In this document: one piece after another, positions 1 through 64,000 of the stretch
Layout of the letters: the number at the start of each line of letters is the position of its first letter
How positions within the stretch are numbered: the stretch's first letter is position 1
NCBI GenBank assembly: GCA_938002255.1
Contig: CALLAL010000003.1
Location: 65,639-129,638, forward strand
Reading direction: 5' to 3'
DNA from: an uncultured bacterium
GTDB lineage: Bacteria > Desulfobacterota > BSN033 > UBA1163
Length of the DNA: 64,000 nt
Program-made: the position numbers and the translations under genes
Notes under the pieces: generated by a model
Databases searched by the model: none
What the model saw: only the letters and a program-made list of their open reading frames with translations
Told to the model about the DNA's origin: nothing

Positions 1-459
1 GTCCGCCTTTATAGAGGATCTTGGGTTGAATGGTCCGCTGACCCCAACCTCCCCATCAGAACAGGAACCGATCCTTAAACCTTCTTTTAATTTCTCACGT
101 TACCCAGATGTTGCATTATTTCTGTTCGAATGGGCAAGGGGGATCTGTTCGGAAAGGCTTCGAGGCGAACCTTTTTCCAATAAGTGGCATAGAATTTGCT
201 TCTTTTAGGAGTCTCTTAATGAATTTTGTTTAAATACTGATAAATCAACATTAATTAGATATTCTTATAAAGACAAATTTGCACTGCCTTTTACAAAATT
301 GGTTTAAAGGGAGAGTTAGAAAAAATCCCTTTATATGATCTGCGGAGCCCTTTCACAAATTCTACTTTCAATTTCAATTTAAACTTGACAAAGATAGAAG
401 GTCTATGACATTTTTTTATAAATTTTTTTCTCAAAACTTTGCTCGATCAGCCTGGAGGG

Positions 460-1980
460 ATGGAGATGATCGTTAGGCTTCTATGCCTTGGAATGCTTCT
501 CATACTTTCAAGCTCCTGTCTTCCAGGAATCTACTCCCTCTCTTCCAAAAATAATTTGAATCCTTCTTCTGAAAAAACAACGAATCTCTCCCTCTTCACC
601 CAGGAAGAATTGGAAAAACTCTTTCCAGATCCCATTCCATCGAACTCATACCCTAATCCTCCCTTTGTCTTCGAGGAGGATAGAATTTTAGAAACCCCCT
701 TGGTTGTCCGTAGCATCTCCTACCCCATCAGTGATGAATCAAGCGACGATTTCCAGCTGGAGTTAGTACCTGCAGATCTACCCCGAAAAAAGAACGAGTT
801 TGACATTCCCATCGTCATCAATGAAAAAGTGGAATATTTCATTCGCTATTTCCAAACCACCATTCGTAATAATTTTGCGAGCTGGCTCGCCCGTTCTGAA
901 AAATATATTCTTTTTATGAGAGAGCTTCTCAGGGAGAATGGCCTCCCTGAAGATCTGGTTTACCTGGCCATGATTGAGAGTGGTTTTAATCCTTACGCCT
1001 ACTCAAGAAGTAAGGCGATGGGGCCCTGGCAGTTTATCTATCCGACGGGTAAAAAGTATGGTTTAAAGGTGAACTGGTGGGTGGATGAACGAAGAGATCC
1101 AGAGAAATCGACGATTGCGGCTGCAAGATACCTCAAAGACCTCTACGATATGTTTGAATGCTGGTACCTGGCTGCCGCAGGCTATAACGCCGGGGAGAAC
1201 AAGATCGCCAACGGCATGAAGCGCTATCGAACAGAAGACTTCTGGGAGTTGACCAAATACCGTTATCTCAAACAGGAGACAAAACACTACGTGCCCCAGA
1301 TGATCGCAGCGGCCCTAATTGCCAAGGATCCTGAGAAATATGGCTTTACCCATATCGAATACCAGGAACCTCTTCGGTATGATAAGGTGTTGGTCCCCCC
1401 TGCGATCGACCTCCGAATCATTGCCAAGGCATCCGAGATTTCACTCGATGAATTAAAGGAATTGAATCCTGAGTTACGCCGATGGTGTACGCCTCCCGAT
1501 GTTTCAGCCTATGAGATTAAAATTCCTTTTGGAAAGGCTGATCGCTTCCAGAAAAATTTTGAATCGCTTCGCCCTGAAGGAACGACCTCTTTTAGGACTC
1601 ACATCGTGAAAAAGGGAGAAACCCTTACACAGATTGCAAAGAATTATCGAGTGGAATTGGAGCCGATCTTAGAGATCAACCGGTTGGGAAAAGCCAGCCG
1701 GCTCTCGGCTGGAACTCACCTGCTCATCCCTCTCCCAAGAGAAGACAGAACCAAACAGAGCGTATCTGACTCCTCTTCTAAGCCTTCCCCCAAAAAGGTT
1801 AGAACCTCTGAAGCCCGGGAAATCATTTATACCATCAAAAAGGGAGATTCCCTCTGGAGCATTGCTAACCAATTTAATGTAAGCGTTGAAGAAATTAAAT
1901 CCTGGAACAATCTGAATGGAGATAACCGAATCTACCCATCAGACCAGCTCAAATTGATGATCGGAAAAACCAACTCGTAA
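460..1980 (+). CDS. mltD: Membrane-bound lytic murein transglycosylase (SLT domain) with two C-terminal LysM domains, likely a lipoprotein
   Basis: The SLT motif MIESGFNPYAYSRSKAMGPWQF is present. Two LysM-like repeats are present (GETLTQIAKNY... and GDSLWSIANQF...). The signal peptide ends in Cys. A GGAGGG SD precedes the ATG at 460; the ORF finder begins at a TTG at 439. Confidence 0.8.
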   Translation: MEMIVRLLCLGMLLILSSSCLPGIYSLSSKNNLNPSSEKTTNLSLFTQEELEKLFPDPIPSNSYPNPPFVFEEDRILETPLVVRSISYPISDESSDDFQLELVPADLPRKKNEFDIPIVINEKVEYFIRYFQTTIRNNFASWLARSEKYILFMRELLRENGLPEDLVYLAMIESGFNPYAYSRSKAMGPWQFIYPTGKKYGLKVNWWVDERRDPEKSTIAAARYLKDLYDMFECWYLAAAGYNAGENKIANGMKRYRTEDFWELTKYRYLKQETKHYVPQMIAAALIAKDPEKYGFTHIEYQEPLRYDKVLVPPAIDLRIIAKASEISLDELKELNPELRRWCTPPDVSAYEIKIPFGKADRFQKNFESLRPEGTTSFRTHIVKKGETLTQIAKNYRVELEPILEINRLGKASRLSAGTHLLIPLPREDRTKQSVSDSSSKPSPKKVRTSEAREIIYTIKKGDSLWSIANQFNVSVEEIKSWNNLNGDNRIYPSDQLKLMIGKTNS

Positions 1981-2208
1981 CCCCCTCGGGTTAGAGTGAG
2001 TCTTCCTCCATTTTTTGATCCTTTCCTCAATCTCTACCCATCCACTTTCTGTTCGATGTACCCTCCAATCATAAGTCTCATAGAATTCATGCAAAGGGTT
2101 GACAAAGCAAGGGTTCTTCCTTTATATGGGATAAGATTCCATTGCTGATCAACCCGAGACGTTCGGTACCAAGGTGATGGAAAGAATTATCAAACGGGAG
2201 GAAAAAAT

Positions 2209-3201
2209 ATGTTTCTACCCAGGTTTGAATTGATCCAGCCGCAATCCATGCAGGAAGTGTGTAATCTCCTTCAGGAAGACCGTGATCAGGCCATCCTCCT
2301 GGCAGGAGGAACCGCTCTTGTGGTTTACCTGCGTTATCGACTCCGACAACCCACTCGGGTGATTGGCTTGAAATCATTGCCCACTCTCAAAGAGATATCC
2401 CTGAACGGAGATGGAACACTGGTCATCGGAGCGATGGTATCTTTGAAAACGATCGAGACCTCACCCCTTATTAAAAACCATTGGCCTGCTCTGGCTGAAG
2501 CCGCTCAGATGGTAGCAGTTCCTCCTATCCGACAACAGGCAACTCTTGGAGGAAACCTTTGTCTTGATACGCGATGCATCTTTTATAACCAGTCCGAAAC
2601 CTTCAGAAGTAGCCAGAAGAATTGCTTCAAGTTAGGAGGCGAGGTCTGTCATGCAGTGAAAAAGGGAACTCGCTGCCAGTCGGTATGCCAGAGTGATCTT
2701 GCCCCTGTTTTGATGGCACTGGGAGCGGAGCTAAAAATTGCTTCAGCGGCTGGCGAAAGGATCGTTCCTTTATCCACCTTTTTCACTGGAAAGGGAGAGA
2801 AACCGAATATTCTTAAACCGGATGAGATTTTGGTTGAAGTGATCGTCCCTCCTTCGCCTCCGGCTGTTTCTGTGGCTTACGAAAAATTAAGAGTCCGGGA
2901 AGGAATGGACTTTCCCATGGCAGGAGTCGCCGTTTCGGTAAAGAAGAATCCGGAGGGTTACATCGAACAGGTCAAGCCCATCCTGGGAGCGGTGGGAACT
3001 TCACCCATTGAAGTATCTTTTGAAGGAAAACTCCTTGGAGGACAAACCTTAACAGATGATTTCCTTCAAACCCTGGCTCAAGAGGCGATGAGTCGAGCCC
3101 ATCCCGTCGGGAATCTCGCCATGGATGCAACCTATCGTAGGAAAATGGTTGGCGTCCTTTTGAAACGGGCTCTGCGGCGAGCGCTATCCATGCCATCGTA
3201 G
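2209..3201 (+). CDS. FAD-binding medium subunit of a xanthine dehydrogenase/CO dehydrogenase family enzyme, with a Cys-rich insert like the HcrB beta subunit of 4-hydroxybenzoyl-CoA reductase
   Basis: The CoxM-like FAD motif LLAGGT is present. The insert CLDTRCIFYNQSE...CFKLGGEVCHAVKKGTRCQSVCQSD has 7 Cys. That pattern is typical of the extra [4Fe-4S] loop in HcrB. Confidence 0.75.
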   Translation: MFLPRFELIQPQSMQEVCNLLQEDRDQAILLAGGTALVVYLRYRLRQPTRVIGLKSLPTLKEISLNGDGTLVIGAMVSLKTIETSPLIKNHWPALAEAAQMVAVPPIRQQATLGGNLCLDTRCIFYNQSETFRSSQKNCFKLGGEVCHAVKKGTRCQSVCQSDLAPVLMALGAELKIASAAGERIVPLSTFFTGKGEKPNILKPDEILVEVIVPPSPPAVSVAYEKLRVREGMDFPMAGVAVSVKKNPEGYIEQVKPILGAVGTSPIEVSFEGKLLGGQTLTDDFLQTLAQEAMSRAHPVGNLAMDATYRRKMVGVLLKRALRRALSMPS

Positions 3202-3327
3202 TCCACTGGAAATTTGATGTTTTGATCAAGCGTCGGGTTCAAACATTGATGAATCGGATTTTTTAAAAATCTTAATCCAAACCTTCCATGAAACGAACGA
3301 AGGTGAGAAGAGAAAGCCGAGGGAGCT

Positions 3328-6096
3328 ATGGAACAGATTTCAATCGCACTAAAGATCAACGGCAGAATGGAACATCTTGAAATCCCTCCTCAGCGAACCC
3401 TTCTGGAGGTCATCCGAGAAGACCTGCAGCTCACAGGAACCAAATCTGGGTGTGAAGATGGAACCTGTGGCGCCTGTACAGTCTTGCTCGATGGTATTCC
3501 GGTCCGTTCCTGTCTGATCCTTGCTGCAGAAGTCCAGGGACGGGAAATCACCACAATCGAGGGATTGTCAGATGGCGAAAAACTCCATCCCGTGCAAGAA
3601 GCCTTTGTAAAAATGGGAGGAACACAATGTGGATTTTGCACCCCGGGAATGATCTTAACGACCAAAGCGTTACTGGATCAGAATCCTACCCCTACAGAAC
3701 AGGAGATTCGCAAGGCAATCTCTGGAAACCTCTGCCGGTGTACAGGTTATACGAAAATCATTGAATCCGTGCAATCCATTTCAGGTCAGGAATCATCCTT
3801 AAAGGGAAAGGAAAACGTTTTTACCGACTATTCGGTCGTTGGGAAAAGGGTTCCTCGAATTGATTCTGTTCCCAAAGTGAAGGGAGATGCAAAATACTCT
3901 GCAGATCTTTTTCTACCAGGCATGCTTTATGCCAAAGCACTTCGAAGCCCTTATGCCCATGCGAAGATACTCCACATTGATACCAGTAGAGCTGAGAAGC
4001 TTCCTGGAGTAAGGGCGGTCATCACCGGTCACCATGCCATTCCCTACCGATGGGGAGTTTTTGCTTACACCCGGGATATGCAGTTTCTTCCTACAGATAA
4101 AGCCCGATTCGTCGGCCAAGAAATTGCTGCGGTGGCAGCGATTGATGAAGATATTGCGCGGGAAGCGATTGAACTGATCAAAGTAGATTGGGAACCCCTC
4201 CCCTATGTGCTTGATCCCGAAAAGGCATTGCTTGAAGGGGCTCCACTCATTCATGAGGATAAACCCGGAAATATAAGTGTCAGAATCTATGTGAACGAAG
4301 GAGAAGTCGAGCGGGCCCTTTCGGAATCCTTTCTCGTGGAAGAAGGTCGTTTCTCCTCTCCAGAGGAGAATTACTGCCAATTAGAGAGCTATGCTGTGTT
4401 AGCCAATTTCGATAGTACGGGCTTGGACATCTGGTGTCCCAATGCAGGACCTCATATGAAAGCCCGACCTCTCAGCAATGCTTTAGGCATTCCAACCTCA
4501 GACGTACGCGTCCGAAAGGTGACCGTAGGAGGTCATTTTGGAGGCAGGTCTGAAATTTCTCCCGCCGATTTTATGGCAGCCCTCCTTTCGAAAAAGGCTC
4601 GTCGTCCTGTCAAATTGGTCTATACGCGAGAAGAAAATTTCAACTGCGTGCGACAGGTCCATGGAAGCATCACAGAGTGTAAGGTTGGGGTGAACGCTGA
4701 GGGTCAATTAACCGCCATCGATATGAAGGTCATTATGGATGGTGGGGCCTATGCGAGTACCGGACCGATTGCTGCGTCTGTGGCTTATATCATGATCGAA
4801 GAAACCTATAAATTTTCCCATTTTCGTTATGAAGCCATACGAGCTTATACGAATAAACCACCCCGGGGCATGTATCCACACCACCCTCGAACAACCTATG
4901 CAGCACTGGAGTTACTCCTTGACCGGATCTCTGAAAAAATGGGAATGGACCCTCTTGAATTTAGAATCAAGAATGCTGTCCATGAAGGCTATGTGACTCC
5001 AACAAGGTCGATCATCACCTCTTGTGGAGAAGTGGAAACCATGAAATTGGCTGCCGAAAGGGCAGGCTGGAAAGAGAAACGAGGCCATCTTCCCCCTTAT
5101 CGCGGCATCGGTATGGGTTGTGGGGCTATGATTAGTGGGTTTCCCATGGGCATCCGAGGTGGATCAGCCGCCTTTGTCCGCTTCAACGAAGATGGAGATG
5201 TTGTTGTCATCTCCGGAGTGATGGACAATGGCCAGGGGAATGACAGCATGGTGGCTCAAATTGCTGCAGAGGAACTTGGCATCTCAATCGATCGAGTCAA
5301 AGTGATCACAGGCGATACAAGCGTCACGCCCTCTGATCAGGGAGCTTACTCTCAAGCCTCCACCCTCATCTCAGGGGGTGCCGTCAAAGCTGCAGCTGCC
5401 GATGCTAAAGAACAACTTTTAGAAGTAGCCGCTCAGATGTTGGAAGTCAGCAAAGCAGACTTGATCGCACGTGAGGGTCGTATCTTTGTGAAGGGAGAAC
5501 CGGATCGCTCGGTCGATATTTCAAAGGTCGCTAGAACCGCCTTATCCCGGAATCGAGCCATTTTGGGCCGTGGAGATCGATGGCCTGAGGCCGATCCTAA
5601 AAGGGAATGGATCAAAAACCCCAGGGGACAGGTGGCTTCAGCCTACTCTTTCGGAACGGCTGTCGCTGAAGTAGAGGTTGATCCTGAAACAGGGAAGATT
5701 AAACTCCTGAACATGGTGGGAGCCCATGACTGTGGGTACCCGATCAACCCGCTCGCCGTGGAACAGCAGATCCAGCGCTCAGCCATGGAGGCAGGTCCTC
5801 AGGGAGTCCTCATGGAAAGGCATCTCTGGACAGAAAAAGGGCAGAACCTCAATGCCAATTTTTCTGATTATTGGTTTCCGCTGGCTACCGATGTGCCCAA
5901 CATCGAGCCAATCATCGTCAGCTCCAACGATCCTTTTGGGCCTTTCGGCGCTAAAGAAGGGGGGCTTTCTATATCTGTGGCAATGATTGGAGCCGTGGCG
6001 AATGCAATTCAAAACGCGATTGGCATCACGCCTAAAGATTTTCCCGTAACGCCAGAGGTGGTCCTGAAGTTATTGGAGGAAAAGAAATCCCGTTAA
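3328..6096 (+). CDS. Fused [2Fe-2S] small subunit plus molybdopterin-binding large subunit of a xanthine dehydrogenase family enzyme (HcrC-HcrA-like fusion)
   Basis: The N-terminus has the CEDGTCGACTV and QCGFCTPGM 2Fe-2S motifs. About 170 aa later comes aldehyde-oxidase/xanthine-dehydrogenase large-subunit similarity over about 750 aa. It is a single uninterrupted 922-aa ORF. Confidence 0.8.
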   Translation: MEQISIALKINGRMEHLEIPPQRTLLEVIREDLQLTGTKSGCEDGTCGACTVLLDGIPVRSCLILAAEVQGREITTIEGLSDGEKLHPVQEAFVKMGGTQCGFCTPGMILTTKALLDQNPTPTEQEIRKAISGNLCRCTGYTKIIESVQSISGQESSLKGKENVFTDYSVVGKRVPRIDSVPKVKGDAKYSADLFLPGMLYAKALRSPYAHAKILHIDTSRAEKLPGVRAVITGHHAIPYRWGVFAYTRDMQFLPTDKARFVGQEIAAVAAIDEDIAREAIELIKVDWEPLPYVLDPEKALLEGAPLIHEDKPGNISVRIYVNEGEVERALSESFLVEEGRFSSPEENYCQLESYAVLANFDSTGLDIWCPNAGPHMKARPLSNALGIPTSDVRVRKVTVGGHFGGRSEISPADFMAALLSKKARRPVKLVYTREENFNCVRQVHGSITECKVGVNAEGQLTAIDMKVIMDGGAYASTGPIAASVAYIMIEETYKFSHFRYEAIRAYTNKPPRGMYPHHPRTTYAALELLLDRISEKMGMDPLEFRIKNAVHEGYVTPTRSIITSCGEVETMKLAAERAGWKEKRGHLPPYRGIGMGCGAMISGFPMGIRGGSAAFVRFNEDGDVVVISGVMDNGQGNDSMVAQIAAEELGISIDRVKVITGDTSVTPSDQGAYSQASTLISGGAVKAAAADAKEQLLEVAAQMLEVSKADLIAREGRIFVKGEPDRSVDISKVARTALSRNRAILGRGDRWPEADPKREWIKNPRGQVASAYSFGTAVAEVEVDPETGKIKLLNMVGAHDCGYPINPLAVEQQIQRSAMEAGPQGVLMERHLWTEKGQNLNANFSDYWFPLATDVPNIEPIIVSSNDPFGPFGAKEGGLSISVAMIGAVANAIQNAIGITPKDFPVTPEVVLKLLEEKKSR

Positions 6097-6125
6097 ATCA
6101 GAAATGATAAAGGAGGAAGGAGAGC

Positions 6126-7268
6126 ATGAAGGTACTTGTACTGGGTGGAACAGGAAGTATGGGTCAGGGTGTGGCCCGGGACCTGATCAAACAAGAACCG
6201 ATTCAGAAAGTGATCCTCGGAGATATCAATACCGATCCCAATCGTGTCCAAGAGAAGTTACGGTCCAGCCCAAAGGTGTCCCTAACAAAAATAGATGTCA
6301 ATGATCACTCGGGTTTGGTCAAAACCATTCGGGAGGCCGATGTGGTGATCAACTGCGCAGGGCCATTTTACAAGACCGCAGTAGCCGTGGCCCGGGCAGC
6401 CGTAGAAGCCAAAGTCAATTATATCGATATCTGCGACGACTATGAGGCAACGGAGATTCTCTTTGCGTCCGATATCGATGCTGCGGCACGAGCCGCAGGG
6501 ATTACGGTCCTGACAGGAATGGGATCCGATCCCGGAACAAATAATGTCATCGTTCGATGGTATGCCGACCAACTCGATCGGGTGGATGAAATCGCTCTGT
6601 TCTGGGTCGTCAGTATTGCCGAACTTTCAGGGGCAGCCTGGGATCATGGGCTTCATATGACGATTGGAAAAATTCCACAGTATCTCGATGGTAAATTAGA
6701 ATACGTCGAAGGGGGAACGGGTGAGGAGATCACAGAGTTCCTCGAACCCCTTGGAGTCTGTAAGGTTCGCTATGTGGGCCATCCCCAACCCCTCACCATC
6801 CCGAAATATATCAAAGGAGTGAAAAAGGTCGTGGTCAAGGGAGTGCTGATCCCCGCATGGGTGGATGAACTGATTCAACAGCAGAGAGAAACAGGTTTTC
6901 TCGGAGAGGAACCGATTGAAGTGAGGGGAGTGAAGGTTAAGCCCTATGATCTCACCCTTCGGCTCTGGGAGACCATTCCCCAAAATAGAGACAAAGGACC
7001 TCAGTCTTCCGGCCTAAAAGTGATTGTAAAAGGAGAAAAAGACGGGAAACAGATCACCTACACTGCTGACATGGCAGGTCGGATGGCACCCGGTACAGGA
7101 CTTCCGGCTTCCATTGCGGCTCTCATGCTCCAGGCGGGTGAAGTAACGGCAAAAGGAGTCGTTGCTCCAGAAGGCTGCATCCATCCTAAAAAATTTCTTT
7201 CAGAGCTAATTAAAAGGGGAGCCAAAATACACCAGACCGAAACGGTCAAGTCAATCCTTTCGCTTTAG
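6126..7268 (+). CDS. Saccharopine dehydrogenase family NAD(P)-binding oxidoreductase
   Basis: The N-terminus has the Rossmann motif VLVLGGTGSMGQGVARDL. Length is 380 aa, and it is tightly linked to the next gene. Confidence 0.65.
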   Translation: MKVLVLGGTGSMGQGVARDLIKQEPIQKVILGDINTDPNRVQEKLRSSPKVSLTKIDVNDHSGLVKTIREADVVINCAGPFYKTAVAVARAAVEAKVNYIDICDDYEATEILFASDIDAAARAAGITVLTGMGSDPGTNNVIVRWYADQLDRVDEIALFWVVSIAELSGAAWDHGLHMTIGKIPQYLDGKLEYVEGGTGEEITEFLEPLGVCKVRYVGHPQPLTIPKYIKGVKKVVVKGVLIPAWVDELIQQQRETGFLGEEPIEVRGVKVKPYDLTLRLWETIPQNRDKGPQSSGLKVIVKGEKDGKQITYTADMAGRMAPGTGLPASIAALMLQAGEVTAKGVVAPEGCIHPKKFLSELIKRGAKIHQTETVKSILSL

Positions 7269-7300
7269 TCTGAATCTCAAATACTCAAAGGAGAAGGGTT

Positions 7301-8563
7301 ATGAAACAGGTTGAAAAATTGAATATCCGCCGAAGCCTCGAACTCTTTGAAGAGGCAAAAACACTGGTTCCGGGTGGTGTTCTTGGTGCCAGAAAACCGA
7401 GCGACTTTATTGAAGGAGAGTATCCCATCTTTCTCCAATCGGGGAAGGGCTGTCGGTTGATCGATGTGGATGGCAATGAATTTATCGACTTTCTCTGCGG
7501 TTATGGTCCCATCATTCTCGGCTATCGAGAGGAAGAGGTGGACGAAGCAGTGATCCGCCAGATCCGTGATAAGGGATTTTGCTTTACCTTGACCCAGCCC
7601 TATCAAAATCAGCTTGCCAAGAAGATTAAAGAACATGTCCCCTGCTCTGAAATGAGCATCTTTCTGAAGACAGGCTCTGATGCCACCACTGCGAGCATTC
7701 GCATTGCAAGAGCCTATACCAATCGGCTCAAGGTGATGCGCTGCGGTTACCACGGTTGGCATGACTGGTGTGTTGAGATGAAGGGAGGCATCCCTCCCAA
7801 GCTTTATGAGGATGTTTATGAATTCCATTACAACCACTTAGATCAACTTGAGGAATTGATGAAACAACATGGTGATCAAACCGCTGCCATCATCATGACC
7901 CCTTTTGGCCATCCGCTTCATCAAAAAATGGAAGAACCCAAACCAGGCTTCCTCGAAGGAGTGAGAGAGATCGCCAATCGATATGGGGCAGTATTGATTT
8001 TTGATGAAGTGCGTACCTGTTTCCGACTGGCCATGGGTGGAGCTCAACAGCGTTATGGGGTGACGCCGGATCTTGCCGTACTCGGAAAAGGAATGGCCAA
8101 TGGGTATGCAATCAGTGTGGTGACGGGTAAAAAAGAAGTCATGATGGCCGCTGCCCAGAAGCTCTTTATCTCTTCGACCTTCTTTCCGAACAGTGACAGT
8201 TATGTCGCCGCCCTCAAGACCATCGAGATATTGGAGCGAGACAACGTTTTAAATAGCATCTGGGAAAAGGGGAACCGGTTTCTGAAAAAGATTGAGGCCA
8301 TTATCAAAAAATATGATGTGGGAGCAGAGCTGAGCGGTGTGGCACCTATGTTCTTCATTACCTTCAAGAGAGACGAGTCAGGAAGCCATAAAGCCAAACG
8401 GGACGATCTCTACACCCAGCTCATTCGAAGGAAAATTTTCTTTACCCCGCATCATCACGGATATATCTGTTACCGACACACCGATCAGGATCTCGATATT
8501 GCAGCCAATGCCATTGATGAAGCCCTAGCCTATGTGAACGAAAAACAGAAAGGGGGCTCTTAA
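7301..8563 (+). CDS. Class III PLP-dependent aminotransferase (glutamate-1-semialdehyde aminomutase-like)
   Basis: The motif LIFDEVRTCFRLAMGGAQQRYGVTPDLAVLGKGMANGY contains the PLP-binding lysine context. Length is 420 aa. Confidence 0.8.
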   Translation: MKQVEKLNIRRSLELFEEAKTLVPGGVLGARKPSDFIEGEYPIFLQSGKGCRLIDVDGNEFIDFLCGYGPIILGYREEEVDEAVIRQIRDKGFCFTLTQPYQNQLAKKIKEHVPCSEMSIFLKTGSDATTASIRIARAYTNRLKVMRCGYHGWHDWCVEMKGGIPPKLYEDVYEFHYNHLDQLEELMKQHGDQTAAIIMTPFGHPLHQKMEEPKPGFLEGVREIANRYGAVLIFDEVRTCFRLAMGGAQQRYGVTPDLAVLGKGMANGYAISVVTGKKEVMMAAAQKLFISSTFFPNSDSYVAALKTIEILERDNVLNSIWEKGNRFLKKIEAIIKKYDVGAELSGVAPMFFITFKRDESGSHKAKRDDLYTQLIRRKIFFTPHHHGYICYRHTDQDLDIAANAIDEALAYVNEKQKGGS

Positions 8564-8646
8564 CCGATCCGATATAGATCACCCCTCTTCGGTCAAGGGG
8601 AAGGGAGGGCGATAAGATTGAACGAAGAGGGAATGACAGGAGGCTC

Positions 8647-9072
8647 TTGATGAAAGTGAATAAGATCGATCATATCTGCATTGCCGTTAAAAATCTTGAA
8701 GAGGCCCGAAAAGTCTGGGAACCCATTCTTGGAAAATCTCAACCGGATGACCCCTATGTGGATGAAACTGAAAAGATAAGAGTGGCCAGATATTGGTTGG
8801 GCGAAGTGGGGTTTGAACTAATGGAATCCACAACCCCGGATGGCGAGGTGGCTAAATTCATTGAAAAAAGGGGGGAAGGGGTTATGGTGGTTAGCCTTCA
8901 TGTGGATCACACGGAAGAAGCCATGAAGGAACTGAAGGCTAAGGGATATCATTTTATCGGCGGAGCCAGGACCTTCCGAAACTGTAAATATGCGTTCATC
9001 CATCCCAAACAGGTCAACGGCATCTTGCTCGAACTGATCGATTACCCCTGGGACGAATTAAAGAAAAAGTGA
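8647..9072 (+). CDS. VOC/glyoxalase family protein, methylmalonyl-CoA epimerase-like
   Basis: The N-terminus KIDHICIAVKNLEEARKVW is typical of methylmalonyl-CoA epimerases. Length is 141 aa. Confidence 0.7.
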   Translation: MMKVNKIDHICIAVKNLEEARKVWEPILGKSQPDDPYVDETEKIRVARYWLGEVGFELMESTTPDGEVAKFIEKRGEGVMVVSLHVDHTEEAMKELKAKGYHFIGGARTFRNCKYAFIHPKQVNGILLELIDYPWDELKKK

Positions 9073-9231
9073 TAAAAACCTCTTGACAACTTCTTTAATT
9101 ATTGATATTTGAAAACCTATTTTAAGGGTGGGTAAATCAACAAATTAGCAAGCATGTTCAAAAGGAGGTGATGCAGAAAGAAAGCCGCCACCCCGTCCAT
9201 GATCTCTTCTAAAAAGTGAAGGAGGCAACTT

Positions 9232-10623
9232 ATGAAGGAATTTAAAGTGTTTTTAAGAGAAGATGAAATTCCGAAGCAATGGTATAATATTCAGGCCGAT
9301 TTACCAACACCTCTTCAACCTCCTCTTCATCCTGGAACTGGACAACCGATTGGACCTCAAGACCTCGCCCCTGTTTTTCCGATGAATCTGATCGAGCAGG
9401 AGGTAAGCACTCAGCGCTGGATCGACATTCCCCAAGAAGTGATGGAGAAACTGCTTATCTGGAGACCTACCCCGCTTCATCGAGCTTATGCCCTTGAAAA
9501 GGCGCTGGGAACCCCTGCCAGAATCTATTACAAGAATGAAGGGGTCAGCCCTCCCGGAAGTCATAAACCGAATACCGCTATTGCCCAGGCATATTACAAC
9601 AAAGTCTTTGGAATTAAAAGAATCACTACAGAGACGGGTGCCGGTCAGTGGGGAAGTGCGCTGAGTTTCGCCTGCTGTCTCTTTGGTTTGGAGTGTAAGG
9701 TCTATATGGTGAGAATCAGCTATGACCAGAAACCCTACCGTCGTCTCATGATGAATACCTGGGGAGCCAACTGTGTCCCCAGCCCGAGTAAAGATACGAA
9801 TGCTGGAAGAAAGATTCTCGAAGAAAATCCTGATTCTCCTGGAAGCCTTGGGATTGCCATCAGCGAAGCCATCGAGGATGCCGTCACGTCAAAAGACACC
9901 CGTTACTCCCTCGGAAGTGTTTTGAACCATGTGCTCATGCACCAGACCATTATCGGTTTGGAAGCCAAGAAACAGCTTGAGAAATTTGGAGAAAAGAAGG
10001 TTGACATTGTCACCGGTTGCGTGGGTGGAGGAAGTAACTTCGCAGGACTCGCCTTTCCTTTTGTTCTTGATAAGATCAATGGAGCTGATATTACCATTAT
10101 TCCGGCAGAGCCCACTTCCTGTCCCACGATGACAAGGGCTCCCTTCATCTACGATTTTGGTGATACAGCAGCCACCACCCCTCTTCTTCCCATGCACAGT
10201 CTTGGACATGCCTTCATCCCTGCACCCATTCATGCAGGAGGGTTAAGATATCATGGAGTGGCCCCCCTGATCAGTCAGTTGATTATTGAAGGACTGCTTC
10301 AACCCAGAGCCTACAACCAGTTAGAATGCTATGCCAATGCGGTCCTCTGGGCAAGGACAGAGGGAGCCATCCCGGCTCCTGAAACCAGCCACGCCATCTC
10401 AGTCGTTGTTGAAGAGGCGAAAAAGGCGAAGGAAGAGGGAAAAGAGAAGGTTATCCTCCTCAATTGGAGCGGCCATGGGATTATGGATTTGGGAGGATAC
10501 GAATCCTACTTCAGTGGTAAATTGGTTGATTACCCGTTGCCTGAACCAGAAATGCAAAAATCTTTAAAATCGATCGAAGGCCTTCCCAAACCTCAAATGT
10601 TGCGAAAAGGAAAACCCATTTAA
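9232..10623 (+). CDS. TrpB2-type tryptophan synthase beta-like PLP enzyme
   Basis: [46 protein letters not shown] matches the TrpB2 signature. Length is 463 aa. A GAAGGAGG SD sits 7 nt upstream. Confidence 0.8.
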
Positions 10624-10629
10624 AAATAA

Positions 10630-10668
10630 AAACCCTGTGGGTCGCAAACCCTCAGGGTTTTTATTTAT
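10630..10668 (+). terminator. Rho-independent terminator after the TrpB2 gene
   Basis: The stem AAACCCTG...CAGGGTTT is followed by TTTATTTATT. Confidence 0.6.
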
Positions 10669-10692
10669 TCTTTTTAGTGATAAAAGATACAA

Positions 10693-10962
10693 ATGATCGA
10701 AGTTTATGATTCCCTGATGATCTACTGTCCTCAGTTAGGCGGAGAGGTTCCTTTCAAATATTGCCGCACCCTTCTTCATGATCACCTCCCCTGCAGAAAA
10801 ATCATCATCTGCTGGGAATTTAAACTTGAAATTGGAAAATTTCTAAATGAACATTATTCACTGGAGCAAATTCAAAAAGCCCTGGCACCTCCTACCAAGA
10901 CACGAATGGAAACCATCCTCGAACTGATCGAGAAGGCAAAAAAGGTGAAAGAGGAGGGGTGA
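10693..10962 (+). CDS. Small hypothetical protein with four Cys, translationally coupled to the downstream aminotransferase
   Basis: An 89-aa ORF. Its 3' end carries the GAGGAGGGG SD of the next gene. Its own SD is weak. Confidence 0.35.
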   Translation: MIEVYDSLMIYCPQLGGEVPFKYCRTLLHDHLPCRKIIICWEFKLEIGKFLNEHYSLEQIQKALAPPTKTRMETILELIEKAKKVKEEG

Positions 10963-10966
10963 TCGA

Positions 10967-12061
10967 ATGCTCATCTCAGATCGTTTGGCCAATATCAAAC
11001 CCTCTGGTGTAAGACGGATCTTTGATCTTGCCCGTCAGATGAAAGATCCGATTAACCTCAGCATTGGAGAACCCGATTTCGATATTCCGGAACCCCTCAA
11101 AGAGGAGGGAATCGAATGGATTCGTAAGGGATTTAACAAATACACTCCGACCCAGGGAATTCCAGAGTTGCGCGAAAAAATCGCCTTCCATTTGAAAAAG
11201 AAAGGAATCTTTTTTGAAGAGGTGATGGTGACTGCAGGGGTGACCGGCGGATTACTCCTGGCCAGCCTCGCTCTCCTTAATCCAGGAGACGAGGTAATCA
11301 TTCCAGATCCCTTCTTTGTGATGTACGAATATCAGGTTCTTCTGATGGGAGGAATTCCTGTCTTCGTGGACACCTATCCGGATTTTCGTTTGAGGGAAGA
11401 AGAGCTTGTTAAAAAAATTTCGAAAAAGACAAAGTTCATCATCATCAATAGCCCTAATAATCCCACCGGTGCGATTTACCCGGAGGAAGATTTAAGGATG
11501 GTGGCCAGGGTTGCACAGGAGAGGGATTTACTCATTCTCTCGGATGACATCTATGACAACTTTGTCTTTGATGCGCCTTCCTGCCCTTCCATGGGTCAGC
11601 TTTATCAAAAGACAATCACTTTCGGCGGTTTTTCAAAAGGATGGGCTATGACTGGGTGGCGGTTGGGCTATGTCGCAGGTCCAAAAGAAATCCTCCAGCA
11701 GATGATGACCCTTCAGCAATACACTTTCTCCAGCGTTAATTCATTTGCCCAAAAAGCAGCGATCAAAGCGTTGGACTTTAATGTGGAGGGGTATATCCGG
11801 GAATATCGAAAAAAGAGAGACCTGATCTATGAAGGGTTAAGAGAAAAGTTTCGTGTCCAGAAACCCCAAGGAGCGTTTTACATCTTCCCAGAGGTTCCAG
11901 GTGGAAATGGAGAGGCTTTTGTAGAAAAGGCGATTCAACATAATCTCTTCATTGTACCCGGAAGCGTCTTTTCAAAACGGAACACCCACGTTCGGATCTC
12001 TTTTGCTGCTTCAGAAGAAACACTTCTAAAAGGCATTGAGGTCCTGAACCGAATTGGTTAA
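10967..12061 (+). CDS. Class I/II PLP-dependent aminotransferase (aspartate/aromatic aminotransferase-like)
   Basis: The motifs NLSIGEPDFDIPEP and NSPNNPTGAIY plus the SFSKGWAMTGWRLGY lysine region are present. Length is 364 aa. Confidence 0.8.
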   Translation: MLISDRLANIKPSGVRRIFDLARQMKDPINLSIGEPDFDIPEPLKEEGIEWIRKGFNKYTPTQGIPELREKIAFHLKKKGIFFEEVMVTAGVTGGLLLASLALLNPGDEVIIPDPFFVMYEYQVLLMGGIPVFVDTYPDFRLREEELVKKISKKTKFIIINSPNNPTGAIYPEEDLRMVARVAQERDLLILSDDIYDNFVFDAPSCPSMGQLYQKTITFGGFSKGWAMTGWRLGYVAGPKEILQQMMTLQQYTFSSVNSFAQKAAIKALDFNVEGYIREYRKKRDLIYEGLREKFRVQKPQGAFYIFPEVPGGNGEAFVEKAIQHNLFIVPGSVFSKRNTHVRISFAASEETLLKGIEVLNRIG

Positions 12062-12156
12062 GATTTTTAGCATAGAATATACACCCCCTCCCTTACCCTT
12101 TCCCTTGGGTGACTGTTCCACAATGGGGAGCGGGAGGGATGGGGGGGAGGGTTATC

Positions 12157-14259
12157 ATGTCGCATAAAGAAGAAAAAGTTCTCCTTGGAAATGAAGCGAT
12201 CGCAAGAGGCATTATAGAAAGCGGATGCCATTTTTTTGCAGCCTATCCAGGTACACCCAGTTCGGAAATCCTTCCGGCGATTGTTCGTTTCAAAAAGGAA
12301 AATCATCTCGATACGTATGTGGAGTGGTCCATCAATGAGAAGGTCGCCTTTGAAAATGCCCTGGTAGCCACTTATACCGGAAAAAGAGCTGCCGTAGCCA
12401 TGAAACAGGTAGGACTCAATGTCGCAATGGACCCCCTGATGAGTTCTGCCTACATCGGGACCGTTGGAGGTTTCTTAATCGTCAGTTGTGACGATCCTGG
12501 TCCCTTCTCCTCTCAGACAGAGCAAGACTCCCGCTTTATGGCGATGTTTGCAAAGGTCCCAGTCTTCGATCCTGCCAATCCAAAAGAAGCCCAGATGATG
12601 ATCCCTCTTGCCTTCGATCTTTCCGAAAAGTATCAGATTCCAGTCATTCTCCGACCCGTGTTAAGAGTCTCTCATGCTCAGCAGACCATCACGTTCAATC
12701 CCATTGCTAAAGTGGAACGAAAAGCTCACTTTGAACATAACCCTCAGCGCTGGAGTGCAACTCCGCGGTTTAGATATTTCCTCCACAAACAGCTCAATCA
12801 AAAAATTAAAAACATTGCGGAATCTTTCAATTCGATGACCGCTCTCAATTTTATTGAAAACGATAAGGGAAAAGCTAACCTGGGAATCATCGCCAGTGGA
12901 ATTGGATATTCCATGGCTCGAGATGTCCTTCTTGAACTTGGCCTTCAGGGAGATATTCCGATTCTCAAGATAGGAACGCCTTATCCCCTTCCCGTTGAGA
13001 TCGTGGAGGCATTCATCGAGAAATGCGATCACATCCTGATCCTTGAAGAGACTGAGCCGGTCATTGAACTTCAGATTCGGGATAAATCAAAACTCATTGG
13101 GAGACTTGATGGAACGCTTCCGAACGAGGGAGAGATGTTACCTGAAACGGTGACCCGGGTGATCTCGGATCTCTGCACAAAGTTCTCAATTCCTGTGCCC
13201 CCGATGATCTCCACAGCTCCCCTTGAGAAGATGGTAGCTGATTTGGGCCTTTCTGTTCGTCGACCAACCCTCTGCTCGGGTTGCCCTCATCGAGCCTCTT
13301 TCTATGCCCTGAAAAAGGCTTTTCCAAATGGCATCTTCCCGAGTGATATCGGATGTTACACCCTCGGGATGAATCTTGAATCGGTGGATACCTGTCATGA
13401 CATGGGAGCTGCCGTCACCTTTGCCAGTGGCCTTTACCAGGCCTATCATCAGGACGGTAAAGACATTCCCATCATTGCGACCATCGGGGATTCCACCTTC
13501 TATCATTCAGGGACACCAGGACTATTAAACGCCGTTTACAATGGGTCTAAATTTATCCTCTGTATCCTGGACAACTCCATCGTGGCGATGACCGGAATGC
13601 AACCCACTCCGGAAACAGGCATCACGGCAGATGGCCATCCTGGTAAATCGCTGTCCATTGAAGAATTGGTCAAGGGATGTGGGGTCAAATACCTTAAAGT
13701 GGTCAATCCCTATGATATAAAAGGAATGATAAGAGAGACAGAAAAGGCTTACCAGTACACCCTCAAACCGGATGGAGGCATGGCGGTCCTCATTGCCCGC
13801 TATCCTTGTATTATCAATCAAAAGGATCAACTGAAAATCAAGCCCATCAGGGTCGATATTCGTCATACCCCTCCGCCTGAGAAAGGACTTCCCCCGCTCA
13901 AGAGCAAAGAAATGCCCTCATCCCTTCTTCCGGTGTATCATGAAGACACGTGTTGTCAATGCGATACTTGCGTCATCCAGTGTCCTGAGGAAGCCATTAC
14001 CCGGGAGGGAGATCGTTATATCATTGACTATAGTAAATGCACCGGGTGTCGGGTCTGTGCTCAGGAATGCCCCACGGGAGCCATCGAGATGCCTGTGATA
14101 GGAGCCTGTATTGGCTGTGGTTACTGTCTTAAACGATTTGAGTGTCCTTCCCTGGTAAAGGGAGAGGAGGGTCGAGTGGTTATTGATCGATTGACCTGTG
14201 TCAACTGTGGCCTCTGCCTCGAAGTCTGCGCGCAAGAAGCCATTTACCAAATAGAGTAA
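12157..14259 (+). CDS. iorA: Indolepyruvate:ferredoxin oxidoreductase alpha subunit with C-terminal 4Fe-4S ferredoxin domains
   Basis: MSHKEEKVLLGNEAIARG...AAYPGTPSSEI and the TPP-binding region are present. The C-terminus has CxxCxxCxxxCP repeats. The ORF finder begins at 12109, but the ATG at 12157 has a GGGGGAGGG SD. Confidence 0.8.
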   Translation: MSHKEEKVLLGNEAIARGIIESGCHFFAAYPGTPSSEILPAIVRFKKENHLDTYVEWSINEKVAFENALVATYTGKRAAVAMKQVGLNVAMDPLMSSAYIGTVGGFLIVSCDDPGPFSSQTEQDSRFMAMFAKVPVFDPANPKEAQMMIPLAFDLSEKYQIPVILRPVLRVSHAQQTITFNPIAKVERKAHFEHNPQRWSATPRFRYFLHKQLNQKIKNIAESFNSMTALNFIENDKGKANLGIIASGIGYSMARDVLLELGLQGDIPILKIGTPYPLPVEIVEAFIEKCDHILILEETEPVIELQIRDKSKLIGRLDGTLPNEGEMLPETVTRVISDLCTKFSIPVPPMISTAPLEKMVADLGLSVRRPTLCSGCPHRASFYALKKAFPNGIFPSDIGCYTLGMNLESVDTCHDMGAAVTFASGLYQAYHQDGKDIPIIATIGDSTFYHSGTPGLLNAVYNGSKFILCILDNSIVAMTGMQPTPETGITADGHPGKSLSIEELVKGCGVKYLKVVNPYDIKGMIRETEKAYQYTLKPDGGMAVLIARYPCIINQKDQLKIKPIRVDIRHTPPPEKGLPPLKSKEMPSSLLPVYHEDTCCQCDTCVIQCPEEAITREGDRYIIDYSKCTGCRVCAQECPTGAIEMPVIGACIGCGYCLKRFECPSLVKGEEGRVVIDRLTCVNCGLCLEVCAQEAIYQIE

Positions 14260-14330
14260 GATAACTGAATCTTCCTCTCCCCTGGGGGACTGGGTCCCAA
14301 TCGGGAGGGGGAGGGGTGGAGGAGCATAGA

Positions 14331-14915
14331 ATGAACATTCAGATGATTATCTCCGGTGTAGGTGGACAAGGGGTTTTGCTTGTCACTCGGATCATCTCAG
14401 ACTATGTGCTTCGTGAAGGGCACTCCTTGATAGGCTCCGAAGACCACGGGATGAGCCAGAGGGGAGGGTCTGTCATTACCTATCTGAAGATTGGCGATTT
14501 CAATAGCCCTCTTGTCAAACGAGGAGGCGCTGATATCCTTTTATCCCTCGAAAGGAATGAAGCCTTAAAAACCCTTCATTATCTCCGTCCCTCTAAGAAT
14601 GGACAAAACGGAGGACTCGGGTTCATCAATGCCCCTGACCCGAACTACATGAACGAACCGATCAGACATTACCTCAGAGACAATGGAATTGAAATCCATA
14701 TCTTTTCTGCAGATCGGATTGCAATGGAGATGGGATCGGTCCAATCGACCAACATCGCCCTGATTGGTTTTGCCTCCGCTCATCCCCGATTTCCCTTTTC
14801 ACACGAGAAACTAAGAGGATCCATCGATCGGGTCACCCCTCCCAAATTCAAAGAATTGAGTTTAAAGATCTTTGACAGGAGCCTCTCCGAAGGTCAGAAA
14901 CTGATGAACTTGTAA
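14331..14915 (+). CDS. iorB: Indolepyruvate:ferredoxin oxidoreductase beta subunit
   Basis: MNIQMIISGVGGQGVLL is the IorB/pyruvate:ferredoxin-oxidoreductase gamma-like signature. A GGAGGAG SD sits before the ATG at 14331. Confidence 0.75.
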   Translation: MNIQMIISGVGGQGVLLVTRIISDYVLREGHSLIGSEDHGMSQRGGSVITYLKIGDFNSPLVKRGGADILLSLERNEALKTLHYLRPSKNGQNGGLGFINAPDPNYMNEPIRHYLRDNGIEIHIFSADRIAMEMGSVQSTNIALIGFASAHPRFPFSHEKLRGSIDRVTPPKFKELSLKIFDRSLSEGQKLMNL

Positions 14916-15058
14916 GTTCATTCGCTTGCGTTTCTGAAACAGATTGATTGGTCCCTCTCGTTTCCCTGCTATGAGGTCACACCCCATGTTACCATGATGG
15001 ACACTTTAATAGAGATTGGGTCGATCCCAATCAAAATAAACAAAGGGGGGAAGATTCT

Positions 15059-15379
15059 ATGACAACGAAAGAGATTTTTGAAGAGATGCAGAAGCGGATC
15101 GATGCGAACCCTGGAAAGCTCAGTGGGATCAAGGCGGTCTTCCAGTTTGAGATCACCGGAGCGGACCCCGGAAACTTCTCAGTGGCTGTAGGCGATGGCA
15201 CAGCAAAGGTGAGTCCGGGGATGGCCACTTCACCCAATGTGACAATCACCATGGCATCCAATGATTTTGTGGATATGATCGAGGGCAGGCTCGATAGCAT
15301 GGCCGCCTTTATGGGGGGCAAGCTTAAGGTTTCGGGCGATATGATGCTGGCCATGCAACTTCAGAATCTGCTTAAGTAA
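15059..15379 (+). CDS. SCP2 sterol-carrier-like domain protein
   Basis: SCP2-fold motifs FQFEITGADPG and GGKLKVSGDMMLAMQLQNL are present. Length is 106 aa. Confidence 0.7.
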   Translation: MTTKEIFEEMQKRIDANPGKLSGIKAVFQFEITGADPGNFSVAVGDGTAKVSPGMATSPNVTITMASNDFVDMIEGRLDSMAAFMGGKLKVSGDMMLAMQLQNLLK

Positions 15380-15589
15380 GACCCCCCGATTCAAGGGGAT
15401 GATCCGATTGATCCAAGGATCAATCCGACCGGTGGGGCCATCGCTTTAGGACATCCTATTGGCGCAACCGGTGCCATCTACTTTGGAGAGATGGTCCATC
15501 CTCTTAAGCGCACACGCGGAAAAACCGGTATTCAGATGCTCTTCGGCAGAGGAGATGTGGGGATAGCAAGGGGGATCGAAACCATTTGA
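15380..15589 (+). pseudogene. Thiolase C-terminal remnant (about 69 codons), in frame directly after the SCP2 stop codon
   Basis: The translation INPTGGAIALGHPIGATGAIYFGEMVHPLKRTRGKTGIQMLFGRGDVGIARGIETI matches the conserved thiolase C-terminus (NPSGGAIALGHPLGATG...CIGGGQG). There is no start codon and no upstream thiolase body. Confidence 0.5.
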
Positions 15590-15599
15590 TAAGATGGCT

Positions 15600-16121
15600 T
15601 CAGGCAGAATCTTTTTTCCAACTCGCCCTCGCCTTCTTCTTTTCCAGAATCTCTTTTTCGATCTCAGCAGGATTGCCGAAGTAGATACAGTGAGCGAGAC
15701 AAACATTATCAGCACACGCTGGATACAGCCCCTTGTCCACACGATGATAGCAGAGGTTGCACTTAGCAGCGGTCTTCTTTTCCTCATCAAAGAAGATAGC
15801 ACCAAAAGGACACCGTTCCATGCACAATTGACACCCCGTACATCTCTTGTCATCAAGAATAACAATCCCGTCTTCTCTTTTTTGGATGGCCTGGTCCGGA
15901 CAGACGGGCACACAGGGTGGGTCCTCGCAGTGTTTACAAACCCTCACGCGCCAGATCACATCGAGTCTTTCATCGATGAATCTGGGACCATCCTGCCAGA
16001 CAGATAGGTACTTTATTCCATTGGGCTCCTCAATCGGGTTAAATTCCTGCTGACAGGCCACTTCGCACGTTTTGCATCCCCAGCAGGCAAACTCTTCGAT
16101 GATCAAAGCATATTTATTCAT
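15600..16121 (-). CDS. 4Fe-4S ferredoxin-type electron-transfer subunit of a molybdopterin oxidoreductase
   Basis: Several CxxCxxC..C ferredoxin motifs are present. It overlaps the upstream catalytic subunit by 8 nt. Confidence 0.75.
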   Translation of the reverse strand: MNKYALIIEEFACWGCKTCEVACQQEFNPIEEPNGIKYLSVWQDGPRFIDERLDVIWRVRVCKHCEDPPCVPVCPDQAIQKREDGIVILDDKRCTGCQLCMERCPFGAIFFDEEKKTAAKCNLCYHRVDKGLYPACADNVCLAHCIYFGNPAEIEKEILEKKKARASWKKDSA

Positions 16122-18276
16122 GGTTCTTTCCTTCTTTCAGTGCAGGATAGATTCTGCAAAGCAGGGTTCTGATGTTTGAAGCACCCATGGCAGGATCACA
16201 GGTCTCCAGCCTATTGTCTGTGAGGATATTGATGTTGGATTCATCCCAACCATGTCCTGGATCCTTTTTCTCCGGAAACCACCAGGCATGCTGGGCTGCC
16301 ACGACCCGTGGATCTAAGCTGAGGTTGAATTGGGCACGCTGCTTCACCTTTCCCCGCGGAGATTCAATGATCACCCAATCCCCCTCTCGGATCCTTTCCT
16401 TTGCCGCTGTCTCAGGATGGATCTCAACGATTGGATCTCGGTGGAGGTCTCGAAGTCTTCTGATCTGCCGGTTTTCCGTGTGGAAGAATCCGGGCATTCG
16501 CGCTCCGGTGATCAGGAGGTAGGGGTATTCTTTATAAAGATCGGGAGCACTCACCGGGCTTTCCGGAGGTTCCCTGTATTGTGGAAGCGGGTCATATCCC
16601 ATTTTTTCAAGAACCGTTGAATATAATTCAAACTTCCTTGTGGGTGTGGAGAATCCAGCTTCTTTATACTTATAGTACTTCACCTCTCCTCTGAGGTAAT
16701 TCATCTTCTTAAACTCCTTCCAGGTGATGTTCATGGGATGAAGAATGTAATCGAGGGCCTGTTCGAAGTTCTCCCACCAGTACTCCCCCTGACCGATACG
16801 GCCGGCAAGATCATTGAGCATCTCATGATCGGACCGGCACTCGCCTACCTGAATGACTTTACGACGCGGAAGGAGATAGCCATGACGTTTCCAGTAGTCG
16901 CCAATATAGTCCATTTCAAGCCAGGTCGCTGCAGGAAGGACGATGTCGGCAAGCTCTGCCGTGGGAGTAAGGAAGAAATCGCTCACCGCCATGAATTCCA
17001 CTTTTTCAAGGGCCTGATAGACCTCTCTGGCATTGGCGCGGGTGGCGACTGGATTGGAACTGATCAGAAAGAGCATTTTTACAGGATACGGCTTCTCTTC
17101 AAGAATGGCATCCCAGACACATTTCGGCTGAAGGATGGCAAAGCGAGAGGCCAGACGGAAACGCTCCCCGCCCAATCGTTTGGCAAACTGTTCTCTTGAA
17201 AGCATTCCATGAGCACCAAATTGCCCCACATTGACCACGTTGGGAGGCCGGTTGAGGACCTGTCCTCCGGGAGCATCGATATTTCCGGTAATGCCCATGA
17301 GAGCCATAAGCAACCGATCATTATCCGCACAGTTGATCTGCTGCTCAATGGCCACTCCCCATTGAATGGCTGCAGGTTTGGTGGTGGCAAAAAGACGGGC
17401 TGCCGTTATAATCTTTTCTTTAGGAATCCACGTCATCTCTTCCACCCTGTCCAAAGGATATTCCTTCACCCTTTGAACAAACGGTTCCCAACCATGGGTA
17501 TATGTTTCGACAAATTCTTTATCGTAAAGTTCTTCCTGGATAATGACATGGAGCATTCCAAGGGCAAGGGCGGCATCCGTTCCAGGTCTCAGCCGAAGCC
17601 AAACATCAGCCCGTGCCGCCGGTCGGGTGAGTCTGGGGTCAACGACAATGAGTTTTGCTCCTTTGTCGAGAGCAACGGAGAAAGGCTCTCCTTTATACTC
17701 ATCAGGGTTGCTGATGGTGATATTATTTCCCCATACCATGATACATCTGGGAAAATTTTCATAGTTCACGATGGGATTGGTACCACAAGTGATGATGCTG
17801 GTGCAGATACGGGGACCGTAACAGAAATGGCCTGCAGTCAGAACATTTGGCGAGCCAAGGAGGTTGGCAATCCGGTAAATCACCGCTTCATTTTCTCTTC
17901 CCGTTCCATAGCCGAAGACAATCGATTCAGGACCATACTTTTCTTTATAATCGAGAATGCGTTGGGCGAGGGTGTCGAGAGCTTCATCCCATGAAATTCG
18001 TTCCCATTTTCCGCTTGCCTTTGGACCAACCCGTTTTACAGGATAGGTGAGCCTGTCTTTATGGTAGGCAAGCTGCGCTGAGGCAAGCCCTTTTGCACAC
18101 AGTGTCCCATGGGCAATCGGACATTCCGGGTCTCCCGCAATCTTAGCCACTTTCCCGTTTTTCATATAGACAATGACTCCACAACCTCCGTGACACATAC
18201 GGCAGTGGCTCTTGACATACGAATCATAACCATAGACCTCCATCTCCCGCTCAATATTCGAATAGCGAAACTCCAC
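16114..18276 (-). CDS. DMSO reductase family molybdopterin oxidoreductase catalytic subunit (720 aa, acetylene-hydratase-like size)
   Basis: The N-terminal CRMCHGGCGVIV...C Cys cluster is typical of MopB enzymes. Molybdopterin dinucleotide-binding regions are present. Confidence 0.8.
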   Translation of the reverse strand: MEFRYSNIEREMEVYGYDSYVKSHCRMCHGGCGVIVYMKNGKVAKIAGDPECPIAHGTLCAKGLASAQLAYHKDRLTYPVKRVGPKASGKWERISWDEALDTLAQRILDYKEKYGPESIVFGYGTGRENEAVIYRIANLLGSPNVLTAGHFCYGPRICTSIITCGTNPIVNYENFPRCIMVWGNNITISNPDEYKGEPFSVALDKGAKLIVVDPRLTRPAARADVWLRLRPGTDAALALGMLHVIIQEELYDKEFVETYTHGWEPFVQRVKEYPLDRVEEMTWIPKEKIITAARLFATTKPAAIQWGVAIEQQINCADNDRLLMALMGITGNIDAPGGQVLNRPPNVVNVGQFGAHGMLSREQFAKRLGGERFRLASRFAILQPKCVWDAILEEKPYPVKMLFLISSNPVATRANAREVYQALEKVEFMAVSDFFLTPTAELADIVLPAATWLEMDYIGDYWKRHGYLLPRRKVIQVGECRSDHEMLNDLAGRIGQGEYWWENFEQALDYILHPMNITWKEFKKMNYLRGEVKYYKYKEAGFSTPTRKFELYSTVLEKMGYDPLPQYREPPESPVSAPDLYKEYPYLLITGARMPGFFHTENRQIRRLRDLHRDPIVEIHPETAAKERIREGDWVIIESPRGKVKQRAQFNLSLDPRVVAAQHAWWFPEKKDPGHGWDESNINILTDNRLETCDPAMGASNIRTLLCRIYPALKEGKNHE

Positions 18277-18356
18277 GATGTTCTCCTCCTGAGAGTTCGA
18301 ATAGGAAAAATATTAACCCATAAACCGGATTTCGTGAAGTGTCTGAAGTCTCTAAA

Positions 18357-18584
18357 GGTAACCCCTCAGTGATGGGGTGTTTTTGGTTTAAAAGGGTTGG
18401 AACGTTCCTCCTCCAAAACCTTGAAGAGCGGTTATAAAAGGTTACCCCCATCGGGGCCCTCATGCCCTTTGAATCGGATTTTTTTGAATCAGATTGGGTC
18501 GTTTTGACGAACAGAGGTTTCGCTTAAAGGTTTTTCCGAAAGAACCTCCCAACCCTTTTTTATTTCTTTAACTGAGGGGTTACC
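18357..18584. mobile_element. MITE-like non-autonomous element: 14-bp perfect terminal inverted repeats flanked by a 6-bp direct repeat
   Basis: The left terminal inverted repeat GGTAACCCCTCAGT is at 18357-18370. The right one, ACTGAGGGGTTACC, is at 18571-18584. The direct repeat TCTAAA lies at 18351-18356 and again at 18585-18590. There is no ORF inside. Confidence 0.5.
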
Positions 18585-18602
18585 TCTAAAGGGCAGGTAA
18601 TC

Positions 18603-18631
18603 TTGACAGGATGTTTGAACTCTGATAAGTT
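18603..18631 (+). promoter_or_regulatory. Sigma70-like promoter candidate for the CMD-family gene
   Basis: TTGACA, a 17-nt spacer, then TAAGTT, about 65 nt upstream of the ATG at 18697. Confidence 0.3.
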
Positions 18632-18696
18632 GCCATCATTGTCCACACCTTTGAAAATCATCGTCAAGTCATTTTTATTAAAGGAGAAGCCCAACC

Positions 18697-19098
18697 ATGG
18701 CCAATAAAGACGAATTAAAGAACAAGACCAAGGAAGCAGCCGCTCAACTATTCGGTAAAGGGATCAAGATGAACCCTCCCTATCTCCTGTGGAAAGAATT
18801 TGACAGAGAATTGGCAAACGATTTCTCCATGTTTATTACTGGCAACCTCTATTCCAGGCAGGTGTTAACTCTTCCTGAGAGACAGATGGTTGCATGTGCC
18901 ATGTTGGCAGCTCTTCGCGCCACCGAAGAATTAAAACTCCACTTAAACGCTGCCTTAAATGTTGGCTGTGACCGAAGAAAAATGGCTGAGATCTTATTCC
19001 AGTTAGCCCCCTATGCCGGCATGCCGGCTGTAAACGAGGCGCTTGAAGTCTACCGGGATGTCCTGAAGGAAAGAGGGGAATGGCCCATCCATTCATGA
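18697..19098 (+). CDS. Carboxymuconolactone decarboxylase (CMD/AhpD-like) family protein
   Basis: A 133-aa protein with CMD family features (PERQMVACAMLAAL...LAPYAGMPAV). Confidence 0.7.
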   Translation: MANKDELKNKTKEAAAQLFGKGIKMNPPYLLWKEFDRELANDFSMFITGNLYSRQVLTLPERQMVACAMLAALRATEELKLHLNAALNVGCDRRKMAEILFQLAPYAGMPAVNEALEVYRDVLKERGEWPIHS

Positions 19099-19179
19099 TT
19101 CCTTATCACCATTCCTTGTCCTCTATGGATATAGCCATCATTTGAACACAAAGGGTATTTTCTTTTATAAAGATAAACC

Positions 19180-19836
19180 ATGTCAAAGGAAAAGAAAATC
19201 CATTATAAACTTGCTATTTTTGATCTCGACGGGACCCTAACTCGTGAGAAGTCCATCTGGGAATACATCCATATTCAGTTGGGGAAGTGGTATGGATTGG
19301 CAGAGGAGTATCAGAAACAGTTTTTAGCAGGAAAGATCTCCTATCAGGAATTCTGTGAGCGGGACGCTGAAGTGTGGAAGGGAATGAAGGTCGAAGAGAT
19401 GATGGAAATAGTAAAAACCGTTCCTTTCCATGCAGGAGTAGATGAGTTGATCTCTTATCTGAAGCGAAAAGGTCTGAAACTCACGGTGGTCTCCTCCGGT
19501 CTCTCTCTTCTATCCGATTGGGTCCATCAGAAGTTCGGTTTTGACTATTCTGTAGCAAACGATCTCCTTCATGAAAATGGTGTTTTAAATGGAAAGGTCC
19601 AGATCCGGGTCCATTACGACAAAAAAGCGGAGTGGGTAGAAAAGATCTTAAGGGAGTTTAATGTGAATCCTGAAGAAACGATTGCGATTGGCGACAGCCG
19701 TGGCGATCTGGACATGTTTCAGATGGTAGGTTTCTCAGTTGCCTTTAATTCATTTTGCTCTGACCTGAATCAAATCGCCAGTGTCTGCGTGCGGAGTCAG
19801 AATTTAACGGATATGATCCCTGCACTGCCAATTTAA
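19180..19836 (+). CDS. HAD superfamily hydrolase, phosphoserine-phosphatase-like
   Basis: Motif I LAIFDLDGTLT and the downstream motifs VVSSG and IAIGDSRGD are present. Confidence 0.7.
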   Translation: MSKEKKIHYKLAIFDLDGTLTREKSIWEYIHIQLGKWYGLAEEYQKQFLAGKISYQEFCERDAEVWKGMKVEEMMEIVKTVPFHAGVDELISYLKRKGLKLTVVSSGLSLLSDWVHQKFGFDYSVANDLLHENGVLNGKVQIRVHYDKKAEWVEKILREFNVNPEETIAIGDSRGDLDMFQMVGFSVAFNSFCSDLNQIASVCVRSQNLTDMIPALPI

Positions 19837-19863
19837 AGGAAAGACGGGGAGAACGGAAAACTG

Positions 19864-20412
19864 ATGCAATGGGAACTCCATTTCATGAGATGGGCGAATG
19901 GATGGTGGGGTTGCCCTCTCCTTGATCATACCCTTCCCTGGCTCACCTATCTCGGAAGCCATTTTGCTGTCATCCTCTTTATTCTAATCAGCTTAATCCT
20001 GACAAGACAGAGGCGGATATTTCGACAGCTTCTTCTGCTTTATGGAACCCAGTCAGCGATTATTTATAGTCTTAAATTTCTTATCCACCGTCAAAGGCCT
20101 TTTCATTTCGCTCAAGAATTGGCTTCGAAACTCTCCAGTGGGCCGGGAGAAATTCTTGACCCCAGTTTCCCAAGTGCCCACGCCGCCTTGAGTTTTATGA
20201 TGGCAACCGTCTTGGCTCACTGGCTTCCTCGATATCGAATGTTATTCTATATCCTTGCAGGATTCATCGCATGGACCCGCATCTATCTGGGGCTTCACTA
20301 CCCTACCGATATGATTGTAGGAGCTGTATTGGGTTATGGGGCTTCAAAAGGATTTTTTTATTATCTCCGAAAGAGAGGATTTGAAGTTCTCCCAATAAGG
20401 AGTCATGTCTAA
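19864..20412 (+). CDS. PAP2 family membrane phosphatase
   Basis: The SFPSAHAA motif is present in a hydrophobic 182-aa protein. Confidence 0.65.
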   Translation: MQWELHFMRWANGWWGCPLLDHTLPWLTYLGSHFAVILFILISLILTRQRRIFRQLLLLYGTQSAIIYSLKFLIHRQRPFHFAQELASKLSSGPGEILDPSFPSAHAALSFMMATVLAHWLPRYRMLFYILAGFIAWTRIYLGLHYPTDMIVGAVLGYGASKGFFYYLRKRGFEVLPIRSHV

Positions 20413-21146
20413 AGAGAGAGAAGAGCTTTTTTCTGCCGGTAGGTTTTTTCCATCTCGATCAATTTTTCTCCAAATTCAAGCGTGTGATTCTTCATCGCCT
20501 CATAGGCTTCCTCTGGATTTCCTGAAAAGACAGCTTCAGCAACCTTTCGATGCATTCCGGCGGGATGGATAAAACGGGGACCAACATCGACCGCAAGGAC
20601 AAGGTTTCTGGTTAATTTTAAAAGAGATCTCACAATGGCTTCGAGAAATCGATTGCCAGACATCTCGGCTAAGATAAAATGAAAGTTTTGTTTAGCTTCA
20701 ACATCTTTTAATAAAGTCGTTGGAGGAAGTTCCTCAATCTCCAAAGCCTCTTTTAACCTTTGGACAGCCACGGGATTGATATTTTGAGTTGCAAGCCGGG
20801 CAACTTCTGGCTCAATTAAAAGTCTGACCTGTAACATTTCAGGGATAGAGACTTTATCAGCCAAGAAGAGATCAAGAAAGGCGTCTCCTAAGTGTTCAAA
20901 AGTGAGGTCAGTCACAAAAGCCCCACCATTGATTCCCTGTCGTGTTTCAATAAAACCTGAGAGTTCTAAAGCGCGTAGAGCTTCACGTATCGCCATCCGA
21001 CTGACCCGGAATTCTTCTGCGAGATCTCGCTCTGAGGGTAATTTTTCGCCCGCCTTAAAATGGCCAAGAAGTATAGATTGTTTAATCTGGTTGATCACCC
21101 CCTCAGAAACTCTGGCTTGTTTTATGGGATTAAATCTGGTAGCCAT
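20409..21146 (-). CDS. GntR family transcriptional regulator, FadR/FCD subfamily
   Basis: The winged-HTH LPSERDLAEEFRVSRMAIREALRAL is followed by a C-terminal FCD-like domain. The ATG at 21146 is preferred over the upstream extension to 21197. Confidence 0.8.
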   Translation of the reverse strand: MATRFNPIKQARVSEGVINQIKQSILLGHFKAGEKLPSERDLAEEFRVSRMAIREALRALELSGFIETRQGINGGAFVTDLTFEHLGDAFLDLFLADKVSIPEMLQVRLLIEPEVARLATQNINPVAVQRLKEALEIEELPPTTLLKDVEAKQNFHFILAEMSGNRFLEAIVRSLLKLTRNLVLAVDVGPRFIHPAGMHRKVAEAVFSGNPEEAYEAMKNHTLEFGEKLIEMEKTYRQKKALLSL

Positions 21147-21174
21147 TTGCTCCAATATTACTATAAAACTTATA

Positions 21175-21186
21175 ATTTTGCAAAAT
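21175..21186. promoter_or_regulatory. Perfect 12-bp palindrome ATTTTGCAAAAT in the divergent promoter between the GntR gene and the CoA ligase, a candidate operator
   Basis: Direct reading. It lies 29 nt upstream of the GntR start. A TTGACA at 21191-21196 would serve the ligase promoter. Confidence 0.3.
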
Positions 21187-21305
21187 ATTATTGACAAATA
21201 TTTAAAAATAATATAAATATTAGACCATTCTTTTGAGATGAGGTTTTTTATAAAATATTACTAATAAATCAATATGTTATAAGATTTTAACATAAAAAAA
21301 TAAAA

Positions 21306-22814
21306 ATGAATCTTGCATCCAATCTTGAAAAATCCGCCTTTTTCTTCCCTGAAAAACCTGCTGTTTGTGAAAACGACCAAACAACAACCTACCGACAGCT
21401 CAATGAAAAGTCAAACAGGATTGCAACAGCATTGATTAAGATGGGGGTTAAGCCAGGAGATTTCATAGGCCTTCTTGCCCCGAATTCAATGGATTGGATC
21501 GCTTTCTATTTTGGTGTTTTAAAGGCTGGTGCTGTGGCAATTACTTATTCCAGCATGTTGAGAGGTGAAGAACTTCCTCTCCTTGTTGGTCATTCAAAAC
21601 CCAAAATCATATTCACTTATGACGAGAAACTGGACGACCTTCTTCGGTTAAAAGATTCGATTGGTCTGGAGAAGATCATCTCTCCCCGCGGCGATCTATC
21701 GTTAACCCGATTAATCGAAATGGGCTCTCCTTACTTTAAACCGATAGAATGTGACCGAGGGGACACAGCAGCTATCCTTTATACCGGCGGGACAACAGGG
21801 ACCCCCAAAGGGGCTATGCTCACCCATGAAGGGATCAATTTCTCCAGTCTTAGCATCGCCTACTTTGAACGAAACACAGAAAACGATCGGGCCTTATGCT
21901 TCATGCCATTTAACCACGTCTTCGGCCAGATCCACATTATGAATGCCACCATCATGACCGGGGGGTGTCTGGAAATCCTTCCCTCTTTTGATCCTGAAAA
22001 AACCCTTGAGCTGATGGCCGCTGGTCGGATAACAAAATTCTTCGCCGTGCCCACCGTCTATGTTCGTCTGCTTGGAGTCAATGGCCTGAGTGAAAAATTG
22101 GGCAAACTCCGTTACTGTTTTTCCGCTGCTGCCTCCCTTCCCAGAGAGATTGTTAAACAATGGAAAGAGCGGACGGGGATTAAAATCTGCGAGTCCTATG
22201 GAATGACAGAAGGAATGCCGGTCACGTACAACCATTATTATCCGGATTGGCATGTTGTAGGATCAGTTGGACAGCCTATCCACGCCGTAGAGGTCCAGAT
22301 CCGAGATACCGCAGGGAATTTACTGGAGCAAGGACAGGAGGGAGAGATCTGTTTTCGTGGACCGATTGTGATGAAAGGATACCTGAACAATTCTGAAGGG
22401 AATCGCACCGCCTTCTGGGAAGGTGGATGGCTTCGATCAGGAGACATTGGCCTCTTTGACGAGGATGGATATCTCTATATCGTTGATCGCCTCAAAGATA
22501 TGGTGATCACCGGAGGCGAGAATGTCTATCCTCGAGAGGTGGAAGAGGTGCTCTATGTCAGGTCTGAAATTCAGGAATGTGCCGTCGTAGGCCTACCGGA
22601 TAAGGAATGGGGTGAACGGGTGACCGCTTTTATCATTCCAAAACCCGGGCAGACTGTGGTTGCAGAGGAGTTAAAACAATTTCTGAAGTCTCGGCTCTCT
22701 CCTTTCAAGGTCCCAAAGGAATATATCCTCGTCGAGGAGATGCCAAAGAGCCCCGCAGGAAAGATTTTAAAAAGGGAGTTAAGAAAACAGTATCTTGAAA
22801 AGAAACCGGATTAA
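21306..22814 (+). CDS. AMP-dependent acyl-CoA synthetase/ligase (aromatic acid or fatty acid CoA ligase)
   Basis: The AMP-binding motif YTGGTTGTPKGAML and the C-terminal GGENVYPREVEEVL are present. Length is 502 aa. Confidence 0.8.
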   Translation: MNLASNLEKSAFFFPEKPAVCENDQTTTYRQLNEKSNRIATALIKMGVKPGDFIGLLAPNSMDWIAFYFGVLKAGAVAITYSSMLRGEELPLLVGHSKPKIIFTYDEKLDDLLRLKDSIGLEKIISPRGDLSLTRLIEMGSPYFKPIECDRGDTAAILYTGGTTGTPKGAMLTHEGINFSSLSIAYFERNTENDRALCFMPFNHVFGQIHIMNATIMTGGCLEILPSFDPEKTLELMAAGRITKFFAVPTVYVRLLGVNGLSEKLGKLRYCFSAAASLPREIVKQWKERTGIKICESYGMTEGMPVTYNHYYPDWHVVGSVGQPIHAVEVQIRDTAGNLLEQGQEGEICFRGPIVMKGYLNNSEGNRTAFWEGGWLRSGDIGLFDEDGYLYIVDRLKDMVITGGENVYPREVEEVLYVRSEIQECAVVGLPDKEWGERVTAFIIPKPGQTVVAEELKQFLKSRLSPFKVPKEYILVEEMPKSPAGKILKRELRKQYLEKKPD

Positions 22815-22973
22815 CATTTGACCAAAACCTTGCTCAAAAAGACACCGTACCTCTTCATCGTTAGGAGGGAGGTCACCCTACTTTCCCTGAAGGAGGTGAT
22901 GTGGGTAGAAGGATAAACAAGTCTTGTTTAATGGTTGTCAATGGATCAAATTCTCTTGATGGAGGTGATGGAA

Positions 22974-23978
22974 ATGAAAAAACATATGGTTTTCATCCTC
23001 GCGGCATTATTCATCCTCGGTTACGTTTCAACAATCTACTTAAACCCTGTGGAAGCCACAGAACTCAGAATCAGCCATATGGCGCCTGCTGGTTCGATCT
23101 ATGACAAGCAGATTACGGCCTGGGCTAAGAAAATTGAAGCGGACAGCAAAGGAAAGTTAACTTTCCGGATCTTTCCTGGTGGCACTCTGATTGGCCCGTT
23201 TGTCACTTATGATGGAATTGAAAAGGGAGTGGCGGATATTGGCGCCAGTTATCGGTATGCCCGGGCAGGTGCTGAATTAACAGGAATGATCTCCATGTTT
23301 CTGGCAGGTCAGCCGGATGCAACAACAGCTTCCCGGATTACTTTAGAAGTATGGAAAAGGTTCCCAGAGTTCGGTAAAGAATGGGAGAGCGTTAAAGTAT
23401 TATGGACCCATGCTTCAGGGCCCGCAGTCGTTGCCACCACAAAACCCGTTCGTGTCATGGCCGATTTAAAGGGACTTTCTTTAAGATCGCCTGTTCCTGA
23501 GGCCTCTGATGCCTTAAGAGAATTGGGGGGCACTCCGGTTAGTATGACCAGCGCCGATATGGTGATTGGTATCCAAAAAGGAACGGTCCATGGGGGGCTG
23601 GTCTTTAAAGAAGCCATTGAATCTTTTAAAATCCCTATCAAATATGTCACAGAATTCGGTATGTACTGCTCCAGTAACTGGTTTATGGTCATGAACTTGG
23701 ACAGCTGGAAGAAATTACCTCCAGACTTACAGAAGATTATTGATGCCAGCCTCGAATGGGGCAGGAACGAATCGATCAAGGCTTTCGATGCAGCAGATGC
23801 CTCTGCTGTGGCTTACGCCAAAAGCCAGGGTGTAGAGTTTATCAAACTGTCACCGGCTGAGGAAGCGGCCTGGTTTGCAAAAGTGGATGCCAGTAACAGA
23901 AAACATGCCGCAGCCCTTGATGCCAAGGGATACCCTGCCACCAAGGTGCTTGAGTTTATCAACAGTATAAGAAAATAG
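22974..23978 (+). CDS. dctP: TRAP transporter substrate-binding protein (DctP family)
   Basis: A signal peptide precedes a DctP-like fold. A GGAGGTGA SD lies before the ATG at 22974. Confidence 0.8.
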   Translation: MKKHMVFILAALFILGYVSTIYLNPVEATELRISHMAPAGSIYDKQITAWAKKIEADSKGKLTFRIFPGGTLIGPFVTYDGIEKGVADIGASYRYARAGAELTGMISMFLAGQPDATTASRITLEVWKRFPEFGKEWESVKVLWTHASGPAVVATTKPVRVMADLKGLSLRSPVPEASDALRELGGTPVSMTSADMVIGIQKGTVHGGLVFKEAIESFKIPIKYVTEFGMYCSSNWFMVMNLDSWKKLPPDLQKIIDASLEWGRNESIKAFDAADASAVAYAKSQGVEFIKLSPAEEAAWFAKVDASNRKHAAALDAKGYPATKVLEFINSIRK

Positions 23979-24065
23979 GAGCCTTACCCTCCACACGGGT
24001 TCGCCTTCCTCTTGATCTGACAGAGGGGGCGAACCAGATGACATACAGAAAAGAGGTGAAAACGT

Positions 24066-24557
24066 TTGGCTTCTGAACCTCCCTTCTCCTTTAAAAAGAT
24101 CCCTCTGTTTATTGCATCTGTTTCATTAATCGTGATGATGCTCGTCACGGTCATCCATGTGATAGGCCGCCTCTTCTTCGCCTCCCCTTTATATGGAGGA
24201 ATCGAGATTATCAGTTTGGCAGGGGTTTTTCTGATCTCTTTTGCCCTGGGATATACTCAAGCGGAGCACTCCCATATCATCATCGAAATTTTAACCCATA
24301 GGCTTCCCAAGCCATTCCAGTCATCCTTAAAGATTTTCTCCCTCTTGATCAGCTCTTGTGCAGTTATTTTGTTAGGATGGGGGGCTCTTCTTTATACCTA
24401 TGATGCCATCATCAAACGTGGCTCAAAAACCCCCATTCTTCACCTTCCGGCTGCTCCTTTCAGGGTGATTTTGGTTTTAGGATGTCTTCTTCTACTGGGC
24501 TACTTTCTCTATCATATCCTTGAGGCCGTGAAACAGATGAAAAGAAAGGAGATTTAG
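24066..24557 (+). CDS. dctQ: TRAP transporter small permease (DctQ family)
   Basis: A 163-aa, four-TM hydrophobic protein located between the dctP and dctM genes. Confidence 0.7.
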   Translation: MASEPPFSFKKIPLFIASVSLIVMMLVTVIHVIGRLFFASPLYGGIEIISLAGVFLISFALGYTQAEHSHIIIEILTHRLPKPFQSSLKIFSLLISSCAVILLGWGALLYTYDAIIKRGSKTPILHLPAAPFRVILVLGCLLLLGYFLYHILEAVKQMKRKEI

Positions 24558-24565
24558 AACAGATC

Positions 24566-25867
24566 ATGAGTCCATTTCTTTGTGGGATTCTCGGTATTAT
24601 TGTCATCCTTACTCTCCTTCTGTTGGGAGTTCCCATAGGAGCGGCGATGATCTTAGTGGGGTTTTTGGGGTTTGCTCATATCACAACCGTTAAAGCCGCT
24701 TTTAATGTTCTTGGAAATGTTTCTTACGGACTGATTTCCAATTATGACTGGTTGGTGCTTCCACTCTTTCTGCTCATGGGCACCGTCTTATTTCGTGCGG
24801 GTTTAGGCCAGAGCCTTTTTAAACTGGCTTATAGCGTTTTTGGAAGGTTACCAGGAGGTCTGGCTATCGCTGCCCTGGGAGCTTGCAGTATTTTCTCTGC
24901 GGTGAGTGCTTCAAGCATTGCTACGGCTGCCACCATCGGAACCACGGCCATTCCTGAAATGAGGAGATATCAATACGATACCGGGTTGGCCACAGGTTGC
25001 ATCGCCGCTGGTGGAACCTTGGGGTTTCTGATTCCGCCCAGTACGATCTTAATTATCTACGGTATCCTCACGGAGACGTCCATCGTAAAGCTCTTTATCG
25101 CGGGGATCCTCCCAGGAATCATTCTGACCATCATGTTTATGGGTATGGTCTTTAGCCGGGTGCGTCTTAACCCATCCATCGCTCCTCGGGGAGAAAGCAC
25201 CACCCTCAGGGAAAAATTGAATGCGGTCGCTGAATGTGGAGAGATGCTTGTACTGATCGCATTGGTCCTCGGAGGCTTGATCGTCGGATGGTTTACCCCT
25301 ACGGAAGCAGGGGCTGTAGCGGCATTCGGCGCAATCGTCTTATCTCTCATTCGAAAGAGAATCGGTTGGCAGGGGATCAAGGAAAGCGTGAAAGATGCGG
25401 TCAAAACGACGGGAATGATTTTCTTTTGCGCAATTGGCGCCTTTATCCTCATTCCCTTTTTCGCCGTGAGTACGATTCCAATGGAACTGGCGAATTACAT
25501 CGTTGGACTGGGTATTCATCCTGTTCTGGTCATGGGCTGTATCATAGTGCTCTACATCATTCTTGGTTGCTTTATCGATACGATGGCCATGGTCCTTCTC
25601 ACCGTTCCTATTTTCTTTCCGGTCATCAAAAACCTTGGCTTTGAACCCATCTGGTTTGGCATCCTGATTGTTCTGTTGGTAGAGATGGCCATGATCACCC
25701 CTCCCATCGGAATGAATGTCTATGTCATTGCCGGAGTGGCCAAGGATGTGCCTATGGAAACCATCTTCAAGGGGATTTTCCCATTCTGTCTCACCATCTT
25801 GGCCTTTATCATTCTCTTGGTCGCCTTCCCGCAGATCGCCCTGTTTCTACCCATTGTCATTAAATAA
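24566..25867 (+). CDS. dctM: TRAP transporter large permease (DctM family)
   Basis: A 433-aa polytopic membrane protein with DctM-like conserved Gly-rich helices. Confidence 0.85.
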   Translation: MSPFLCGILGIIVILTLLLLGVPIGAAMILVGFLGFAHITTVKAAFNVLGNVSYGLISNYDWLVLPLFLLMGTVLFRAGLGQSLFKLAYSVFGRLPGGLAIAALGACSIFSAVSASSIATAATIGTTAIPEMRRYQYDTGLATGCIAAGGTLGFLIPPSTILIIYGILTETSIVKLFIAGILPGIILTIMFMGMVFSRVRLNPSIAPRGESTTLREKLNAVAECGEMLVLIALVLGGLIVGWFTPTEAGAVAAFGAIVLSLIRKRIGWQGIKESVKDAVKTTGMIFFCAIGAFILIPFFAVSTIPMELANYIVGLGIHPVLVMGCIIVLYIILGCFIDTMAMVLLTVPIFFPVIKNLGFEPIWFGILIVLLVEMAMITPPIGMNVYVIAGVAKDVPMETIFKGIFPFCLTILAFIILLVAFPQIALFLPIVIK

Positions 25868-26119
25868 CACTCATGCCTTGTAGATCGATACCATAAGAAC
25901 GACGCATCGAGAATATAACGTGTTTCAAAAAAGAAAAATCTTATGGCAAGGAACCTAACATGAAAATACAAGGGGGAACCACAAACCATTCCATCTTTAG
26001 ATCGCTTCGTGAGCTGCACCATATTCCAGAAATCATGTCGGACCGGCTGGACGGCATGCATACAATGAGGTGCTTCTTGTAATATGTCAAAGATGTAATT
26101 TGGAGAAGGAAAGGAGTGG

Positions 26120-26704
26120 TTGTCAAATCCATACCACTGCGGATATAATTTGCATAGCAAGACGCTTCACACTGCATCTCCAGGGGGAGGCTTGAAGAAA
26201 ACCAGACAGAGTAAGATCAGGCTTCATGTGAATGGCAAGCTTCATGATCTTGAAGTGGGAGACAAACCCCACCAGATCAAACCCTCTCATACGCTTGCTC
26301 ACACGCTCAGAGAAACCCTTGGTTTGACGGGTACAAAACTATCGTGCGATGAGGGAGCCTGCGGCGCTTGTACAGTACTCATGGATGGGAAGGCCGTTCT
26401 CTCATGTATGCTTCTCACAGTCGAGTGTCACGGCAAAACCATTCTCACCATTGAAGGACTTCGAAACCCTGAAACCGGAGAGCTTGATCCTATTCAAAAA
26501 TCTTTCATTGAACATACCGCCTTTCAGTGCGGCTTCTGTACACCTGGAATGATTATGAGCACAAAAGCGTTATTATTGAAACATCCTCATCCGTCAGAAG
26601 AACAGGTGAAGGAGGGACTCTCTGGAAATTTTTGCAGGTGTATCAGCCATTACCATGTATTAGAAGCTATCCGTGCCTTGACGGGTGAAAAAGGACACTC
26701 CTGA
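26120..26704 (+). CDS. [2Fe-2S] small subunit of a xanthine dehydrogenase family enzyme (HcrC/CoxS-like)
   Basis: The motifs CDEGACGACTV and QCGFCTPGM are present. Start is uncertain; a TTG at 26120 follows an AAGGAG. Confidence 0.75.
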   Translation: MSNPYHCGYNLHSKTLHTASPGGGLKKTRQSKIRLHVNGKLHDLEVGDKPHQIKPSHTLAHTLRETLGLTGTKLSCDEGACGACTVLMDGKAVLSCMLLTVECHGKTILTIEGLRNPETGELDPIQKSFIEHTAFQCGFCTPGMIMSTKALLLKHPHPSEEQVKEGLSGNFCRCISHYHVLEAIRALTGEKGHS

Positions 26705-28977
26705 TGGACGAAACGTTTCGACACATCGGAAAGAAAAAAGCAAGAGTGGATGCCCTGGACATTGTCACGGGCAAGGCGAAATTTCTTAACGATCTGAAGT
26801 TTCCTGAGATGCTTCATGGTGCTGTCCTCCGAAGTCCTCATCCCCATGCCTTGATCAAAGACATGGATAAGACAGAGGCTGAGAGCTTACCCGGAGTCAG
26901 AGCTGTTCTCACTTGGAAGGACGTACCAGATTGGAGAGGAGGAACGCCAAGATATACCCGCATTCTTGACCAGAAGGTGAGATATGTGGGAGATGCGGTT
27001 GCTCTCATCGCAGCAGAAGATGAGGAGATTGCCCGAGAGGCAACAAAACGGATCCGGGTCGAATACGAAATCCTTCCTGGGGTATTTGACATGGATGAGG
27101 CGCAGAAACCCGATGCCCCTCAACTTTACGAGCAATTCCCTGGTAATGTGGTCACCCCCGGAATGCCTTTCTTCGGGCCGAAGAGCTTGAGAGAAGTGGT
27201 GATGGGCAATGTGGAGAAAGGGTTTCAGGATGCTGAGGTGATCAGCGAAGGCATCTTTGGCTATGAGAACATCCCCAACCCCATTCCACTGGAATCCCCT
27301 GGAGCAATCGCCCTCTGGGAAGAACCGAACCATCTCACCCTCTGGGTATCCAATCAAGCCTCTTATATGGATAAGATTACCCTGTTCCATGTGACCAACA
27401 GAACCGTCAATGTGCGCATCATTGGCGGTCCCTGTGGGGGAAGCTTTGGTTCGAAATTTATGTCTTGGCAGATTCAATGCTATGCTGCTCTTCTGAGCAG
27501 AGCCACAGGAAAGCCCTTGAAACTCGTCCTCACCAAAGAGGAGCATCTGGCCACCTTTACGTTGAGACCTGCCTCTCGAATTCACGCAAAGGTAGGGATG
27601 AAAAAAGATGGCACCTTGACCGCTATCCAAGGAGAATGGTGGATTGACACAGGTTATTATTCGATGACCACTCAGGCGCAGGTGGCGGTAGGCTGTGGAG
27701 AACTCCAGATCATGGCCCAGTGCTCAAATTGGGATTTGCGAACAAAGATCATCTGCACCAACAGAAATGCCTCCGGGATTGTGAGAGGCTTTGGAGGCCA
27801 AGAATTGAAATGTGCGTTTATCCCTCTGTTAAGCCTTGCCATGGAGAAGGCAGAGATCGATCCCCTCGAATTTTTAAAAAAGAATTTCGTCCAACCTGGA
27901 GGAGGGTACTTTTGGAGGGATGGTATCTGGTATGACTACAGAGGGATTGATTACCGAAAAGTCATGGAAGAGGGTGCAGAACGATTCGGGTGGAGAGAGA
28001 AGTGGAAAGGTTGGTTGAAACCTACTGCTGTGAATGGACCCAAGCGTAGAGGTGTGGGGGTAGGTATCCACGGGAATGCCGATATTGGTGAAGATGCATC
28101 CGAAGCCTACGTAAGACTCTATCCCGACGCTACAGCCACCATCCACTCCTGTGTGACAGAACATGGAACAGGGCAGATTACCAACTACATCCGGATGGTT
28201 GCAGAGGTATTGAAAATTCCCATGGAATGGGTCTCATTGACGCCTGCGGACTCCATGATGACCCCCTATGAATTTGGTCCTGCAGGTTCAAGGGGAACCT
28301 ATGCGATTGGGGCTGCAGTGATTGCAGCTGCGGAGGATGCAAAGAAAACGCTTCTCGAACTGTTCGCAAAGAAGATGAGCCTTCAACCTCAGGATCTGGA
28401 TACAGAGGATGGGTTCGTCTTTGTAAAGGCCAGGCCTGACAAAAGGCTTTCTTGGAAGGCTATGTCCGTTGACCGCACCATCACCGGCTATGGTCGATTT
28501 GAACCCGACTATTCCCTCACGAACTGTATGATCTCTTTCGTCGAGGTAGAAGTGGACACAGAAACAGGAAAGTTGATACTCCTGCGAGTGGTGAATGCAA
28601 CGGATGTGGGTCGAATCATTGACCCTCCGGGTCTTGAAAATCAGCTCAATGGATGCCTCGGTTCAGGGGGAATCGACTCTGCGATTTTCGAAGAGATGGT
28701 ACTCGATCGGAAGAGAGGCTATCTCTTGAATGCCAACTTGATTGACTACAAATGGCGGTCCTTCTTAGAGCTTCCGGTGATAAAGAATGTCGTCCTGGAA
28801 ACGCCTATGCCGACTCACCGTTTTCAGGCAGTAGGCGTAGGAGAAATCGCCACCTCTCCTGGACCATCGGCTATCTTGATGGCTGTCTCAAATGCCATTG
28901 GAAGGTGGGTTCATCACTATCCCCTCACGCCTGAGCGGATCCTGATGGCATTGAGAGGTGAGGAAGCACAGGGATGA
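26704..28977 (+). CDS. Molybdopterin-binding large subunit of a xanthine dehydrogenase family enzyme (HcrA/CoxL-like)
   Basis: A 757-aa protein with aldehyde oxidase/xanthine dehydrogenase a/b hammerhead and molybdopterin-binding regions. It overlaps both neighbours by 1-4 nt. Confidence 0.85.
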   Translation: MDETFRHIGKKKARVDALDIVTGKAKFLNDLKFPEMLHGAVLRSPHPHALIKDMDKTEAESLPGVRAVLTWKDVPDWRGGTPRYTRILDQKVRYVGDAVALIAAEDEEIAREATKRIRVEYEILPGVFDMDEAQKPDAPQLYEQFPGNVVTPGMPFFGPKSLREVVMGNVEKGFQDAEVISEGIFGYENIPNPIPLESPGAIALWEEPNHLTLWVSNQASYMDKITLFHVTNRTVNVRIIGGPCGGSFGSKFMSWQIQCYAALLSRATGKPLKLVLTKEEHLATFTLRPASRIHAKVGMKKDGTLTAIQGEWWIDTGYYSMTTQAQVAVGCGELQIMAQCSNWDLRTKIICTNRNASGIVRGFGGQELKCAFIPLLSLAMEKAEIDPLEFLKKNFVQPGGGYFWRDGIWYDYRGIDYRKVMEEGAERFGWREKWKGWLKPTAVNGPKRRGVGVGIHGNADIGEDASEAYVRLYPDATATIHSCVTEHGTGQITNYIRMVAEVLKIPMEWVSLTPADSMMTPYEFGPAGSRGTYAIGAAVIAAAEDAKKTLLELFAKKMSLQPQDLDTEDGFVFVKARPDKRLSWKAMSVDRTITGYGRFEPDYSLTNCMISFVEVEVDTETGKLILLRVVNATDVGRIIDPPGLENQLNGCLGSGGIDSAIFEEMVLDRKRGYLLNANLIDYKWRSFLELPVIKNVVLETPMPTHRFQAVGVGEIATSPGPSAILMAVSNAIGRWVHHYPLTPERILMALRGEEAQG

Positions 28978-29972
28978 AGCTCTTTGAGCATCATCAGGTC
29001 AGATCGGTGACCCAAGCCATCCGTCTTCTTGAACGTTACGGAGGCCGAGCCAAGTTAAATGCGGGCGGCACTGACCTTTTAGGTCTTCTCAAGGCTGATG
29101 TCCTGCCGGAATATCCTGAGGCAGTTATCGACATTAAACCGATAAGGAATCTAAAAAAGATCAAATTAGAAAAAGGGTTGCTCAAAATCGGTGCATTGGT
29201 TAAACTCGCGGACCTTGCGGAGTCGTCTTTGATGAGAAGTCAGTATCCAATCCTTGCAGAAGCAGCACTTCGTATCGGAAGCCCGCAACTCCGCAATGTG
29301 GCGACGATTGGAGGCAACCTCTGTCAGGATGTTCGGTGTTGGTACTACCGGTATCCGTGCCATATCGGAGGTCCTATCCTATGTCTTCGGAAAGGGGGAA
29401 ATACTTGCCCTGCAGTGAGAGGCGATCATCGATATCACGCCATTATGGGAGGAAAGGGATGTATGGCTGTCTGCCCCTCTGATCTGGCGACTGCCTTATC
29501 CGTTTATGATGCTCAGGTAGTCATCTCTGGGCCTGATGGGGAAAGGAATGTATTGATAATGGACTTCTACTATCCTCTGGGCTATGCTCTTCAGAAGAAC
29601 GAGATGGTAAAGGAAGTATTCCTCCCCCCTATCCCGCAGTCTTCGAAGCAGAAATTTATAAAATTCACTTTGAGAAAACCCATCGATTTTGCGCTGGTCA
29701 GCGTCGCATGTCTGCTTGGGTTCAAAGGGGATGAGGTTGCCGACGCAAGAATTGCGCTGGGTGCCATTTCACCTTCGCCCATCAGGGCTTATGGGGCAGA
29801 AAAGAGGTTGATAGGATCTCCCATCAACGAAACTATTGTCCATGAAGTTGCAGAAATCGCCTTACGCGATACTAAACCGTTGAGCGGCAATGGTTACAAA
29901 GTGAACATTGCTAAAACCCTGATTAAAAGGGTTTTGGCAGATTTACGGTTCAATCAGAAAGTAGATAGATGA
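28974..29972 (+). CDS. FAD-binding medium subunit with a Cys-rich [4Fe-4S] insert (HcrB-like)
   Basis: The motif LNAGGTDLL is present. The insert CQDVRCWYYRYPCHIGGPILCLRKGGNTCPAVRG...CMAVCPSD is Cys-rich. Confidence 0.8.
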   Translation: MKLFEHHQVRSVTQAIRLLERYGGRAKLNAGGTDLLGLLKADVLPEYPEAVIDIKPIRNLKKIKLEKGLLKIGALVKLADLAESSLMRSQYPILAEAALRIGSPQLRNVATIGGNLCQDVRCWYYRYPCHIGGPILCLRKGGNTCPAVRGDHRYHAIMGGKGCMAVCPSDLATALSVYDAQVVISGPDGERNVLIMDFYYPLGYALQKNEMVKEVFLPPIPQSSKQKFIKFTLRKPIDFALVSVACLLGFKGDEVADARIALGAISPSPIRAYGAEKRLIGSPINETIVHEVAEIALRDTKPLSGNGYKVNIAKTLIKRVLADLRFNQKVDR

Positions 29973-30068
29973 CCATTTCTACAACAAAATGTTAATCTGT
30001 TGACATCAATTTCGAAATTTGTAATAGTTAGAACATTTTTCTAAATCCGTTTAAAGGAGGATGGGGCT

Positions 30069-31349
30069 ATGAAAAGAAGAAGGTTTTTAATCTTTGTGGT
30101 ATTGGCTTTCCTGATCTGTGTTCCCTTTGTCTCTCAGGCTCAGCTGAAACCCGGCGACCCAGTCATCATCGGCGTTCCTACGTTTTTAGGTTCGATTGAG
30201 GGAGGGGAAAGTTTAAAAGCCGTCCAAATGGCAGCCGATGAGATCAATGCCAGAGGCGGCGTCACACTCAAAGGTGCAAAACACCCTATCAAAATTGAAG
30301 CAAGCGAGATTCGGGATGGTGCTCCAGGGGTCCCTGTACCTGAAGCCCTTCTCGGAATTGAGAAAATTATTCTGGACAAAAAGGTCCATGCGATTGTCGT
30401 TGGCCCTTTCCGATCCGAAGCCTTAATGGCAACGATGGATCTTCTTTCCAAGTATAAAGTGCCTATGCTCGGCACAATCGCCATGACACCAGCCTCAGAG
30501 GCAAAAATCATCGAAAACCCCGAGAAGTATAAATATGTTTTCAGGACCTGTTTAAATTCGAAATACTTTGCAGCGTTGTTGACCGGTGTCATGGCAGATT
30601 TAAACAAAGAATTTGGATTTAAAAAGGCCCATCTGATGAATCAGGACGTGTTGTGGGCAAGAGGGACAACAGCGGCGCTCAAAGGCTGGTATGAGAAAAA
30701 CGGATGGGACATTACAGGCCACGACGAATTTCCCACAGGGGCATCTGATTTTTCATCTGCCTTGATGAAAGCTAAAGCTAAAGGGGCCCAGATTCTGTTC
30801 ACATGTTTTGATATGCCGCAAAGCGGTATTCTGGTCAAACAATATAAGAGCATTCGAGTTCCTGCCTTGATGGCTGGATTTATCTCACCCATGGCTGGAG
30901 AGGTAGCTTGGAAGACCTTTGACAGGCAGATTGGTGGATTGTTGAATGCAATCTTTGAGTTAGGGAATATACCTTCAGTGAAGTACCCCCCTGCCATGGC
31001 ATTCTATGAAGCCTATAAGAAAAAATATAAAGATCCTATTCAATCTGGCCATGGGCCTGCTCCCGCTTACGAGTCTGTCTATGTCTTGAAAGAAGCCATG
31101 GAGAGGGCAAATACGATTGAACCCGATGCACTCGTTGCAGCCATCAAGCAAACCGACCGTGCGGGGGTAATAGGTAGAGTGAAATTTGATGCGGGCAATC
31201 AGGTCGTCTATGGTACAGACCCGTCGAAGGAAGCGGTTGCAGTCATGTTCCAGTGGAGTGAAGCTGGAGAACGAAGGATTGTTTATCCAGCGGCTTTGAC
31301 AGAGAAAAAAGTCTGGGCTCCAGAATGGGTGTTAAAACCGGGAAAATAA
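30069..31349 (+). CDS. ABC transporter periplasmic substrate-binding protein, branched-chain amino acid (LivK) family
   Basis: A signal peptide precedes a type I periplasmic binding protein fold. It is followed by LivHMGF-like genes. Confidence 0.8.
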   Translation: MKRRRFLIFVVLAFLICVPFVSQAQLKPGDPVIIGVPTFLGSIEGGESLKAVQMAADEINARGGVTLKGAKHPIKIEASEIRDGAPGVPVPEALLGIEKIILDKKVHAIVVGPFRSEALMATMDLLSKYKVPMLGTIAMTPASEAKIIENPEKYKYVFRTCLNSKYFAALLTGVMADLNKEFGFKKAHLMNQDVLWARGTTAALKGWYEKNGWDITGHDEFPTGASDFSSALMKAKAKGAQILFTCFDMPQSGILVKQYKSIRVPALMAGFISPMAGEVAWKTFDRQIGGLLNAIFELGNIPSVKYPPAMAFYEAYKKKYKDPIQSGHGPAPAYESVYVLKEAMERANTIEPDALVAAIKQTDRAGVIGRVKFDAGNQVVYGTDPSKEAVAVMFQWSEAGERRIVYPAALTEKKVWAPEWVLKPGK

Positions 31350-31374
31350 TTATTTCATTTATAAGTATGTTAAT

Positions 31375-31404
31375 GGGAGGCTCGTAGGAGCCTCCCTCAT
31401 TTTT
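31375..31404 (+). terminator. Rho-independent terminator / attenuator after the substrate-binding protein gene
   Basis: The stem GGGAGGCTC-GTAG-GAGCCTCCC is followed by TCATTTTT. Confidence 0.5.
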
Positions 31405-31436
31405 ACCCACGAACAGATTAGGATCAACAAGGAAAT

Positions 31437-32309
31437 ATGCTTCAGGGAACGCTGATTTATGGATTCGTCAACAGTGTCATTCTGGCTCTGATCGCCCTCG
31501 GGTTCAATCTCACCTTTGGGATCAGTGGCGTTGCCAATTTCGCCTATGGCGCCCTCTACATTTTTTCTGCCTATACGGCCTGGATGCTCTTGACCTGGTT
31601 AAAAATCAACTATTTGATCTCCATCGTGATTGCTGTTCTCCTGACCTCTTTGCTCGGTGGACTTATCTATAAATTTATTCTCCTTCGGGTGAGAGGAATG
31701 CCCATCTCAGAAGTCATCGCCTCTTTTGGTATCGGGCTTTCCATTCTCGAATTCTTTCGATTCTTAGGGTTTGTTGGATCGGAATACACCCTGCCTGTCT
31801 TTATCGATGGAAGTGTCTCCATCGGAGAGACCTATATTGATATCCAACGGCTTTTAATCGTGGTCATTGGGATCGCACTGGTCTCTATCCTTTATCTTTT
31901 TACCCATTATACGAAGACAGGCCTTGCCTTCAGGGGAATGGCTCAGGAAGAACGAACCGCTCTGATCCTCGGAATCAATTCAGACAAGATGGCCACGTTC
32001 AGTTTAGCCATTGGCTCTGGCTTGGCGGGCGTGGCAGCCATTACCATCCTTCCTCTGGGGCAAGTCGCAATCGAAGGAGGATATAGTGCTCTTTTGAATG
32101 CCCTGGCGGTCTGCATTGTTGGAGGGCTGGGAAGTACGGGAGGAATTCTCGTGGCCAGTGTTTTAATCGGATATGCTCAAACCTTTACAGCCACCTATAT
32201 TGGTTCTCATTGGATGATGATCGTGAGCCTGATCGCCATTCTCGTCATCCTGATCATCAAGCCATCAGGACTGTTCGGAAAACAGAAAGAGCTGGAGGAA
32301 AGGATTTAA
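31437..32309 (+). CDS. livH: Branched-chain amino acid ABC transporter permease (LivH family)
   Basis: A 290-aa polytopic protein with LivH-like conservation. Confidence 0.8.
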   Translation: MLQGTLIYGFVNSVILALIALGFNLTFGISGVANFAYGALYIFSAYTAWMLLTWLKINYLISIVIAVLLTSLLGGLIYKFILLRVRGMPISEVIASFGIGLSILEFFRFLGFVGSEYTLPVFIDGSVSIGETYIDIQRLLIVVIGIALVSILYLFTHYTKTGLAFRGMAQEERTALILGINSDKMATFSLAIGSGLAGVAAITILPLGQVAIEGGYSALLNALAVCIVGGLGSTGGILVASVLIGYAQTFTATYIGSHWMMIVSLIAILVILIIKPSGLFGKQKELEERI

Positions 32310-32367
32310 GCAGAAAGAACAAAAGAAAAGGTCAACGGTAAAAGGAAGAAATACACAATAGATCCTT

Positions 32368-33372
32368 ATGGAATATCGCAAAGAACGAATTGATCGAGGG
32401 ATTAAAGCGAGGACAGAAGATATTTACGCTTTATTCTCTTATCGGGAGATGCTCTATCTCCTCCTGCCCCGTGTTGTTCCGATTCTCATTCTGCTGCTTC
32501 TGACACTGATGGTTAGCGTTTACTGGCAAAAGGTATTGATTTCCACGGCTGTCTTTGCCTTGCTTGCTTTAAGCTGGGATCTTTTAACAGCCGTCGGGAT
32601 GGTCTCCTTGGGACAGGCTCTCTTCTTTGGAGTGGGGGCTTATATGAGCGGGATTTTAAATCACGATTTCCACCTCACGCCTCTCCTCAGCATTCCTGTC
32701 GCAACCATAGGTGGAGGAGTGCTTTGCACGATTTTGCTTCTACCGGTTCTGAGATTGCGCGGAATCTATTTTGCAATGGTCACGCTCGCCCTTCCTTTAA
32801 TGCTGGTCAGGATTATCGAGGCTACAAAGATCTTCGGAGGAACGGAGGGATTGAGTGGGTTGAGTGGCCTTCCGAGCATCCGATTTGAATTGTATTTGAG
32901 CCTTCTTGCAGTCCTTGTCGTACTCTTCTTTTTTAGAAGATTGATCAATACCGATTATGGCTTGGTACTCAGGGGCATTCGAGATAACGATCGCTCTGTG
33001 ATGAGGAGTGGGATTAATATCTACTGGTATAAGGCACAAGCTCTCTTTCTGGCCAGTTCCGTCGGAGCCTTTGCTGGGGCACTGATGACCCACGTATATA
33101 TGTTTGTAGGAATGCCTGTCTTTGAGATGGACTACTCCATTCTACCTATTGCCTCAGCCGTAGTGGGCGGGATGGGAACGTTTGCAGGGTCTATGCTGGG
33201 AGCCTTTATTCTGGTCCCCTTATCGGAGGCACTTCGTGGCGTGGGAGGTTTGAGGATTGTTATTTATGGTCTCTTCCTGGTGATTTTCACTGTGGGTCTC
33301 CCCGAGGGAATCTTTCATTACCTGCAGAGGAAATATCATCAATTTGAACGATGGGTGAAGGTCGAGAAATGA
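32368..33372 (+). CDS. livM: Branched-chain amino acid ABC transporter permease (LivM family)
   Basis: A 334-aa polytopic protein of the LivM family. Confidence 0.8.
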   Translation: MEYRKERIDRGIKARTEDIYALFSYREMLYLLLPRVVPILILLLLTLMVSVYWQKVLISTAVFALLALSWDLLTAVGMVSLGQALFFGVGAYMSGILNHDFHLTPLLSIPVATIGGGVLCTILLLPVLRLRGIYFAMVTLALPLMLVRIIEATKIFGGTEGLSGLSGLPSIRFELYLSLLAVLVVLFFFRRLINTDYGLVLRGIRDNDRSVMRSGINIYWYKAQALFLASSVGAFAGALMTHVYMFVGMPVFEMDYSILPIASAVVGGMGTFAGSMLGAFILVPLSEALRGVGGLRIVIYGLFLVIFTVGLPEGIFHYLQRKYHQFERWVKVEK

Positions 33373-34127
33373 AACAAGAGGTGCCTTTCCTAAATGTGAG
33401 CGGCCTGACCAAAGGGTTTGGCGGCATCAAAGCCGTTGATTCGGTCAGTTTTGAGTTGAAAAAGGGAGAGATCCTCGGGGTGATCGGGCCCAATGGCTCT
33501 GGAAAGACGACCCTGGTCAACCTGATCACAGGCTTTGTTAAACCTGATGCAGGTAAGGTCTATTATCAGGGAAGGGATATCACAGGATGGATGCCTCACC
33601 GGATCGCCGACCTTGGAATTGCAAGGGCTTTTCAGATGGTCAAGCCCTTTTATCAGCTTCCTGCTTTCAAAAACCTCATCATTCCGCTCTTCTCACCCAG
33701 GGTGAAAAGACTCGCAGGCGGGAAATATGGGGATCGAGATGCCATGGCTATCGATCTTCTTGAGGAAGTTGGTTTTGAACGCGACTCCTTCGTGCCCTTC
33801 AAGGTGGCAAGTGTTCTTCCACATGGCTATCTGAAAAGGATGGAACTGGCTCTCTGCCTCGCTTTAAGGCCTGAGTTAATCATTCTCGATGAGCTCTTCT
33901 CCGGCCTCAGCATGGCAGAGGTGGCAAGCATGCTCCCCATCATCGAGAAACTCCTCTCCGAGAATTTGACGATTATTATGATTGAGCACCGGCTCCGGGA
34001 ATTGTTTAGAATTTCAAACCGGGTCATCGTTCTTAATTTTGGGAAAAAGATTGCAGAAGGTCCCCCAAAAGAGGTCATGGAAAACGAAGAAGTCAAAAAG
34101 GCTTATTTGGGTTCTGAAGCGGAGTAA
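33369..34127 (+). CDS. livG: ABC transporter ATP-binding protein (LivG family)
   Basis: Walker A GPNGSGKTT, signature LSGLSMAE and Walker B IILDE are present. Confidence 0.8.
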   Translation: MKQEVPFLNVSGLTKGFGGIKAVDSVSFELKKGEILGVIGPNGSGKTTLVNLITGFVKPDAGKVYYQGRDITGWMPHRIADLGIARAFQMVKPFYQLPAFKNLIIPLFSPRVKRLAGGKYGDRDAMAIDLLEEVGFERDSFVPFKVASVLPHGYLKRMELALCLALRPELIILDELFSGLSMAEVASMLPIIEKLLSENLTIIMIEHRLRELFRISNRVIVLNFGKKIAEGPPKEVMENEEVKKAYLGSEAE

Positions 34128-34173
34128 TCCCACCCCTCCTCCCCCTTTTGGGTTCAGGGAAAGGAAATTTATT

Positions 34174-34920
34174 ATGTTAGAGGTCAAAAACCTTTTAGTC
34201 TTTTATGAGAATGCCCTGGCGATTAACGACCTGAGTCTGCGGGTAGAAAAGGGTCAGATGGTTGGGGTGATCGGATCAAACAGCGCAGGGAAGACCACCC
34301 TGATGAACACCCTTTCCGGATTGATCATTGATATGAAGATCAAAGAGGAGAGAAAGGGGGGAGAGCGAATTACGATCATGGGTGAGGTCATCTTTAACGG
34401 AGAAGAGATTACCCATCTGGAGCCTTATGATCGTGCCAAGAAAGGAATGGCCCTCTGCAGGGAAAGACACCCCATCTTTCCAGAAAGCGATGTCCTTGAG
34501 AATCTGAAGATCGCAGGATATCTAATCAAGAGATCTGAGCTAAAAGAACGAATCGATTTTGTCTTCAGCCTCTTTCCTGCATTGGTGGGTTTAAAGCACA
34601 GGCGTGCTGGCTTCTTAAGTGGTGGAGAGCAGCAGATGCTTGCCATTGGAATGGCTCTCATGATCCAACCCATTCTTCTCCTACTTGATGAGCCTCTTTT
34701 GGGGTTGAGCCCTGCGATTCAGATTAAACTCGTGGACGCAATTAAGAACATTCAGAAGGAGATGGGGATTACAACGGTCATTAGTGAACAATTTGCACGA
34801 CCCATCCTCCCGATGATTGACTATGGATATATCATTGAAAACGGCATGCTCACCCTGACCGGCTCTGGGAAAGAGTTGATGGGTAATCCCGAGGTCCGGG
34901 CAGCCTATTTCGGAGTGTAA
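34174..34920 (+). CDS. livF: ABC transporter ATP-binding protein (LivF family)
   Basis: Walker A GSNSAGKTT, signature LSGGEQQML and Walker B LLLDEP are present. An SD precedes the ATG at 34174. Confidence 0.8.
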   Translation: MLEVKNLLVFYENALAINDLSLRVEKGQMVGVIGSNSAGKTTLMNTLSGLIIDMKIKEERKGGERITIMGEVIFNGEEITHLEPYDRAKKGMALCRERHPIFPESDVLENLKIAGYLIKRSELKERIDFVFSLFPALVGLKHRRAGFLSGGEQQMLAIGMALMIQPILLLLDEPLLGLSPAIQIKLVDAIKNIQKEMGITTVISEQFARPILPMIDYGYIIENGMLTLTGSGKELMGNPEVRAAYFGV

Positions 34921-34925
34921 TTTCA

Positions 34926-36584
34926 GTGTATCGGAACATGATTCGCTTAAATTCAAAACCGCAGACGATCATCGAAGCCTTTGAATCACAGGTCGAAAGA
35001 CATCCTGATAAGACAGCGATCATTTTTCTCGGGACGGAATTTTCTTATGCTGAAATTGGCGAATATGTCAACCGATTTGCCTCGGCTCTTTTTCAGATGG
35101 GAGTGAAAGAAGAAGAGAAACTGATCATCTACATTCCAAACTCCCCTCAATGGGTCATTGCCTGGCTCGGTATTCAGAAGATCGGAGGCGTGGCGGTTCC
35201 CATCACCCCCATCTATACCTCCTATGACCTTCAGTATATTGCCAATGACAGCGGTGCAGAAACCGTCATCTGTGCTGATACCAATTACGGCTATGTTAAA
35301 CGGGCCATAACGGGTGCCAATCTCCATCGAATCATCGTGACCAATGTGGTTGACCTTCTTCCTTGGTGGAAAAGGACTTTTGGAAAAGCCTTCGATAAGG
35401 TTCCCTCTGGAAAAGTTTCCAAAGACAAGCAGACCCATCTATTTAAAAAATTGATAGGCCATCCTGGATCGCTTCCTCCAGAGATCCAGTTAGAAAAAAG
35501 TCGGGTGATTGAGATTCTCTACACAGGCGGAACGACGAAATTCCCAAAAGGCGTTCCTATCACCTATGACCTCTTCATGGAATCGGCAGAGGAACAATTG
35601 AATGTCAGCACCCCTCTCTTCCCCAAAGAAGAGAATACCATTCTTGCGGGTGCCCCCCTTTTTCATATCCTCGGGCAAGCCTGTGAATTGGCAACCCTCT
35701 GTTTCGGGGGAACACTCATCCTTCAACCCAAAGTCAATCTTGATGGAATGCTGGAAACCATCCAGCGATTTAACGCAAAGACCTTTGTCGGCGTTCCTGC
35801 CCTTTACCGGATGATCCTTGAGCATGATCGGGTGGATTTTTATAATCTGAGCTCTCTTCAATACTGCTTCTGTGCCGGAGACGTCCTTCCCATTGAGATT
35901 GGAACTCGCTGGTATGAAAAATTTAAGAAGAAGATATATCAGGGATATGGAGCGACTGAGACCTGTGGAGGAGTGGCCATGTGTCCAGTGGACGTTGACA
36001 ATCCACCCAGAAGCATGGGACGGGTCGTTCCGAGTAAGAAGATCAAAATCGTCAACCCTGACACCCTGGAACCCGTTCCGCTTGGAGAACCAGGGGAGTT
36101 GATCGTCTCTTCAGACCGAATGGTCACGGCTTACTGGAATAAACCTGAGGAAACGGCTGCTTCCTTTGTTGAACTGGAAGGACGGAAATGGTACCGCACA
36201 GGGGATATCGTCTCGATGGATGAAAAAGGTCATCTCTATTTTGTGGATCGAACCGTTGACACGATCAAACACAAGGGATATCGAGTATCCGCTTCTGAGA
36301 TCGAATCCGTTCTTCAGGAACATCCCGCCGTGGTTGGAGCCTGCGTGGTAGGGGTTCCAGATCAGGAGGTTGGGGAAAGAATTAAAGCCTTTGTCGTTCT
36401 CAAGGAAGATATCAAGGGCATAACAGGATATGATCTGATCAAATGGTGTCGCCAGAAATTAGCCTCTTACAAGGTTCCCCAGTACATCGAATTCCGCGAC
36501 ATGCTTCCCAAATCAAAAGTCGGAAAACTCTTGAGGCGCGAGATGAGGGCCGAAGAGCGAAAGCGCCAAGAAAAGACCGAGTAA
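34926..36584 (+). CDS. AMP-dependent acyl-CoA synthetase/ligase (aromatic acid CoA ligase-like)
   Basis: The AMP-binding motif YTGGTTKFPKGV is present. Length is 552 aa. It sits directly downstream of the Liv-type transporter, as in benzoate and phenylacetate uptake loci. Confidence 0.8.
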   Translation: MYRNMIRLNSKPQTIIEAFESQVERHPDKTAIIFLGTEFSYAEIGEYVNRFASALFQMGVKEEEKLIIYIPNSPQWVIAWLGIQKIGGVAVPITPIYTSYDLQYIANDSGAETVICADTNYGYVKRAITGANLHRIIVTNVVDLLPWWKRTFGKAFDKVPSGKVSKDKQTHLFKKLIGHPGSLPPEIQLEKSRVIEILYTGGTTKFPKGVPITYDLFMESAEEQLNVSTPLFPKEENTILAGAPLFHILGQACELATLCFGGTLILQPKVNLDGMLETIQRFNAKTFVGVPALYRMILEHDRVDFYNLSSLQYCFCAGDVLPIEIGTRWYEKFKKKIYQGYGATETCGGVAMCPVDVDNPPRSMGRVVPSKKIKIVNPDTLEPVPLGEPGELIVSSDRMVTAYWNKPEETAASFVELEGRKWYRTGDIVSMDEKGHLYFVDRTVDTIKHKGYRVSASEIESVLQEHPAVVGACVVGVPDQEVGERIKAFVVLKEDIKGITGYDLIKWCRQKLASYKVPQYIEFRDMLPKSKVGKLLRREMRAEERKRQEKTE

Positions 36585-36654
36585 GAACATCGCCCTTCTT
36601 TCAGGTCGTCAAATAAAAATGTATCGCCGATTTGACCGGGCTTCCTTGGAATGT

Positions 36655-38247
36655 CTACGGTGGATTCTCTCCACATCGTGCCTGGAACCACTCTTCATGA
36701 AATCTTTTCAGGAGATGGTGCTGCTGGCGAAGGGAAAAATCAGTATATTCAGGATCCTTCTTACCGTAGGCCCTTTCAATAAAAGCCATCGATTCGTGCG
36801 TGATCCGAATCTCCCTTTTGATCTTCTCGCATCTGTTCGGGTCAAATCGAAAGGGAATCGTCTCCTTTTGAGGAGGAGCCCTTGATTCGACTTTCTTTAA
36901 AGGGGGAGGGGGCTCTCTGCATTCCGACTTTTTCCACTCTTCGTTCAATCTCGCCAGAAGGTGACGTTGCTGTTGAATCGAGAAATCAGCGTACTTCGGA
37001 TTTCTCTTCCGATAGGTCCTTTCAATAAAGGCGATAGACTGGTTGGCTGAACGAACCTTGTCGTGGATCATTTCACACTTTTTCAGCCCCCAGCGAGCCT
37101 CGATCGAATCCGATGGATGCGGAGAGAACCAGAGGTGGTTCTGGTAAACATCGTAAAGAGAGACCGCACGATTCTCAGAGATCGTCATCAAAATGGTCTC
37201 CATCCTCTTTTTGATATCTAGGGGGTCGAGGGGGTTCGATTCAACGATCTGATCAAGATGGTCGATTAAAGAGATGATCATTCCGTCACGTCCTGACGTA
37301 TGATACAGTTCCCATCCTTCAGTTCCTTTTGCACAAAGATCAGTCTGACATTGCTGGTAACCTTCTAAAACAAGAGGAACTCGTTCTTTCAAGTACCGTT
37401 TAAGAGTTTCCAACCCCTTAACGAACGTTTCCTCAGGAGTGTACGGATTTGGATCAATTCGTTTAGCGACAGCCTCCACAAAGTCCACTCCTCCTTTATA
37501 GAAAGCAGGAAGGTATTGCTCCTCTGAGTAGAAAGGGTGTTCTTTGACAGGAAGATATGTCCAAGCGCCGTTTTCAAAAACGGGCCAGCGAAATTTTACA
37601 AGACCTGAACCCGCTTTGGCGTCTGGTTTACCAGAGAAGAAATATTTTGGACTTAATTTCTGTATTTTCACTGGAAGAGCGGATTCCCAGGTTTGAAGGG
37701 GATGAGGATGGCTTCCGTCGACAAAAACACGACTGATCATGCCGGTATGGGATTCTGTCTCTAAAAAGAGGGTCCCAGGTCTAATCGAATCCGGTGTAAT
37801 CCGGACAGGGTAAGTATCAAGAGGTAGCGTTCCCGTCCATGTCCTTGGAAAGAGATAGAACAGGGCAGCACGGAAGCGTCTGTCTTGATGCCACTCGGAA
37901 TGGGTAGGGAGGTGTTTCCAGTTCGTTGACCAATGGCCGACCCACTCTCCATCTTTGGTGGTTGCCGCCGCAGGGAGACGAGCAATGCGGGCGTAAATCC
38001 ATCGGATTGCATAAACGGCATCTGCACAATCTGTGGGGATATGATACCGGATGAAAAAATCTTCCGTGATCGTCTCTTCTACCCATTTCTCAAACAGACG
38101 TTCCTCTTCGATCGTCCAACGGCGATCGCCAACCTCCCAGATCTGATCCGAAGATTCATTAAACGTTTGACTAAAAGAGATCGTAGGGATAAAAAAGATC
38201 AGGATTAAGATAAACAAAGGCATCATTCCCCTTGCAAGCCCCCCCAT
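36655..38247 (-). CDS. Secreted hypothetical protein with two tandem C-terminal ~60-aa Cys-bracketed repeats
   Basis: A signal peptide MGGLARGMMPLFILILIFFIPTISFSQ is present. The repeats are CEMIHDKVRSANQSIAFIERTYRKRNPKYADFSIQQQRHLLARLNEEWKKSEC and CEKIKREIRITHESMAFIERAYGKKDPEYTDFSLRQQHHLLKRFHEEWFQARC. Confidence 0.5.
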   Translation of the reverse strand: MGGLARGMMPLFILILIFFIPTISFSQTFNESSDQIWEVGDRRWTIEEERLFEKWVEETITEDFFIRYHIPTDCADAVYAIRWIYARIARLPAAATTKDGEWVGHWSTNWKHLPTHSEWHQDRRFRAALFYLFPRTWTGTLPLDTYPVRITPDSIRPGTLFLETESHTGMISRVFVDGSHPHPLQTWESALPVKIQKLSPKYFFSGKPDAKAGSGLVKFRWPVFENGAWTYLPVKEHPFYSEEQYLPAFYKGGVDFVEAVAKRIDPNPYTPEETFVKGLETLKRYLKERVPLVLEGYQQCQTDLCAKGTEGWELYHTSGRDGMIISLIDHLDQIVESNPLDPLDIKKRMETILMTISENRAVSLYDVYQNHLWFSPHPSDSIEARWGLKKCEMIHDKVRSANQSIAFIERTYRKRNPKYADFSIQQQRHLLARLNEEWKKSECREPPPPLKKVESRAPPQKETIPFRFDPNRCEKIKREIRITHESMAFIERAYGKKDPEYTDFSLRQQHHLLKRFHEEWFQARCGENPP

Positions 38248-38301
38248 CCGCGATGAAAAAAAAATAACCTAAAACCGGCAGACCTCCGGAATCCATCAGG
38301 C

Positions 38302-38514
38302 TCAAGAAAACCCTCTGGACCCAGATGAGCCACAGGAGGAAGTGGATTCTGATCTTTTTGTTGTGGAGAACCCTGAGACAACTTTCTCTGGCTCCCATTC
38401 TCCACAATAGGGACATGAGATGGATTCGGGTCCCTCCTGGACCTTTTGAATCTTTTCAAAAAACTCTCCGCACTTTCGACATCGATACTCATAAATAGGC
38501 ATCGTTTCCTCCAT
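38302..38514 (-). CDS. FmdB family zinc-ribbon protein
   Basis: MPIYEYRCRKCGEFFE...CPYCG has the CxxC...CxxC FmdB signature. Confidence 0.6.
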   Translation of the reverse strand: MEETMPIYEYRCRKCGEFFEKIQKVQEGPESISCPYCGEWEPEKVVSGFSTTKRSESTSSCGSSGSRGFS

Positions 38515-38553
38515 CTAATTCACATCGCACACGGTGCTTAGCGTTGAGGGGTT

Positions 38554-39621
38554 CTATTGTTGAAGAGAATTCTCTGCGTTTTGCTCTTTGCCACTCTGTG
38601 AGATCACTTCATATCCTGCATCGGTGATCGCCTTGACAATCACCTCGTTGGCAACGCCCTTTATATTGTCATACCGAACCTCTCCTTTTTCAAGATCCAC
38701 CTGGACATTCTGGATCCCATCCAACTGATTCAAGGCTTTCGTGACGGCCATGACGCAGTGTTGACAGCTCATCCCCTTCACCGCTAATTTGTTCATTGAA
38801 TCTCCCTTTGATTCTTCTTGGGCCTTAGATCCTTTTTCTTGCCCGCCCTTCTCTTCCTCTGAGGAATCTTTTTCCTTTACCTCAACGACCTCTATCTTCT
38901 CTTTTTCCTGTACCCCCTCAACTGCTGCGTCAATACGAGTCTTTCTTAAGTGCTTCATTAACGCTTCATACCAGATCGGGTGACGTCGTTTAGCATATTC
39001 GACATCTACTTTTCCGGTAAAGATTGATTTTGTCAGTGGGCGATTCACTTTAAAGATTAAGGCGGATAGATGGGCAACCACACCCAGGAGAAAGAAGATG
39101 GTCGCAAAGGTGTGAAGGAGGGTTGCCGCAGTAATCAATGCCGGTGAAAGGAAGACGCCAGGGAGGTTTTTAATCACTTTGATCATTCCGGTAAGGACCA
39201 GAACCAATCCGACCCCGCCCAGATAGACATAAGCAAGACGCTGCTCAGGAAGGTATTTATCTGATTTCGGCTCTTCACCCAACCCAACCATACTGAGAAT
39301 GGTAAGGACCGACGCCTTGAAATCACCCCTTTTCGGCAGAAGTCCCCGATGTCCCAGCCATCCATGATAGAGACCATGAAAAACCATCACCGAAACAAAG
39401 GCCATTCCAGCCAGGTAATGGATCTTTAAGTTGATGAAGAAGTCTCCTGCCCATCCCAGGCCTGGAATCTGGGTCACCATAAATCTTTTATACATCGGGA
39501 GCTCTCCAAAACCCGAAAAGATGAGCACCAATCCAGAGATCGCGAGTACCCAATGCTCAACGAGCTCAATCGGGCTGTGTCGAAGGATCACATTTTCTCT
39601 CTCGATGATTCTCTCTTTCAT
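38554..39621 (-). CDS. Di-heme cytochrome b membrane subunit (FdnI/HyaC-like) fused to a C-terminal heavy-metal-associated (HMA, CopZ-like) domain
   Basis: Four or five TM helices carry conserved His (HWVLAISG, HYLAGMAF..FHGLYHG, HTFATIFF..HLSALIF). An acidic, Lys-rich linker follows. The C-terminus has MNKLAVKGMSCQHCVMAVTKAL, with the HMA metal-binding motif GMxCxxC. Confidence 0.7.
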   Translation of the reverse strand: MKERIIERENVILRHSPIELVEHWVLAISGLVLIFSGFGELPMYKRFMVTQIPGLGWAGDFFINLKIHYLAGMAFVSVMVFHGLYHGWLGHRGLLPKRGDFKASVLTILSMVGLGEEPKSDKYLPEQRLAYVYLGGVGLVLVLTGMIKVIKNLPGVFLSPALITAATLLHTFATIFFLLGVVAHLSALIFKVNRPLTKSIFTGKVDVEYAKRRHPIWYEALMKHLRKTRIDAAVEGVQEKEKIEVVEVKEKDSSEEEKGGQEKGSKAQEESKGDSMNKLAVKGMSCQHCVMAVTKALNQLDGIQNVQVDLEKGEVRYDNIKGVANEVIVKAITDAGYEVISQSGKEQNAENSLQQ

Positions 39622-40613
39622 TCCTTCTCCTCCTCCATCTTTTCTATTCTCCGGTGGTAAACTGCAAGTCCAACGGCCGCCAAGCCGCTGATAAGTGGGG
39701 CAATGAGAAAGCCTTTAGCCCAACTGTTGACGGCACGTAGCGGATTGAGCACTTTGCTCATTGGGAGGCTTGATTTCGCCTCTTTCAATTTAGAGTCGAT
39801 CCTCTCAAAAGGAACCTTACTCACATAGAAAGTGGCGGTCCCCCCGTTTTCGTTTTCTCCGTAAATGAATCCTTTGATCTCTTTTGCTCTTTCATGGGCG
39901 ATCTTGACAAGATCATCCCGTTTCCCGAAATGGAGAGGTTTTTTGTCTCCCAGCCTTTTATCACAAGCCTCTACGCAAGCCGGAATCATGCCATTCTTCA
40001 GGCGATCATGGCAGAGATCACATTTATACATCACTCCTCCCCCCGCTGGCATCGGTTGTAATTTGAGATAAAGCCCTACCCCGCTCTGTCTCTGAGGGAT
40101 ATGCCAGGGACACACAGCCTTGCACTTCGCCCCTCCCATACAGAGGTTATGATTGATCACGACAGAGCCGTCTGAGTACTTATTGAGAGCCCCAAAGGGA
40201 CAGAGATTGGCACAGGGGGGATTGTCACAGTGCATACAGCGACGGGGAATAAAGATCTCCTCTCCCTCTACCTCCACTTTCTGAACGGTGGTCCAGTTAT
40301 AAGGGGTAAGTTGATTGGTCACCTCTCGCTTCTTCGACCAGTCATCGAAGGTCTTTTGAGGCCAGAGATTTTTGATTGGCTCTCTGGGTTCTGGAAATTT
40401 CTTCACATTTTCTTTTCGGCAAGCCTCCACACATTTCGGGATGGGCTCGTTTTTACAGCCATCACATCTGGTCAGGTCAATCAGGGTAGCGTAGGTACCC
40501 GCTTTGGCAGAAGCCGTCCCTGTCACCCCTACAGTGCAGGCGGCACCCAAGGCCGTCACCATTGCCCCCTTCTTCAAAAAATTTCTTCGAGTCAGCCTGT
40601 GATCTTTCTCCAT
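39618..40613 (-). CDS. Tat-exported 4x[4Fe-4S] ferredoxin subunit (FdnH/HybA-like) with a C-terminal membrane anchor
   Basis: A twin-arginine signal (RLTRRNFLKKGAMVTALGAA) is present. There are four Cys clusters (CDGC..C..C, CMHCDNPPCANLCP, CMGGAKCKAVCP, CDLCHDR..CVEAC). The tail has one TM helix. Confidence 0.75.
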   Translation of the reverse strand: MEKDHRLTRRNFLKKGAMVTALGAACTVGVTGTASAKAGTYATLIDLTRCDGCKNEPIPKCVEACRKENVKKFPEPREPIKNLWPQKTFDDWSKKREVTNQLTPYNWTTVQKVEVEGEEIFIPRRCMHCDNPPCANLCPFGALNKYSDGSVVINHNLCMGGAKCKAVCPWHIPQRQSGVGLYLKLQPMPAGGGVMYKCDLCHDRLKNGMIPACVEACDKRLGDKKPLHFGKRDDLVKIAHERAKEIKGFIYGENENGGTATFYVSKVPFERIDSKLKEAKSSLPMSKVLNPLRAVNSWAKGFLIAPLISGLAAVGLAVYHRRIEKMEEEKE

Positions 40614-40673
40614 ACACCGTTCTCCTTTGGCCTACCCGATGCGCTATTTTCTCAGCGCTTTGGGTTAGGTTGC

Positions 40674-40955
40674 TTACGCCCAATCCATATACTTTGAAAT
40701 GACTTCTCTAAATTCCTGCAAGGATTCCTCTTGTTGCACTCCAGATGCTTCTTTGCTCCTCTTCAAACACTCCTCCAAATGAGTCTGAATAATAATCGTT
40801 CCCACCTTTTTGATGGCCGCTGTGGCTGCCGCATTTTGCATTAAAATGTCCTGACAGGCCGCCCCCTCTTCGACCATTCTCTGAAGCCCCCGTATCTGTC
40901 CCTCAATTCGTCTCAGCCTTGCCAGGATCTCTTTTTTCTGTCTTTCTTTGTTCAT
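40674..40955 (-). CDS. csoR: CsoR/RcnR family metal-sensing transcriptional repressor
   Basis: A 93-aa protein. ARLRRIEGQIRGLQRMVEEGAACQDIL...H...C matches the CsoR fold, including the Cys-His-Cys metal ligands. Confidence 0.7.
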   Translation of the reverse strand: MNKERQKKEILARLRRIEGQIRGLQRMVEEGAACQDILMQNAAATAAIKKVGTIIIQTHLEECLKRSKEASGVQQEESLQEFREVISKYMDWA

Positions 40956-40959
40956 ACAC

Positions 40960-40974
40960 TACCCCCCTATGGTA
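40960..40974. promoter_or_regulatory. Candidate CsoR operator: a G/C tract flanked by TACC/GGTA inverted ends, immediately upstream of the csoR start
   Basis: The plus strand reads TACCCCCCTATGGTA. This resembles B. subtilis CsoR operators (TACCCTACGGGGGTA type). Confidence 0.4.
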
Positions 40975-41142
40975 TAAACAAATTTTAACGATCCTTTTCC
41001 TCTTTGTCAAGGGATGGAAAGTGATGTGTCATTTAAGAATTCCTGATGACACAATTAGGTGCTGAGACCATAGATCCGAAATGCATTGAACCAGAAAGGA
41101 AACCTACGTTCTAAATCCCAGAGTCTCCGTGGGAGGGATCAG

Positions 41143-41808
41143 CTATTTTTTCCTCAAAACAGGTTCGGAGTAGTAAGCTGTGACCATCTCATTACTATCA
41201 TCGGTGTCGGTCTGGATACCAATGGCTAAGATAGGGAGAGGTTCTGTTTCAAAGGCTCTTTTAAAATCTTGATGGAGATTTCTCTCAAAATAGACCCATC
41301 GTCCAACCTTTACCTCCCCCGTTTCCACCACATAAATTTTGCAGTTTGCCTGTGCAGGATGGTCAAAGAGATGCCCCCTGGGAAGACGCGTGGCCCAGAT
41401 GTATTCAATCCTCAAGCCTGCAGGATCCATCATTCCAATTCTCTTGAGCGGTCCCCCTCGTCCAAAGATGACGATCACTCGGGCGGCTGCATCAAAACGA
41501 TCTTTTCTCGTCTCGATGGCAGAGCGAACCACATTCGATATCTTCCATCCCCACTTAAGAACAGCCAGATCTCTCTCCTTTTCTCCAATGACTTTAAAGA
41601 GGGAAGAACGACTTCCTGCACTTTCTGCTTTGATGATCCTGTTACCCGCCTTTGAGTAGAGGGTGGGAACTTTCTGAAAATATTTTACTTCCACCCAGCC
41701 TTTGATAGGAGATTCCGGCTCTTTCGGTTCTTCAGGAGGAGACCCGAAGAAAGGAATTTGAGCCAGGATCAAAAAGAGTCCTACGGGGATCCAGAGAAAT
41801 TTCATCAT
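41143..41808 (-). CDS. Secreted hypothetical protein (DUF3047-like)
   Basis: A signal peptide is present. Length is 221 aa. The family assignment is tentative and based on length and pattern. Confidence 0.4.
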   Translation of the reverse strand: MMKFLWIPVGLFLILAQIPFFGSPPEEPKEPESPIKGWVEVKYFQKVPTLYSKAGNRIIKAESAGSRSSLFKVIGEKERDLAVLKWGWKISNVVRSAIETRKDRFDAAARVIVIFGRGGPLKRIGMMDPAGLRIEYIWATRLPRGHLFDHPAQANCKIYVVETGEVKVGRWVYFERNLHQDFKRAFETEPLPILAIGIQTDTDDSNEMVTAYYSEPVLRKK

Positions 41809-41847
41809 TTCATGTTATACCACATGAATGATAAAGATGGAAAACTT

Positions 41848-41877
41848 TTGACACGGTTCTCTTGGGTCCCTTATAAT
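41848..41877 (+). promoter_or_regulatory. Near-consensus sigma70 promoter for the LysE-family gene
   Basis: TTGACA (41848-41853), an 18-nt spacer, then TATAAT (41872-41877). The ATG lies at 41918. Confidence 0.5.
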
Positions 41878-41917
41878 AGGGACATTTTATAGTTTTCATC
41901 TAAGACGTGGAGGAGAG

Positions 41918-42541
41918 ATGGAGATTGTTTTTTTCTTAAAGGGACTGATAATCGGATTTTCAATTGCTGCACCGGTCGGACCCATAGGTCTTTTGTGTAT
42001 CCATCGCACAATCATGGTAGGGCGCGCAACGGGTTTCATTTCCGGTCTCGGAGCAGCCACGGCTGATGCTTTCTACGGATCCATTGCAGCATTTGGATTA
42101 ACGACCCTCTCTACCCTGCTTACCCGCCAGCAAGAATGGTTTCGTCTTCTCGGTGGTTTTTTTCTATGCTACTTAGGTCTGAAGGCTTTTTTCTCTAAAC
42201 CGGCGGCGCAAATAGTTTCTGTCAAAGGAAAAGGACTTACGGGCGCTTACCTCTCAGCTTTCCTCCTGACGCTCACGAATCCAGTAACCATTCTTTCCTT
42301 TATGGCTATATTTTCCGGATTGGGATTGGTGAGTGCTGGAAGAAATGATATGGCTGCTGGTGTTTTGGTATGTGGCGTGTTTTTAGGATCAGCCCTCTGG
42401 TGGTTTTTCCTAAGTACTGGCGTTGCCTGCTGTCAGAAAAAGTTTAATGTTCATGGGATGAAATGGATCAATCGGGTTTCAGGCCTCCTCATTGTGCTTT
42501 TCGGCCTGTATGTCCTCCTTCATCTTATTAAAGAAAGTTGA
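41918..42541 (+). CDS. LysE/RhtB family amino-acid exporter
   Basis: A 207-aa protein with six TM helices. The N-terminus GFSIAAPVGPIG is typical of LysE/RhtB. Confidence 0.75.
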   Translation: MEIVFFLKGLIIGFSIAAPVGPIGLLCIHRTIMVGRATGFISGLGAATADAFYGSIAAFGLTTLSTLLTRQQEWFRLLGGFFLCYLGLKAFFSKPAAQIVSVKGKGLTGAYLSAFLLTLTNPVTILSFMAIFSGLGLVSAGRNDMAAGVLVCGVFLGSALWWFFLSTGVACCQKKFNVHGMKWINRVSGLLIVLFGLYVLLHLIKES

Positions 42542-42572
42542 AAAAAAGAGAGAGAACAGTTAACATCGAACC

Positions 42573-43256
42573 ATGAGTTACGTGACGTTTGTGGGGGTGG
42601 AAGCTGTCCTTTTTGACTTTGAAGGAACGCTGGTTGATCATCAGTGGAACCGCCAGAAAGCGGTTGAAGAAACGTTGAAAAGACTTCAAGCCCTCGGTTT
42701 TCCTACCACCCGAATTCAAGGTAGAAAATACTCTCTTCTTAAGCATGAGGTGATTGCTATCGCCTCAGAAGTTGGACTACCACCGGATCCATTCATCAGC
42801 GAGATTGACTGTATCTATGATCAATTTGATGAGGATGCCTTAAGTCGATGGAGCTTGAGACCACTCGTCAAAGACTTTCTCTCCTCTCTCAAAACCTATG
42901 GGCTTCACACAGGGTTAGTCACCAATCTGGGGGCGAAGGTTTTGAAATTAGGTTTAAAGAAGTTAGCACTCTTGCCTCTTTTTAACGTCGTTGTCAGCCG
43001 AAACGATGTGAACCAACCCAAACCGAACGGAGAAGGAATCCTTCTGGCCCTTCATCGCCTCGGCGTTCTCAAGGAGAAAGCTCTCTTCATCGGAGACAGT
43101 CTGGATGATATTCAAGCTGCACAAGAGGCAGGCGTGCCGGTGATCATTATTCAAGGCGGTGAGAATTCCGAAGCAGAGATCCTCGCTCGAGGCCCTGACG
43201 CCCTGATTCAGGACTATGGAGATCTTCTTGCCTCTCTAAAGGAGGATCGGCGTTGA
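42573..43256 (+). CDS. HAD superfamily hydrolase (phosphoglycolate-phosphatase-like)
   Basis: Motif I VLFDFEGTLVD and motifs IGDSLDD are present. Confidence 0.7.
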   Translation: MSYVTFVGVEAVLFDFEGTLVDHQWNRQKAVEETLKRLQALGFPTTRIQGRKYSLLKHEVIAIASEVGLPPDPFISEIDCIYDQFDEDALSRWSLRPLVKDFLSSLKTYGLHTGLVTNLGAKVLKLGLKKLALLPLFNVVVSRNDVNQPKPNGEGILLALHRLGVLKEKALFIGDSLDDIQAAQEAGVPVIIIQGGENSEAEILARGPDALIQDYGDLLASLKEDRR

Positions 43257-44110
43257 AACGATGGGGGCTAATCCTTCTCATTTCGATTGGCTTTTTTTCT
43301 CATGGACTTGCCAATCCTTTTCAGGAAATCCCTCCTGCTTATCAATTTCTTCTTGACCGATTAACACAGGATGGGCTCGATCAGCAGTTTTTGTTTCCTC
43401 TATTCCTGGATGCCCGTGCTCAACCCATTCCGAACCGATTAACGATCTCCCTGATGACCAGGGAAATCCCAGAAATTTACGCCAAATTCCTGACCTTTGA
43501 ATCGATTTTTCTTGCCAAAAGTTTTCTCCGTGACCATCGCCGTATTTTGAACGAGATGGAGAAAAAGTTCGATGTGGAGAAGGAAATCGCTGTGGCCATC
43601 CTTCTCGTGGAATCGCGATTTGGGGAAAACATTGGGAAACATCGCGTGATCCCCACACTCGCCAGCCTGGCCATCATGAATTCTCCAGAAAATCTTTCCA
43701 GAAACTACTCAGCCATCTGGGAGTCCAATCCAGAAGTCCCTTACAGCTGGATTGAACATCTGGCCAGCCGAAGGGCCAACTGGGCCTATCAGGAGCTCAA
43801 ACATTTTCTGGAGATCATTCGATCGGAGGAGATCGATCCTCTTGAGGTGTATGGCTCCGTTGCAGGTGCCCTGGGCATGCCTCAATTCATTCCATCCAGT
43901 TATATCGCCTATGCGGTGAAAAAAACCAGTTTTAAGGAGTGGTTGCTTGATCCGGAATCTGCCATCTTCAGCATTGGCAATTTCTTAAAATCCCATGGAT
44001 GGAAAAGAGGCTTTTCGACCGCCCAGCAGAAAAAACTCCTCTGGCACTACAACCGGAGCGAACCCTACGGAGAAACCATCCTTGAGGTAGCCCGAAGACT
44101 TAAGAAGTAA
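43253..44110 (+). CDS. Lytic murein transglycosylase (MltB-like)
   Basis: A signal peptide is present. The motifs ILLVESRFG and GALGMPQFIPSSY are typical of MltB-family transglycosylases. Confidence 0.65.
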   Translation: MKRWGLILLISIGFFSHGLANPFQEIPPAYQFLLDRLTQDGLDQQFLFPLFLDARAQPIPNRLTISLMTREIPEIYAKFLTFESIFLAKSFLRDHRRILNEMEKKFDVEKEIAVAILLVESRFGENIGKHRVIPTLASLAIMNSPENLSRNYSAIWESNPEVPYSWIEHLASRRANWAYQELKHFLEIIRSEEIDPLEVYGSVAGALGMPQFIPSSYIAYAVKKTSFKEWLLDPESAIFSIGNFLKSHGWKRGFSTAQQKKLLWHYNRSEPYGETILEVARRLKK

Positions 44111-44203
44111 TTCAAAAATTTGAAGGAATCGTCTCAAGGTTTGAAGCCCAAACCCAATAGACAAAATCAGCTTGTTCCGTCTAAAAGGAAGGCATGAGAC
44201 ATT

Positions 44204-45427
44204 ATGAAAAAGAATTTGCTCCTCATTGCCACTCTCGATACAAAAGGAAGAGAGATCGCCTATGTGCGCGACTGTGTCCGGGAAAGAGGAATAAAGCCTG
44301 TTCTGATGGACGTCGGGACGTTGGGAAACCCTCTAACGCCTCCGGATATTTCTTGCGAAGAGGTGGTAAGAGCAGCTGGATATGAACTGAAAGAACTCCG
44401 GGAGAAAAGGGATCGCTCTGTTGCCATTAAGGCTGTCCAGGAAGGCGGGGCCATCTGGGCAAAACGTCTCTATGAGGAGGAAAGGTTGCATGGACTTTTT
44501 GGAATAGGAGGGGGAACTGGAACGGCGATTGTGACTTCCATTATGCGCTCCCTTCCTTTCGGTTTGCCTAAACTGGTCCTCTCGACAGTGGTCTCCCGTG
44601 ATATAAGGGAATATGTTGGCACCAGAGATATTGTTATGTTTCACTCTGTGGCTGATATTCTGGGGATGAATCCATTCTTGCGCCTCATTCTTGGACAGGC
44701 TGCCTATGCCATCTCAGGAATGATGGAAAAAGGGACTCACATTCAGAAAGGGAAGCCCATGGTGGCGGTGACAGCCTACGGAATTAACTCTCTTTGTGCC
44801 CTCCATGCAGAGCCCATGCTTCAGCAGAGAGGGTACGAGATGATCACATTCCACGCCAATGGATGCGGGGGCATGGCTATGGAAGAACTTTGCGCACAGG
44901 GGCTGATTGAGGGAGTCCTCGATTTTACGACCCACGAAATTGCAGATGAGATGTTTGGAGGGTACTGTCGGGGGATTGGCCCCCAACGTCTCGAAACAGC
45001 AGGTCAAATGGGAATCCCGCAGGTGGTTGTTCCAGGAGGGTTGGATAATGCAGTATTCAGCCCCTATTATCCCATGCCAGATCGATTGAAAGGAAGAAAG
45101 GTCCATCCCCATGACATCCGCTTTTGTGTCCGATTAGGGCCCGAAGAGATGGTTGAATTTGCTAAGATCATCGGAGAAAAATTAAAAAAATCAAAAGGTC
45201 CCACTTATGTGTTGATTCCTAAGAACGGCTGGTCCGAAGCAGACAAACCCGGCAGTGACCTTTTCGACCCGAAGACCAACCAGATCTTTGTTGAGGAGTT
45301 GAGAAAAATCATCGGTTCCAAGATTCCCATGGAAGAGGTAAATGCCCATATCAGTGACCCTACCTTTGCCCAGAGAGCCGTTGAGCTAATAGATCATATG
45401 ATTCGTAAGAAAAAAGAGAACCCTTAA
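44204..45427 (+). CDS. UPF0261 (Tm-1-like) family protein
   Basis: The N-terminus [12 protein letters not shown] and the overall 407-aa length match the UPF0261 family. Confidence 0.65.
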
Positions 45428-45455
45428 CCTGAGAGGAAAGAAAGGAGAAAAAACG

Positions 45456-46028
45456 ATGGGACTGAAAGGAAGTCAGACCGAAAAGAACCTGATGGCCGCC
45501 TTTGCCGGAGAGTCTCAAGCCAGAACTCGTTACACCTACTTTGCCAGTGCTGCCAAAAGAGAAGGATATGAACAGATTGCGGCCCTCTTTCTCGATACAG
45601 CGGAAAACGAAAAGGAACATGCCAAACTCTTTTTTAACCTGCTTCAAGGAGGCGAGGTGGAAATTACGGCGGCCTATCCTGCTGGACCTGTTGGAAACAC
45701 TGCCTCCAATTTAAAGGCAGCCGCGGATGGGGAAAAACTCGAGTGGACCACTCTTTATCACAACTTTGCTGAGATCGCAAAACAGGAAGGCTTTCTCGAA
45801 ATTTCCGAAACCTTTAACTGGGTTTCCAAGGTGGAGAAGGCTCATGAGGAAAGATATCGAAAACTACTCAAGGGAGTGACAGAGGGAAAGATTTTTAAGA
45901 AGGAGACCCCTGTCAAGTGGCATTGCCGTAATTGTGGTTATGTTTTCGAGGCCAACGAGGCTCCTGAAAAATGCCCGGTCTGTAAACATCCTCGTGCATT
46001 CTTTGAAGTTTACGCAGAAAATTATTAA
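45456..46028 (+). CDS. rbr: Rubrerythrin with C-terminal rubredoxin-like domain
   Basis: Di-iron ferritin-like motifs (E..E..H twice) are present. The C-terminus has CRNCGY...CPVCKH. Confidence 0.85.
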
Positions 46029-46051
46029 AGACTATTGTTGTGTATTTAAAT

Positions 46052-46088
46052 GAAAGCCCCGCTTATTTAGCGGGGCTTTCATGTTGTT
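46052..46088. terminator. Hairpin terminator after rbr (possibly bidirectional)
   Basis: The perfect 11-bp stem GAAAGCCCCGC...GCGGGGCTTTC has a 7-nt loop. The flanking T-richness is modest. Confidence 0.55.
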
Positions 46089-46234
46089 GAAAAACGATTG
46101 TTTTGCCTTTTTGCAATGACTTGGAACCTTCTGGTTCTTGTCCTGTAGGTCTTCTAACCTCTCTTTTCCGTTTCTTTATCACACAAGATTAAGGGGTCCC
46201 CTCCCCTCTTAAGAGAGAACCCAAAAAGACCTTA

Positions 46235-46297
46235 ACAGGACGCCTTGCATTTGCATGTGGTGGCAAACCTTTTTACAACCTTTTTAATCGTCATCAT
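46235..46297 (-). CDS. Unannotated 21-aa micro-ORF MMTIKKVVKRFATTCKCKASC, a candidate RiPP precursor peptide
   Basis: A strong AGGAGGTG SD lies 5 nt before ATGATG. The C-terminus is Cys-rich (CKCKASC). It sits co-directional, about 80 nt downstream of the ATP-grasp-like gene, in the rSAM/SPASM cluster. Confidence 0.3.
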
Positions 46298-46377
46298 CCT
46301 CACCTCCTTTCTAACAAAATCATATCATAAAAAACGACAAAGGCAAGCCTTTTTATTGGTCTGGAAATTCTGACCTT

Positions 46378-47448
46378 TCATGCTTCAAAACAGGCTTTAG
46401 GCAAGTGAGAAAGATCAATGGTTTCATACAGTCTTTCTATTTTGATGGAGAGGTCTTGAAGGAGGTGAAAGGTTGGCACAGGAATCTGGAGAGCCGTCCG
46501 TGCAACGACATCCTCATAAAGGTTGTGCCTTAAATAAGAAGGTTCGCTTCTCTCAAACCAGATTTTGGCTTCCCACGACCTTTGGTTAAAGGTCTCTGTC
46601 TTAAACACCTTTTCTTGAAGCCCATAACCTTCACCCGGGGTGACAAAGGCTAATATGCCGTGGTTCGATATGGACCGTGTCGAAAGGTTGGCATACATGC
46701 AAATAAAACGGCCACCGAAAGCAACCGACCGAATCGAAAAATGAAATCCATCCACGGAGCTTTCAATATATTCCTGTAGCAAATAACTCTGACGCTCTGA
46801 TTTCAGTCTGGAAAACTCTTCAGGATGGTAAATCTTGTGTAACCCCCTGCCTCCTCGTCCAACGCGCCGTTTCAATACAAGCACTGATTTCTTTTCTAAA
46901 AACCCCTCCGCCTCTGTGAGGTCGCTGAGATCGAGGCATCTGGTTTCAGGCACGGGAAAGATGGAATGGAGCAATTGATACTGAACCCATTTGTCTTCAA
47001 GTCTCAACCCAGGATGGAAGGTATTAGGGAAAGGCCCCATGCCATCCATCCATATTTTGAAGGGTTTCAGAGCCTCAATGAAAGGGAGCCCCTGAAGATA
47101 CTCTTGAAAAGACTTGCCATAGACTTCTTGAGAGGTGGTCTCAATGAATTTAAAAATGCCCGAAGGTCTTTTCAGGTAAACTTGGTGGGTCAGTTCATAC
47201 TCCTGGGCTCCTCCGGGCAAACCCACATTGACGTCAATGACGAAAGGAGTCACCCCTTGAGAAATCAGAAAATCGATTCCCAAATACATTGCTTTCCATC
47301 CTGAATAAAAATCCTTCCCCTCACAAGCCCGCGAGGGAGGTCTGCTCTGACATCGCCTGTAGAAGGTCGGGTCACTTTTTTGATTCTCCTTCTCCTGATT
47401 CTTCCCGAAAGACTCCCCTGGCACAACACTGGAAGAGATCCGGCGCAA
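46378..47448 (-). CDS. ATP-grasp-like protein with atypical motif order (candidate peptide ligase)
   Basis: The K-loop VLVLKRRVGRGGRGLHKI and the segments LLQEYIES and FHFSIRSVAFGGRFICMYAN are ATP-grasp-like. An E-x-N-x-x-PG-like segment GIDFLISQGVTPFVIDVNVGLPGG lies N-terminal of them. The start is either 47448 (77-nt overlap with the rSAM gene) or 47289. Confidence 0.5.
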   Translation of the reverse strand: MRRISSSVVPGESFGKNQEKENQKSDPTFYRRCQSRPPSRACEGKDFYSGWKAMYLGIDFLISQGVTPFVIDVNVGLPGGAQEYELTHQVYLKRPSGIFKFIETTSQEVYGKSFQEYLQGLPFIEALKPFKIWMDGMGPFPNTFHPGLRLEDKWVQYQLLHSIFPVPETRCLDLSDLTEAEGFLEKKSVLVLKRRVGRGGRGLHKIYHPEEFSRLKSERQSYLLQEYIESSVDGFHFSIRSVAFGGRFICMYANLSTRSISNHGILAFVTPGEGYGLQEKVFKTETFNQRSWEAKIWFERSEPSYLRHNLYEDVVARTALQIPVPTFHLLQDLSIKIERLYETIDLSHLPKACFEA

Positions 47449-48559
47449 AAGGATCCCCCTGAAGTTTGGCCCGATAACGGCATCCGCCCCTGCATTCCTC
47501 CATCACGGAGCAACTGCATCTCAATTGTTGCAACGGAATTCGCGGGACCCTTTCCCAGCAAGCCCGGAGTCCTTCGTCTATCGATCCCACAGGTTCTTCG
47601 CTGAAGAGACCGCACTTGGCGACCTTCCCATCAGGAAAGATGGCGCAGAGATGGGCGCCACAGGTCTGCTGATGCTCCGCGCTATGGAGTCCTCCACCAA
47701 AGGCATATCTTAAAAGAGGTCCTGCCTCCTTAGGTGAAACCCAGAGGTCTTGATGCTCCTCCAATCTTCCTGCAAGGCAGGGAACATCCACATTCCATTC
47801 TTCGATCTGCTTCGATTGGAGAAAGGAGGCTAGTTCATCAAACTCCGCTAAATTATCTCGATGAATCATCGTCGCGATCGAAACTTGAAGATGTGCCTCC
47901 TGGAGACGGTCAATGGCTCGAATGACTTTCTCAAACGTCCCCTCTCCTCGAAGGGATTCATGACCTTTTCTCATCCCATCGAGACTGAGTTGAACTTCAT
48001 GGACGCGAAGCTTTCGGGCATTGTCTTTGTTGATCAATGTACCGTTCGATAGCAAGACGGAACGAAATGGATAATCCCTCAAAACCTCATTGATCTCCCA
48101 GAAATGGGGATGGAGCAAGGGCTCTCCTCCCGAAAGCAGAAGCCTCAGCCCTTGAATTTCTTCAAATTCTTTTAATACCTTGCCTATCTTTTCAAAAGGC
48201 AAATCCTGACAGAGACCCTCTCCGAGATAGCAGTGGCGACAACAGAGGTTGCATCGGTCAGTAATCTGGAATTCCAGATACCGGAGAGAGGGAACCGGTG
48301 AGGGATGAACACAGATGTCTCTTCGGACTGGAGTGTCTGACATGAAAATGAGATTTTCGGAGAGACAGTATTGAATGAATGATTCGTCTTCTTCCTTTAC
48401 AGAAAGGAGTTCCCCTTGTGAACACTTCAGAAGAAATTGAAATGCCTCTTCCCCCAATTCGTAAAGATGGTCGTTTGCGATGTCATACAGATATGGTTCT
48501 TCAAGCCTCTTGAGCGCACAGTGGGGAGAAACCGAGAAGAACTTATTTGTGTAAGACAT
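47372..48559 (-). CDS. Radical SAM enzyme with C-terminal SPASM domain (peptide-modifying maturase)
   Basis: The CNLCCRHC radical SAM cluster motif is present. The C-terminal SPASM Cys set is CGAHLCAIFPDGKVAKCG...CSCSVMEECRGGC. Confidence 0.8.
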   Translation of the reverse strand: MSYTNKFFSVSPHCALKRLEEPYLYDIANDHLYELGEEAFQFLLKCSQGELLSVKEEDESFIQYCLSENLIFMSDTPVRRDICVHPSPVPSLRYLEFQITDRCNLCCRHCYLGEGLCQDLPFEKIGKVLKEFEEIQGLRLLLSGGEPLLHPHFWEINEVLRDYPFRSVLLSNGTLINKDNARKLRVHEVQLSLDGMRKGHESLRGEGTFEKVIRAIDRLQEAHLQVSIATMIHRDNLAEFDELASFLQSKQIEEWNVDVPCLAGRLEEHQDLWVSPKEAGPLLRYAFGGGLHSAEHQQTCGAHLCAIFPDGKVAKCGLFSEEPVGSIDEGLRACWERVPRIPLQQLRCSCSVMEECRGGCRYRAKLQGDPFAPDLFQCCARGVFREESGEGESKK

Positions 48560-48707
48560 GTTCGATCTCTTCTGGAGTCAGGGTCCCATTTTCGAGCAGG
48601 CTTTTCAAGATCTTGAAAGCACCGCATTCCAGATCTTTCTCAGACTCCTTGTAAAAATCGCAGTGGGAGCAAATCAGATGGATAAGAGATTCTTTGTCCA
48701 GGCTCAT
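48543..48707 (-). CDS. Small PqqD-like protein (candidate RiPP recognition element)
   Basis: ECGAFKILKSLLENGTLTPEEIEHVL resembles the PqqD motif (LNETG..IW.LLDG..T..EI). It is 55-70 aa long and overlaps the rSAM start by 17 nt. Confidence 0.45.
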   Translation of the reverse strand: MSLDKESLIHLICSHCDFYKESEKDLECGAFKILKSLLENGTLTPEEIEHVLHK

Positions 48708-48871
48708 CAACAAACCTCTAAACCTATTTATAATCTTAAAAATCCATTCAATCAAGATGAGCCATTCAACATTCCTTTTGGGTTGAGAGGATGAACTCGT
48801 CTGACTTGTACAGACTATTTACCATCTAAATGAAATTGAATGATTCACCCTATTTCACCTACGACTTGACA

Positions 48872-48890
48872 AATGCAACATTGTTGCATT
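48872..48890. promoter_or_regulatory. Perfect 19-bp palindrome AATGCAACATTGTTGCATT, a candidate Fur-family (Zur) box, abutting a TTGACA -35
   Basis: It is a 9-1-9 palindrome. It sits immediately after TTGACA (48866-48871) and 24 nt upstream of the regulator ATG at 48914. It lies in the divergent region shared with the rSAM cluster. Confidence 0.5.
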
Positions 48891-48913
48891 ATCCTGATTT
48901 TAGGATTGGTCAC

Positions 48914-49339
48914 ATGAGAAATGGCCCGAGTAAGATTTTTCTTAGACTTCAAAAGCAGGGGGTTCGGCTTACCCGGGCTCGGGGGGCTATTATTGATCTT
49001 CTGATCAAGAAGCAAACTTTCCTTTCCTTAGCAGACCTTAAGAAGGGCTTGGAAAGAAAGAAGGTTAGGGCTGACCGGACGACCCTTTACAGGGAAATCC
49101 TCTTTTTAAAACAACAGGGTATGATCTGTGAAATACCGATGGGCGGAGGAAAAAAAGGATACAAGATCTGCGAGGATGGCCATCATCACCATCTCATCTG
49201 CATCCGATGTAATAAGGTTGAAGAGATTGCGTTGAAGAACACCCTGGCCCCTCAGGAGAAAGAAATCGCTCGACTAAGGGGTTTCATGGTTTTGGAACAT
49301 CTGCTCGAATTTTACGGGTTTTGTGAGGATTGCCAATAA
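48914..49339 (+). CDS. Fur family transcriptional regulator (Zur-like by genomic context)
   Basis: It has a winged-helix N-terminus. HHHLICIRCNKVEE and C..C at the C-terminus are Fur-family metal sites. It heads an operon with znuACB. Confidence 0.75.
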   Translation: MRNGPSKIFLRLQKQGVRLTRARGAIIDLLIKKQTFLSLADLKKGLERKKVRADRTTLYREILFLKQQGMICEIPMGGGKKGYKICEDGHHHHLICIRCNKVEEIALKNTLAPQEKEIARLRGFMVLEHLLEFYGFCEDCQ

Positions 49340-49617
49340 TGCGCTGGTCTGAATCTGTTTTCATCAAGTGTGCTTTCATTTTGTTGGGGTTATTTAGCCT
49401 TGGCCTCCTTGTCTCCGTTTTTCATCATCATGAGGATGGATTGTCTCATGAGACCTGCCTCCTCTGTGTTCTGATAGCCCATCAAACGGATATGGCGATT
49501 CAGCATGAAGATCCCGCGTTCCTGCCTAATGCCCATCTTCTTTTTTCATCGAACATAGACCCCACCTTTCTTTCAACTTCCCATCAAACATTCCTGATCC
49601 GAGCTCCTCCTGCATAA
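49339..49617 (+). CDS. Small membrane protein with an HHH/Cys motif, translationally coupled to the Fur-family gene (TAATG overlap)
   Basis: One TM helix is followed by VFHHHEDGLSHETCLLCVLIAHQ. Confidence 0.4.
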   Translation: MRWSESVFIKCAFILLGLFSLGLLVSVFHHHEDGLSHETCLLCVLIAHQTDMAIQHEDPAFLPNAHLLFSSNIDPTFLSTSHQTFLIRAPPA

Positions 49618-49666
49618 TCTTGTTCCTCTCGTAAGCCATACTTTTTCGGATAAGGAGGTGTTTGTT

Positions 49667-50680
49667 ATGCCTACCCGTCAGCTGAACTGGGTTGTTGTAG
49701 TCGTCTCTATTTTGATTGTCATTTTTACATCTGTCTCTTGCCAGAAGAAAGAACAAGAGGCAGTAAAAGGTAAGAAGATCAAAGTCATCACCACCCTCTT
49801 TCCTCTTTACGATTTTGCTAAAAACATAGGTCAGGATAAGGCCGAGGTTGTTCTTTTGTTACCCCCTGGTGTTGAACCCCACAGTTTTGAACCTAAACCC
49901 GAGGATATCGTTCGAATTAACAAAGCTGATCTCTTTGTCTTTACGGGCAAATATATGGAGCCCTGGGCAGAGGATGTTCTGAAAGGATTGGATCACAAGA
50001 ATCTGATCGTGGTCGATTCCTCTCATGGGATCTCCTTGATGGAGGAAAAGGGGAAACATGAACACCCACATGGCCACCAGCACGAACATAAAGAAGTCCA
50101 TGGTCACAAAGAGGACCACACACATCAGCATAAGGAAGGACACCATCATCAGATGGATCCTCATTTCTGGCTCGATTTTGGTCATGCCCAAAAGATGATA
50201 GATCATATCCTTGAGGGTTTCGTTCAAAAAGATCCTTCCCATAAGGAGTTCTATCTCCAAAATGCCGAACGATACAAGTCGAGGTTGAACGAACTTGACC
50301 TAAAATTCAAAGAGGTCCTCTCTCGTTGCAAGAAAAAGGTGTTTGTCCACGCCGGGCACTTCGCCTTCGGGTACCTGGCAAAAAGATACGGCCTGGAATA
50401 TGTTTCTGCCTATGGTTTTTCTCCCGATGCGGAACCCTCTCCACAAAAAATGGTTGAGCTGACAAAGACCCTGAAAAAGCATGGCCTTCAGCATATTTAT
50501 CATGAGGAGTTGATCACCCCAAGGGTAGCAGAAACCCTCGCCAAAGAGACCAAAGCTTCTCTATTGAAGCTTCATGGAGCACATAATCTGACCAAAGACG
50601 AATTGGATAAGGGAATTACTTTTATTTCCCTGATGGAGGAAAACCTCAAGAGCCTGGAGGTTGGGCTCCAATGTCAGTAA
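49667..50680 (+). CDS. znuA: Zinc ABC transporter substrate-binding lipoprotein with His-rich loop
   Basis: A lipobox is present. The His-rich loop reads HEHPHGHQHEHKEVHGHKEDHTHQHKEGHHHQ. The fold is TroA/ZnuA-like. An AAGGAGG SD precedes it. Confidence 0.85.
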   Translation: MPTRQLNWVVVVVSILIVIFTSVSCQKKEQEAVKGKKIKVITTLFPLYDFAKNIGQDKAEVVLLLPPGVEPHSFEPKPEDIVRINKADLFVFTGKYMEPWAEDVLKGLDHKNLIVVDSSHGISLMEEKGKHEHPHGHQHEHKEVHGHKEDHTHQHKEGHHHQMDPHFWLDFGHAQKMIDHILEGFVQKDPSHKEFYLQNAERYKSRLNELDLKFKEVLSRCKKKVFVHAGHFAFGYLAKRYGLEYVSAYGFSPDAEPSPQKMVELTKTLKKHGLQHIYHEELITPRVAETLAKETKASLLKLHGAHNLTKDELDKGITFISLMEENLKSLEVGLQCQ

Positions 50681-51426
50681 GTGTGGTATCCGTCAGAAAT
50701 CTCTCGTTCCGCTATAATTCTGAAGAAGTATTGGCTAACATATCCTTCGAAGTTGGCCAGGGGGATTATGTCGGCCTTGTGGGACCAAATGGTTCCGGCA
50801 AAACGACGCTAATCCGTAACCTGCTCGGACTCCTCAAGCCGTCCGCAGGAGCCGTGTCTCTATTTGGGAAGAGCCTTTTGGATTTCCACGAATGGCATAA
50901 GGTCGGTTATCTTTCCCAGAAATTCATAACTTCCTATCACCACTTTCCGGCAACGGTGAGAGAAGTTGTTTCTATGGGGCTCCTCTCCACCAAGAGATTT
51001 CCAAAGCGGATGGGACCTCCTGATGACAGAGCGGTAGAGAAAGCTCTGGCATGTATGGGAATCCTCGACCTGAAAAACAGACTGATTCATGAGCTCTCCG
51101 GAGGACAGCAGCAGAGGGTTTTCATCGCACGAACCATAGTAAACGAACCCGAGCTTCTGATCCTTGACGAACCGACGGCGGCAGTCGACCCGGAGACAAG
51201 AGAACGATTTTTTAGCCTCCTGAGAGACCTTCATCATCAGAAGCAAACTACCATTATCCTGGTGACCCACGATATCGGAAGTATTGGGAAATACGCTTCC
51301 AAGATGATGTTCCTGGATAAGAGGGCCATCTTTTACGGGTCGTTTGAAGCCTTCTGTCAGTCTGTGGAAATGACGAATCTTTTTGGAAGTCTCTCTCAAC
51401 ATCTCATTTGTCACAGGCACGGGTAA
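50671..51426 (+). CDS. znuC: Zinc ABC transporter ATP-binding protein
   Basis: Walker A GPNGSGKTT, signature LSGGQQQRV and Walker B LILDEP are present. Confidence 0.85.
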   Translation: MSVSVVSVRNLSFRYNSEEVLANISFEVGQGDYVGLVGPNGSGKTTLIRNLLGLLKPSAGAVSLFGKSLLDFHEWHKVGYLSQKFITSYHHFPATVREVVSMGLLSTKRFPKRMGPPDDRAVEKALACMGILDLKNRLIHELSGGQQQRVFIARTIVNEPELLILDEPTAAVDPETRERFFSLLRDLHHQKQTTIILVTHDIGSIGKYASKMMFLDKRAIFYGSFEAFCQSVEMTNLFGSLSQHLICHRHG

Positions 51427-51429
51427 CGT

Positions 51430-52260
51430 ATGGAGATGATCGATTTCTTGGGGTATGGGTTTATCCAAAGGGCATTGATTACCGGTTTTTTTATCGCCCT
51501 CCTCTGTTCTTGTCTCGGATTCTTTCTGGTTCTGAGGCGTCTCTCTCTGATTGGCGATGGTTTGGCCCATGTCACCTTTGGAAGTGTAGCCGTGGCGCTG
51601 TTTTTAAAAACCTTTGCTCTCTATGTATCCATTCCACTGGTTATGATCAGCGCCCTGGGGATCTTAAGGTTGATTGAAAGGGCAAAATTACACGGTGATG
51701 CCGCTATCGGAATCGTCTCGTCGCTTGGGATTGCCATGGGAATCCTCCTAGCGAGCCTGGCCGGAGGATTTAACGTCGATCTCTTCAGTTATCTCTTCGG
51801 AAACATCTTGGCGATTAGCCAGGAGGAGATGGTCTCCTCGATCCTTCTCTCCGGGGTTGCTCTATTACTTGTTGTTTTTTTCTATCATGACCTTTTGTCC
51901 ACCACGTTTGATGAAGAATCGGCAAAGACCGGAGGAATTAAAACCAGGAGAATCAATACGATTCTCTTTCTTTTGACCGCTGTGACTGTGGTCTTAACCA
52001 TGAAAGCTGTAGGCATTTTATTGACCTCTGCACTTCTGATTCTACCGGCAGTCACCTCGTTACAGATTTTAAAAGGTTTCAAAGCATCCCTTCTGATCTC
52101 GTCGCTGATTGGTGTTCTGTCGGTCGTTGGGGGAATCTTTATCTCTTTTGGGTTGAATCTACCAACAGGTGCAACCATCGTTTTGTTTAACTTTTGTATC
52201 TTTGTGGGCATGTTTGTCTATGGGAAGCAAAAAGCAGAAAAAAAGGAGGAGCGACCATGA
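51430..52260 (+). CDS. znuB: Zinc ABC transporter permease
   Basis: A 276-aa polytopic membrane protein of the ZnuB/TroCD family. Confidence 0.85.
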   Translation: MEMIDFLGYGFIQRALITGFFIALLCSCLGFFLVLRRLSLIGDGLAHVTFGSVAVALFLKTFALYVSIPLVMISALGILRLIERAKLHGDAAIGIVSSLGIAMGILLASLAGGFNVDLFSYLFGNILAISQEEMVSSILLSGVALLLVVFFYHDLLSTTFDEESAKTGGIKTRRINTILFLLTAVTVVLTMKAVGILLTSALLILPAVTSLQILKGFKASLLISSLIGVLSVVGGIFISFGLNLPTGATIVLFNFCIFVGMFVYGKQKAEKKEERP

Positions 52261-53810
52261 AGATCTTTATTATGGTTTCACTATTGATGTTTTTGCTCTA
52301 TCAAAATGTTTCTGGCCAAAATCTGGAAGAGCGGATCAAGGTCCTTGAGGAAGCTTTAAGAAAACAGGAACAGACAATCCGGGAACAACAGAAGCTCATT
52401 GAGGAATTAATAGCGGATATGGAGCGACAAAAAACTACGAAGCCGCAAGAGGTAGCCCGGCCAAAAGAAACGGCCCCTCCTGCTGAGGCGGAATCAATGA
52501 AACCGTCCACCCTGGAGAGGGTAAAAGAGGTTCTTCTTCCCAAGGAAGGGGAACCGAAAAAGGACATCCTTTCCTACCAAGTAGGTGGAACGACTCTGCG
52601 CCTGATAGATATTTCCTTTGATGTCCTGGTGGCTACCGGCGCTTCAACCGTGCGCGATGAGCCATTAGGAATTCTCCAAGGAGGAGGGCATGACCCCCGA
52701 AAACGGGGATTTACCGTCCAGAATGTTGAACTTTCATTTATTGGTGCGGTCGATCCTTACTTGAATGCAGAAGCCCATCTTATCTACTTCCTGGATCCGA
52801 TCAGTGGGGAATCAAAATTTGAGTTAGAGGAAGCTTTTTTTACGACCCGAAAATTACCCTTTGGGCTCCTGTTGAAAGGCGGACATTTCTTAACAGAATT
52901 TGGAATAATCAATTCCCAGCATCCCCATCAATGGCAGTGGCAGGATGCCCCACTTATCAATACGCGTCTTTTCGGACCTGACGGGATGAGAGGCCCTGGC
53001 GCGCGATTAGCCTGGCTCACTCCTCTTCCCTGGTTCTCTGAAGTCTATTTGGGAGTACAAAATGCCAATGGTGAGACCATGGCCAGCTTCCTGGCCAATG
53101 ACGAATTTTTTGAAGAACGACCGATCGGTGGTCGACCTTTTGTCGATCGTGATGTTAGAAACCTGAAAGATCTGGTCTATCTCGGCCGCTGGAGCAATTT
53201 CTGGAATCTTACGGATGAGTTAACTATGAAGATGGGACTGTCAGGATTATACGGGCCCAATGCCACCGGACCAAAGGGCCAGACCCTGATCTATGGGGCC
53301 GATCTTAAATTGAAATGGCGCCCCACCCATCATTTTCGGGGCTGGCCATTTCTCCTCTTCGAGTCGGAGATCATGAAGCGTGATTACCGTGCCGATCGTT
53401 TCTTCGATTTAGGACCCGATGGCATCAGCGAAACGCCAGACGACATTTTACTTCCCAAGCAGACCCTGAAGGATTGGGGATTCTATGCCCAGTTACTCTG
53501 GGGATTTCGTCCCCGTTGGGCCACAGGAGTCCGGTTTGAGTATGCAAGTGGGAGTAAGGATAGTGTCGACGTTGATTTCCTATCAGGGACGGTGGATATC
53601 CTCCGGAGAAACCAGGACCCTTTGCGGAACAACCGTTATCGAATCTCTCCTCTGCTAGCCTGGCACCCCACGGAGTTTTCACGGTTTCGACTGCAGTATA
53701 ACTATGATCGATTTTCGAAAAGAATCCAAGACTTTGGAGGCCGGGACGCCCACTCAGTCTGGTTAGGAGTAGAGTTTATGCTCGGAGCCCATGCCGCTCA
53801 TAAGTATTAA
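52257..53810 (+). CDS. Putative outer-membrane channel with N-terminal coiled coil (porin-like), part of the zinc operon
   Basis: A signal peptide is present. The coiled-coil segment reads LEERIKVLEEALRKQEQTIREQQKLIEELIADMERQ. It is followed by a region with alternating aromatic residues that ends ...AHKY. An ATGA overlap links it to znuB. Confidence 0.45.
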   Translation: MKIFIMVSLLMFLLYQNVSGQNLEERIKVLEEALRKQEQTIREQQKLIEELIADMERQKTTKPQEVARPKETAPPAEAESMKPSTLERVKEVLLPKEGEPKKDILSYQVGGTTLRLIDISFDVLVATGASTVRDEPLGILQGGGHDPRKRGFTVQNVELSFIGAVDPYLNAEAHLIYFLDPISGESKFELEEAFFTTRKLPFGLLLKGGHFLTEFGIINSQHPHQWQWQDAPLINTRLFGPDGMRGPGARLAWLTPLPWFSEVYLGVQNANGETMASFLANDEFFEERPIGGRPFVDRDVRNLKDLVYLGRWSNFWNLTDELTMKMGLSGLYGPNATGPKGQTLIYGADLKLKWRPTHHFRGWPFLLFESEIMKRDYRADRFFDLGPDGISETPDDILLPKQTLKDWGFYAQLLWGFRPRWATGVRFEYASGSKDSVDVDFLSGTVDILRRNQDPLRNNRYRISPLLAWHPTEFSRFRLQYNYDRFSKRIQDFGGRDAHSVWLGVEFMLGAHAAHKY

Positions 53811-53828
53811 AAAGAAAGGAGTCATCTT

Positions 53829-54881
53829 ATGCGAAATACATTAACGGGGATTTCCTTGGGTTTTGTCCTTCCATTTCTTCTTTTTTTATTGATGGTTATC
53901 CCTTCCATTGTTCATGCACAGGGGGACCTCAGACCTCTTCGGGTCTGCGCTACGGTTCCTGATCTCGGCGATCTTGTCCGGGAAATCGGAGGTGATCAGG
54001 TTTCGATTACAGTGTTCGCCAAGGGGAGAGAAGATCCGCATTTCATTGAGGCAAAACCCAGCTTCATAAAAGCTCTGAGTCAGGCCGATCTTTTTTTACA
54101 GATTGGGATGGAGCTGGAGATGGGATGGGTTCCGGTCTTACTGCAGAATGCCCGCAATGGACGCGTCCTCCCCGGAGCGACGGGACATCTGGATGCATCC
54201 AGGGTAATTCAACCAATGGAGGTTCCAACGGGAATCGTGGATCGTTCCTTGGGTGATGTACATCCGACAGGGAATCCCCATTATCTTCTGGACCCGCTGA
54301 ACGGACTTCAGGTGGCACGAATGATCACCGACAAGCTAATTGAAATCCGGCCCGAAAAAAAATCTTTCTTCGAAGAAAGGTATCGGGTATTATATAGGAA
54401 GATGGGAAATGCCATGGCAGGGGAGCGACTGGCAGGAAAGTATGAATTTGAGAAACTCGCCCTATTATTTTCTGAAAATCACCTATCAGAATTTCTAAAG
54501 GAACGAAGAGAAGAAAATGTTCTGGGAGGCTGGTTGGGAAGAATGCTTCCTCTGATTGGAATGAAAGCGGTGGCTGACCATAACTTGTGGCCCTATTTTG
54601 CCCGACGATTTGGAATATCAGTTGTAGGTTTTTTGGAACCCAAGCCCGGGATTCCTCCCACTACCAGACATCTTCAGACGATTGTAGAAAAAATGAAGTC
54701 AGAGGGAATCAAATTGATATTAGCTTCACCCTATTTCGATATACGTCATGCCCAATTTGTTTCAAAAAACGCAGGGGCTAAGGTCGTTCCGATGGCCCAT
54801 CAGGTTGATTCCCGGCCAAGCACGAAGAACTACTTGAGTATGATCGACTACAATGTCCGGCAGGTTTCTGAAGCATTTTAG
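53829..54881 (+). CDS. Second metal ABC transporter substrate-binding protein (TroA/ZnuA-like, no His-rich loop)
   Basis: A signal peptide precedes a cluster-9 substrate-binding fold with metal-binding His and Asp positions. Confidence 0.75.
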   Translation: MRNTLTGISLGFVLPFLLFLLMVIPSIVHAQGDLRPLRVCATVPDLGDLVREIGGDQVSITVFAKGREDPHFIEAKPSFIKALSQADLFLQIGMELEMGWVPVLLQNARNGRVLPGATGHLDASRVIQPMEVPTGIVDRSLGDVHPTGNPHYLLDPLNGLQVARMITDKLIEIRPEKKSFFEERYRVLYRKMGNAMAGERLAGKYEFEKLALLFSENHLSEFLKERREENVLGGWLGRMLPLIGMKAVADHNLWPYFARRFGISVVGFLEPKPGIPPTTRHLQTIVEKMKSEGIKLILASPYFDIRHAQFVSKNAGAKVVPMAHQVDSRPSTKNYLSMIDYNVRQVSEAF

Positions 54882-54924
54882 CAAGACAGAGGCCAACGAG
54901 GACGGACACGGATGGGTTAACAGG

Positions 54925-55710
54925 ATGAAGCAATCAAATATGGAACCTCATACATTTATTTTTAAAATGAACGGTCTCTCCCTTGCCTATGGGGACCGTA
55001 GCATCCTCAAAAACGTCAATCTGACCGTCAGGCCCGGTGAGTTCTGGTTTCTGCTTGGCCCAAACGGTGCGGGGAAAACCACTCTTCTCAAAGCCCTGTT
55101 AGGAGTTCTCCCTCCAAAGGGAGGGACAATCGACCTAAATCCCAAGCTCGCCCGGGGGGAATTTATTGGATTTGTGCCTCAGCGCTGTGATTTCAACCCA
55201 TCCCTTCCAACCACTGTTAGGGAGTTTGTCTCCTTAGGTCTTGCCGGAATTACGATCCATAAGCAGGAGAGAGCCGAGCGGCTTTTCTGGGCTCTTGAGA
55301 AGATGAATCTAACAGGCATGGAAGGGAAGAATTACTGGTCTCTCTCAGGTGGACAGAGACAGCGAGCCCTGGTGGCACGGGCTCTTATCCGCCGTCCCGG
55401 ATTTCTCATTGCTGATGAACCAACGAAAGACCTTGACCTTCCAGCGGCCAACGCCCTCATGGAATCCTTAACCGATCTCAACCGGGCGGAGAATCTTACG
55501 ATTCTCTTCGTTACCCATGATTTGACGCTGGCTGCTCGATATGCTACCCATATTGCCCTTTTTGTGGACGGCCTCGTCCAGGTGGGACAGAATCCAGCCA
55601 TCCTAAACCCGGATTGCCTTAAACGGACTTACGGGGTTCCGGTGTCGGTTTTTGAAGAGCCTTCGGGAGGTCTCTGTGTGCGTCTTCATAGAAAGGAGAG
55701 GAGAGTTTGA
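54925..55710 (+). CDS. Metal ABC transporter ATP-binding protein (second set)
   Basis: Walker A GPNGAGKTT, signature LSGGQRQRA and Walker B LIADEP are present. Confidence 0.75.
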   Translation: MKQSNMEPHTFIFKMNGLSLAYGDRSILKNVNLTVRPGEFWFLLGPNGAGKTTLLKALLGVLPPKGGTIDLNPKLARGEFIGFVPQRCDFNPSLPTTVREFVSLGLAGITIHKQERAERLFWALEKMNLTGMEGKNYWSLSGGQRQRALVARALIRRPGFLIADEPTKDLDLPAANALMESLTDLNRAENLTILFVTHDLTLAARYATHIALFVDGLVQVGQNPAILNPDCLKRTYGVPVSVFEEPSGGLCVRLHRKERRV

Positions 55711-56579
55711 TTGAAAATTTCCTTTCCTCCTGGGATCTGTTTTTCCAGAGCTACCTGTCAGGATGGTTGATCAGTTTCCTGCTTTCGATCATCGGGGTTC
55801 TGGTGGTGGCAAGGGATCAGATCTTCATCGGCGCGGCCATCTCCCAGGCCTCAACGCTGGGAGTGGCCCTGGCCCTTTGGGCAGGGGCTTTCTTTCATGA
55901 GGGTGACTTCACCTTCCTTCATTCGACTGCCTTCCCATCAGCAATGGCTGTCATTTTTTCAGTTATTGCAGCCTCCCTCACAGGTCGGGGAGGGGCGACG
56001 TCCAAGGAGAGCCACGAAGCCATTACGGGATGGGTTTTTCTGATCTCGGCAAGCCTGGCCATTCTTCTTGTTTCCCGAAGCCCCCACGGACTGGAGGAAG
56101 TCTATCGCCTCCTTTCATCAAGTCTGATCGGGGCTACGGCAACGGATGTTTTGGTCTTTGGCATCCTAACCCTTATCACTGTCGTTCTCATCTCAGTGTT
56201 TTACCGAAAAATCGTTCTCTTTGCCCTGGATTCCTCCATGGCGATGGCTATTGGCATGAAGCTCAAATTCTGGGGTATGATCACCTCGGCTTGGCTCGGT
56301 CTTGCGATTGGTCTTTCCATCAGGGCTTCTGGAATGCTTTACACCTTTGGCTGTCTCATCCTTCCGGCTCTGATCGCTAAGAATTTATGCCGGGAGATCC
56401 GATGGATGTTTTTAATCGCACCGTTTATCGCCTTGGGAACAGGATGGATAGGTTTTCTATTAGCACACCATTTCGACTATCCGCCGGGGCAGCTGACTGT
56501 AGCATTATTCTGCATCCTCCTGTTGATCGCATGGATATTTCGCTGGTCCAGAGTGGAATCATGTCAGGGAATCCAGTAA
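55707..56579 (+). CDS. Metal ABC transporter permease (second set)
   Basis: A 290-aa polytopic protein of the ZnuB/TroD family. Confidence 0.8.
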   Translation: MIENFLSSWDLFFQSYLSGWLISFLLSIIGVLVVARDQIFIGAAISQASTLGVALALWAGAFFHEGDFTFLHSTAFPSAMAVIFSVIAASLTGRGGATSKESHEAITGWVFLISASLAILLVSRSPHGLEEVYRLLSSSLIGATATDVLVFGILTLITVVLISVFYRKIVLFALDSSMAMAIGMKLKFWGMITSAWLGLAIGLSIRASGMLYTFGCLILPALIAKNLCREIRWMFLIAPFIALGTGWIGFLLAHHFDYPPGQLTVALFCILLLIAWIFRWSRVESCQGIQ

Positions 56580-56651
56580 GCCCTGGGGGATTTCCCGACG
56601 GACCTCTTGGGCTAACTCGTAGTTGATTTGTCAGAATGAGAGGCGAAGAAC

Positions 56652-57941
56652 ATGGAGAGACCAACACCGTTAACTCTCGCTTTCATTGTTTTCATTATTT
56701 TCTTGTCCTATCCTCTGATGGCTGCGGATGAACGATATCCCGTCGGTCATCCGGATCAGGGACTCCCGAATCCTGATTATCAGCTAACCCCTTACCACGA
56801 GGATCCAAACCATGTGCTCAATCGAATATTCAGAGCTTCTTTTCTTGTGACCACCGCCCCTGCAGAAGTGGGTTTGGCTTTACCCCGGGAGCATCGAAAT
56901 CCGACTGAATTTTTCAGGAAAGGTTGGTATTTCGCTGTGCGCCCCGGAACACCGGCAGATCAGAGACTTTTTGGGGGTGATACACGTCTTCTCTCCCGGG
57001 AGAGTTTTTCGTCTGAAGAAGCCACGGCCTTTGCTAAAGCCCTTGGGGAAGTGGATGAAAAGGTGGTTCAGGCTCTCAAGAAACGCCCTGAGCTTGCTGT
57101 GATGTTCCAGCACGATCTCATGCGTCTTGCCCAACGCTTGATGGACGTCAAGCGGAATCGCGAATTGCTCAAGCCGATCGGAGCGGTGATAAGAAATGTT
57201 GCCCTTTCATCAGACCAACTGGGTCAACTTGCATCTACCTACGAATTGGGTCTGAGGTTTAAGAGCATTGATAGCCCGCTCCCAGAGGATTTGCTTCGCA
57301 CAGACCCTCCGGTGAATGGCCCCTATATCGAACTACTCCGGATGTCGACCAGTCTCTTTGATGCCTCCCACACCCTTTCCTGGTCCCGTGTTTTTATAGC
57401 CTGGCCAACGGGTGTGAAAAACCTCCATCAATTTTTATCCGACCAAACAAAGGGCCATAGAATAGAGGTTCCCACTGGAACAAAGTCCATTCTGGTCCAA
57501 GGCATTGTTGCTATCGATGATCGTGGCCGCCCGTATGCCACTCCTCTGGCCTTCGATGTTCGACTCAAGTGGTTGGAGAACCGGGATCCCCTGTCGGCCT
57601 GGAACAAGACGACAACACGCGACGGCATCCAAATTCGTGCGTATGAGTTGAGACGCACTTCCATGCGAGAAGGTTCTCACCATCAACTCTTTCGGGCGTT
57701 ACATGATGATGACCAGGCATTATTCCGGGACTATGGTGCACTCAAACACACGACGCAAGCGGCACAATGTACAGTTTGTCACCGGCTCCATGATGTCTCG
57801 GACGCTCATTTAGGGGGTTTTATCACTTTGGGTCCTTCGGCAAACCCGCACCTTGCCCTTACTGGATGGGAGAGGCTTCGATTAGCAGAACGTGAGGTCT
57901 TACACTTTATCAAAAAACTTCCAGGGGTGGGGAGAAACTAA
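56652..57941 (+). CDS. Secreted hypothetical protein with a single CxxCH motif
   Basis: A signal peptide is present. AAQCTVCHRL lies near the C-terminus. It is the last gene of the zinc operon. Confidence 0.45.
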   Translation: MERPTPLTLAFIVFIIFLSYPLMAADERYPVGHPDQGLPNPDYQLTPYHEDPNHVLNRIFRASFLVTTAPAEVGLALPREHRNPTEFFRKGWYFAVRPGTPADQRLFGGDTRLLSRESFSSEEATAFAKALGEVDEKVVQALKKRPELAVMFQHDLMRLAQRLMDVKRNRELLKPIGAVIRNVALSSDQLGQLASTYELGLRFKSIDSPLPEDLLRTDPPVNGPYIELLRMSTSLFDASHTLSWSRVFIAWPTGVKNLHQFLSDQTKGHRIEVPTGTKSILVQGIVAIDDRGRPYATPLAFDVRLKWLENRDPLSAWNKTTTRDGIQIRAYELRRTSMREGSHHQLFRALHDDDQALFRDYGALKHTTQAAQCTVCHRLHDVSDAHLGGFITLGPSANPHLALTGWERLRLAEREVLHFIKKLPGVGRN

Positions 57942-59665
57942 GTCTTTTTTAGACCGTCGAGTTCATGTGGAGGCTTTCTATTTAAATCCTCAAGTTTTTT
58001 GGATTTCTCCACCTCTTCTAACGCGTGGGAAAGGGAGGGATATTGAAAAATGTTTCCGTATTTTTTATCCCACCCCGCTCGTTGAACCAAATCTCTAATC
58101 GGGCCTTTCATTGAGGCAAAAAGGAAGTGAACTCCCCTTTCTCGGTAACTTTCCATCATTTCTTCTAAGGTATCAATAGCGACGGCATCCATATCATTAA
58201 CCCCAGAAAGATCGAGAAGGACCCATCGGATGTCCGGTTTTTCAGATAAATGCCTGTGAAGATAATCTTCGAAAAATCCCGCATTGGCAAAATAGAGAGA
58301 GGCGTCAATCCGGACAAGGAGGACGCCAGGGTAAGTTGTCGCCTCTGGGTAGCGTAACAGGTTTCGAAATAGGTTCTCCTTCTTCAGCCATCCAAGTTCT
58401 GCGATATGGGGATGGGCACTCCTCCAGATAAAGACAAGAAGGGAAAAGACCATTCCAATCAAAATCCCTTTTTCACTCCCCAAAATTAATGTGGTCAAAA
58501 ACGTGAGAACAAAGGTCCAGCCATCCAGCTTTTTGACTTTGAAGAAATGCCTGACTCCTTTGACATCCACTAAACCCATGACTGCGACCATGACGATGCT
58601 GGCTAAGATGGTATGAGGAAGGTAAAAAAACAGAGGAGTAAGAAAAAGAAGAACAAGAAGCACAAAAAAACCGGCCATGATAGAAGCAAGGCTTGTCCGA
58701 GCTCCAGATTGATAATTGACTGCTGTTCGAGAAAACCCCCCGGTGACCGGATATCCAGAAAAGATTGAAGCGACGAAGTTGGCCATACCCAATCCTCGAA
58801 GTTCCTGGTTGGATTCAATTTTATATCTTTCTTTCGTGGCAATCAGTTTCGCTATGGAAATTGATTCCATGAACCCGATAAAGAGAATGGGTAAGGCGAT
58901 GGGAAGCAATACGCTCGCGGTTTCAAAACGGAAAGGAGGGATCGAACATGGAGGAAAACCTTTGGGAATATGTCCCACTACTTTCAATCCATTCTGGTCC
59001 AGTTGAAAGAGATAAACAAGAAGGATGCTCGCAGCGACTGTCAGTAACGGCGCAGGAAGGCGGGGAAGCTTCCATTTTAAAAAGAATTGAATCCCAATGC
59101 CTCCAAGCCCAAACAGGAGAGTCATCAGATGGGTCTCCCCTATACGAGGAATGATCTCGATAAGCAACTGGACGATAGAATGCTGGAAAGGAAGTTTGAT
59201 CCCCAACAGGTGACCTAACTGACTGAAGAAAATGATCATTGCTGCCGCAGAGGTAAATCCGCTGAGTACCGCATGAGAGAAAAAATTGATAAAAAATCCA
59301 AGGCGAAGAACCCCCATCACCCATTGGAGAAGACCAACCAGGAAGGTCAGGAGCAATACCAATTCCAGATACCGCTCTGATCCTGGTTCAGCCACACTCG
59401 AAACCCCGCTAAAGACCAAGAGAGAGATCAGGGCAACCGGACCTACTGCTAAGTGGCGCGAAGAACCAAAAAGGGCATAGGCGATGAGAGGGAAAGTGGA
59501 CGCATAAAGTCCAATAACAGGGGGAAGCCCAGCGAGCATGGCATAAGCCATGCCCTGGGGGATGAGCATAATAGATACCAGCAAGCCTGCGAATAGGTCA
59601 TTTTTAAAATCACTGCGGTGATAGGTTTTAACCCATTGAAAGGAAGGAATGATTTCCTTAATCAT
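57938..59665 (-). CDS. SulP family anion (sulfate) permease with C-terminal STAS domain
   Basis: A 575-aa protein with the SulP transmembrane core plus a STAS domain. Confidence 0.85.
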   Translation of the reverse strand: MIKEIIPSFQWVKTYHRSDFKNDLFAGLLVSIMLIPQGMAYAMLAGLPPVIGLYASTFPLIAYALFGSSRHLAVGPVALISLLVFSGVSSVAEPGSERYLELVLLLTFLVGLLQWVMGVLRLGFFINFFSHAVLSGFTSAAAMIIFFSQLGHLLGIKLPFQHSIVQLLIEIIPRIGETHLMTLLFGLGGIGIQFFLKWKLPRLPAPLLTVAASILLVYLFQLDQNGLKVVGHIPKGFPPCSIPPFRFETASVLLPIALPILFIGFMESISIAKLIATKERYKIESNQELRGLGMANFVASIFSGYPVTGGFSRTAVNYQSGARTSLASIMAGFFVLLVLLFLTPLFFYLPHTILASIVMVAVMGLVDVKGVRHFFKVKKLDGWTFVLTFLTTLILGSEKGILIGMVFSLLVFIWRSAHPHIAELGWLKKENLFRNLLRYPEATTYPGVLLVRIDASLYFANAGFFEDYLHRHLSEKPDIRWVLLDLSGVNDMDAVAIDTLEEMMESYRERGVHFLFASMKGPIRDLVQRAGWDKKYGNIFQYPSLSHALEEVEKSKKLEDLNRKPPHELDGLKKT

Positions 59666-59689
59666 GGATGCCCGAAGAGATCAAAAATG

Positions 59690-60247
59690 TTAAAGCCCGG
59701 AAACTTCAATCCAGTAGAGGAGAAAAAGAACTCCTACCGTGACGGGAAGAATGACTCCCCAGGGATTCACCTTGAAAAGTTCGGGCCAGGTGATCTCTCC
59801 AAAATAGCCTCTGTTCAGAATGGTTTTGTCCAGTTCTGAGAAGAGCTGTGCAAAAAGACCTGCACCGATCAGAATTCCTACGACCCCTCCCAAAAGAGCA
59901 TCAAGTGCTCCCTGGCCAACAGCCCCGGCCAGCGTTCCCGGACAATACCCTAAAAGGCCGAAACCCACCCCGAAGAGAAGTCCTCCGATCACTATCGATC
60001 CAAAAGATCCTGGTTTTGGATGAAGAGTGGCTAAGCCCAGGCCTCGTAAAAGATAGACACCAATCATTCCAGTGACCATGGCAGAAAGCATAATCTTCAC
60101 GACTGTGAAATCAGTTAATAACAGTTGTCCAATAATGACGTTATAATCGGTCACTCCTCCCTTCTGAAGAAGAAACCCGAATAACACCCCGATCCCACAA
60201 CCGATCCCTAACTGGAGATCCTTTTTTGTACGTATGTTCTGCAGCAT
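59690..60247 (-). CDS. YeeE/YedE family sulfur-compound transporter half-protein
   Basis: The GYCPG motif is present. Length is 185 aa and the protein is hydrophobic. Confidence 0.7.
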   Translation of the reverse strand: MLQNIRTKKDLQLGIGCGIGVLFGFLLQKGGVTDYNVIIGQLLLTDFTVVKIMLSAMVTGMIGVYLLRGLGLATLHPKPGSFGSIVIGGLLFGVGFGLLGYCPGTLAGAVGQGALDALLGGVVGILIGAGLFAQLFSELDKTILNRGYFGEITWPELFKVNPWGVILPVTVGVLFLLYWIEVSGL

Positions 60248-60272
60248 TCCCTTCTCTCCCCTGATGTTAAGA

Positions 60273-60779
60273 TTAATAGAGTAGCATGGCCGTTATGATC
60301 CCACCGATGAAAAAACAGATGGCTGCCAGCCAACTGCTGACAGCCAGTTGAAGCGTCCCGCTAATCCCATGCCCGCTTGTGCATCCTCCCGCCCAGCGGG
60401 CTCCAAATCCTAAAAGGACTCCTCCAACCAGAGAGACAATCCATCGCAGGCTAAAGGACGGCCCAAAATGAGAGGCCCATGTTGATGGGACAGAAATCAT
60501 CCGAAAAGAACCCGAAAAGATCGCCGAAATCAATGCTCCAAAGAAGATCCCAACCACCAGCATCCATTCCCAGTCAATCTCAGGAGTGAATTTTTTATAA
60601 TAGGCTTTCTCTTTCACCTTTTCACCTCGAAAGAGACCCTCAATCATCCCGCTCGACCGGGAGAAGGCAGTGGAGCATCCGATCGGTTTATCAGAAAGTA
60701 AAAAGGTGATCCAGCTTAATACCCCAATGCCAATCCCTACCGCATAAGGGGACCATCGCTCCATCATCAGCCAGTCCAT
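60273..60779 (-). CDS. YeeE/YedE family sulfur-compound transporter half-protein
   Basis: The GGCTSGHG motif is present. The start is taken at MDWLMMERW (60779), which avoids overlap with the upstream gene. Confidence 0.7.
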   Translation of the reverse strand: MDWLMMERWSPYAVGIGIGVLSWITFLLSDKPIGCSTAFSRSSGMIEGLFRGEKVKEKAYYKKFTPEIDWEWMLVVGIFFGALISAIFSGSFRMISVPSTWASHFGPSFSLRWIVSLVGGVLLGFGARWAGGCTSGHGISGTLQLAVSSWLAAICFFIGGIITAMLLY

Positions 60780-60819
60780 GATCTTCCTCCTGAGAATGGG
60801 TTTTAGACAAAATGACCCT

Positions 60820-62235
60820 CTATTTTTTGAAGGTTTGAGGACCATGAGGGGCAATACAGACTGGACATTCTGGCCCGAACCCTGCCGCATTGTAGCCCAC
60901 CATTCCCCCAGCCAAATTAAAGACCTCCTTGAAACCCCGCATTTTCAAAAGGCTTGCCCCCAGACTGGATCGATGTCCACTGTTACAGATGACAGCAACC
61001 GGGACTTCTGGGTTGAGTTCCTCGTATCTCTTTCTTAAATCAGCAACCGGAATATTGATCGATCCTTCAAGATGTCCGGTCATATATTCTCTTTTTGCCC
61101 TAACATCAACGAGGGTAATGGGGGGCCCTTCGGTCATCCGTCGTTTTAATTCCTCAGCAGAGAGTTGACAGACATGCTGAGTGACCAGACCTGATTTCGC
61201 CCACTCATACATCGCGCCATCCAAATAACCAACAGTCCGATCCAACCCTACCCTTCGAAGCTGAATCACCGCTTCCTCGGCTTGGGACACATTTTCAGCA
61301 ACCAAGAGGATGTTTGCCTCTGGTGGGAGAACCCACCCTGCAAAGGTTGAAAAGTTTCCTCCCAGATCAATATGATAGGCCCCTGGAACATGCTGGCCTC
61401 CAAACGCTTCATAGGGTCGAAGATCAAGCACGATGGTATTCTTATTCTTCGCCATTTGATAAAAGGTTTGAGAATCCAGAGGCATCAAGGCCGGGAGATC
61501 CTTTGTGAGGGTTGGACCTTTACGATTAATGTCGCTACACCGGCTAAAGTGATCCGGAGCTTCTGGCATCTCTGTGGTTAAGACTTTTACGAATTCGTTT
61601 TGGTCTTTAATCTGCAAAGCATAATTATATCGTTTTTCATAGCCGATCGTGCTCGTCCTTTTCGCAGACATTGCTCTCCCGCATAGGGATCCCGCCCCAT
61701 GAGCAGGATAAACCTCACAAAAATCAGGTAAGTTTGCCAACTTCTTTAAACTCTCAAACAATTTACCTCCTAACTCTTTTGCCATACCCGGAAAGAGATC
61801 TGGTCTCCCCACATCTCCAACAAAGAGTGTATCTCCGCTGAAAAGAGCGATCGGTTCTTCTCCTCGTGAATGGTCAATGACGATATAAACAATATGCTCA
61901 GGCGTATGGCCAGGCGTTTCATGGACTCTGATCTCCATATCTTCCATCTCAAAGGTATCGCCTTCAGAAAGCCCGAAATGATCAAAATGGCAATTTCCCG
62001 ATTTGGGAGCATAAATTTTTGCTCCTGTCTTCTGAGCCAGATCCATATGGCCCGAAATGAAGTCAGCATGGAGATGAGTCTCAAGAATATGGGTGATCTG
62101 CAACCCCATCGTTTTGGCTGTCTCGAGATAAATTTGAATATCCCTTTTGGGATCAACCACCGCACAGGTTTTAGAACCACAGAGGAGATAAGAGATGTGG
62201 GATAACCCCTGAACAAAAAATGATTGGATCAGCAT
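60820..62235 (-). CDS. MBL-fold persulfide dioxygenase-like domain fused to two rhodanese domains (CstB-like)
   Basis: The N-terminus has the metallo-beta-lactamase motif HLHADFISGH. Two rhodanese modules follow. The second has the active-site Cys in VICNSGHRSS. Confidence 0.8.
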   Translation of the reverse strand: MLIQSFFVQGLSHISYLLCGSKTCAVVDPKRDIQIYLETAKTMGLQITHILETHLHADFISGHMDLAQKTGAKIYAPKSGNCHFDHFGLSEGDTFEMEDMEIRVHETPGHTPEHIVYIVIDHSRGEEPIALFSGDTLFVGDVGRPDLFPGMAKELGGKLFESLKKLANLPDFCEVYPAHGAGSLCGRAMSAKRTSTIGYEKRYNYALQIKDQNEFVKVLTTEMPEAPDHFSRCSDINRKGPTLTKDLPALMPLDSQTFYQMAKNKNTIVLDLRPYEAFGGQHVPGAYHIDLGGNFSTFAGWVLPPEANILLVAENVSQAEEAVIQLRRVGLDRTVGYLDGAMYEWAKSGLVTQHVCQLSAEELKRRMTEGPPITLVDVRAKREYMTGHLEGSINIPVADLRKRYEELNPEVPVAVICNSGHRSSLGASLLKMRGFKEVFNLAGGMVGYNAAGFGPECPVCIAPHGPQTFKK

Positions 62236-62300
62236 AACGCACCTCCTGTAAAGATGTTTTATCTATAGGGGAATGTCCTTCTTTACCATCAAATCACACT

Positions 62301-63956
62301 TTACTTCTTGTCTCCTGATAAAGCCATTTTCAAACTGATAGCCCCCCGAAGATCTCCGACGAGAAACCCTGTAGCTCGATCGTCTGGGTATTTTTCTTTT
62401 ATGATCGCCTGGACCTCAGTGGGAATGTTCTCCTTGGGCCCATGGCAGGTGATACAGAGAGAAGCAATAGTAAGAGGTTTAAGATATCGAAGGTATTTTC
62501 TCCCCTGCTCTTCAACCACTTCAATATGTTCCTCGGGCAATCTTTTCTCACGGTTAAGGCGATCCAGTTCCAGGAGCATTTTAGTTTCAAAAGCATCGGG
62601 AAGATTTTTGGGATTCCGATATCGCAAGCTGACCCGCCGGAGGGAGTGGCCTGTCTGGGTTGAAAACCGGTTCGTCATCTCTTGGGCCAATTCAGAACAG
62701 ACACGAACAGCATTTGCAAAACCTCCTTTTTGAATTTCTTGCATCAAGAGTCCACGAACTGTATCCATCAACTCATTTGAAATCCTTCTTGCCTCAAGGA
62801 GTTCTTTCTCTAAGGACTCTTTCCTCTCCGGAAGGGTCTCCCAGGCCATCCAGATGGGTTCTTTTGGACCATGATCCTCATGCCAGACATAATAGATTCG
62901 ATTGCCTGAGATCTCCATCTGAGGATCGTATTTCCCGAAACGGGAAGTGGTTCGTTTTCGGGGAGTCCATCCTGTGCCATCCTGATTGAGAACGGCAGTC
63001 CATATTTGACGATATTTCCCATCCGATTCTTCCCAGACATAATAAATCTGTTTTCCATGAACCTGCAATTGGGGAGTATATTTGTCAAAGGGCGTGGAGG
63101 TTCTTTTAATGACCTGCCATCCAGTCCCATCAAGATTCATTTCAGCCGTCCAGATCTGGTATCTGGACTTCTGCCAATCCGGACCATCGGCTTCATGCCA
63201 GGTGAAGTAGATTCTGTTTCTGTGAACCAGCATTTGGGGGTTATGTTTGTCAAAAGGACTATGGGTTCTTTTGACCATCTGCCAATTTTTACCCTCTCGG
63301 CTCATGGAAGCAGTCCAAATCTGAAAATGGACTCCGTCCGATTCTCGCCAGACAAGATAAATGGTCTCACCAACCACTTGAAGCTGGGGTTCATATTTAT
63401 CGTAGGGAGTATGGGTGCGCTTCGTAGCGTTCCATCCTGTTCCATCGATCTTCATCTCAGCGGTCCAGATCTGTCTGTATTTCCCATCCGATTCGTTCCA
63501 GGTATAGTAAATCTTATCCCCTACGACCTGGAGCTGTGGAAACTGCTTGTCAAAGGGAGTATGGGTCCTCTGCACTTCTCTCCATCCTGTGCCATCAAGA
63601 TTCATCTCCATCGTCCAGATCTGTCGGTTTTTGGTCTCATCGGGTTGCTGACGAACATAATAAATCTTAGACCCTGAGACATGGAGTTGGGGAAAAACCT
63701 TATCAAAACGACCATAAGTTCTTTGGGTATGTTTCCATCCTGTCCCATCAACATTCATTTCCGCAGTGAATACTTGCCGGAAGGGACCGTCGTATTCATG
63801 CCAGACATAATATACTTTTTCTCCAACAATTTGAAACTGGGGTTGATAGCCTGTAGAAGGTGTTCGTATGGGAACGAAATCATTCGCTTGGGCTGGAAAA
63901 GGCAAACAGAGAAAAAGAATCGACAGAATCATCATCGCTCTAAACCAAACTTTCAT
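62301..63956 (-). CDS. Secreted protein: 7-repeat beta-propeller-like domain fused to a C-terminal DUF3365/Tll0287-like CxxCH heme domain
   Basis: A signal peptide is present. About seven tandem ~48-aa repeats follow, of the form IYYVWxExDGxxRQIWTAEMNxDGTGWxxxxRTxTPFDKxxPQLQVxG. The C-terminus has CITCHG in a DUF3365-like region. Confidence 0.6.
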   Translation of the reverse strand: MKVWFRAMMILSILFLCLPFPAQANDFVPIRTPSTGYQPQFQIVGEKVYYVWHEYDGPFRQVFTAEMNVDGTGWKHTQRTYGRFDKVFPQLHVSGSKIYYVRQQPDETKNRQIWTMEMNLDGTGWREVQRTHTPFDKQFPQLQVVGDKIYYTWNESDGKYRQIWTAEMKIDGTGWNATKRTHTPYDKYEPQLQVVGETIYLVWRESDGVHFQIWTASMSREGKNWQMVKRTHSPFDKHNPQMLVHRNRIYFTWHEADGPDWQKSRYQIWTAEMNLDGTGWQVIKRTSTPFDKYTPQLQVHGKQIYYVWEESDGKYRQIWTAVLNQDGTGWTPRKRTTSRFGKYDPQMEISGNRIYYVWHEDHGPKEPIWMAWETLPERKESLEKELLEARRISNELMDTVRGLLMQEIQKGGFANAVRVCSELAQEMTNRFSTQTGHSLRRVSLRYRNPKNLPDAFETKMLLELDRLNREKRLPEEHIEVVEEQGRKYLRYLKPLTIASLCITCHGPKENIPTEVQAIIKEKYPDDRATGFLVGDLRGAISLKMALSGDKK

Positions 63957-64000
63957 AAATCTTATTCTCCTTTCGTATGCGATAGGGTAGGCATCTCTGA

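What the first reader, a model, noticed from the sequence alone, without database searches (positions are those of the whole stretch)
38302..40974. CsoR-controlled electron-transfer module without a catalytic subunit: Tat FdnH-like 4x[4Fe-4S] protein, cytochrome b fused to an HMA domain, and an FmdB zinc ribbon
The beta and gamma subunits of a formate-dehydrogenase-N or hydrogenase-type membrane complex are present. No molybdopterin or NiFe catalytic partner lies nearby. They sit directly behind a CsoR-family copper-sensor gene with an operator-like TACCCCCCTATGGTA at its start. The cytochrome b carries a C-terminal CopZ-like GMSCQHC domain. Together this points to a copper-responsive quinone-linked redox system, for example periplasmic copper redox handling or delivery to the downstream secreted repeat protein. 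I do not recognise it as a described system.
Basis: partly seen in the sequence, partly recalled or inferred. Interest (0 to 1): 0.75.

Follow-up and report, generated by a model that had tools for sequence, protein, structure and literature searches.

The report
Orphan iron-sulfur/cytochrome b copper-sensor operon
A conserved operon in anaerobic Syntrophales-type bacteria puts a two-protein membrane electron wire, whose cytochrome carries a copper-chaperone-like tail, under a copper-sensor-type repressor with no enzyme subunit attached; I found no description of it and its job is unknown.

Summary
On the minus strand lie a CsoR-family repressor, a Tat-exported HybA/FdnH-like Fe-S protein, an FdnI-type dihaem cytochrome b fused to a CopZ-like HMA domain, and an FmdB zinc ribbon. 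A sigma-70 promoter and an ATACC-N7-GGTAT operator precede them.

- The Fe-S gene sits directly upstream of the cytochrome b gene in all 81 distinct related loci.
- No Mo or NiFe catalytic subunit recurs nearby.
- csoR precedes the pair in 12 of 12 HMA-fusion loci and in 15 of 66 non-fused relatives. The operator is conserved.
- The zinc ribbon follows in 10 of 11 HMA-clade loci.

- The Fe-S protein has 15, not 16, invariant cysteines. A NarH-like motif suggests 3x[4Fe-4S] plus one [3Fe-4S].
- The HMA domain is cytoplasmic.
- The downstream secreted protein is not conserved.
- The Cu(I)-ligand histidine of the repressor is Tyr in 8 of 12 HMA-clade orthologues and Asn (as in CstR) in four non-fused relatives. 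Copper specificity is plausible for this window but unproven.

Best reading: a stress-derepressed module linking the menaquinone pool to the periplasm. It is an undescribed variant of known parts, and its substrate is unknown.

The parts
40982..41010 (-). Sigma-70-type promoter, TTGACA-17 nt-TAAAAT
   Evidence: 11 of 12 matches. A TTGACA -35 box is conserved upstream of csoR in the related loci.
40960..40974 (.). CsoR-family operator, ATACC-ATAGGGG-GGTAg pseudo-palindrome between the -10 box and the csoR start codon
   Evidence: the only TACC-N7-GGTA in the window (0.14 expected); the same motif at the same position in 27 csoR-linked loci; the L038 copy is a degenerate variant.
40674..40955 (-). 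CsoR-family (DUF156) repressor, 93 aa, W-X-Y-Z fingerprint x-C34-H59-C63
   Evidence: PF02583, 91 bits; best solved relatives are the Cu(I)-CsoRs 4m1p and 4adz. Cys34 and Cys63 conserved, position 59 variable (H/Y/N) among orthologues.
39618..40613 (-). Tat-exported, C-terminally anchored HybA/FdnH-like Fe-S protein, 331 aa, 15 invariant Cys
   Evidence: C-x-G-G-A-K-C motif in 77 of 77 relatives; twin-arginine motif in 77 of 77, C-terminal anchor in 76 of 77. The stop overlaps the cytochrome b start by 4 nt.
38932..39621 (-). FdnI-type dihaem cytochrome b domain (residues 1-230), four TM helices, N and C termini in the cytoplasm
   Evidence: PF01292, 66.5 bits. H23/H68/H170/H184 align with the four invariant His of E. 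coli FdnI; topology and fold match to 1kqf_C.
38794..38931 (-). Variable, E/K-rich disordered linker (about residues 231-276)
   Evidence: length- and sequence-variable; pLDDT below 50.
38602..38793 (-). CopZ-like HMA domain (residues 277-340) with invariant GMSCQHCV
   Evidence: TM-score 0.92 (normalised to the target) to CopZ 6ff2_A.
38302..38514 (-). FmdB-family zinc ribbon (CxxC...CxxC) with a Ser-rich tail containing a conserved Cys; likely start at 38502
   Evidence: TIGR02605, 62.8 bits; conserved directly downstream in 10 of 11 HMA-clade loci.

Best explanation
The locus is an autoregulated csoR-family operon: csoR, a hybA-like Fe-S gene, an fdnI-like cytochrome b fused to copZ, and fmdB. 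It encodes a self-contained two-subunit membrane redox module.

Shown:
- A repressor gene with a conserved operator over its own promoter.
- A Tat-exported, membrane-anchored Fe-S protein on the outer face.
- A four-helix cytochrome b with the four FdnI haem-ligand histidines and part of the FdnI quinone-site loop.
- A CopZ-type Cu(I)-binding domain tethered by a flexible linker on the cytoplasmic face.
- No catalytic subunit in cis in any relative.

Inferred:
- When the dithiol sensor is inactivated, the operon is derepressed. In this window's x-C-H-C protein the trigger is most likely Cu(I). In relatives it may be other thiol-reactive species.
- The complex then connects the menaquinone pool to the periplasm. 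The proposed path is menaquinol oxidised near the cytoplasmic haem, then electrons pass to the outer haem, a NarH-like [3Fe-4S] cluster, three [4Fe-4S] clusters, and finally a periplasmic acceptor. That acceptor could be copper ions, or periplasmic redox proteins or thiols damaged by copper.
- The HMA domain binds cytoplasmic Cu(I) at the membrane as a local buffer or switch.
- The direction of electron flow and the periplasmic partner are guesses.
For: - Domain calls (3, 4).
- Promoter and operator.
- The operator is conserved in 27 csoR-linked loci.
- csoR is present in 12 of 12 HMA-clade loci, in otherwise different flanks.
- The Fe-S gene is immediately upstream of cytochrome b in all 81 distinct loci.
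- Twin-arginine motif in 77 of 77 and C-terminal anchor in 76 of 77.
- FdnI haem ligands and the KYxxxQ loop are conserved.
- N-in/C-in topology and a CopZ fold.
- Group III motif C-x-G-G-A-K-C, compared with NarH CRGWRMC and with HybA, FdnH and DmsB, which carry a Cys there.
- No recurrent Mo or NiFe subunit among 129 large neighbours, and none found by jackhmmer except one cytoplasmic Mo enzyme.
- The window repressor is x-C-H-C and scores best against Cu(I)-CsoR structures.
- x-C-H-C marks Cu sensors according to PMC8643695.
Against: - Eight of 12 HMA-clade repressors have Tyr, and four non-fused relatives have Asn, at the His position. PMC8643695 states that this His is required for Cu(I)-driven derepression.
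- The second-shell Tyr that precedes the first Cys in the two solved Cu(I)-CsoRs aligned here (4m1p, 4adz) is absent.
- The operator shape equals that of a streptococcal CstR operator.
- No CopA, CopZ or Cus genes lie within 10 kb in five HMA-clade neighbourhoods with Pfam-annotated genes.
- The same module occurs under Crp/Fnr or TetR control, or next to SufCB.
- No periplasmic substrate site can be pointed to.
- From general redox chemistry, Cu(I) oxidation by menaquinone is uphill, and Cu(II) reduction has no obvious benefit in a sulfidic anaerobe.
Confidence: 0.45

Rival explanations
1. Spare membrane anchor. The pair is a quinone-coupling module for a soluble periplasmic hydrogenase, formate dehydrogenase or other reductase encoded elsewhere in the genome. 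This would be a HybA- or PhsBC-like role, for example pmf-driven reverse electron transfer in syntrophs. The csoR-linked, HMA-tagged version would then be a stress-inducible isoform.
For: - 33% identity to E. coli HybA, and best NCBIfam matches to HmcB, HybA and DsrO. All of these serve periplasmic partners.
- The distribution is enriched in syntrophs: Syntrophomonas, Smithella, Syntrophus, Syntrophorhabdus.
- FdnI-type topology with a cytoplasmic-side quinone loop suits pmf-assisted outward electron flow (plus general knowledge of PhsABC and FdnGHI).
Against: - In all 81 loci the partner would have to be encoded elsewhere, which is unusual for dedicated anchors.
- The tight two- or three-gene operon with its own stress-type repressor argues for a self-sufficient function.
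- The module is also present in facultative Bacillaceae.
Confidence: 0.2
2. Reactive-sulfur response. The repressors are CstR-like dithiol persulfide sensors. The module reduces periplasmic polysulfide, sulfane sulfur or aberrant persulfides and disulfides, using menaquinol and the membrane potential.
For: - Both Cys are invariant while the His position varies between H, Y and N. Asn is the CstR state.
- x-C-x-C marks persulfide sensors.
- The operator has the same shape as the S. mitis cst operator.
- A secreted rhodanese follows the pair in L059, whose repressor is of the Asn type, and lies nearby in L051.
- The window itself carries a YeeE/YedE plus MBL-rhodanese sulfur cluster about 19 kb away.
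Against: - The window's repressor has the His and scores higher against Cu(I)-CsoRs (61 and 59 bits) than against CstR (44 bits).
- The fused domain is a canonical CopZ-type GMSCQHC copper site.
- The usual cst genes (sqr, persulfide dioxygenase, TauE) are not in the operon.
- No known sulfur-reducing site is recognisable in the Fe-S protein.
Confidence: 0.2
3. Anaerobic cuprous oxidase. The periplasmic Fe-S protein oxidises Cu(I) to Cu(II) and passes the electrons to the quinone pool, replacing O2-dependent CueO or MmcO.
For: - A CsoR-family regulator (RicR) controls a multicopper oxidase in mycobacteria (general knowledge).
- The carriers detected are mostly MAGs from anaerobic lineages.
Against: - Thermodynamics, from general knowledge: Cu2+/Cu+ is about +0.15 V or higher when Cu(I) is ligated, against menaquinone at about -0.07 V.
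- Inward electron transfer also works against the membrane potential.
- No copper-binding Met/His/Cys motif is conserved in the periplasmic subunit.
Confidence: 0.05
4. Decayed remnant. The locus is a degenerate leftover of a formate dehydrogenase or hydrogenase operon that lost its catalytic gene.
For: Only the absence of an alpha subunit.
Against: - More than 120 full-length fusion proteins at 65-100% identity, with invariant haem, Cys and CxxC residues.
- The pair is conserved in 81 distinct loci across phyla.
- Family-specific invariant motifs.
- Translational coupling.
Confidence: 0.02

Closest known systems
E. coli hydrogenase-2 Fe-S protein HybA (with membrane subunit HybB)
   Same: Tat signal, four Cys groups, C-terminal TM anchor, periplasmic electron wire to the quinone pool. 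33% identity; second-best NCBIfam match.
   Different: HybA has 16 Cys (CTGCRYC in group III). It lacks the 5-residue insert in group I and the IPQRQxGVGLY...GGG insert. It pairs with the haem-less NrfD-type HybB and sits in an operon with the NiFe subunits.
E. coli formate dehydrogenase-N FdnH/FdnI (1KQF)
   Same: Best solved relatives of both subunits. The four haem-ligand His, the 14-residue spacing on helix 4, the KYxxxQ loop and the C-terminal HPxW helix align.
   Different: No FdnG. Only 25% identity for the cytochrome b. Below the NCBIfam formate dehydrogenase beta and gamma cut-offs. Extra cytoplasmic HMA domain. 15-Cys Fe-S protein.
NarH of nitrate reductase A (the [3Fe-4S] FS4 cluster)
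   Same: The second Cys of group III is replaced: NarH has CRGWRMC, this family has C-x-G-G-A-K-C. This points to a 3-Cys cluster at the haem-proximal position. The structural assignment rests on general knowledge of NarGHI and of DmsB-C102 mutants.
   Different: Gly instead of Trp. The protein is periplasmic and Tat-exported on its own, with no Mo subunit and far lower overall similarity.
B. subtilis-type csoR / copZ-copA copper efflux operon
   Same: A CsoR-family repressor with an ATACC...GGTAT operator over the promoter, and a CopZ-type GMSCQHC domain in the regulated operon.
   Different: No P-type ATPase. The CopZ module is fused to a respiratory-type cytochrome b. The His ligand is not conserved among orthologous repressors.
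CstR persulfide sensors and cst operons (S. aureus, Streptococcus, Enterococcus)
   Same: Dithiol x-C-x-C logic fits the variable His position. Four relatives carry the CstR Asn. The operator has the same shape.
   Different: The window protein has His. The regulated genes are not sulfurtransferases, persulfide dioxygenase or SQR.
Geobacter CbcBA/CbcL-type quinol oxidoreductases (from memory, not tested here)
   Same: An FdnI-like dihaem cytochrome b coupled to a periplasmic multi-centre electron wire, with no catalytic subunit, exchanging electrons between menaquinol and periplasmic carriers.
   Different: Their periplasmic wire is multihaem cytochrome c, not an Fe-S protein. There is no CsoR control and no HMA domain.

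Membership tests
Cu(I)-sensing CsoR | PF02583 (DUF156) four-helix-bundle repressor | tested here: met
   91.4 bits against a cut-off of 22.8; the best PDB hits are CsoRs.
Cu(I)-sensing CsoR | x-C-H-C W-X-Y-Z fingerprint (PMC8643695) | tested here: met
   The window protein has C34, H59 and C63. However, 8 of 12 HMA-clade orthologues have Tyr at the H position, and four non-fused relatives have Asn.
Cu(I)-sensing CsoR | Second-shell Tyr immediately before the first Cys (YC motif) | tested here: not met
   The window has AAC; 4m1p and 4adz have YC. A Glu/Asp at the second-shell Glu position is present.
Cu(I)-sensing CsoR | Neighbouring copA/copZ genes | tested here: inconclusive
   No CopA motif and no second HMA motif anywhere in the window, and none within 10 kb in relatives. 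The only CopZ-like module is the one fused to the cytochrome b.
Cu(I)-sensing CsoR | Cu(I)-dependent release from the operator | not testable with these tools
   Needs EMSA or anisotropy measurements, or qRT-PCR.
CstR persulfide sensor | x-C-x-C with a non-His (Asn wedge) at the Y position | tested here: not met
   The window has His59. The CstR structure 7mq1 aligns an Asn there. The feature is met in relatives L048, L050, L059 and L078.
FdnH/HybA-type four-cluster ferredoxin | Twin-arginine signal and C-terminal membrane anchor | tested here: met
FdnH/HybA-type four-cluster ferredoxin | Sixteen Cys in four C-x2-C-x2-C-x3-C-type groups, giving four [4Fe-4S] clusters | tested here: not met
   Fifteen invariant Cys. 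Group III is C-x-G-G-A-K-C-x3-C-P in 77 of 77 relatives. Group I is C-x2-C-x7-C-x3-C.
FdnH/HybA-type four-cluster ferredoxin | Curated equivalog score (HmcB, HybA, FDH-beta) | tested here: not met
   148.7 against 420, 115.4 against 263, and 72.1 against 334.7.
FdnH/HybA-type four-cluster ferredoxin | Encoded next to its catalytic subunit | tested here: not met
   Absent in the window and in all 81 distinct related loci. The single Mo enzyme nearby (L051) has no Tat signal.
FdnI/HyaC-type dihaem cytochrome b (PF01292) | Pfam gathering score | tested here: met
   66.5 against 30.1.
FdnI/HyaC-type dihaem cytochrome b (PF01292) | Four TM helices, and four His ligands, two of them 14 residues apart on helix 4 | tested here: met
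   H23, H68, H170 and H184 are invariant in 78 relatives and align with four invariant His of E. coli FdnI. Four long helices in the model.
FdnI/HyaC-type dihaem cytochrome b (PF01292) | Formate dehydrogenase gamma equivalog score | tested here: not met
   TIGR01583: 58.4 against 115.85.
CopZ/HMA copper chaperone | Beta-alpha-beta-beta-alpha-beta fold with a GMxCxxC loop | tested here: met
   TM-score 0.92 (normalised to the target) to 6ff2_A.
CopZ/HMA copper chaperone | Free-standing soluble protein reaching the CopZ equivalog score | tested here: not met
   Here it is a C-terminal domain of a membrane protein. CopZ_Bs scores 66.7 against 91.
FmdB zinc ribbon (TIGR02605) | CxxC...CxxC ribbon with a Ser-rich tail, above the cut-off | tested here: met
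   62.8 against 31.3. The tail S-S-C-G-S-S-G is conserved.

The most novel reading that the evidence does not exclude
The operon is a previously unrecognised, O2-independent copper-resistance determinant of strict anaerobes. In the classic csoR-copZ-copA layout, the efflux ATPase is replaced by a quinol-driven, pmf-assisted transmembrane electron wire. Under copper stress the wire delivers electrons to the periplasm. There it either reduces copper to an insoluble, harmless form (Cu(0) or Cu2S) or re-reduces copper-damaged periplasmic thiols and redox proteins. The tethered CopZ domain couples the complex's activity to cytoplasmic Cu(I).
Probability: 0.2. Interest if true: 0.8.

Novelty: new variant of a known kind. 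Interest (0 to 1): 0.6.

Why it matters
Copper toxicity is most severe without oxygen, yet the best-known periplasmic defence, the multicopper oxidases, needs O2. A conserved operon that places a respiratory-type electron-transfer module, tagged with a CopZ domain, under a CsoR-family repressor is a concrete candidate for an anaerobic redox route of metal or thiol-stress defence.

It also defines a wider family. These are 15-Cys HybA-like proteins paired with FdnI-like cytochromes b that work without a catalytic subunit. They occur in syntrophs, Firmicutes and Epsilonproteobacteria, and they are relevant to how these organisms move electrons between the quinone pool and the periplasm.

Finally, the natural H/Y/N variation at the sensor position of repressors that guard the same operon is a ready-made test set for what decides Cu(I) versus persulfide specificity in the CsoR family.

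Tried and rejected
- Catalytic partner in the window. The 720-aa Mo-bisPGD enzyme at 16114-18276 lacks a Tat signal and has its own 173-aa Fe-S subunit. Rejected as a partner.
- Catalytic partner in relatives. I used BLAST clustering of neighbours, a Pfam census of 129 large neighbours, and jackhmmer with the window Mo enzyme, HybC, HybO, HybB and fragments of NarG and DmsA. The only hits were one cytoplasmic Mo enzyme in L051 and a partial ORF at the end of L070, about 5 kb downstream.
- Desulfovibrio 'PhsAB' lead, recalled from memory as an HcpR-regulated Fe-S plus cytochrome b pair. The papers I could read treat PhsA as a molybdoenzyme, and I could not fetch the sequences. Dropped.
- Downstream genes as operon members in non-fused csoR loci. 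The apparent 826-aa ORF in L050 is an antisense artefact, and the real genes are on the other strand.
- Terminator between the zinc ribbon and the 530-aa protein. None is convincing (z = 0.61), so co-transcription in this organism cannot be excluded.
- Structure of the cytochrome b. Only moderate confidence (pLDDT 63). I used it only for helix count and the HMA fold.
- Literature. Eight searches gave no paper on this gene combination. Operator strings gave no hits.
- Rfam. No RNA family anywhere in the window.
- Extra conserved cytoplasmic His residues (H82, H86, H91) as a metal site. H82 and H86 are lost in Syntrophomonadaceae-type members, and H91 is specific to the HMA clade. Left as an unproven idea.


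Full report
**What is there**

The minus strand between 41010 and 38302 carries a compact transcription unit.
- A near-consensus sigma-70 promoter, TTGACA-17-TAAAAT.
- A 15-bp pseudo-palindrome, TACCATAGGGGGGTA, ending 5 nt before the ATG of a 93-aa CsoR-family gene. A TACC-N7-GGTA pattern occurs once in the 64-kb window, against 0.14 expected.
- A 331-aa Fe-S protein, starting 60 nt after the csoR stop and preceded by a GGAG ribosome-binding site.
- A 355-aa cytochrome b whose ATG overlaps the Fe-S stop (ATGA).
- A 70-aa zinc ribbon, 39 nt further on.

**The Fe-S protein**

Its best curated matches are HmcB, HybA and DsrO, ahead of the formate dehydrogenase beta subunit, and all fall below their cut-offs. 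It is 33% identical to E. coli HybA. FdnH is the best solved relative.

In 77 relatives exactly 15 cysteines are invariant. The third group always reads C-[FML]-G-G-A-K-C-x3-C-P.
- At the Gly position, HybA, FdnH and DmsB have the second Cys (CTGCRYC, CIGCGYC, CIGCRYC).
- NarH has Trp there (CRGWRMC).

From established work on NarGHI and on DmsB-C102 variants (my knowledge, not tested here), this is the signature of a [3Fe-4S] cluster at the position next to the membrane haem. The likely cofactor set is therefore three [4Fe-4S] clusters plus one [3Fe-4S], not four [4Fe-4S].

Group I carries a five-residue insert (C-x2-C-x7-C-x3-C). A family-specific IPQRQxGVGLY...GGG insert precedes group IV. 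All 77 have a twin-arginine motif, and 76 have a C-terminal hydrophobic anchor.

**The cytochrome b**

Hydropathy with the positive-inside rule and the AlphaFold model (moderate confidence) agree on the layout:
- four long helices, with both termini in the cytoplasm;
- a disordered E/K-rich linker at residues 231-274;
- a confident beta-alpha-beta-beta-alpha-beta domain at residues 277-340.

Foldseek matches the membrane part to FdnI (1kqf_C). It matches the tail to CopZ (6ff2_A, TM-score 0.92 normalised to the target).

Aligned with E. coli FdnI, H23, H68, H170 and H184 coincide with FdnI's four invariant histidines. Two of them lie 14 residues apart on helix 4. The KYxxxQ loop before helix 3 and the HPxW helix after helix 4 also align. 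By my recollection these are FdnI's haem ligands H18, H57, H155 and H169 and its cytoplasmic-side quinone loop. All of these residues are invariant across 78 relatives. The HMA domain is therefore cytoplasmic, tethered near the inner haem and the quinone site.

**Conservation of the fusion**

A search of 5.8 billion proteins gave 677 relatives. The best 120 all carry the PF01292 plus HMA architecture at 65-100% identity. They come mostly from Syntrophaceae or Deltaproteobacteria MAGs, and the sources name them only 'copper ion binding protein' or 'formate dehydrogenase gamma subunit'. GMSCQHCV is invariant in a 20-sequence sample. At 50% clustering the cytochrome b family is small: 32 representatives below 1e-30.

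**Neighbourhoods**

A scan of one genome per species returned 80 loci, and look-ups of individual proteins added nine more. Five of these are duplicates of others (L002, L003, L005, L013), leaving 81 distinct loci in the first analysis plus four analysed later (L087-L090).

The Fe-S gene lies immediately upstream of the cytochrome b gene in every one of the 81 distinct loci. The carriers include:
- Syntrophales and relatives: Smithella, Syntrophorhabdus;
- Bacillota: Syntrophomonas, Thermincola, Desulfitobacterium sp. THU1, Mesobacillus persicus;
- Geobacter, Campylobacter and Helicobacter.

The flanks are otherwise unrelated.

No large family recurs among 129 neighbours of 400 aa or more within six genes. 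The commonest Pfam families reach only 4-5 members and are housekeeping.

An iterative search used the window's Mo-bisPGD enzyme, HybC, HybO and HybB. It found one complete hit: a 751-aa Mo enzyme in L051 that has no Tat signal and sits between a MarR gene and a thioredoxin gene. A second, partial hit lies at the very end of L070, about 5 kb downstream.

The window's own Mo-bisPGD enzyme (16114-18276) is cytoplasmic and has its own beta subunit.

**The regulator link**

- All 12 distinct HMA-clade loci have csoR directly upstream on the same strand.
- Among non-fused relatives with enough upstream sequence, 15 of 66 also do: 13 on the same strand and 2 divergent.
- In all 27 csoR-linked loci an ATACC-N7-GGTAT element with a G/C tract sits between a conserved TTGACA/-10 pair and the csoR start. 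One copy, in L038, is degenerate.
- In the non-fused csoR loci the operon is usually just csoR, Fe-S and cytochrome b.
- The zinc ribbon, with its conserved S-S-C-G-S-S-G tail, follows in 10 of 11 HMA-clade loci. It is found nowhere else.
- The 530-aa secreted repeat protein downstream in the window is found in no other locus. It is not part of the system, although no clear terminator separates it here.
- Other relatives have a divergent Crp/Fnr gene (six loci, including both Campylobacter MAGs), a TetR gene, DUF134 genes, or overlapping sufC-sufB/D genes.

**Is the signal copper?**

Points in favour for this window:
- The repressor is x-C34-H59-C63, the fingerprint that PMC8643695 assigns to Cu(I) sensors.
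- Its best solved relatives are the Cu(I)-CsoRs 4m1p and 4adz (61 and 59 bits). CstR scores 44 bits.
- The operon contains a canonical CopZ-type site.

Points against:
- Among the 12 HMA-clade orthologues the His position is His in 4 and Tyr in 8.
- Among non-fused csoR-linked relatives it is His, Tyr or Asn. Asn is what the CstR structure has at that position.
- The same paper states that CstR binds Cu(I) but is not released from DNA, because it lacks this histidine. It also shows a streptococcal cst operator, ATATACCCTTATGGGGTATAT, with the same shape as the element here.
- The Tyr that precedes the first Cys in the two solved Cu(I)-CsoRs aligned here is absent.
- No copA, cus or separate copZ lies in the window or within 10 kb in five annotated HMA-clade neighbourhoods.

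I therefore rate Cu(I) responsiveness of this particular operon at a little over one half. A thiol-reactive or persulfide signal is the main alternative, and it is probably the real signal in the Asn-type relatives. One of those, L059, has a secreted rhodanese just downstream.

**Mechanism**

The architecture is shown:
- an outward-facing Fe-S wire anchored beside a dihaem cytochrome b;
- a cytoplasmic-side quinone loop;
- a cytoplasmic Cu(I)-type domain;
- a dithiol repressor guarding the promoter.

What it does is inferred. By analogy with FdnGHI, PhsABC and HybA-containing complexes, it should exchange electrons between menaquinone and something in the periplasm.

Simple redox chemistry (my knowledge) makes Cu(I) oxidation by menaquinone unfavourable. 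Quinol-driven reduction of a periplasmic acceptor is feasible, and outward electron flow would be assisted by the membrane potential. I therefore favour an outward, reductive direction. The acceptor is unknown. It could be copper itself, copper- or polysulfide-damaged periplasmic thiols and redox proteins, or a soluble redox enzyme encoded elsewhere.

Occasional alternative C-terminal fusions on the same cytochrome suggest a loose link to soft-metal and metalloid or Fe-S stress. These are MoaE in L025 and TehB/UbiE-like methyltransferases in L029 and L066. Some neighbours point the same way: a transporter I judged TehA-like from its sequence alone, a peroxiredoxin-like protein, and SufCB. They are single cases.

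**Verdict**

- the copper signal is plausible but not secure;
- the HMA domain faces the cytoplasm;
- the secreted neighbour is unrelated;
- the core pair is a widespread general module.

It is built from known parts in a new arrangement, so I class it as a new variant of a known kind. It is of moderate to high interest.

Noticed in passing
window 15600-18276 (-); L051 2051-4306: A 720-aa Mo-bisPGD oxidoreductase without a Tat signal, plus a 173-aa four-cluster-type Fe-S subunit, so a cytoplasmic enzyme. A close homologue (699 bits) sits two genes upstream of the Fe-S/cytochrome b pair in L051, in the order MarR, Mo enzyme, thioredoxin, Fe-S, cytochrome b.
   Followed up: partly
window 57938-63956 (-): A sulfur-handling cluster: a SulP/STAS permease, a split YeeE/YedE-type Sulf_transp pair, a metallo-beta-lactamase plus rhodanese fusion (shaped like a persulfide dioxygenase or CstB), and a Tll0287-like protein. 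It bears on the reactive-sulfur rival but starts about 17 kb from the operon.
   Followed up: partly
window 36655-38247 (-): A 530-aa signal-peptide protein with no Pfam or NCBIfam match. It has two C-terminal repeats of about 58 aa, each bounded by Cys residues. It is absent from all related loci, and no clear terminator separates it from the zinc-ribbon gene.
   Followed up: partly
window 45456-56579: A metal-homeostasis neighbourhood: rubrerythrin, a Fur-family regulator (48830-49339) and two ZnuA-type ABC uptake systems.
   Followed up: no
window 41143-41808 (-): A secreted DUF3047 protein upstream of csoR. It recurs at the same place in L008, L018 and L089, together with LysE, HAD and SLT_2 genes in L089. 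This looks like shared synteny rather than part of the operon.
   Followed up: partly
L025 5944-7080; L029 5962-7386; L066 1194-2513: In non-HMA relatives the same cytochrome b carries other cytoplasmic C-terminal domains: MoaE in L025, and class I SAM methyltransferases (TehB/UbiE-like) in L029 and L066. Most others have an acidic, Pro-rich disordered tail of about 60 aa.
   Followed up: partly
L020 107-3906: The Fe-S and cytochrome b genes are followed, with overlapping stops and starts, by an ABC-ATPase gene (inferred to be SufC from its position) and a SufB/D-family Fe-S assembly gene, in a Pseudomonadota MAG.
   Followed up: no
L031 3779-4960; L040 3758-4960: A 393-400-aa secreted protein with no Pfam match overlaps the start of the Fe-S gene in a Syntrophaceae/Deltaproteobacteria subgroup (a fragment is also seen in L054). 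FecCD/ABC, TonB-receptor and BioY genes follow the pair. It is a possible lineage-specific periplasmic partner.
   Followed up: no
window 39349-39378 (residues 82-91 of the cytochrome b): The cytoplasmic loop reads H82-x3-H86-x4-H91. H91 is His only in the HMA clade and Glu/Asp elsewhere. H82 and H86 are lost in Syntrophomonadaceae-type members. It is a possible extra metal site next to the inner haem in the copper-linked clade.
   Followed up: partly
window 1-64000: No Rfam family reaches its gathering score anywhere in the 64-kb window.
   Followed up: yes

Follow-up and report, generated by a model that had tools for sequence, protein, structure and literature searches.

A conserved 20-residue Cys/Lys-rich peptide gene linked to a radical SAM enzyme and a permuted ATP-grasp ligase in a putative RiPP-type maturation cassette

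Results

To describe the locus, we refer to the whole analyzed stretch of DNA, 64,000 nucleotides from an uncultured bacterium of the Desulfobacterota, as the window. Here, a system of four genes occupies 2.5 kb of the minus strand, and all four co-directional ORFs of the original prediction are present. The first gene (48543..48707) encodes a 54-aa protein with three Cys; its start is set by homologues at the ATG at 48707, and the longer version of this small ORF (48543..48755, 70 aa when read from a TTG) is probably unused. It overlaps by 17 nt the start, at 48559, of the gene for a 395-aa radical SAM enzyme (rSAM; 47372..48559). A spacer of 82 nt, in which a scan finds a terminator-like hairpin followed by a T-run (47317..47338, minus strand), separates the rSAM stop codon from the ATG at 47289, again set by homologues, of the gene for a 303-aa circularly permuted ATP-grasp ligase (46378..47289). 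About 80 nt lie between the stop codon of this gene and a micro-ORF (46232..46294, stop codon included), our putative precursor gene. The spacer holds a promoter-like site (46319..46346, minus strand; TTGCCT, 16 nt, TATGAT, with an upstream TG) that is a consensus match only and has a similar sequence at the related loci L021 and L022, and, next to the micro-ORF, a strong Shine-Dalgarno site (AAAGGAGGTGAGG, 46298..46310). As written in the window, the micro-ORF starts from an extra in-frame ATG at 46297 and encodes the 21-aa MMTIKKVVKRFATTCKCKASC; its homologues begin at the second ATG (46294), which gives the 20-aa peptide MTIKKVVKRFATTCKCKASC. Some 10 nt past its stop codon lies a conserved GC-rich hairpin of 12 bp (46194..46222, minus strand), found by scan and by covariation.

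The micro-ORF is conserved in homologous clusters and so survives the refutation proposed with the original prediction, with homologues at 125 or more loci that represent at least 108 distinct DNA sequences and at least 58 distinct peptides. The peptide consists of a basic leader (MTIKKVxK[KR]F) and the core CKCKASC. Because the pattern used for the metagenome scan, which returned at least 120 stretches, demanded CKCKASC, invariance of the core in these 120 loci is circular; we therefore base core invariance on the 18 micro-ORFs present in 24 sequences retrieved with the ATP-grasp protein (23 loci and the window), plus locus L147. CKCKASC was unchanged at every locus recovered via the enzymes, one remote relative has CKCKSSC in its place, and MKITKVSKKVAMTCKCKSSC follows a remote rSAM. 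In the leader codons, which lie outside the selection imposed by the search pattern, entropy per codon position was 5.9, 5.9, and 16.1, so that third positions carry most of the variation. A Shine-Dalgarno site comparable to that of the window precedes all 124 scorable copies. The micro-ORF is thus far beyond chance and is a real gene, under purifying selection. This key gene of the cassette has been overlooked by gene callers: the 20-codon ORF is uncalled in every related contig whose gene list was examined. It matched no peptide model of Pfam or NCBIfam, and our literature search found CKCKASC in no paper.

Since a strong hairpin follows the micro-ORF and, in the commonest gene order, both lie directly upstream of the ATP-grasp gene, the micro-ORF might instead encode a regulatory leader peptide that forms, with the hairpin, an attenuator of this gene sensing Cys or Lys, the codons of which are abundant in the peptide. 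We regard this as highly improbable, and gene order largely refutes it. The micro-ORF comes last in the unit, with nothing downstream to control, in the window and at loci L021, L022, and L023, and at several loci it stands alone or before a convergent gene. Moreover, the amino acids, including the Ala-Ser pair, stay constant among homologues while the codons differ, and a T-run follows only 7 of the 109 post-micro-ORF hairpins, the U-tract being usually missing. The hairpin itself covaries (88.7% of cells paired, compensatory changes in 9 of 12 pairs), with a score of 0.36; shuffles give 0.22, none of 500 reaching the observed value, and slid controls do not exceed 0.26. Rfam has no family at gathering score within the window, and near the micro-ORF it returns terminator look-alikes only.

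We then compared gene order across lineages. The rSAM gene is immediately upstream of the micro-ORF at 65 of 72 scorable loci, the 54-aa gene is present at 59 out of 62, and the ATP-grasp gene is immediately downstream of the micro-ORF at 49 out of 69. The peptide gene is therefore linked to an rSAM with SPASM-like Cys, to its translationally coupled 54-aa partner, and usually to a permuted ATP-grasp, which agrees with the original description of a compact peptide-maturation cassette and makes the micro-ORF its conserved, tightly linked small-peptide gene. Adjacency to the same rSAM across well over a hundred environmental genomes argues for an uncharacterised peptide-modification system and against a chance ORF. 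Relocation of the micro-ORF marks the lineage of the window (the window, L021, L022, and L023): with its sequence unchanged, it now lies beyond the ATP-grasp gene. The terminator-like hairpin in the rSAM/ATP-grasp spacer is kept in L016 and L005, its position is held in most other lineages by the micro-ORF and its hairpin, and alignment of the spacer to the post-micro-ORF spacers of other lineages gave no clear trace of a micro-ORF remnant. L005 carries the small-protein, rSAM, and ATP-grasp genes with no micro-ORF within 12 kb, and no substitute micro-ORF was found at the loci lacking CKCKASC (L005, L007, L010, L015, L016, and L018). No conserved protease was found near the cassette, and an FtsX-type ABC transporter occurs there at 19 loci only.

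The frequency with which the ATP-grasp gene is missing beside the micro-ORF (20 out of 69 loci) raises the question of whether it belongs to the system at all. Many of these loci carry a convergent gene for a FAD oxidoreductase (~525 aa, CrtI-like), and neither an rSAM nor a micro-ORF lies within 7 kb of the ATP-grasp gene in L007, L015 (Eubacteriales), and L018 (Aminicenantes), where it stands alone and the protein shows 52-59% identity. Its conservation is also unusually high for a RiPP tailoring enzyme. These observations would fit an ATP-grasp of another pathway, with another substrate, that is only a frequent neighbour of a true system that comprises the peptide, the rSAM, and the small protein and in many cases the CrtI-like oxidoreductase. 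We nevertheless consider this unlikely: in addition to the 49 loci with direct adjacency, the relocated micro-ORF directly follows the ATP-grasp gene, and where a 9.6-kb insert splits one cassette, all four genes are kept and the micro-ORF stays with the ATP-grasp gene, away from the rSAM gene. Furthermore, the one carboxylate of the peptide, that of its C-terminal Cys, is of the substrate type of the closest structural neighbours of the enzyme. The genes around the stand-alone ATP-grasp copies (PEPCK, a TonB-dependent receptor, and LarA-like) are uninformative.

The ATP-grasp protein belongs to its superfamily by both profile match (Pfam ATP-grasp_3, 31.4-31.6 bits against a cut-off of 23.2) and fold. 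A putative Mg-binding hairpin (GIDFL...VIDVNVGLPGG) sits at its N-terminus, and the invariant residues K140, R142, G144-G147, Q172, N209-G211, D6, and N21, together with the near-invariant E19, fall at the expected places of the canonical motifs once the permutation is undone, as assigned by inspection. The enzyme, rightly predicted as an atypical ATP-grasp, is circularly permuted, and it is nearest in structure to glutathione/glutathionylspermidine synthetase-type enzymes. Its relatives are permuted and GSS/GspS-type ligases (PDB 3k1t, 3n6x, 5oeu, 2io7, and 2wyo) and the C-terminal ligases LysX/ArgX and RimK; a search of the PDB with the family profile returned no sequence-level entry, so the likeness is one of fold only. 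Compared to the best-matching permuted and GSS/GspS-type structures (424 to 587 residues), the cassette enzyme is much shorter, and its context of an rSAM and a ribosomal peptide gene is new.

Hundreds of close rSAM homologues occur in the collections searched. Pfam Radical_SAM matches the window protein with 77.8 bits and all 44 family members examined, and the three Cys of the CX3CX2C core (C103, C107, and C110) are invariant. The predicted full SPASM domain was not confirmed, although an invariant Cys pattern supports it. In the C-terminal part, C300, C305, C316, C348, C350, C356, C360, and C378 are invariant and G311 is near-invariant, and these residues, with the spacing C348-x-C350-x5-C356-x3-C360, fit the seven-Cys SPASM pattern (CX9-15GX4C ... 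CX2CX5CX3C ... C) with CXC replacing CX2C; the Pfam SPASM model matches only 3 of the 44 members (best E 0.0014). The best NCBIfam matches are SPASM maturases, at no more than 97 bits against cut-offs of 400 or more, and the sequence matches in the PDB include SkfB (4e-11) and PqqE (2e-6). Ahead of the core lies a conserved N-terminal domain of about 90 aa (48290-48559). Pfam PqqD matches none of the 44 members and a profile search with this domain matched no solved RRE, so that an RRE in this place stays an inference from sequence pattern.

The 54-aa protein had been said to resemble PqqD, and we reject this identity and that of an RRE: Pfam PqqD gave no match at E<=1, no NCBIfam family matched at all, remote members likewise gave no PqqD/RRE profile match, and the structure model predicts a folded, all-helical protein. 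The protein is acidic (net charge about -5) and conserved over its full length, with three invariant Cys, and represents a new family of 3-Cys partners dedicated to this rSAM clade. In one protein (P0407, locus L148), the N-terminal domain of the rSAM seems fused to the small-protein domain; we attribute this to tandem duplication of the gene junction and left it out of the evidence.

We also compared the cassette with the grasp-with-SPASM loci of Bacteroidetes (TIGR04192/TIGR04193), which correspond to the 'branch 5' graspetide loci (PMC8939145). Membership in this family, put forward as a possibility in the original prediction, was rejected on NCBIfam scans, with neither the ATP-grasp nor the rSAM nor the peptide qualifying. 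At E<=1, the ATP-grasp matched five families, the best being RimK_fam (25 bits against a cut-off of 143), and TIGR04192 was not among them; the maturase model TIGR04193 was absent from the best 25 of the 74 NCBIfam matches of the rSAM. Grasp-with-SPASM precursors have a GG-type leader and core Asp/Glu with Ser/Thr/Lys for ester or amide links, whereas none of the 58 micro-ORF peptide variants contains a GG motif and none has an acidic residue at a core position. The likeness, a 54-aa gene overlapping the rSAM start, is positional only, and our literature search found grasp-with-SPASM mentioned in a single unrelated paper. The same peptides bear out the predicted exclusion of microviridin-type chemistry, as the graspetide ligases use core Asp/Glu side chains as acyl donors. 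The window peptide has no Asp or Glu at all, and in the variants an occasional Asp or Glu is confined to leader positions 7 and 12.

Discussion

We propose that the locus is a conserved, uncharacterised peptide-maturation cassette of the RiPP type, with the 20-aa micro-ORF product as its substrate. A new RiPP-like or cofactor-like system is the best reading of our findings, and we think it reasonably probable that the cassette acts as follows, with the chemistry modelled on related enzymes. The binding site for the basic leader (MTIKKVxKKF; net charge of the whole peptide about +6) would be the acidic N-terminal rSAM domain, the acidic 54-aa partner, or both. The 5'-deoxyadenosyl radical of the rSAM/SPASM enzyme would introduce one or more intramolecular crosslinks into CKCKASC, most likely Cys-derived thioethers, as made by the nearest characterised rSAM relatives. 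The ATP-grasp may phosphorylate the only carboxylate of the peptide, the alpha-carboxylate of the C-terminal Cys, a step modelled on structural neighbours whose own substrates, small thiol peptides or proteins, are activated at the C-terminal carboxylate. The resulting acyl-phosphate could be captured by the epsilon-amine of a core Lys, giving a macrolactam, or by an external amine or amino acid. The hairpin behind the peptide gene may stabilise or partly terminate the transcript, so that the peptide mRNA would exceed that of the enzymes. With a core so close to invariant, a single defined product seems likelier than an antibiotic under diversification.

Among known systems, PQQ (PqqA/D/E) and mycofactocin (MftA/B/C) share with the cassette an rSAM/SPASM enzyme, a precursor that is very short and ends in an invariant core, a small partner gene directly upstream of or overlapping the rSAM gene, and high enzyme conservation across lineages, and PqqE is one of the few solved structures with sequence similarity to the cassette rSAM. 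In contrast to both, the cassette has a partner that is not an RRE, a core rich in Cys and Lys instead of Glu/Tyr or Val/Tyr, and no PqqB/C/F or MftD/E; it has an ATP-grasp and often a CrtI-like flavoenzyme. Among the maturases of sactipeptides and ranthipeptides (for example SkfB and the SCIFF systems), SkfB is the best solved-structure sequence match of the rSAM, and because their substrates are Cys-rich as well, thioether formation is the default expectation. The cassette differs from these systems in that the NCBIfam models score far below cut-off, no N-terminal RRE match is detectable, and the core has 7 residues.

If our reading is true, the cassette stands for a family of peptides modified by radical SAM enzymes that has yet to be characterised and is widespread across anoxic sediments and wetlands. 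It is unusual in three respects: the 20-aa precursor, with its invariant Cys/Lys core, is among the shortest known; a new 3-Cys protein takes the place usually held by PqqD-type RREs; and the only peptide carboxylate available to the circularly permuted ATP-grasp is the C-terminal one. More speculatively, the CKCKASC tail might yield a single peptide-derived redox cofactor, low-molecular-weight thiol, or metallophore in anaerobic, often syntrophic Thermodesulfobacteriota, by analogy to PQQ and mycofactocin. In this case, the permuted ATP-grasp would treat the carboxylate of the C-terminal Cys in the way that glutathione synthetase treats gamma-Glu-Cys, with the 3-Cys helper replacing an RRE as presenter of the peptide. 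We rate this extension as rather unlikely.

Lastly, the peptide might not be modified at all. Its Cys-X-Cys-X3-Cys tail is reminiscent of metallothionein motifs, and genes related to metals or sulfur recur around the cassette: a Fur-family gene and a ZnuABC-like transporter in the window, CbiM and CooT in L001, and NifS/NifU at 25-29 loci. The micro-ORF product could accordingly be a small, basic, thiol-rich metal binder (mini-metallothionein-like, CKCKxxC), and the substrate of the rSAM could be something else, possibly the 54-aa protein, the gene of which has the usual place of a precursor gene and which has invariant Cys. However, the 54-aa protein has a predicted fold and is conserved throughout, and it is missing from L054 and L070, where rSAM and micro-ORF remain paired. 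The adjacency of rSAM and micro-ORF at 65 out of 72 loci is what would be expected of an enzyme and its substrate, and the metal genes differ among lineages, so that they look like inherited synteny and not like components of the system. Together, these observations make an unmodified metal-binding peptide quite improbable, and maturation by the cassette remains our preferred reading. The predicted link to a Fur-family regulator is likewise no general feature, since only the window's own lineage (the window and L016) shows it, with NifS/NifU or other neighbours elsewhere. A Fur box or palindrome in the divergent promoter region was rejected: inverted repeats of at least 8 nt are absent from the region shared with the Fur-family gene, and the sole palindrome seen (TGAATcATTCA, 5-bp arms, 48837-48847) lies inside the Fur-family coding sequence. 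L022 has a Fur-family gene too, but a different one that is co-directional and precedes a peroxidase gene.

A conserved micro-ORF travels with a radical SAM enzyme

Four genes in tandem on the minus strand form the cassette. The first is a small ORF (48543–48755, minus strand; 70 aa from a TTG), whose start we place at the ATG at 48707 because its homologues are nearly all 54 aa long. It overlaps by 17 nt the gene for a radical SAM (rSAM) enzyme (47372–48559, minus strand; 395 aa; Pfam Radical_SAM, 77.8 bits), and an 82-nt spacer separates the latter from an ATP-grasp-like gene (46378–47289, minus strand; 303 aa), the start of which was set by 655 homologues; among the matches listed, these are about 303 aa long with the N-terminus MYLGID. 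About 80 nt past this gene, and preceded by AAAGGAGGTGAGG, lies the micro-ORF (46232–46294, minus strand), which encodes a 20-aa putative precursor, MTIKKVVKRFATTCKCKASC, from the second of two ATGs, as indicated by homologues. A GC-rich hairpin found by sequence scan follows it (46194–46222, minus strand). The base composition over the cassette region showed nothing unusual.

We found that the micro-ORF is a real and conserved gene of the cassette, as the original prediction had proposed. In a set of 24 sequences retrieved via the ATP-grasp protein alone (23 loci and the window), 18 contain a 20-codon ORF ending in CKCKASC. These 18 comprise 15 distinct DNA sequences and only 7 distinct peptides, with 6, 6, and 19 variable sites at codon positions 1, 2, and 3, and thus differ in their codons under an unchanging peptide. 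A second set came from metagenome contigs, where a degenerate pattern encoding CKCKASC and a stop codon matched at least 120 stretches, 111 of them clearly the same gene. The pattern itself demands the core, so that core invariance in these 120 loci follows from the search; the evidence for it is instead the enzyme-retrieved loci and one further locus, L147. Altogether, the 125 micro-ORF loci represent 108 different DNA sequences, which encode 58 different peptides. Over codons 2–13, which the pattern leaves unconstrained, the summed entropy at codon positions 1, 2, and 3 is 5.9, 5.9, and 16.1. Residues M1, I3, K5, and K8 are invariant in all 125 loci, and a Shine-Dalgarno site precedes the micro-ORF in 124 out of 124. 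Separately, an 18-codon ORF (MAKVEKRKKGLCKCKASC; L073, 1260–1322) adjoins the genes for ribosomal protein S16 and a KH-domain protein, with no rSAM gene nearby; it could be a distant homologue standing alone, or the match could be due to chance.

Counting only loci with a flank of at least 1300 nt, the micro-ORF directly follows the rSAM gene in 65 of 72 loci and directly precedes the ATP-grasp gene in 49 of 69. The 54-aa gene is found just ahead of the rSAM gene in 59 of 62 loci. The commonest order is small protein, rSAM, micro-ORF, ATP-grasp. In the lineage of the window (with L021, L022, and L023), the micro-ORF is instead placed after the ATP-grasp gene, with its own promoter-like site and hairpin. 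On one 17-kb contig (L145/L021), a 9.6-kb insert separates the small protein/rSAM pair from the ATP-grasp/micro-ORF pair, and all four genes are kept. Divergent lineages (rSAM 44–45% identical) retain the rSAM gene and the micro-ORF and are missing the small protein; a still more remote rSAM gene is followed by MKITKVSKKVAMTCKCKSSC. Since its sequence is kept despite the change of position, and the same enzyme is its constant company, the micro-ORF product is best read as the substrate of the rSAM enzyme it travels with. In L005, the genes for the small protein, rSAM, and ATP-grasp are present, and no micro-ORF was found within 12 kb.

Several individual loci deserve mention. The 9.6-kb insert carries an Iso_dh (isocitrate/isopropylmalate-dehydrogenase-like) gene, DUF6282, B12-binding, and TctABC genes, and a sigma-54 activator. 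The closest relative in the genome-collection scan (L016; ATP-grasp 89% identical) diverges from the window straight after the ATP-grasp stop codon (~5950–6230), where a transposase-like ORF with a zinc-ribbon N-terminus precedes the contig end; its micro-ORF region is replaced or displaced. One MAG (MFD00709.bin.2.41) holds two complete cassette copies on different contigs (L008 and L009), with NifS/NifU genes beside each. In L012, the rSAM gene is broken over two reading frames (5474–6629), which reflects either a frameshift (pseudogene) or a fault in the assembly.

The 12-bp hairpin 3' of the micro-ORF stop codon is backed by real covariation, with 88.7% of cells paired and compensatory changes in 9 of the 12 pairs. 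Its covariation score is 0.36; shuffles gave 0.22, with none of 500 reaching the observed value, and slid controls did not exceed 0.26. Because of this covariation, and because a T-run follows in only 7 of 109 cases, it looks like a stabilising or partly terminating stem-loop and not a plain terminator. Such stem-loops are common behind RiPP precursor genes. Two other hairpins lie nearby. One, in the rSAM/ATP-grasp spacer (47317–47338, minus strand), is terminator-like with a T-run and shows conservation in L016 and L005; its position is taken in other lineages by the micro-ORF and the hairpin of that gene. The other (46053–46094), GC-rich and bordered by runs of A and T, lies between the micro-ORF unit and a convergent rubrerythrin gene (45456–46028, plus strand) and looks like a bidirectional terminator, and we rejected the weak Rfam sRNA matches there (tails of isrJ, RsmY, and GcvB) as terminator look-alikes.

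The radical SAM enzyme and its small partner

Among the best 25 of 74 NCBIfam matches, the rSAM enzyme resembles SPASM-type maturases and cofactor enzymes, including ScmE, NirJ, WgkB, GeoRSP, and MftC; within these 25, only the core is covered and no match reaches its cut-off (best 97 bits versus 400). The only solved structures similar in sequence are SkfB (4e-11), PqqE (2e-6), and cytosylglucuronate decarboxylase. An alignment of 44 sequences revealed invariant cysteines at C103/C107/C110, C300, C305, C316, C348, C350, C356, C360, and C378. For the full SPASM domain of the original prediction, the cysteine layout fits the SPASM pattern with the exception of CXC in place of CX2C, but the Pfam SPASM model matches only 3 of the 44 family members. 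Ahead of the core lies a conserved N-terminal domain of ~90 aa that appears PqqD-like in sequence pattern when judged by eye; we keep this assignment tentative because a profile search with the domain matched no solved RRE, the type of peptide-recognition domain to which PqqD belongs.

The small protein itself had been taken for PqqD-like, an identity we could not uphold: it has no PqqD match in Pfam and no match of any kind in NCBIfam, and its AlphaFold model (pLDDT 79) has four helices and zero strands. The protein is acidic, with three invariant cysteines (C13, C16, and C28) in LIC..C.FYKES.KDLECGAFKIL. Its profile matches 118 clusters out of 1.84 billion cluster representatives searched. 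The remote relatives take single-domain and tandem-domain forms, none of them in Pfam, and those that can be placed again adjoin rSAM genes with the same N-terminal domain. Taken together, the missing PqqD match, the all-helix model, and this company identify the small protein as a new partner dedicated to this rSAM clade, one that holds the position of PqqD and, judging by the model, is unrelated to it in fold. On a high-GC contig (L148, 3020–3608), a 78-aa small-protein gene precedes a 120-aa ORF that joins a fragment of the rSAM N-terminal domain to a second, near-identical small-protein domain; the gene junction was probably duplicated in tandem.

A permuted ATP-grasp and a new cassette variant

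The ATP-grasp protein is circularly permuted. Pfam ATP-grasp-type models cover only its residues 98–201, corresponding to the first half of the profiles, and GIDFL ... VIDVNVGLPGG, motifs placed last in the usual order, are located at its N-terminus. When residues 1–39 were shifted to the C-terminus in silico, all four ATP-grasp-type scores rose, and the shifted hairpin aligned with TTL profile positions 225–257 (E-value from 0.25 to 0.005). Its nearest neighbours activate C-terminal carboxylates on small thiol peptides or proteins, and the micro-peptide has exactly one carboxylate, at its C-terminal Cys; from this chemistry, the ATP-grasp would activate that carboxylate. Its participation in the system is likely but not certain.

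The cassette resembles Bacteroidetes grasp-with-SPASM loci, where a small protein is likewise encoded ahead of the SPASM gene, and PQQ and mycofactocin biosynthesis, in which an rSAM/SPASM enzyme and a small partner accompany a short, invariant precursor. However, the defining HMMs fail, its ATP-grasp is of another, permuted type, its partner is no RRE, and acidic residues are missing from its core. For these reasons, we place the cassette outside all three, including the grasp-with-SPASM family of which it had been suggested to be a member or variant. None of the papers in the library searched contains the peptide motif CKCKASC. We place the cassette among the radical-SAM-modified ribosomal peptides as a new variant, with a chemistry that is proposed from its relatives.

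Genomic neighbours and the Fur-family gene

Most of the taxa are Thermodesulfobacteriota/Syntrophaceae MAGs; the ATP-grasp alone is present on single contigs from Eubacteriales and Aminicenantes. Recurrent neighbours vary by lineage and include a CrtI-like FAD oxidoreductase (37 loci, many of them without the ATP-grasp), NifU (29 loci), NifS (25), an FtsX-type ABC permease (19), and rubrerythrin (11); in the window, no CrtI-like, NifU, or NifS neighbour was found. The CrtI/phytoene-desaturase-like oxidoreductase (~525 aa; for example L031, L039, L053, L067, L077, L091, and L107, and also L001–L004 and L006) adjoins the micro-ORF or ATP-grasp gene, often convergently, and may be a further tailoring enzyme. 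Genes for sulfur and Fe-S trafficking recur around the cassette. In one divergent lineage (L054, 34–2264), NifU-like and TusA-like (CPxP motif) genes lie directly before the rSAM gene, replacing the 3-Cys small protein.

Divergent from the cassette, a Fur-family gene (48830–49339) heads a ZnuABC-like operon. A 95-aa His-containing membrane ORF (49330–49617) overlaps its stop codon, followed by an ABC substrate-binding protein of the zinc type, in which a long loop is rich in His (49658–50680), and by ATPase and permease ORFs that complete the stretch (48830–52260). Given these transporter genes, the regulator is probably Zur-like. The cassette had been proposed to be metal-regulated through a palindrome in the promoter region common to both. 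This intergenic region contains no inverted repeats of at least 8 nt, and only the window and L016 have a Fur-family gene in divergent orientation; the Fur-family gene of L022 is a different, co-directional one, followed by a peroxidase gene. Metal regulation therefore gains no support, though it may still operate, and it does not characterise the cassette family. Two short repeats were observed nearby: a direct repeat, TTGAATGG, present twice with starts 18 nt apart (48744–48769) upstream of the small-protein ATG, and a palindrome with 5-bp arms, TGAATcATTCA (48837–48847), within the first codons of the Fur-family gene.

Follow-up and report, generated by a model that had tools for sequence, protein, structure and literature searches.

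The window (the whole 64,000-nucleotide stretch of DNA that was analysed, from an uncultured bacterium) carries on its minus strand a cassette encoding, in this order, a 54-aa protein, a radical-SAM (rSAM) enzyme, an ATP-grasp ligase and a 20-residue peptide, an order kept in relatives of the L142 and L143/L144 type (handles of this form denote homologous loci). The features of the cassette are as follows.

48543..48707, minus strand: gene for a 54-aa protein with invariant C13, C16 and C28, its stop overlapping the rSAM start
47372..48559, minus strand: gene for a radical-SAM enzyme of 395 aa, with CxxxCxxC, a C-terminal SPASM-like Cys-rich domain and an N-terminal extension of ~90 aa
47317..47338, minus strand: hairpin and T-run in the 82-nt rSAM-to-ATP-grasp spacer, the canonical peptide site
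46378..47289, minus strand: gene for an ATP-grasp ligase of 303 aa, its true start being M54 of the listed 356-aa ORF
46352..46339, minus strand: 5-bp, A/T-rich hairpin AAAGG-CTTG-CCTTT, followed by a T-run at 46334..46329
46319..46346, minus strand: sigma-70-like TTGCCT-16-TG-TATGAT (extended -10), candidate promoter of the peptide gene
46300..46310, minus strand: Shine-Dalgarno sequence AAAGGAGGTGA, 5-7 nt before the conserved ATG
46232..46294, minus strand: peptide gene, MTIKKVVKRFATTCKCKASC (20 aa) plus TAA, the conserved start being the second ATG
46194..46222, minus strand: hairpin with a 12-bp stem and a 5-nt loop (GGGUUCUCUCUU AAGAG GGGAGGGGACCC), 9 nt past the stop codon

Read on the minus strand from 46297 to 46232, the micro-ORF is ATG ATG ACG ATT AAA AAG GTT GTA AAA AGG TTT GCC ACC ACA TGC AAA TGC AAG GCG TCC TGT TAA, preceded by gaAAGGAGGTGAgg, and the frame from the first ATG translates to MMTIKKVVKRFATTCKCKASC. 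An earlier note on this DNA had proposed a 21-residue product here; the location, the minus strand and the strong Shine-Dalgarno sequence behind which the ORF sits are confirmed, as are the three Cys among the last seven residues, whereas the reported four Lys are in fact five, with one Arg, in the 21-mer. The ORF is real and only its length is off: a start at 46297 adds one Met that is not conserved among relatives. The first ATG of the window is AGG in L142, whose ATP-grasp is 84% identical, and all homologues begin at the equivalent of the second ATG; therefore the conserved product is the 20-mer that starts at 46294. The ORF had been described as unannotated, and the public gene calls on the identical contig do skip it. 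None of six peptide variants is present in a collection of 15 billion proteins, and scans of Pfam and NCBIfam give no curated family for the peptide. Three copies of AAGGAGGT in the 64-kb window have an ATG 2-9 nt further on, versus 0.14 in shuffles: one at the znuA start, one at an out-of-frame site within a 551-aa ORF and one at the peptide ORF. A 12-codon ORF with a strong Shine-Dalgarno sequence at 62713 (minus strand) was discounted, since a larger ORF encloses it.

Homologues of the peptide, with the consensus M[TSI]I[KR]K[VI]x[KR][KR]F[SA]xxCKCKASC, were recovered in two ways: 13 loci were found through the neighbouring ATP-grasp or rSAM proteins, independently of any DNA pattern, and all of them carry CKCKASC; and at least 120 metagenome loci (L020-L139) were found with a DNA pattern that fixes Phe10 and the C-terminal CKCKASC-stop only, so that the invariance of CKCKASC in the metagenome set is imposed by the search. 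Ten of 15 genome loci fetched via the ATP-grasp protein encode MTIKKVAK[KR]FSxxCKCKASC, located 5' of ATP-grasp and directly 3' of rSAM. In 116 of the 120 metagenome loci listed, the 5' half left free by the pattern is ATG-[TSI]-I-[KR]-K-[VI]-x-[KR]-[KR], and start and stop are intact in 116 of these 120 and in 13 further loci; of the other four, one runs off its contig and three carry an internal stop or N-terminal damage. The decayed copies are L063 (715..778, with an internal stop, MTIRKVVK*FSEICKCKASC) and L036 and L102, which have damaged N-termini.

Comparison of 103 distinct DNA versions shows how this sequence has drifted. Codons 2-9, which the search pattern does not constrain, have pS 0.72 and pN 0.10; the ATG and residues I3, K5, F10, C14, K15, C16, K17, A18, S19 and C20 are invariant (F10 and CKCKASC being fixed by the pattern), and the Lys, Cys, Ser, Ala and Phe codons switch freely among synonymous forms. 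Ser occupies residue 11 in 102 of the 103 versions, and Ala11 ('FATT') is a trait of the window lineage. Neither the window peptide nor 43 of the 46 peptide variants contain Asp or Glu. Among relatives with the gene order of the window, L142 encodes MTIKKVVKRFATTCKCKASC and differs from the window in the peptide gene by three synonymous changes, no non-synonymous change and a different stop codon; L143/L144, with ATP-grasp 71% identical, encode MTIKKITKKFATTCKCKASC, and the L143 gene differs by five synonymous changes and three conservative replacements, all at known variable positions. The earlier note had made the reality of the ORF depend on conservation of its ATG-to-stop frame in homologous loci and on synonymous rather than nonsynonymous drift; more than 130 loci keep the frame, and change is mainly synonymous (pN/pS 0.14). 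Frame, start, stop and Shine-Dalgarno sequence are thus conserved together with a synonymous excess, as in a coding gene, and the codon comparison shows strong purifying selection on the peptide sequence. Positions 46294..46232 (minus strand) of the window are almost certainly a real peptide gene.

Several elements around the gene bear on its expression. In canonical loci the Shine-Dalgarno sequence is conserved as GAAAGGAGGTGA within the last rSAM codons (LKGGE*; rSAM end ...FQCYARGVLKGGE*), and it is kept in relocated or orphan peptide copies that have no upstream rSAM. The 12-bp hairpin downstream of the stop codon has 92% of its cells paired in 113 distinct homologous sequences, versus 50-75% with shifted partners, and five of its pair columns show 15-20 compensatory double changes each. 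The stem was counted with explicit pairs, since an alignment gap left RNAalifold on the raw MAFFT alignment with only the three innermost stem pairs; an Rfam scan gave no family match at the hairpins. In 65 of 72 canonical loci, the peptide and ATP-grasp are also separated by another hairpin with a T-run. In the window, a GC-rich bidirectional terminator hairpin (gaaagccccgc...gcggggctttc, 46040..46125) is common to the rubrerythrin gene and the peptide unit, and is the sole location of sub-threshold Rfam hits.

The earlier note had assigned separation of the peptide from ATP-grasp to the AAAGG-CTTG-CCTTT hairpin and its T-run. This element is weak and not conserved: the surrounding 39-nt stretch folds at -5.4 kcal/mol in total, a second 5-bp hairpin included; a terminator scan did not call it (below criteria); L142 has lost the stem through CCTTT -> TTTTT; and L143 has no such hairpin. 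It overlaps the sigma-70-like site and looks more like the peptide's own promoter. That site matches the consensus at only 9 of 12 positions, its -10 is retained in L142, and TATACT/TATATT-like boxes are also found at other relocated or orphan peptide copies; the peptide gene of the window lineage probably has its own promoter, of which this is the candidate. That the peptide and the enzymes are expressed at different levels, as the same note had suggested, is plausible by way of the strong Shine-Dalgarno sequence, the covarying hairpin and the terminators of canonical loci, and finds no support in the hairpin on which it had been based.

Comparison of gene orders places the peptide next to another partner than the window would suggest. 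The canonical order is the 54-aa tri-Cys protein, rSAM, the peptide 13 nt on, the 12-bp hairpin, the terminator and ATP-grasp; that of the window is derived and rare. Between rSAM and ATP-grasp, the window, L001 and L002 have the 82-nt spacer with only the hairpin and T-run, the peptide is missing there, and the altered rSAM C-terminus ...REESGEGESKK* is common to all three. In 105 of the 120 metagenome loci listed, rSAM lies directly upstream of the peptide, typically with a gap of 13 nt, and the remainder are mostly contig edges. The linkage of the peptide to the ATP-grasp operon claimed in the earlier note is borne out, ATP-grasp being downstream of the peptide in 68 of ~82 assessable loci among the matches listed; the note missed that the peptide is linked most tightly to the radical-SAM enzyme, not to ATP-grasp. 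Among the matches listed, 12-14 loci have rSAM and the peptide without an adjacent ATP-grasp, two (L050, L119) have the peptide with ATP-grasp only, apart from rSAM, and five (L025, L055, L060, L072, L105) are solitary peptide copies. In the L142/L147 genome, the small protein and rSAM lie ~7 kb from ATP-grasp and the peptide; this rSAM-less pairing indicates that the peptide can stay with either enzyme. Downstream synteny (rubrerythrin, UPF0261, SLT) is common to the window, L142 and L143/L144. The place of rSAM directly 5' of ATP-grasp in L142 is taken by a sigma-54 enhancer-binding protein (999..2909; PrpR_N-PAS-AAA-HTH_8), and one MAG contains two complete cassettes (L005 and L006).

A peptide homologue was also sought 3' of ATP-grasp in relatives, where there are only unrelated sigma-54-type promoters and two small membrane proteins; the homologue lies upstream. 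In L004-L012, the ~300-1500 nt 3' of ATP-grasp consist of an AT-rich spacer and then a sigma-54-type TGGCAT-N5-ATGCA promoter, followed by conserved membrane proteins of 94 aa and 73 aa and an ABC ATPase; the same promoter and membrane-protein arrangement is present in L004, a locus with neither rSAM nor the peptide. The spacer after ATP-grasp in L008-L011 contains inverted repeats (ccccgttagaaat ... atttctaacgggg) like small mobile or REP-like repeats. In L002, an IS-like ORF with a Zn-finger transposase N-terminus (5938..6230) starts 25 nt after the ATP-grasp stop and occupies the position of the window's micro-ORF, and the contig ends before any peptide copy could appear.

A Fur-family gene and znuABC are transcribed away from the cassette of the window, and genes for rubrerythrin, UPF0261 and an SLT transglycosylase towards it. 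Metal-homeostasis genes are dense at 38554..40955 (minus strand) and 48830..54881 (plus strand): they encode a CsoR-like repressor, a 4Fe-4S dicluster protein, a cytochrome b561-HMA fusion, the Fur-family regulator, ZnuA, ZnuC and ZnuB, a 538-aa unknown protein and a second ZnuA. This neighbourhood is common to the window and its closest relative L002 only. A perfect palindrome, TGAATGATTCA, at 48837..48847, in the region from which the Fur-family gene and the small-protein gene diverge, is a candidate Fur/Zur box. Zinc/Zur regulation was rejected as a conserved feature of the cassette because the Fur/znuABC adjacency is found only in the window and L002 and because TGAATGATTCA is not above chance.

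The radical-SAM enzyme matches Pfam PF04055 at 1.4e-21, and its C-terminus matches the SPASM model TIGR04085 at a borderline 26.6 bits (cutoff 27, E 6e-6); C300, C305, C316, C334, C348, C350, C356, C360 and C378 are invariant. Its CxxxCxxC motif and SPASM/twitch-type domain, the SPASM part being borderline, are those of sactipeptide-type maturases. The nearest solved structures by profile are SkfB (5e-17) and PqqE (4e-9, core only). No NCBIfam equivalog is reached: the best (ScmE, NirJ, WgkB, GeoRSP, MftC, ACGX and StsB) are far below their cutoffs, with 74 bits versus a cutoff of 625 for StsB and 82.5 versus 265 for the mycofactocin rSAM, and PqqE is not among the best families. Neither the ~90-aa N-terminal extension nor the small protein has a PqqD/RRE match in Pfam or NCBIfam at E<=10. 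The 54-aa protein belongs to a family of 123 clusters, all 'hypothetical'; it has no Pfam domain, no NCBIfam family and no significant match in a fold search, and its AF2 model consists of three helices (pLDDT 83). A FAD amine-oxidase-like gene (PF01593, ~520 aa), either convergent or co-directional after ATP-grasp, adjoins the cassette in 37 of the 120 loci listed and in L003; it is absent from the window, and decayed fragments of it lie between the peptide and rubrerythrin in L143 (4148..4469).

The start of the ATP-grasp ligase is placed at M54 of the listed ORF because its homologues are all ~303 aa and begin MYLGIDF. Its clade is small, with 69 clusters at 50% identity among 1.84 billion representatives. 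Of the 160 profile positions of Pfam ATP-grasp_3, it matches only the first half (2-91); against NCBIfam (E<=1) there are only RimK_fam, MptN, Ddl_archaea, CofF and PurP-like matches, all far below cutoff; and there is neither a sequence match to PDB chains nor a match to Pfam CP_ATPgrasp. The AF2 model (pLDDT 82.7) finds as its best Foldseek match PDB 3k1t, a putative gamma-glutamylcysteine synthetase (E 9e-5), followed by glutathionylspermidine synthetase and YgiC/YjfC and, lower, eukaryotic glutathione synthetase. The best matches include ligases with a permuted ATP-grasp topology (TM at most 0.43), and the matches named come before most of the PsnB, DcsG, Ddl and RimK chains, at TM-scores of only 0.3-0.43. 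D19-x-N21 lies on an N-terminal beta-hairpin, before the ATP-binding K140 and the Gly loop G144-G147, and moving residues 1-40 to the C-terminus adds a match to the TTL profile at 225-257 and takes its E-value from 0.25 to 0.005. The predicted structure and these motifs lend modest support to an ATP-grasp that appears to be circularly permuted. Distant ATP-grasp relatives (39-63% identity) stand alone, with neither rSAM nor the peptide, and a search for variant peptides near those at 39-51% identity found none; the ligase may therefore have a substrate other than the peptide.

From gene content and conservation, we consider it likely that the peptide is the precursor or substrate of the neighbouring radical-SAM/SPASM-like enzyme in a RiPP-like system. 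Purifying selection on the peptide, its coupling to rSAM in the great majority of loci and the SPASM-type nature of the enzyme argue for this reading; against it stand the lack of a detectable RRE or PqqD domain, the lack of a protease or exporter in the cassette, and the 12-14 loci without an adjacent ATP-grasp. The basic N-terminal half (MTIKKVxKKF) would be the recognition segment, and rSAM, via its SAM cluster and auxiliary clusters, would cross-link or otherwise modify the core F-S/A-x-x-C-K-C-K-A-S-C, the most likely chemistry being, purely by conjecture, the formation of Cys-derived thioether bridges. The 54-aa tri-Cys protein would be an accessory partner, in the position of PqqD-type chaperones. 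The putatively permuted ATP-grasp might then, equally conjecturally, make an ATP-dependent amide at the carboxylate of the C-terminal Cys, which would either close a ring with a Lys or take on an amine or amino acid; if the ligase acts on the peptide it must use the C-terminal carboxylate, because Asp and Glu are missing from 43 of the 46 variants. The hairpin after the peptide, the terminator and the strong Shine-Dalgarno sequence may raise the output of peptide above that of the tailoring enzymes. The cassette has no conserved protease or exporter, and its flanks differ between loci; this lack, together with the near-invariance of the peptide, leaves room for a cofactor-like or scaffold role. 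We put forward only tentatively, and consider rather unlikely as a whole, the more specific proposal that syntrophic Thermodesulfobacteriota make a new cofactor, or a small thiol/metal-active product, from the 20-mer as its ribosomal precursor, by means of a distinct rSAM/SPASM enzyme, the new tri-Cys helper and then a circularly permuted ATP-grasp of a kind so far unrecognised, which would ligate the carboxylate of the C-terminal Cys, with the FAD amine-oxidase-like enzyme in some lineages.

The peptide could also be real without being a substrate, as a small metal- or Fe-S-binding or regulatory partner, metallothionein-like in its CKCKxxC, that serves rSAM and ATP-grasp or metal homeostasis. 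Its C-x-C-x3-C arrangement with Lys between the Cys resembles metal-binding motifs, the window cassette is divergent from the Fur-family gene and znuABC and near the CsoR-like and HMA-domain genes, and the peptide is extremely invariant and has no leader protease or exporter. We nevertheless consider such a role unlikely: the metal-gene neighbourhood is shared with L002 and not with other loci, the constant partner is a radical-SAM/SPASM-type enzyme of the peptide-maturase kind, and a tetrahedral site is not completed by the three thiols of the 20-mer alone.

Distinctly improbable, with no conserved peptidase in the cassette, equivalog models for PqqE and MftC far below cutoff and no FAD gene in the window, is a pathway like those of PQQ, mycofactocin or pearlin, in which the peptide would serve as scaffold or precursor and the end product would be a small molecule or cofactor cut out of it. 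Such a product would nonetheless suit a very short, near-invariant precursor, an rSAM-SPASM enzyme paired with a small partner, a ligase like glutathione and glutathionylspermidine synthetase folds, the lack of an exporter, and a FAD amine-oxidase-like gene that adjoins many of the loci listed (37 of 120) in both orientations.

The roles of the two small products might instead be exchanged, rSAM having its true substrate in the 54-aa tri-Cys protein, with the 20-mer as an accessory or a further product. The protein is small, has three invariant Cys, is translationally coupled to rSAM and belongs to no known family; however, it is predicted to be a folded three-helix protein and is uniformly conserved, its position matches that of PqqD-like or 'LPL' helpers upstream of SPASM enzymes (PMC8939145), and no relocated or orphan copies of it were found, whereas the 20-mer follows either enzyme in split cassettes, all of which makes this exchange very improbable. 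That the ORF is a chance frame or an RNA-level element (a Shine-Dalgarno-like sequence and a hairpin with no peptide function), as its length below that of gene callers, its lack of annotation, its absence from 15 billion predicted proteins and the adjoining conserved RNA hairpin might suggest, is effectively refuted by the codon pattern, with synonymous sites almost saturated and amino acids kept, by the conservation of start and stop in 116 of the 120 metagenome loci listed and 13 others, and by the appearance of decay in the rare copies L036, L063 and L102.

With the peptide as the likely rSAM substrate, the locus represents a widespread four-gene cassette, present at more than 130 loci in wetland, sediment and subsurface MAGs of Thermodesulfobacteriota/Syntrophaceae, the key gene of which was missed by every gene caller. 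The peptide gene turns three 'hypothetical' proteins (rSAM, ATP-grasp and the 54-aa protein) into a testable peptide-modification pathway with a defined and synthetically accessible substrate of only 20 residues, and the absence of acidic residues from this peptide predicts ATP-grasp chemistry unlike that of graspetides. RiPP-type precursors are recoverable by the strength of the Shine-Dalgarno sequence combined with codon analysis across loci. If the cofactor reading were true, a pathway class comparable to PQQ or mycofactocin would have been hidden by a key gene that is too short for gene callers.

A search of a literature library on the peptide motif and on the combination of rSAM with ATP-grasp returned only the description of the Bacteroidetes grasp-with-spasm loci, and no paper there with the motif. 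In these loci (branch 5, Makarova et al. 2022; TIGR04192/04193), a small helper protein precedes the SPASM enzyme (PMC8939145). The present cassette likewise unites an ATP-grasp, a SPASM-type rSAM and a short Cys-containing peptide (cf. PMC8939145), and differs in its ATP-grasp, which has only weak RimK, MptN and CofF matches and looks circularly permuted, in its peptide, which has neither Asp/Glu for side-chain lactone or lactam rings nor a GG leader motif, and in its taxon, Thermodesulfobacteriota rather than Bacteroidetes. The graspetide-maturase models TIGR04184/04185/04187/04192 are not reached by the ATP-grasp (NCBIfam, E<=1), and an ordinary graspetide with omega-ester or omega-amide side-chain rings is ruled out by the lack of Asp and Glu in the window peptide and in 43 of the 46 variants.

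Sactipeptide and ranthipeptide systems (SkfA/SkfB, SCIFF/CteB) share with the present one the auxiliary-cluster Cys motifs of the rSAM, of which SkfB is the best solved-structure relative, and a short Cys-bearing peptide encoded beside the enzyme; like SCIFF, the peptide is highly conserved and not hypervariable. In contrast to those systems, the rSAM here falls short of every equivalog and exception model (StsB 74 bits versus 625), the peptide has only 20 aa with its three Cys at the extreme C-terminus and a thioether that we infer, and the cassette has no protease or ABC exporter. PqqA/PqqD/PqqE and MftA/MftB/MftC resemble it in their near-invariant precursors of ~20-30 aa with C-terminal key residues, a design seen here in the CKCKASC of the 13 pattern-independent loci, and in the pairing of an rSAM-SPASM enzyme with a separate small partner protein. 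They differ in that the PqqE and MftC models are far below cutoff, the small protein has no PqqD similarity, the key residues are Cys and Lys instead of Glu/Tyr or Val/Tyr, and there are no other genes in common.

The ligase is most like GspS, YgiC/YjfC, eukaryotic glutathione synthetase and 3k1t, the best matches of its AF2 model (E 9e-5 to 5e-3), and it carries on an N-terminal beta-hairpin the D/E-x-N motif that is normally C-terminal. Permuted ATP-grasp amide ligases of the GspS/YgiC type join the carboxylate of a thiol-peptide to an amine; the present enzyme differs from this group in TM-scores of only 0.3-0.43, in the lack of a PDB sequence match or CP_ATPgrasp hit, and in forming a small isolated family. 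The locus is accordingly classified as an rSAM-dependent RiPP-like system, new in its unusually short, unannotated precursor and its atypical ligase.
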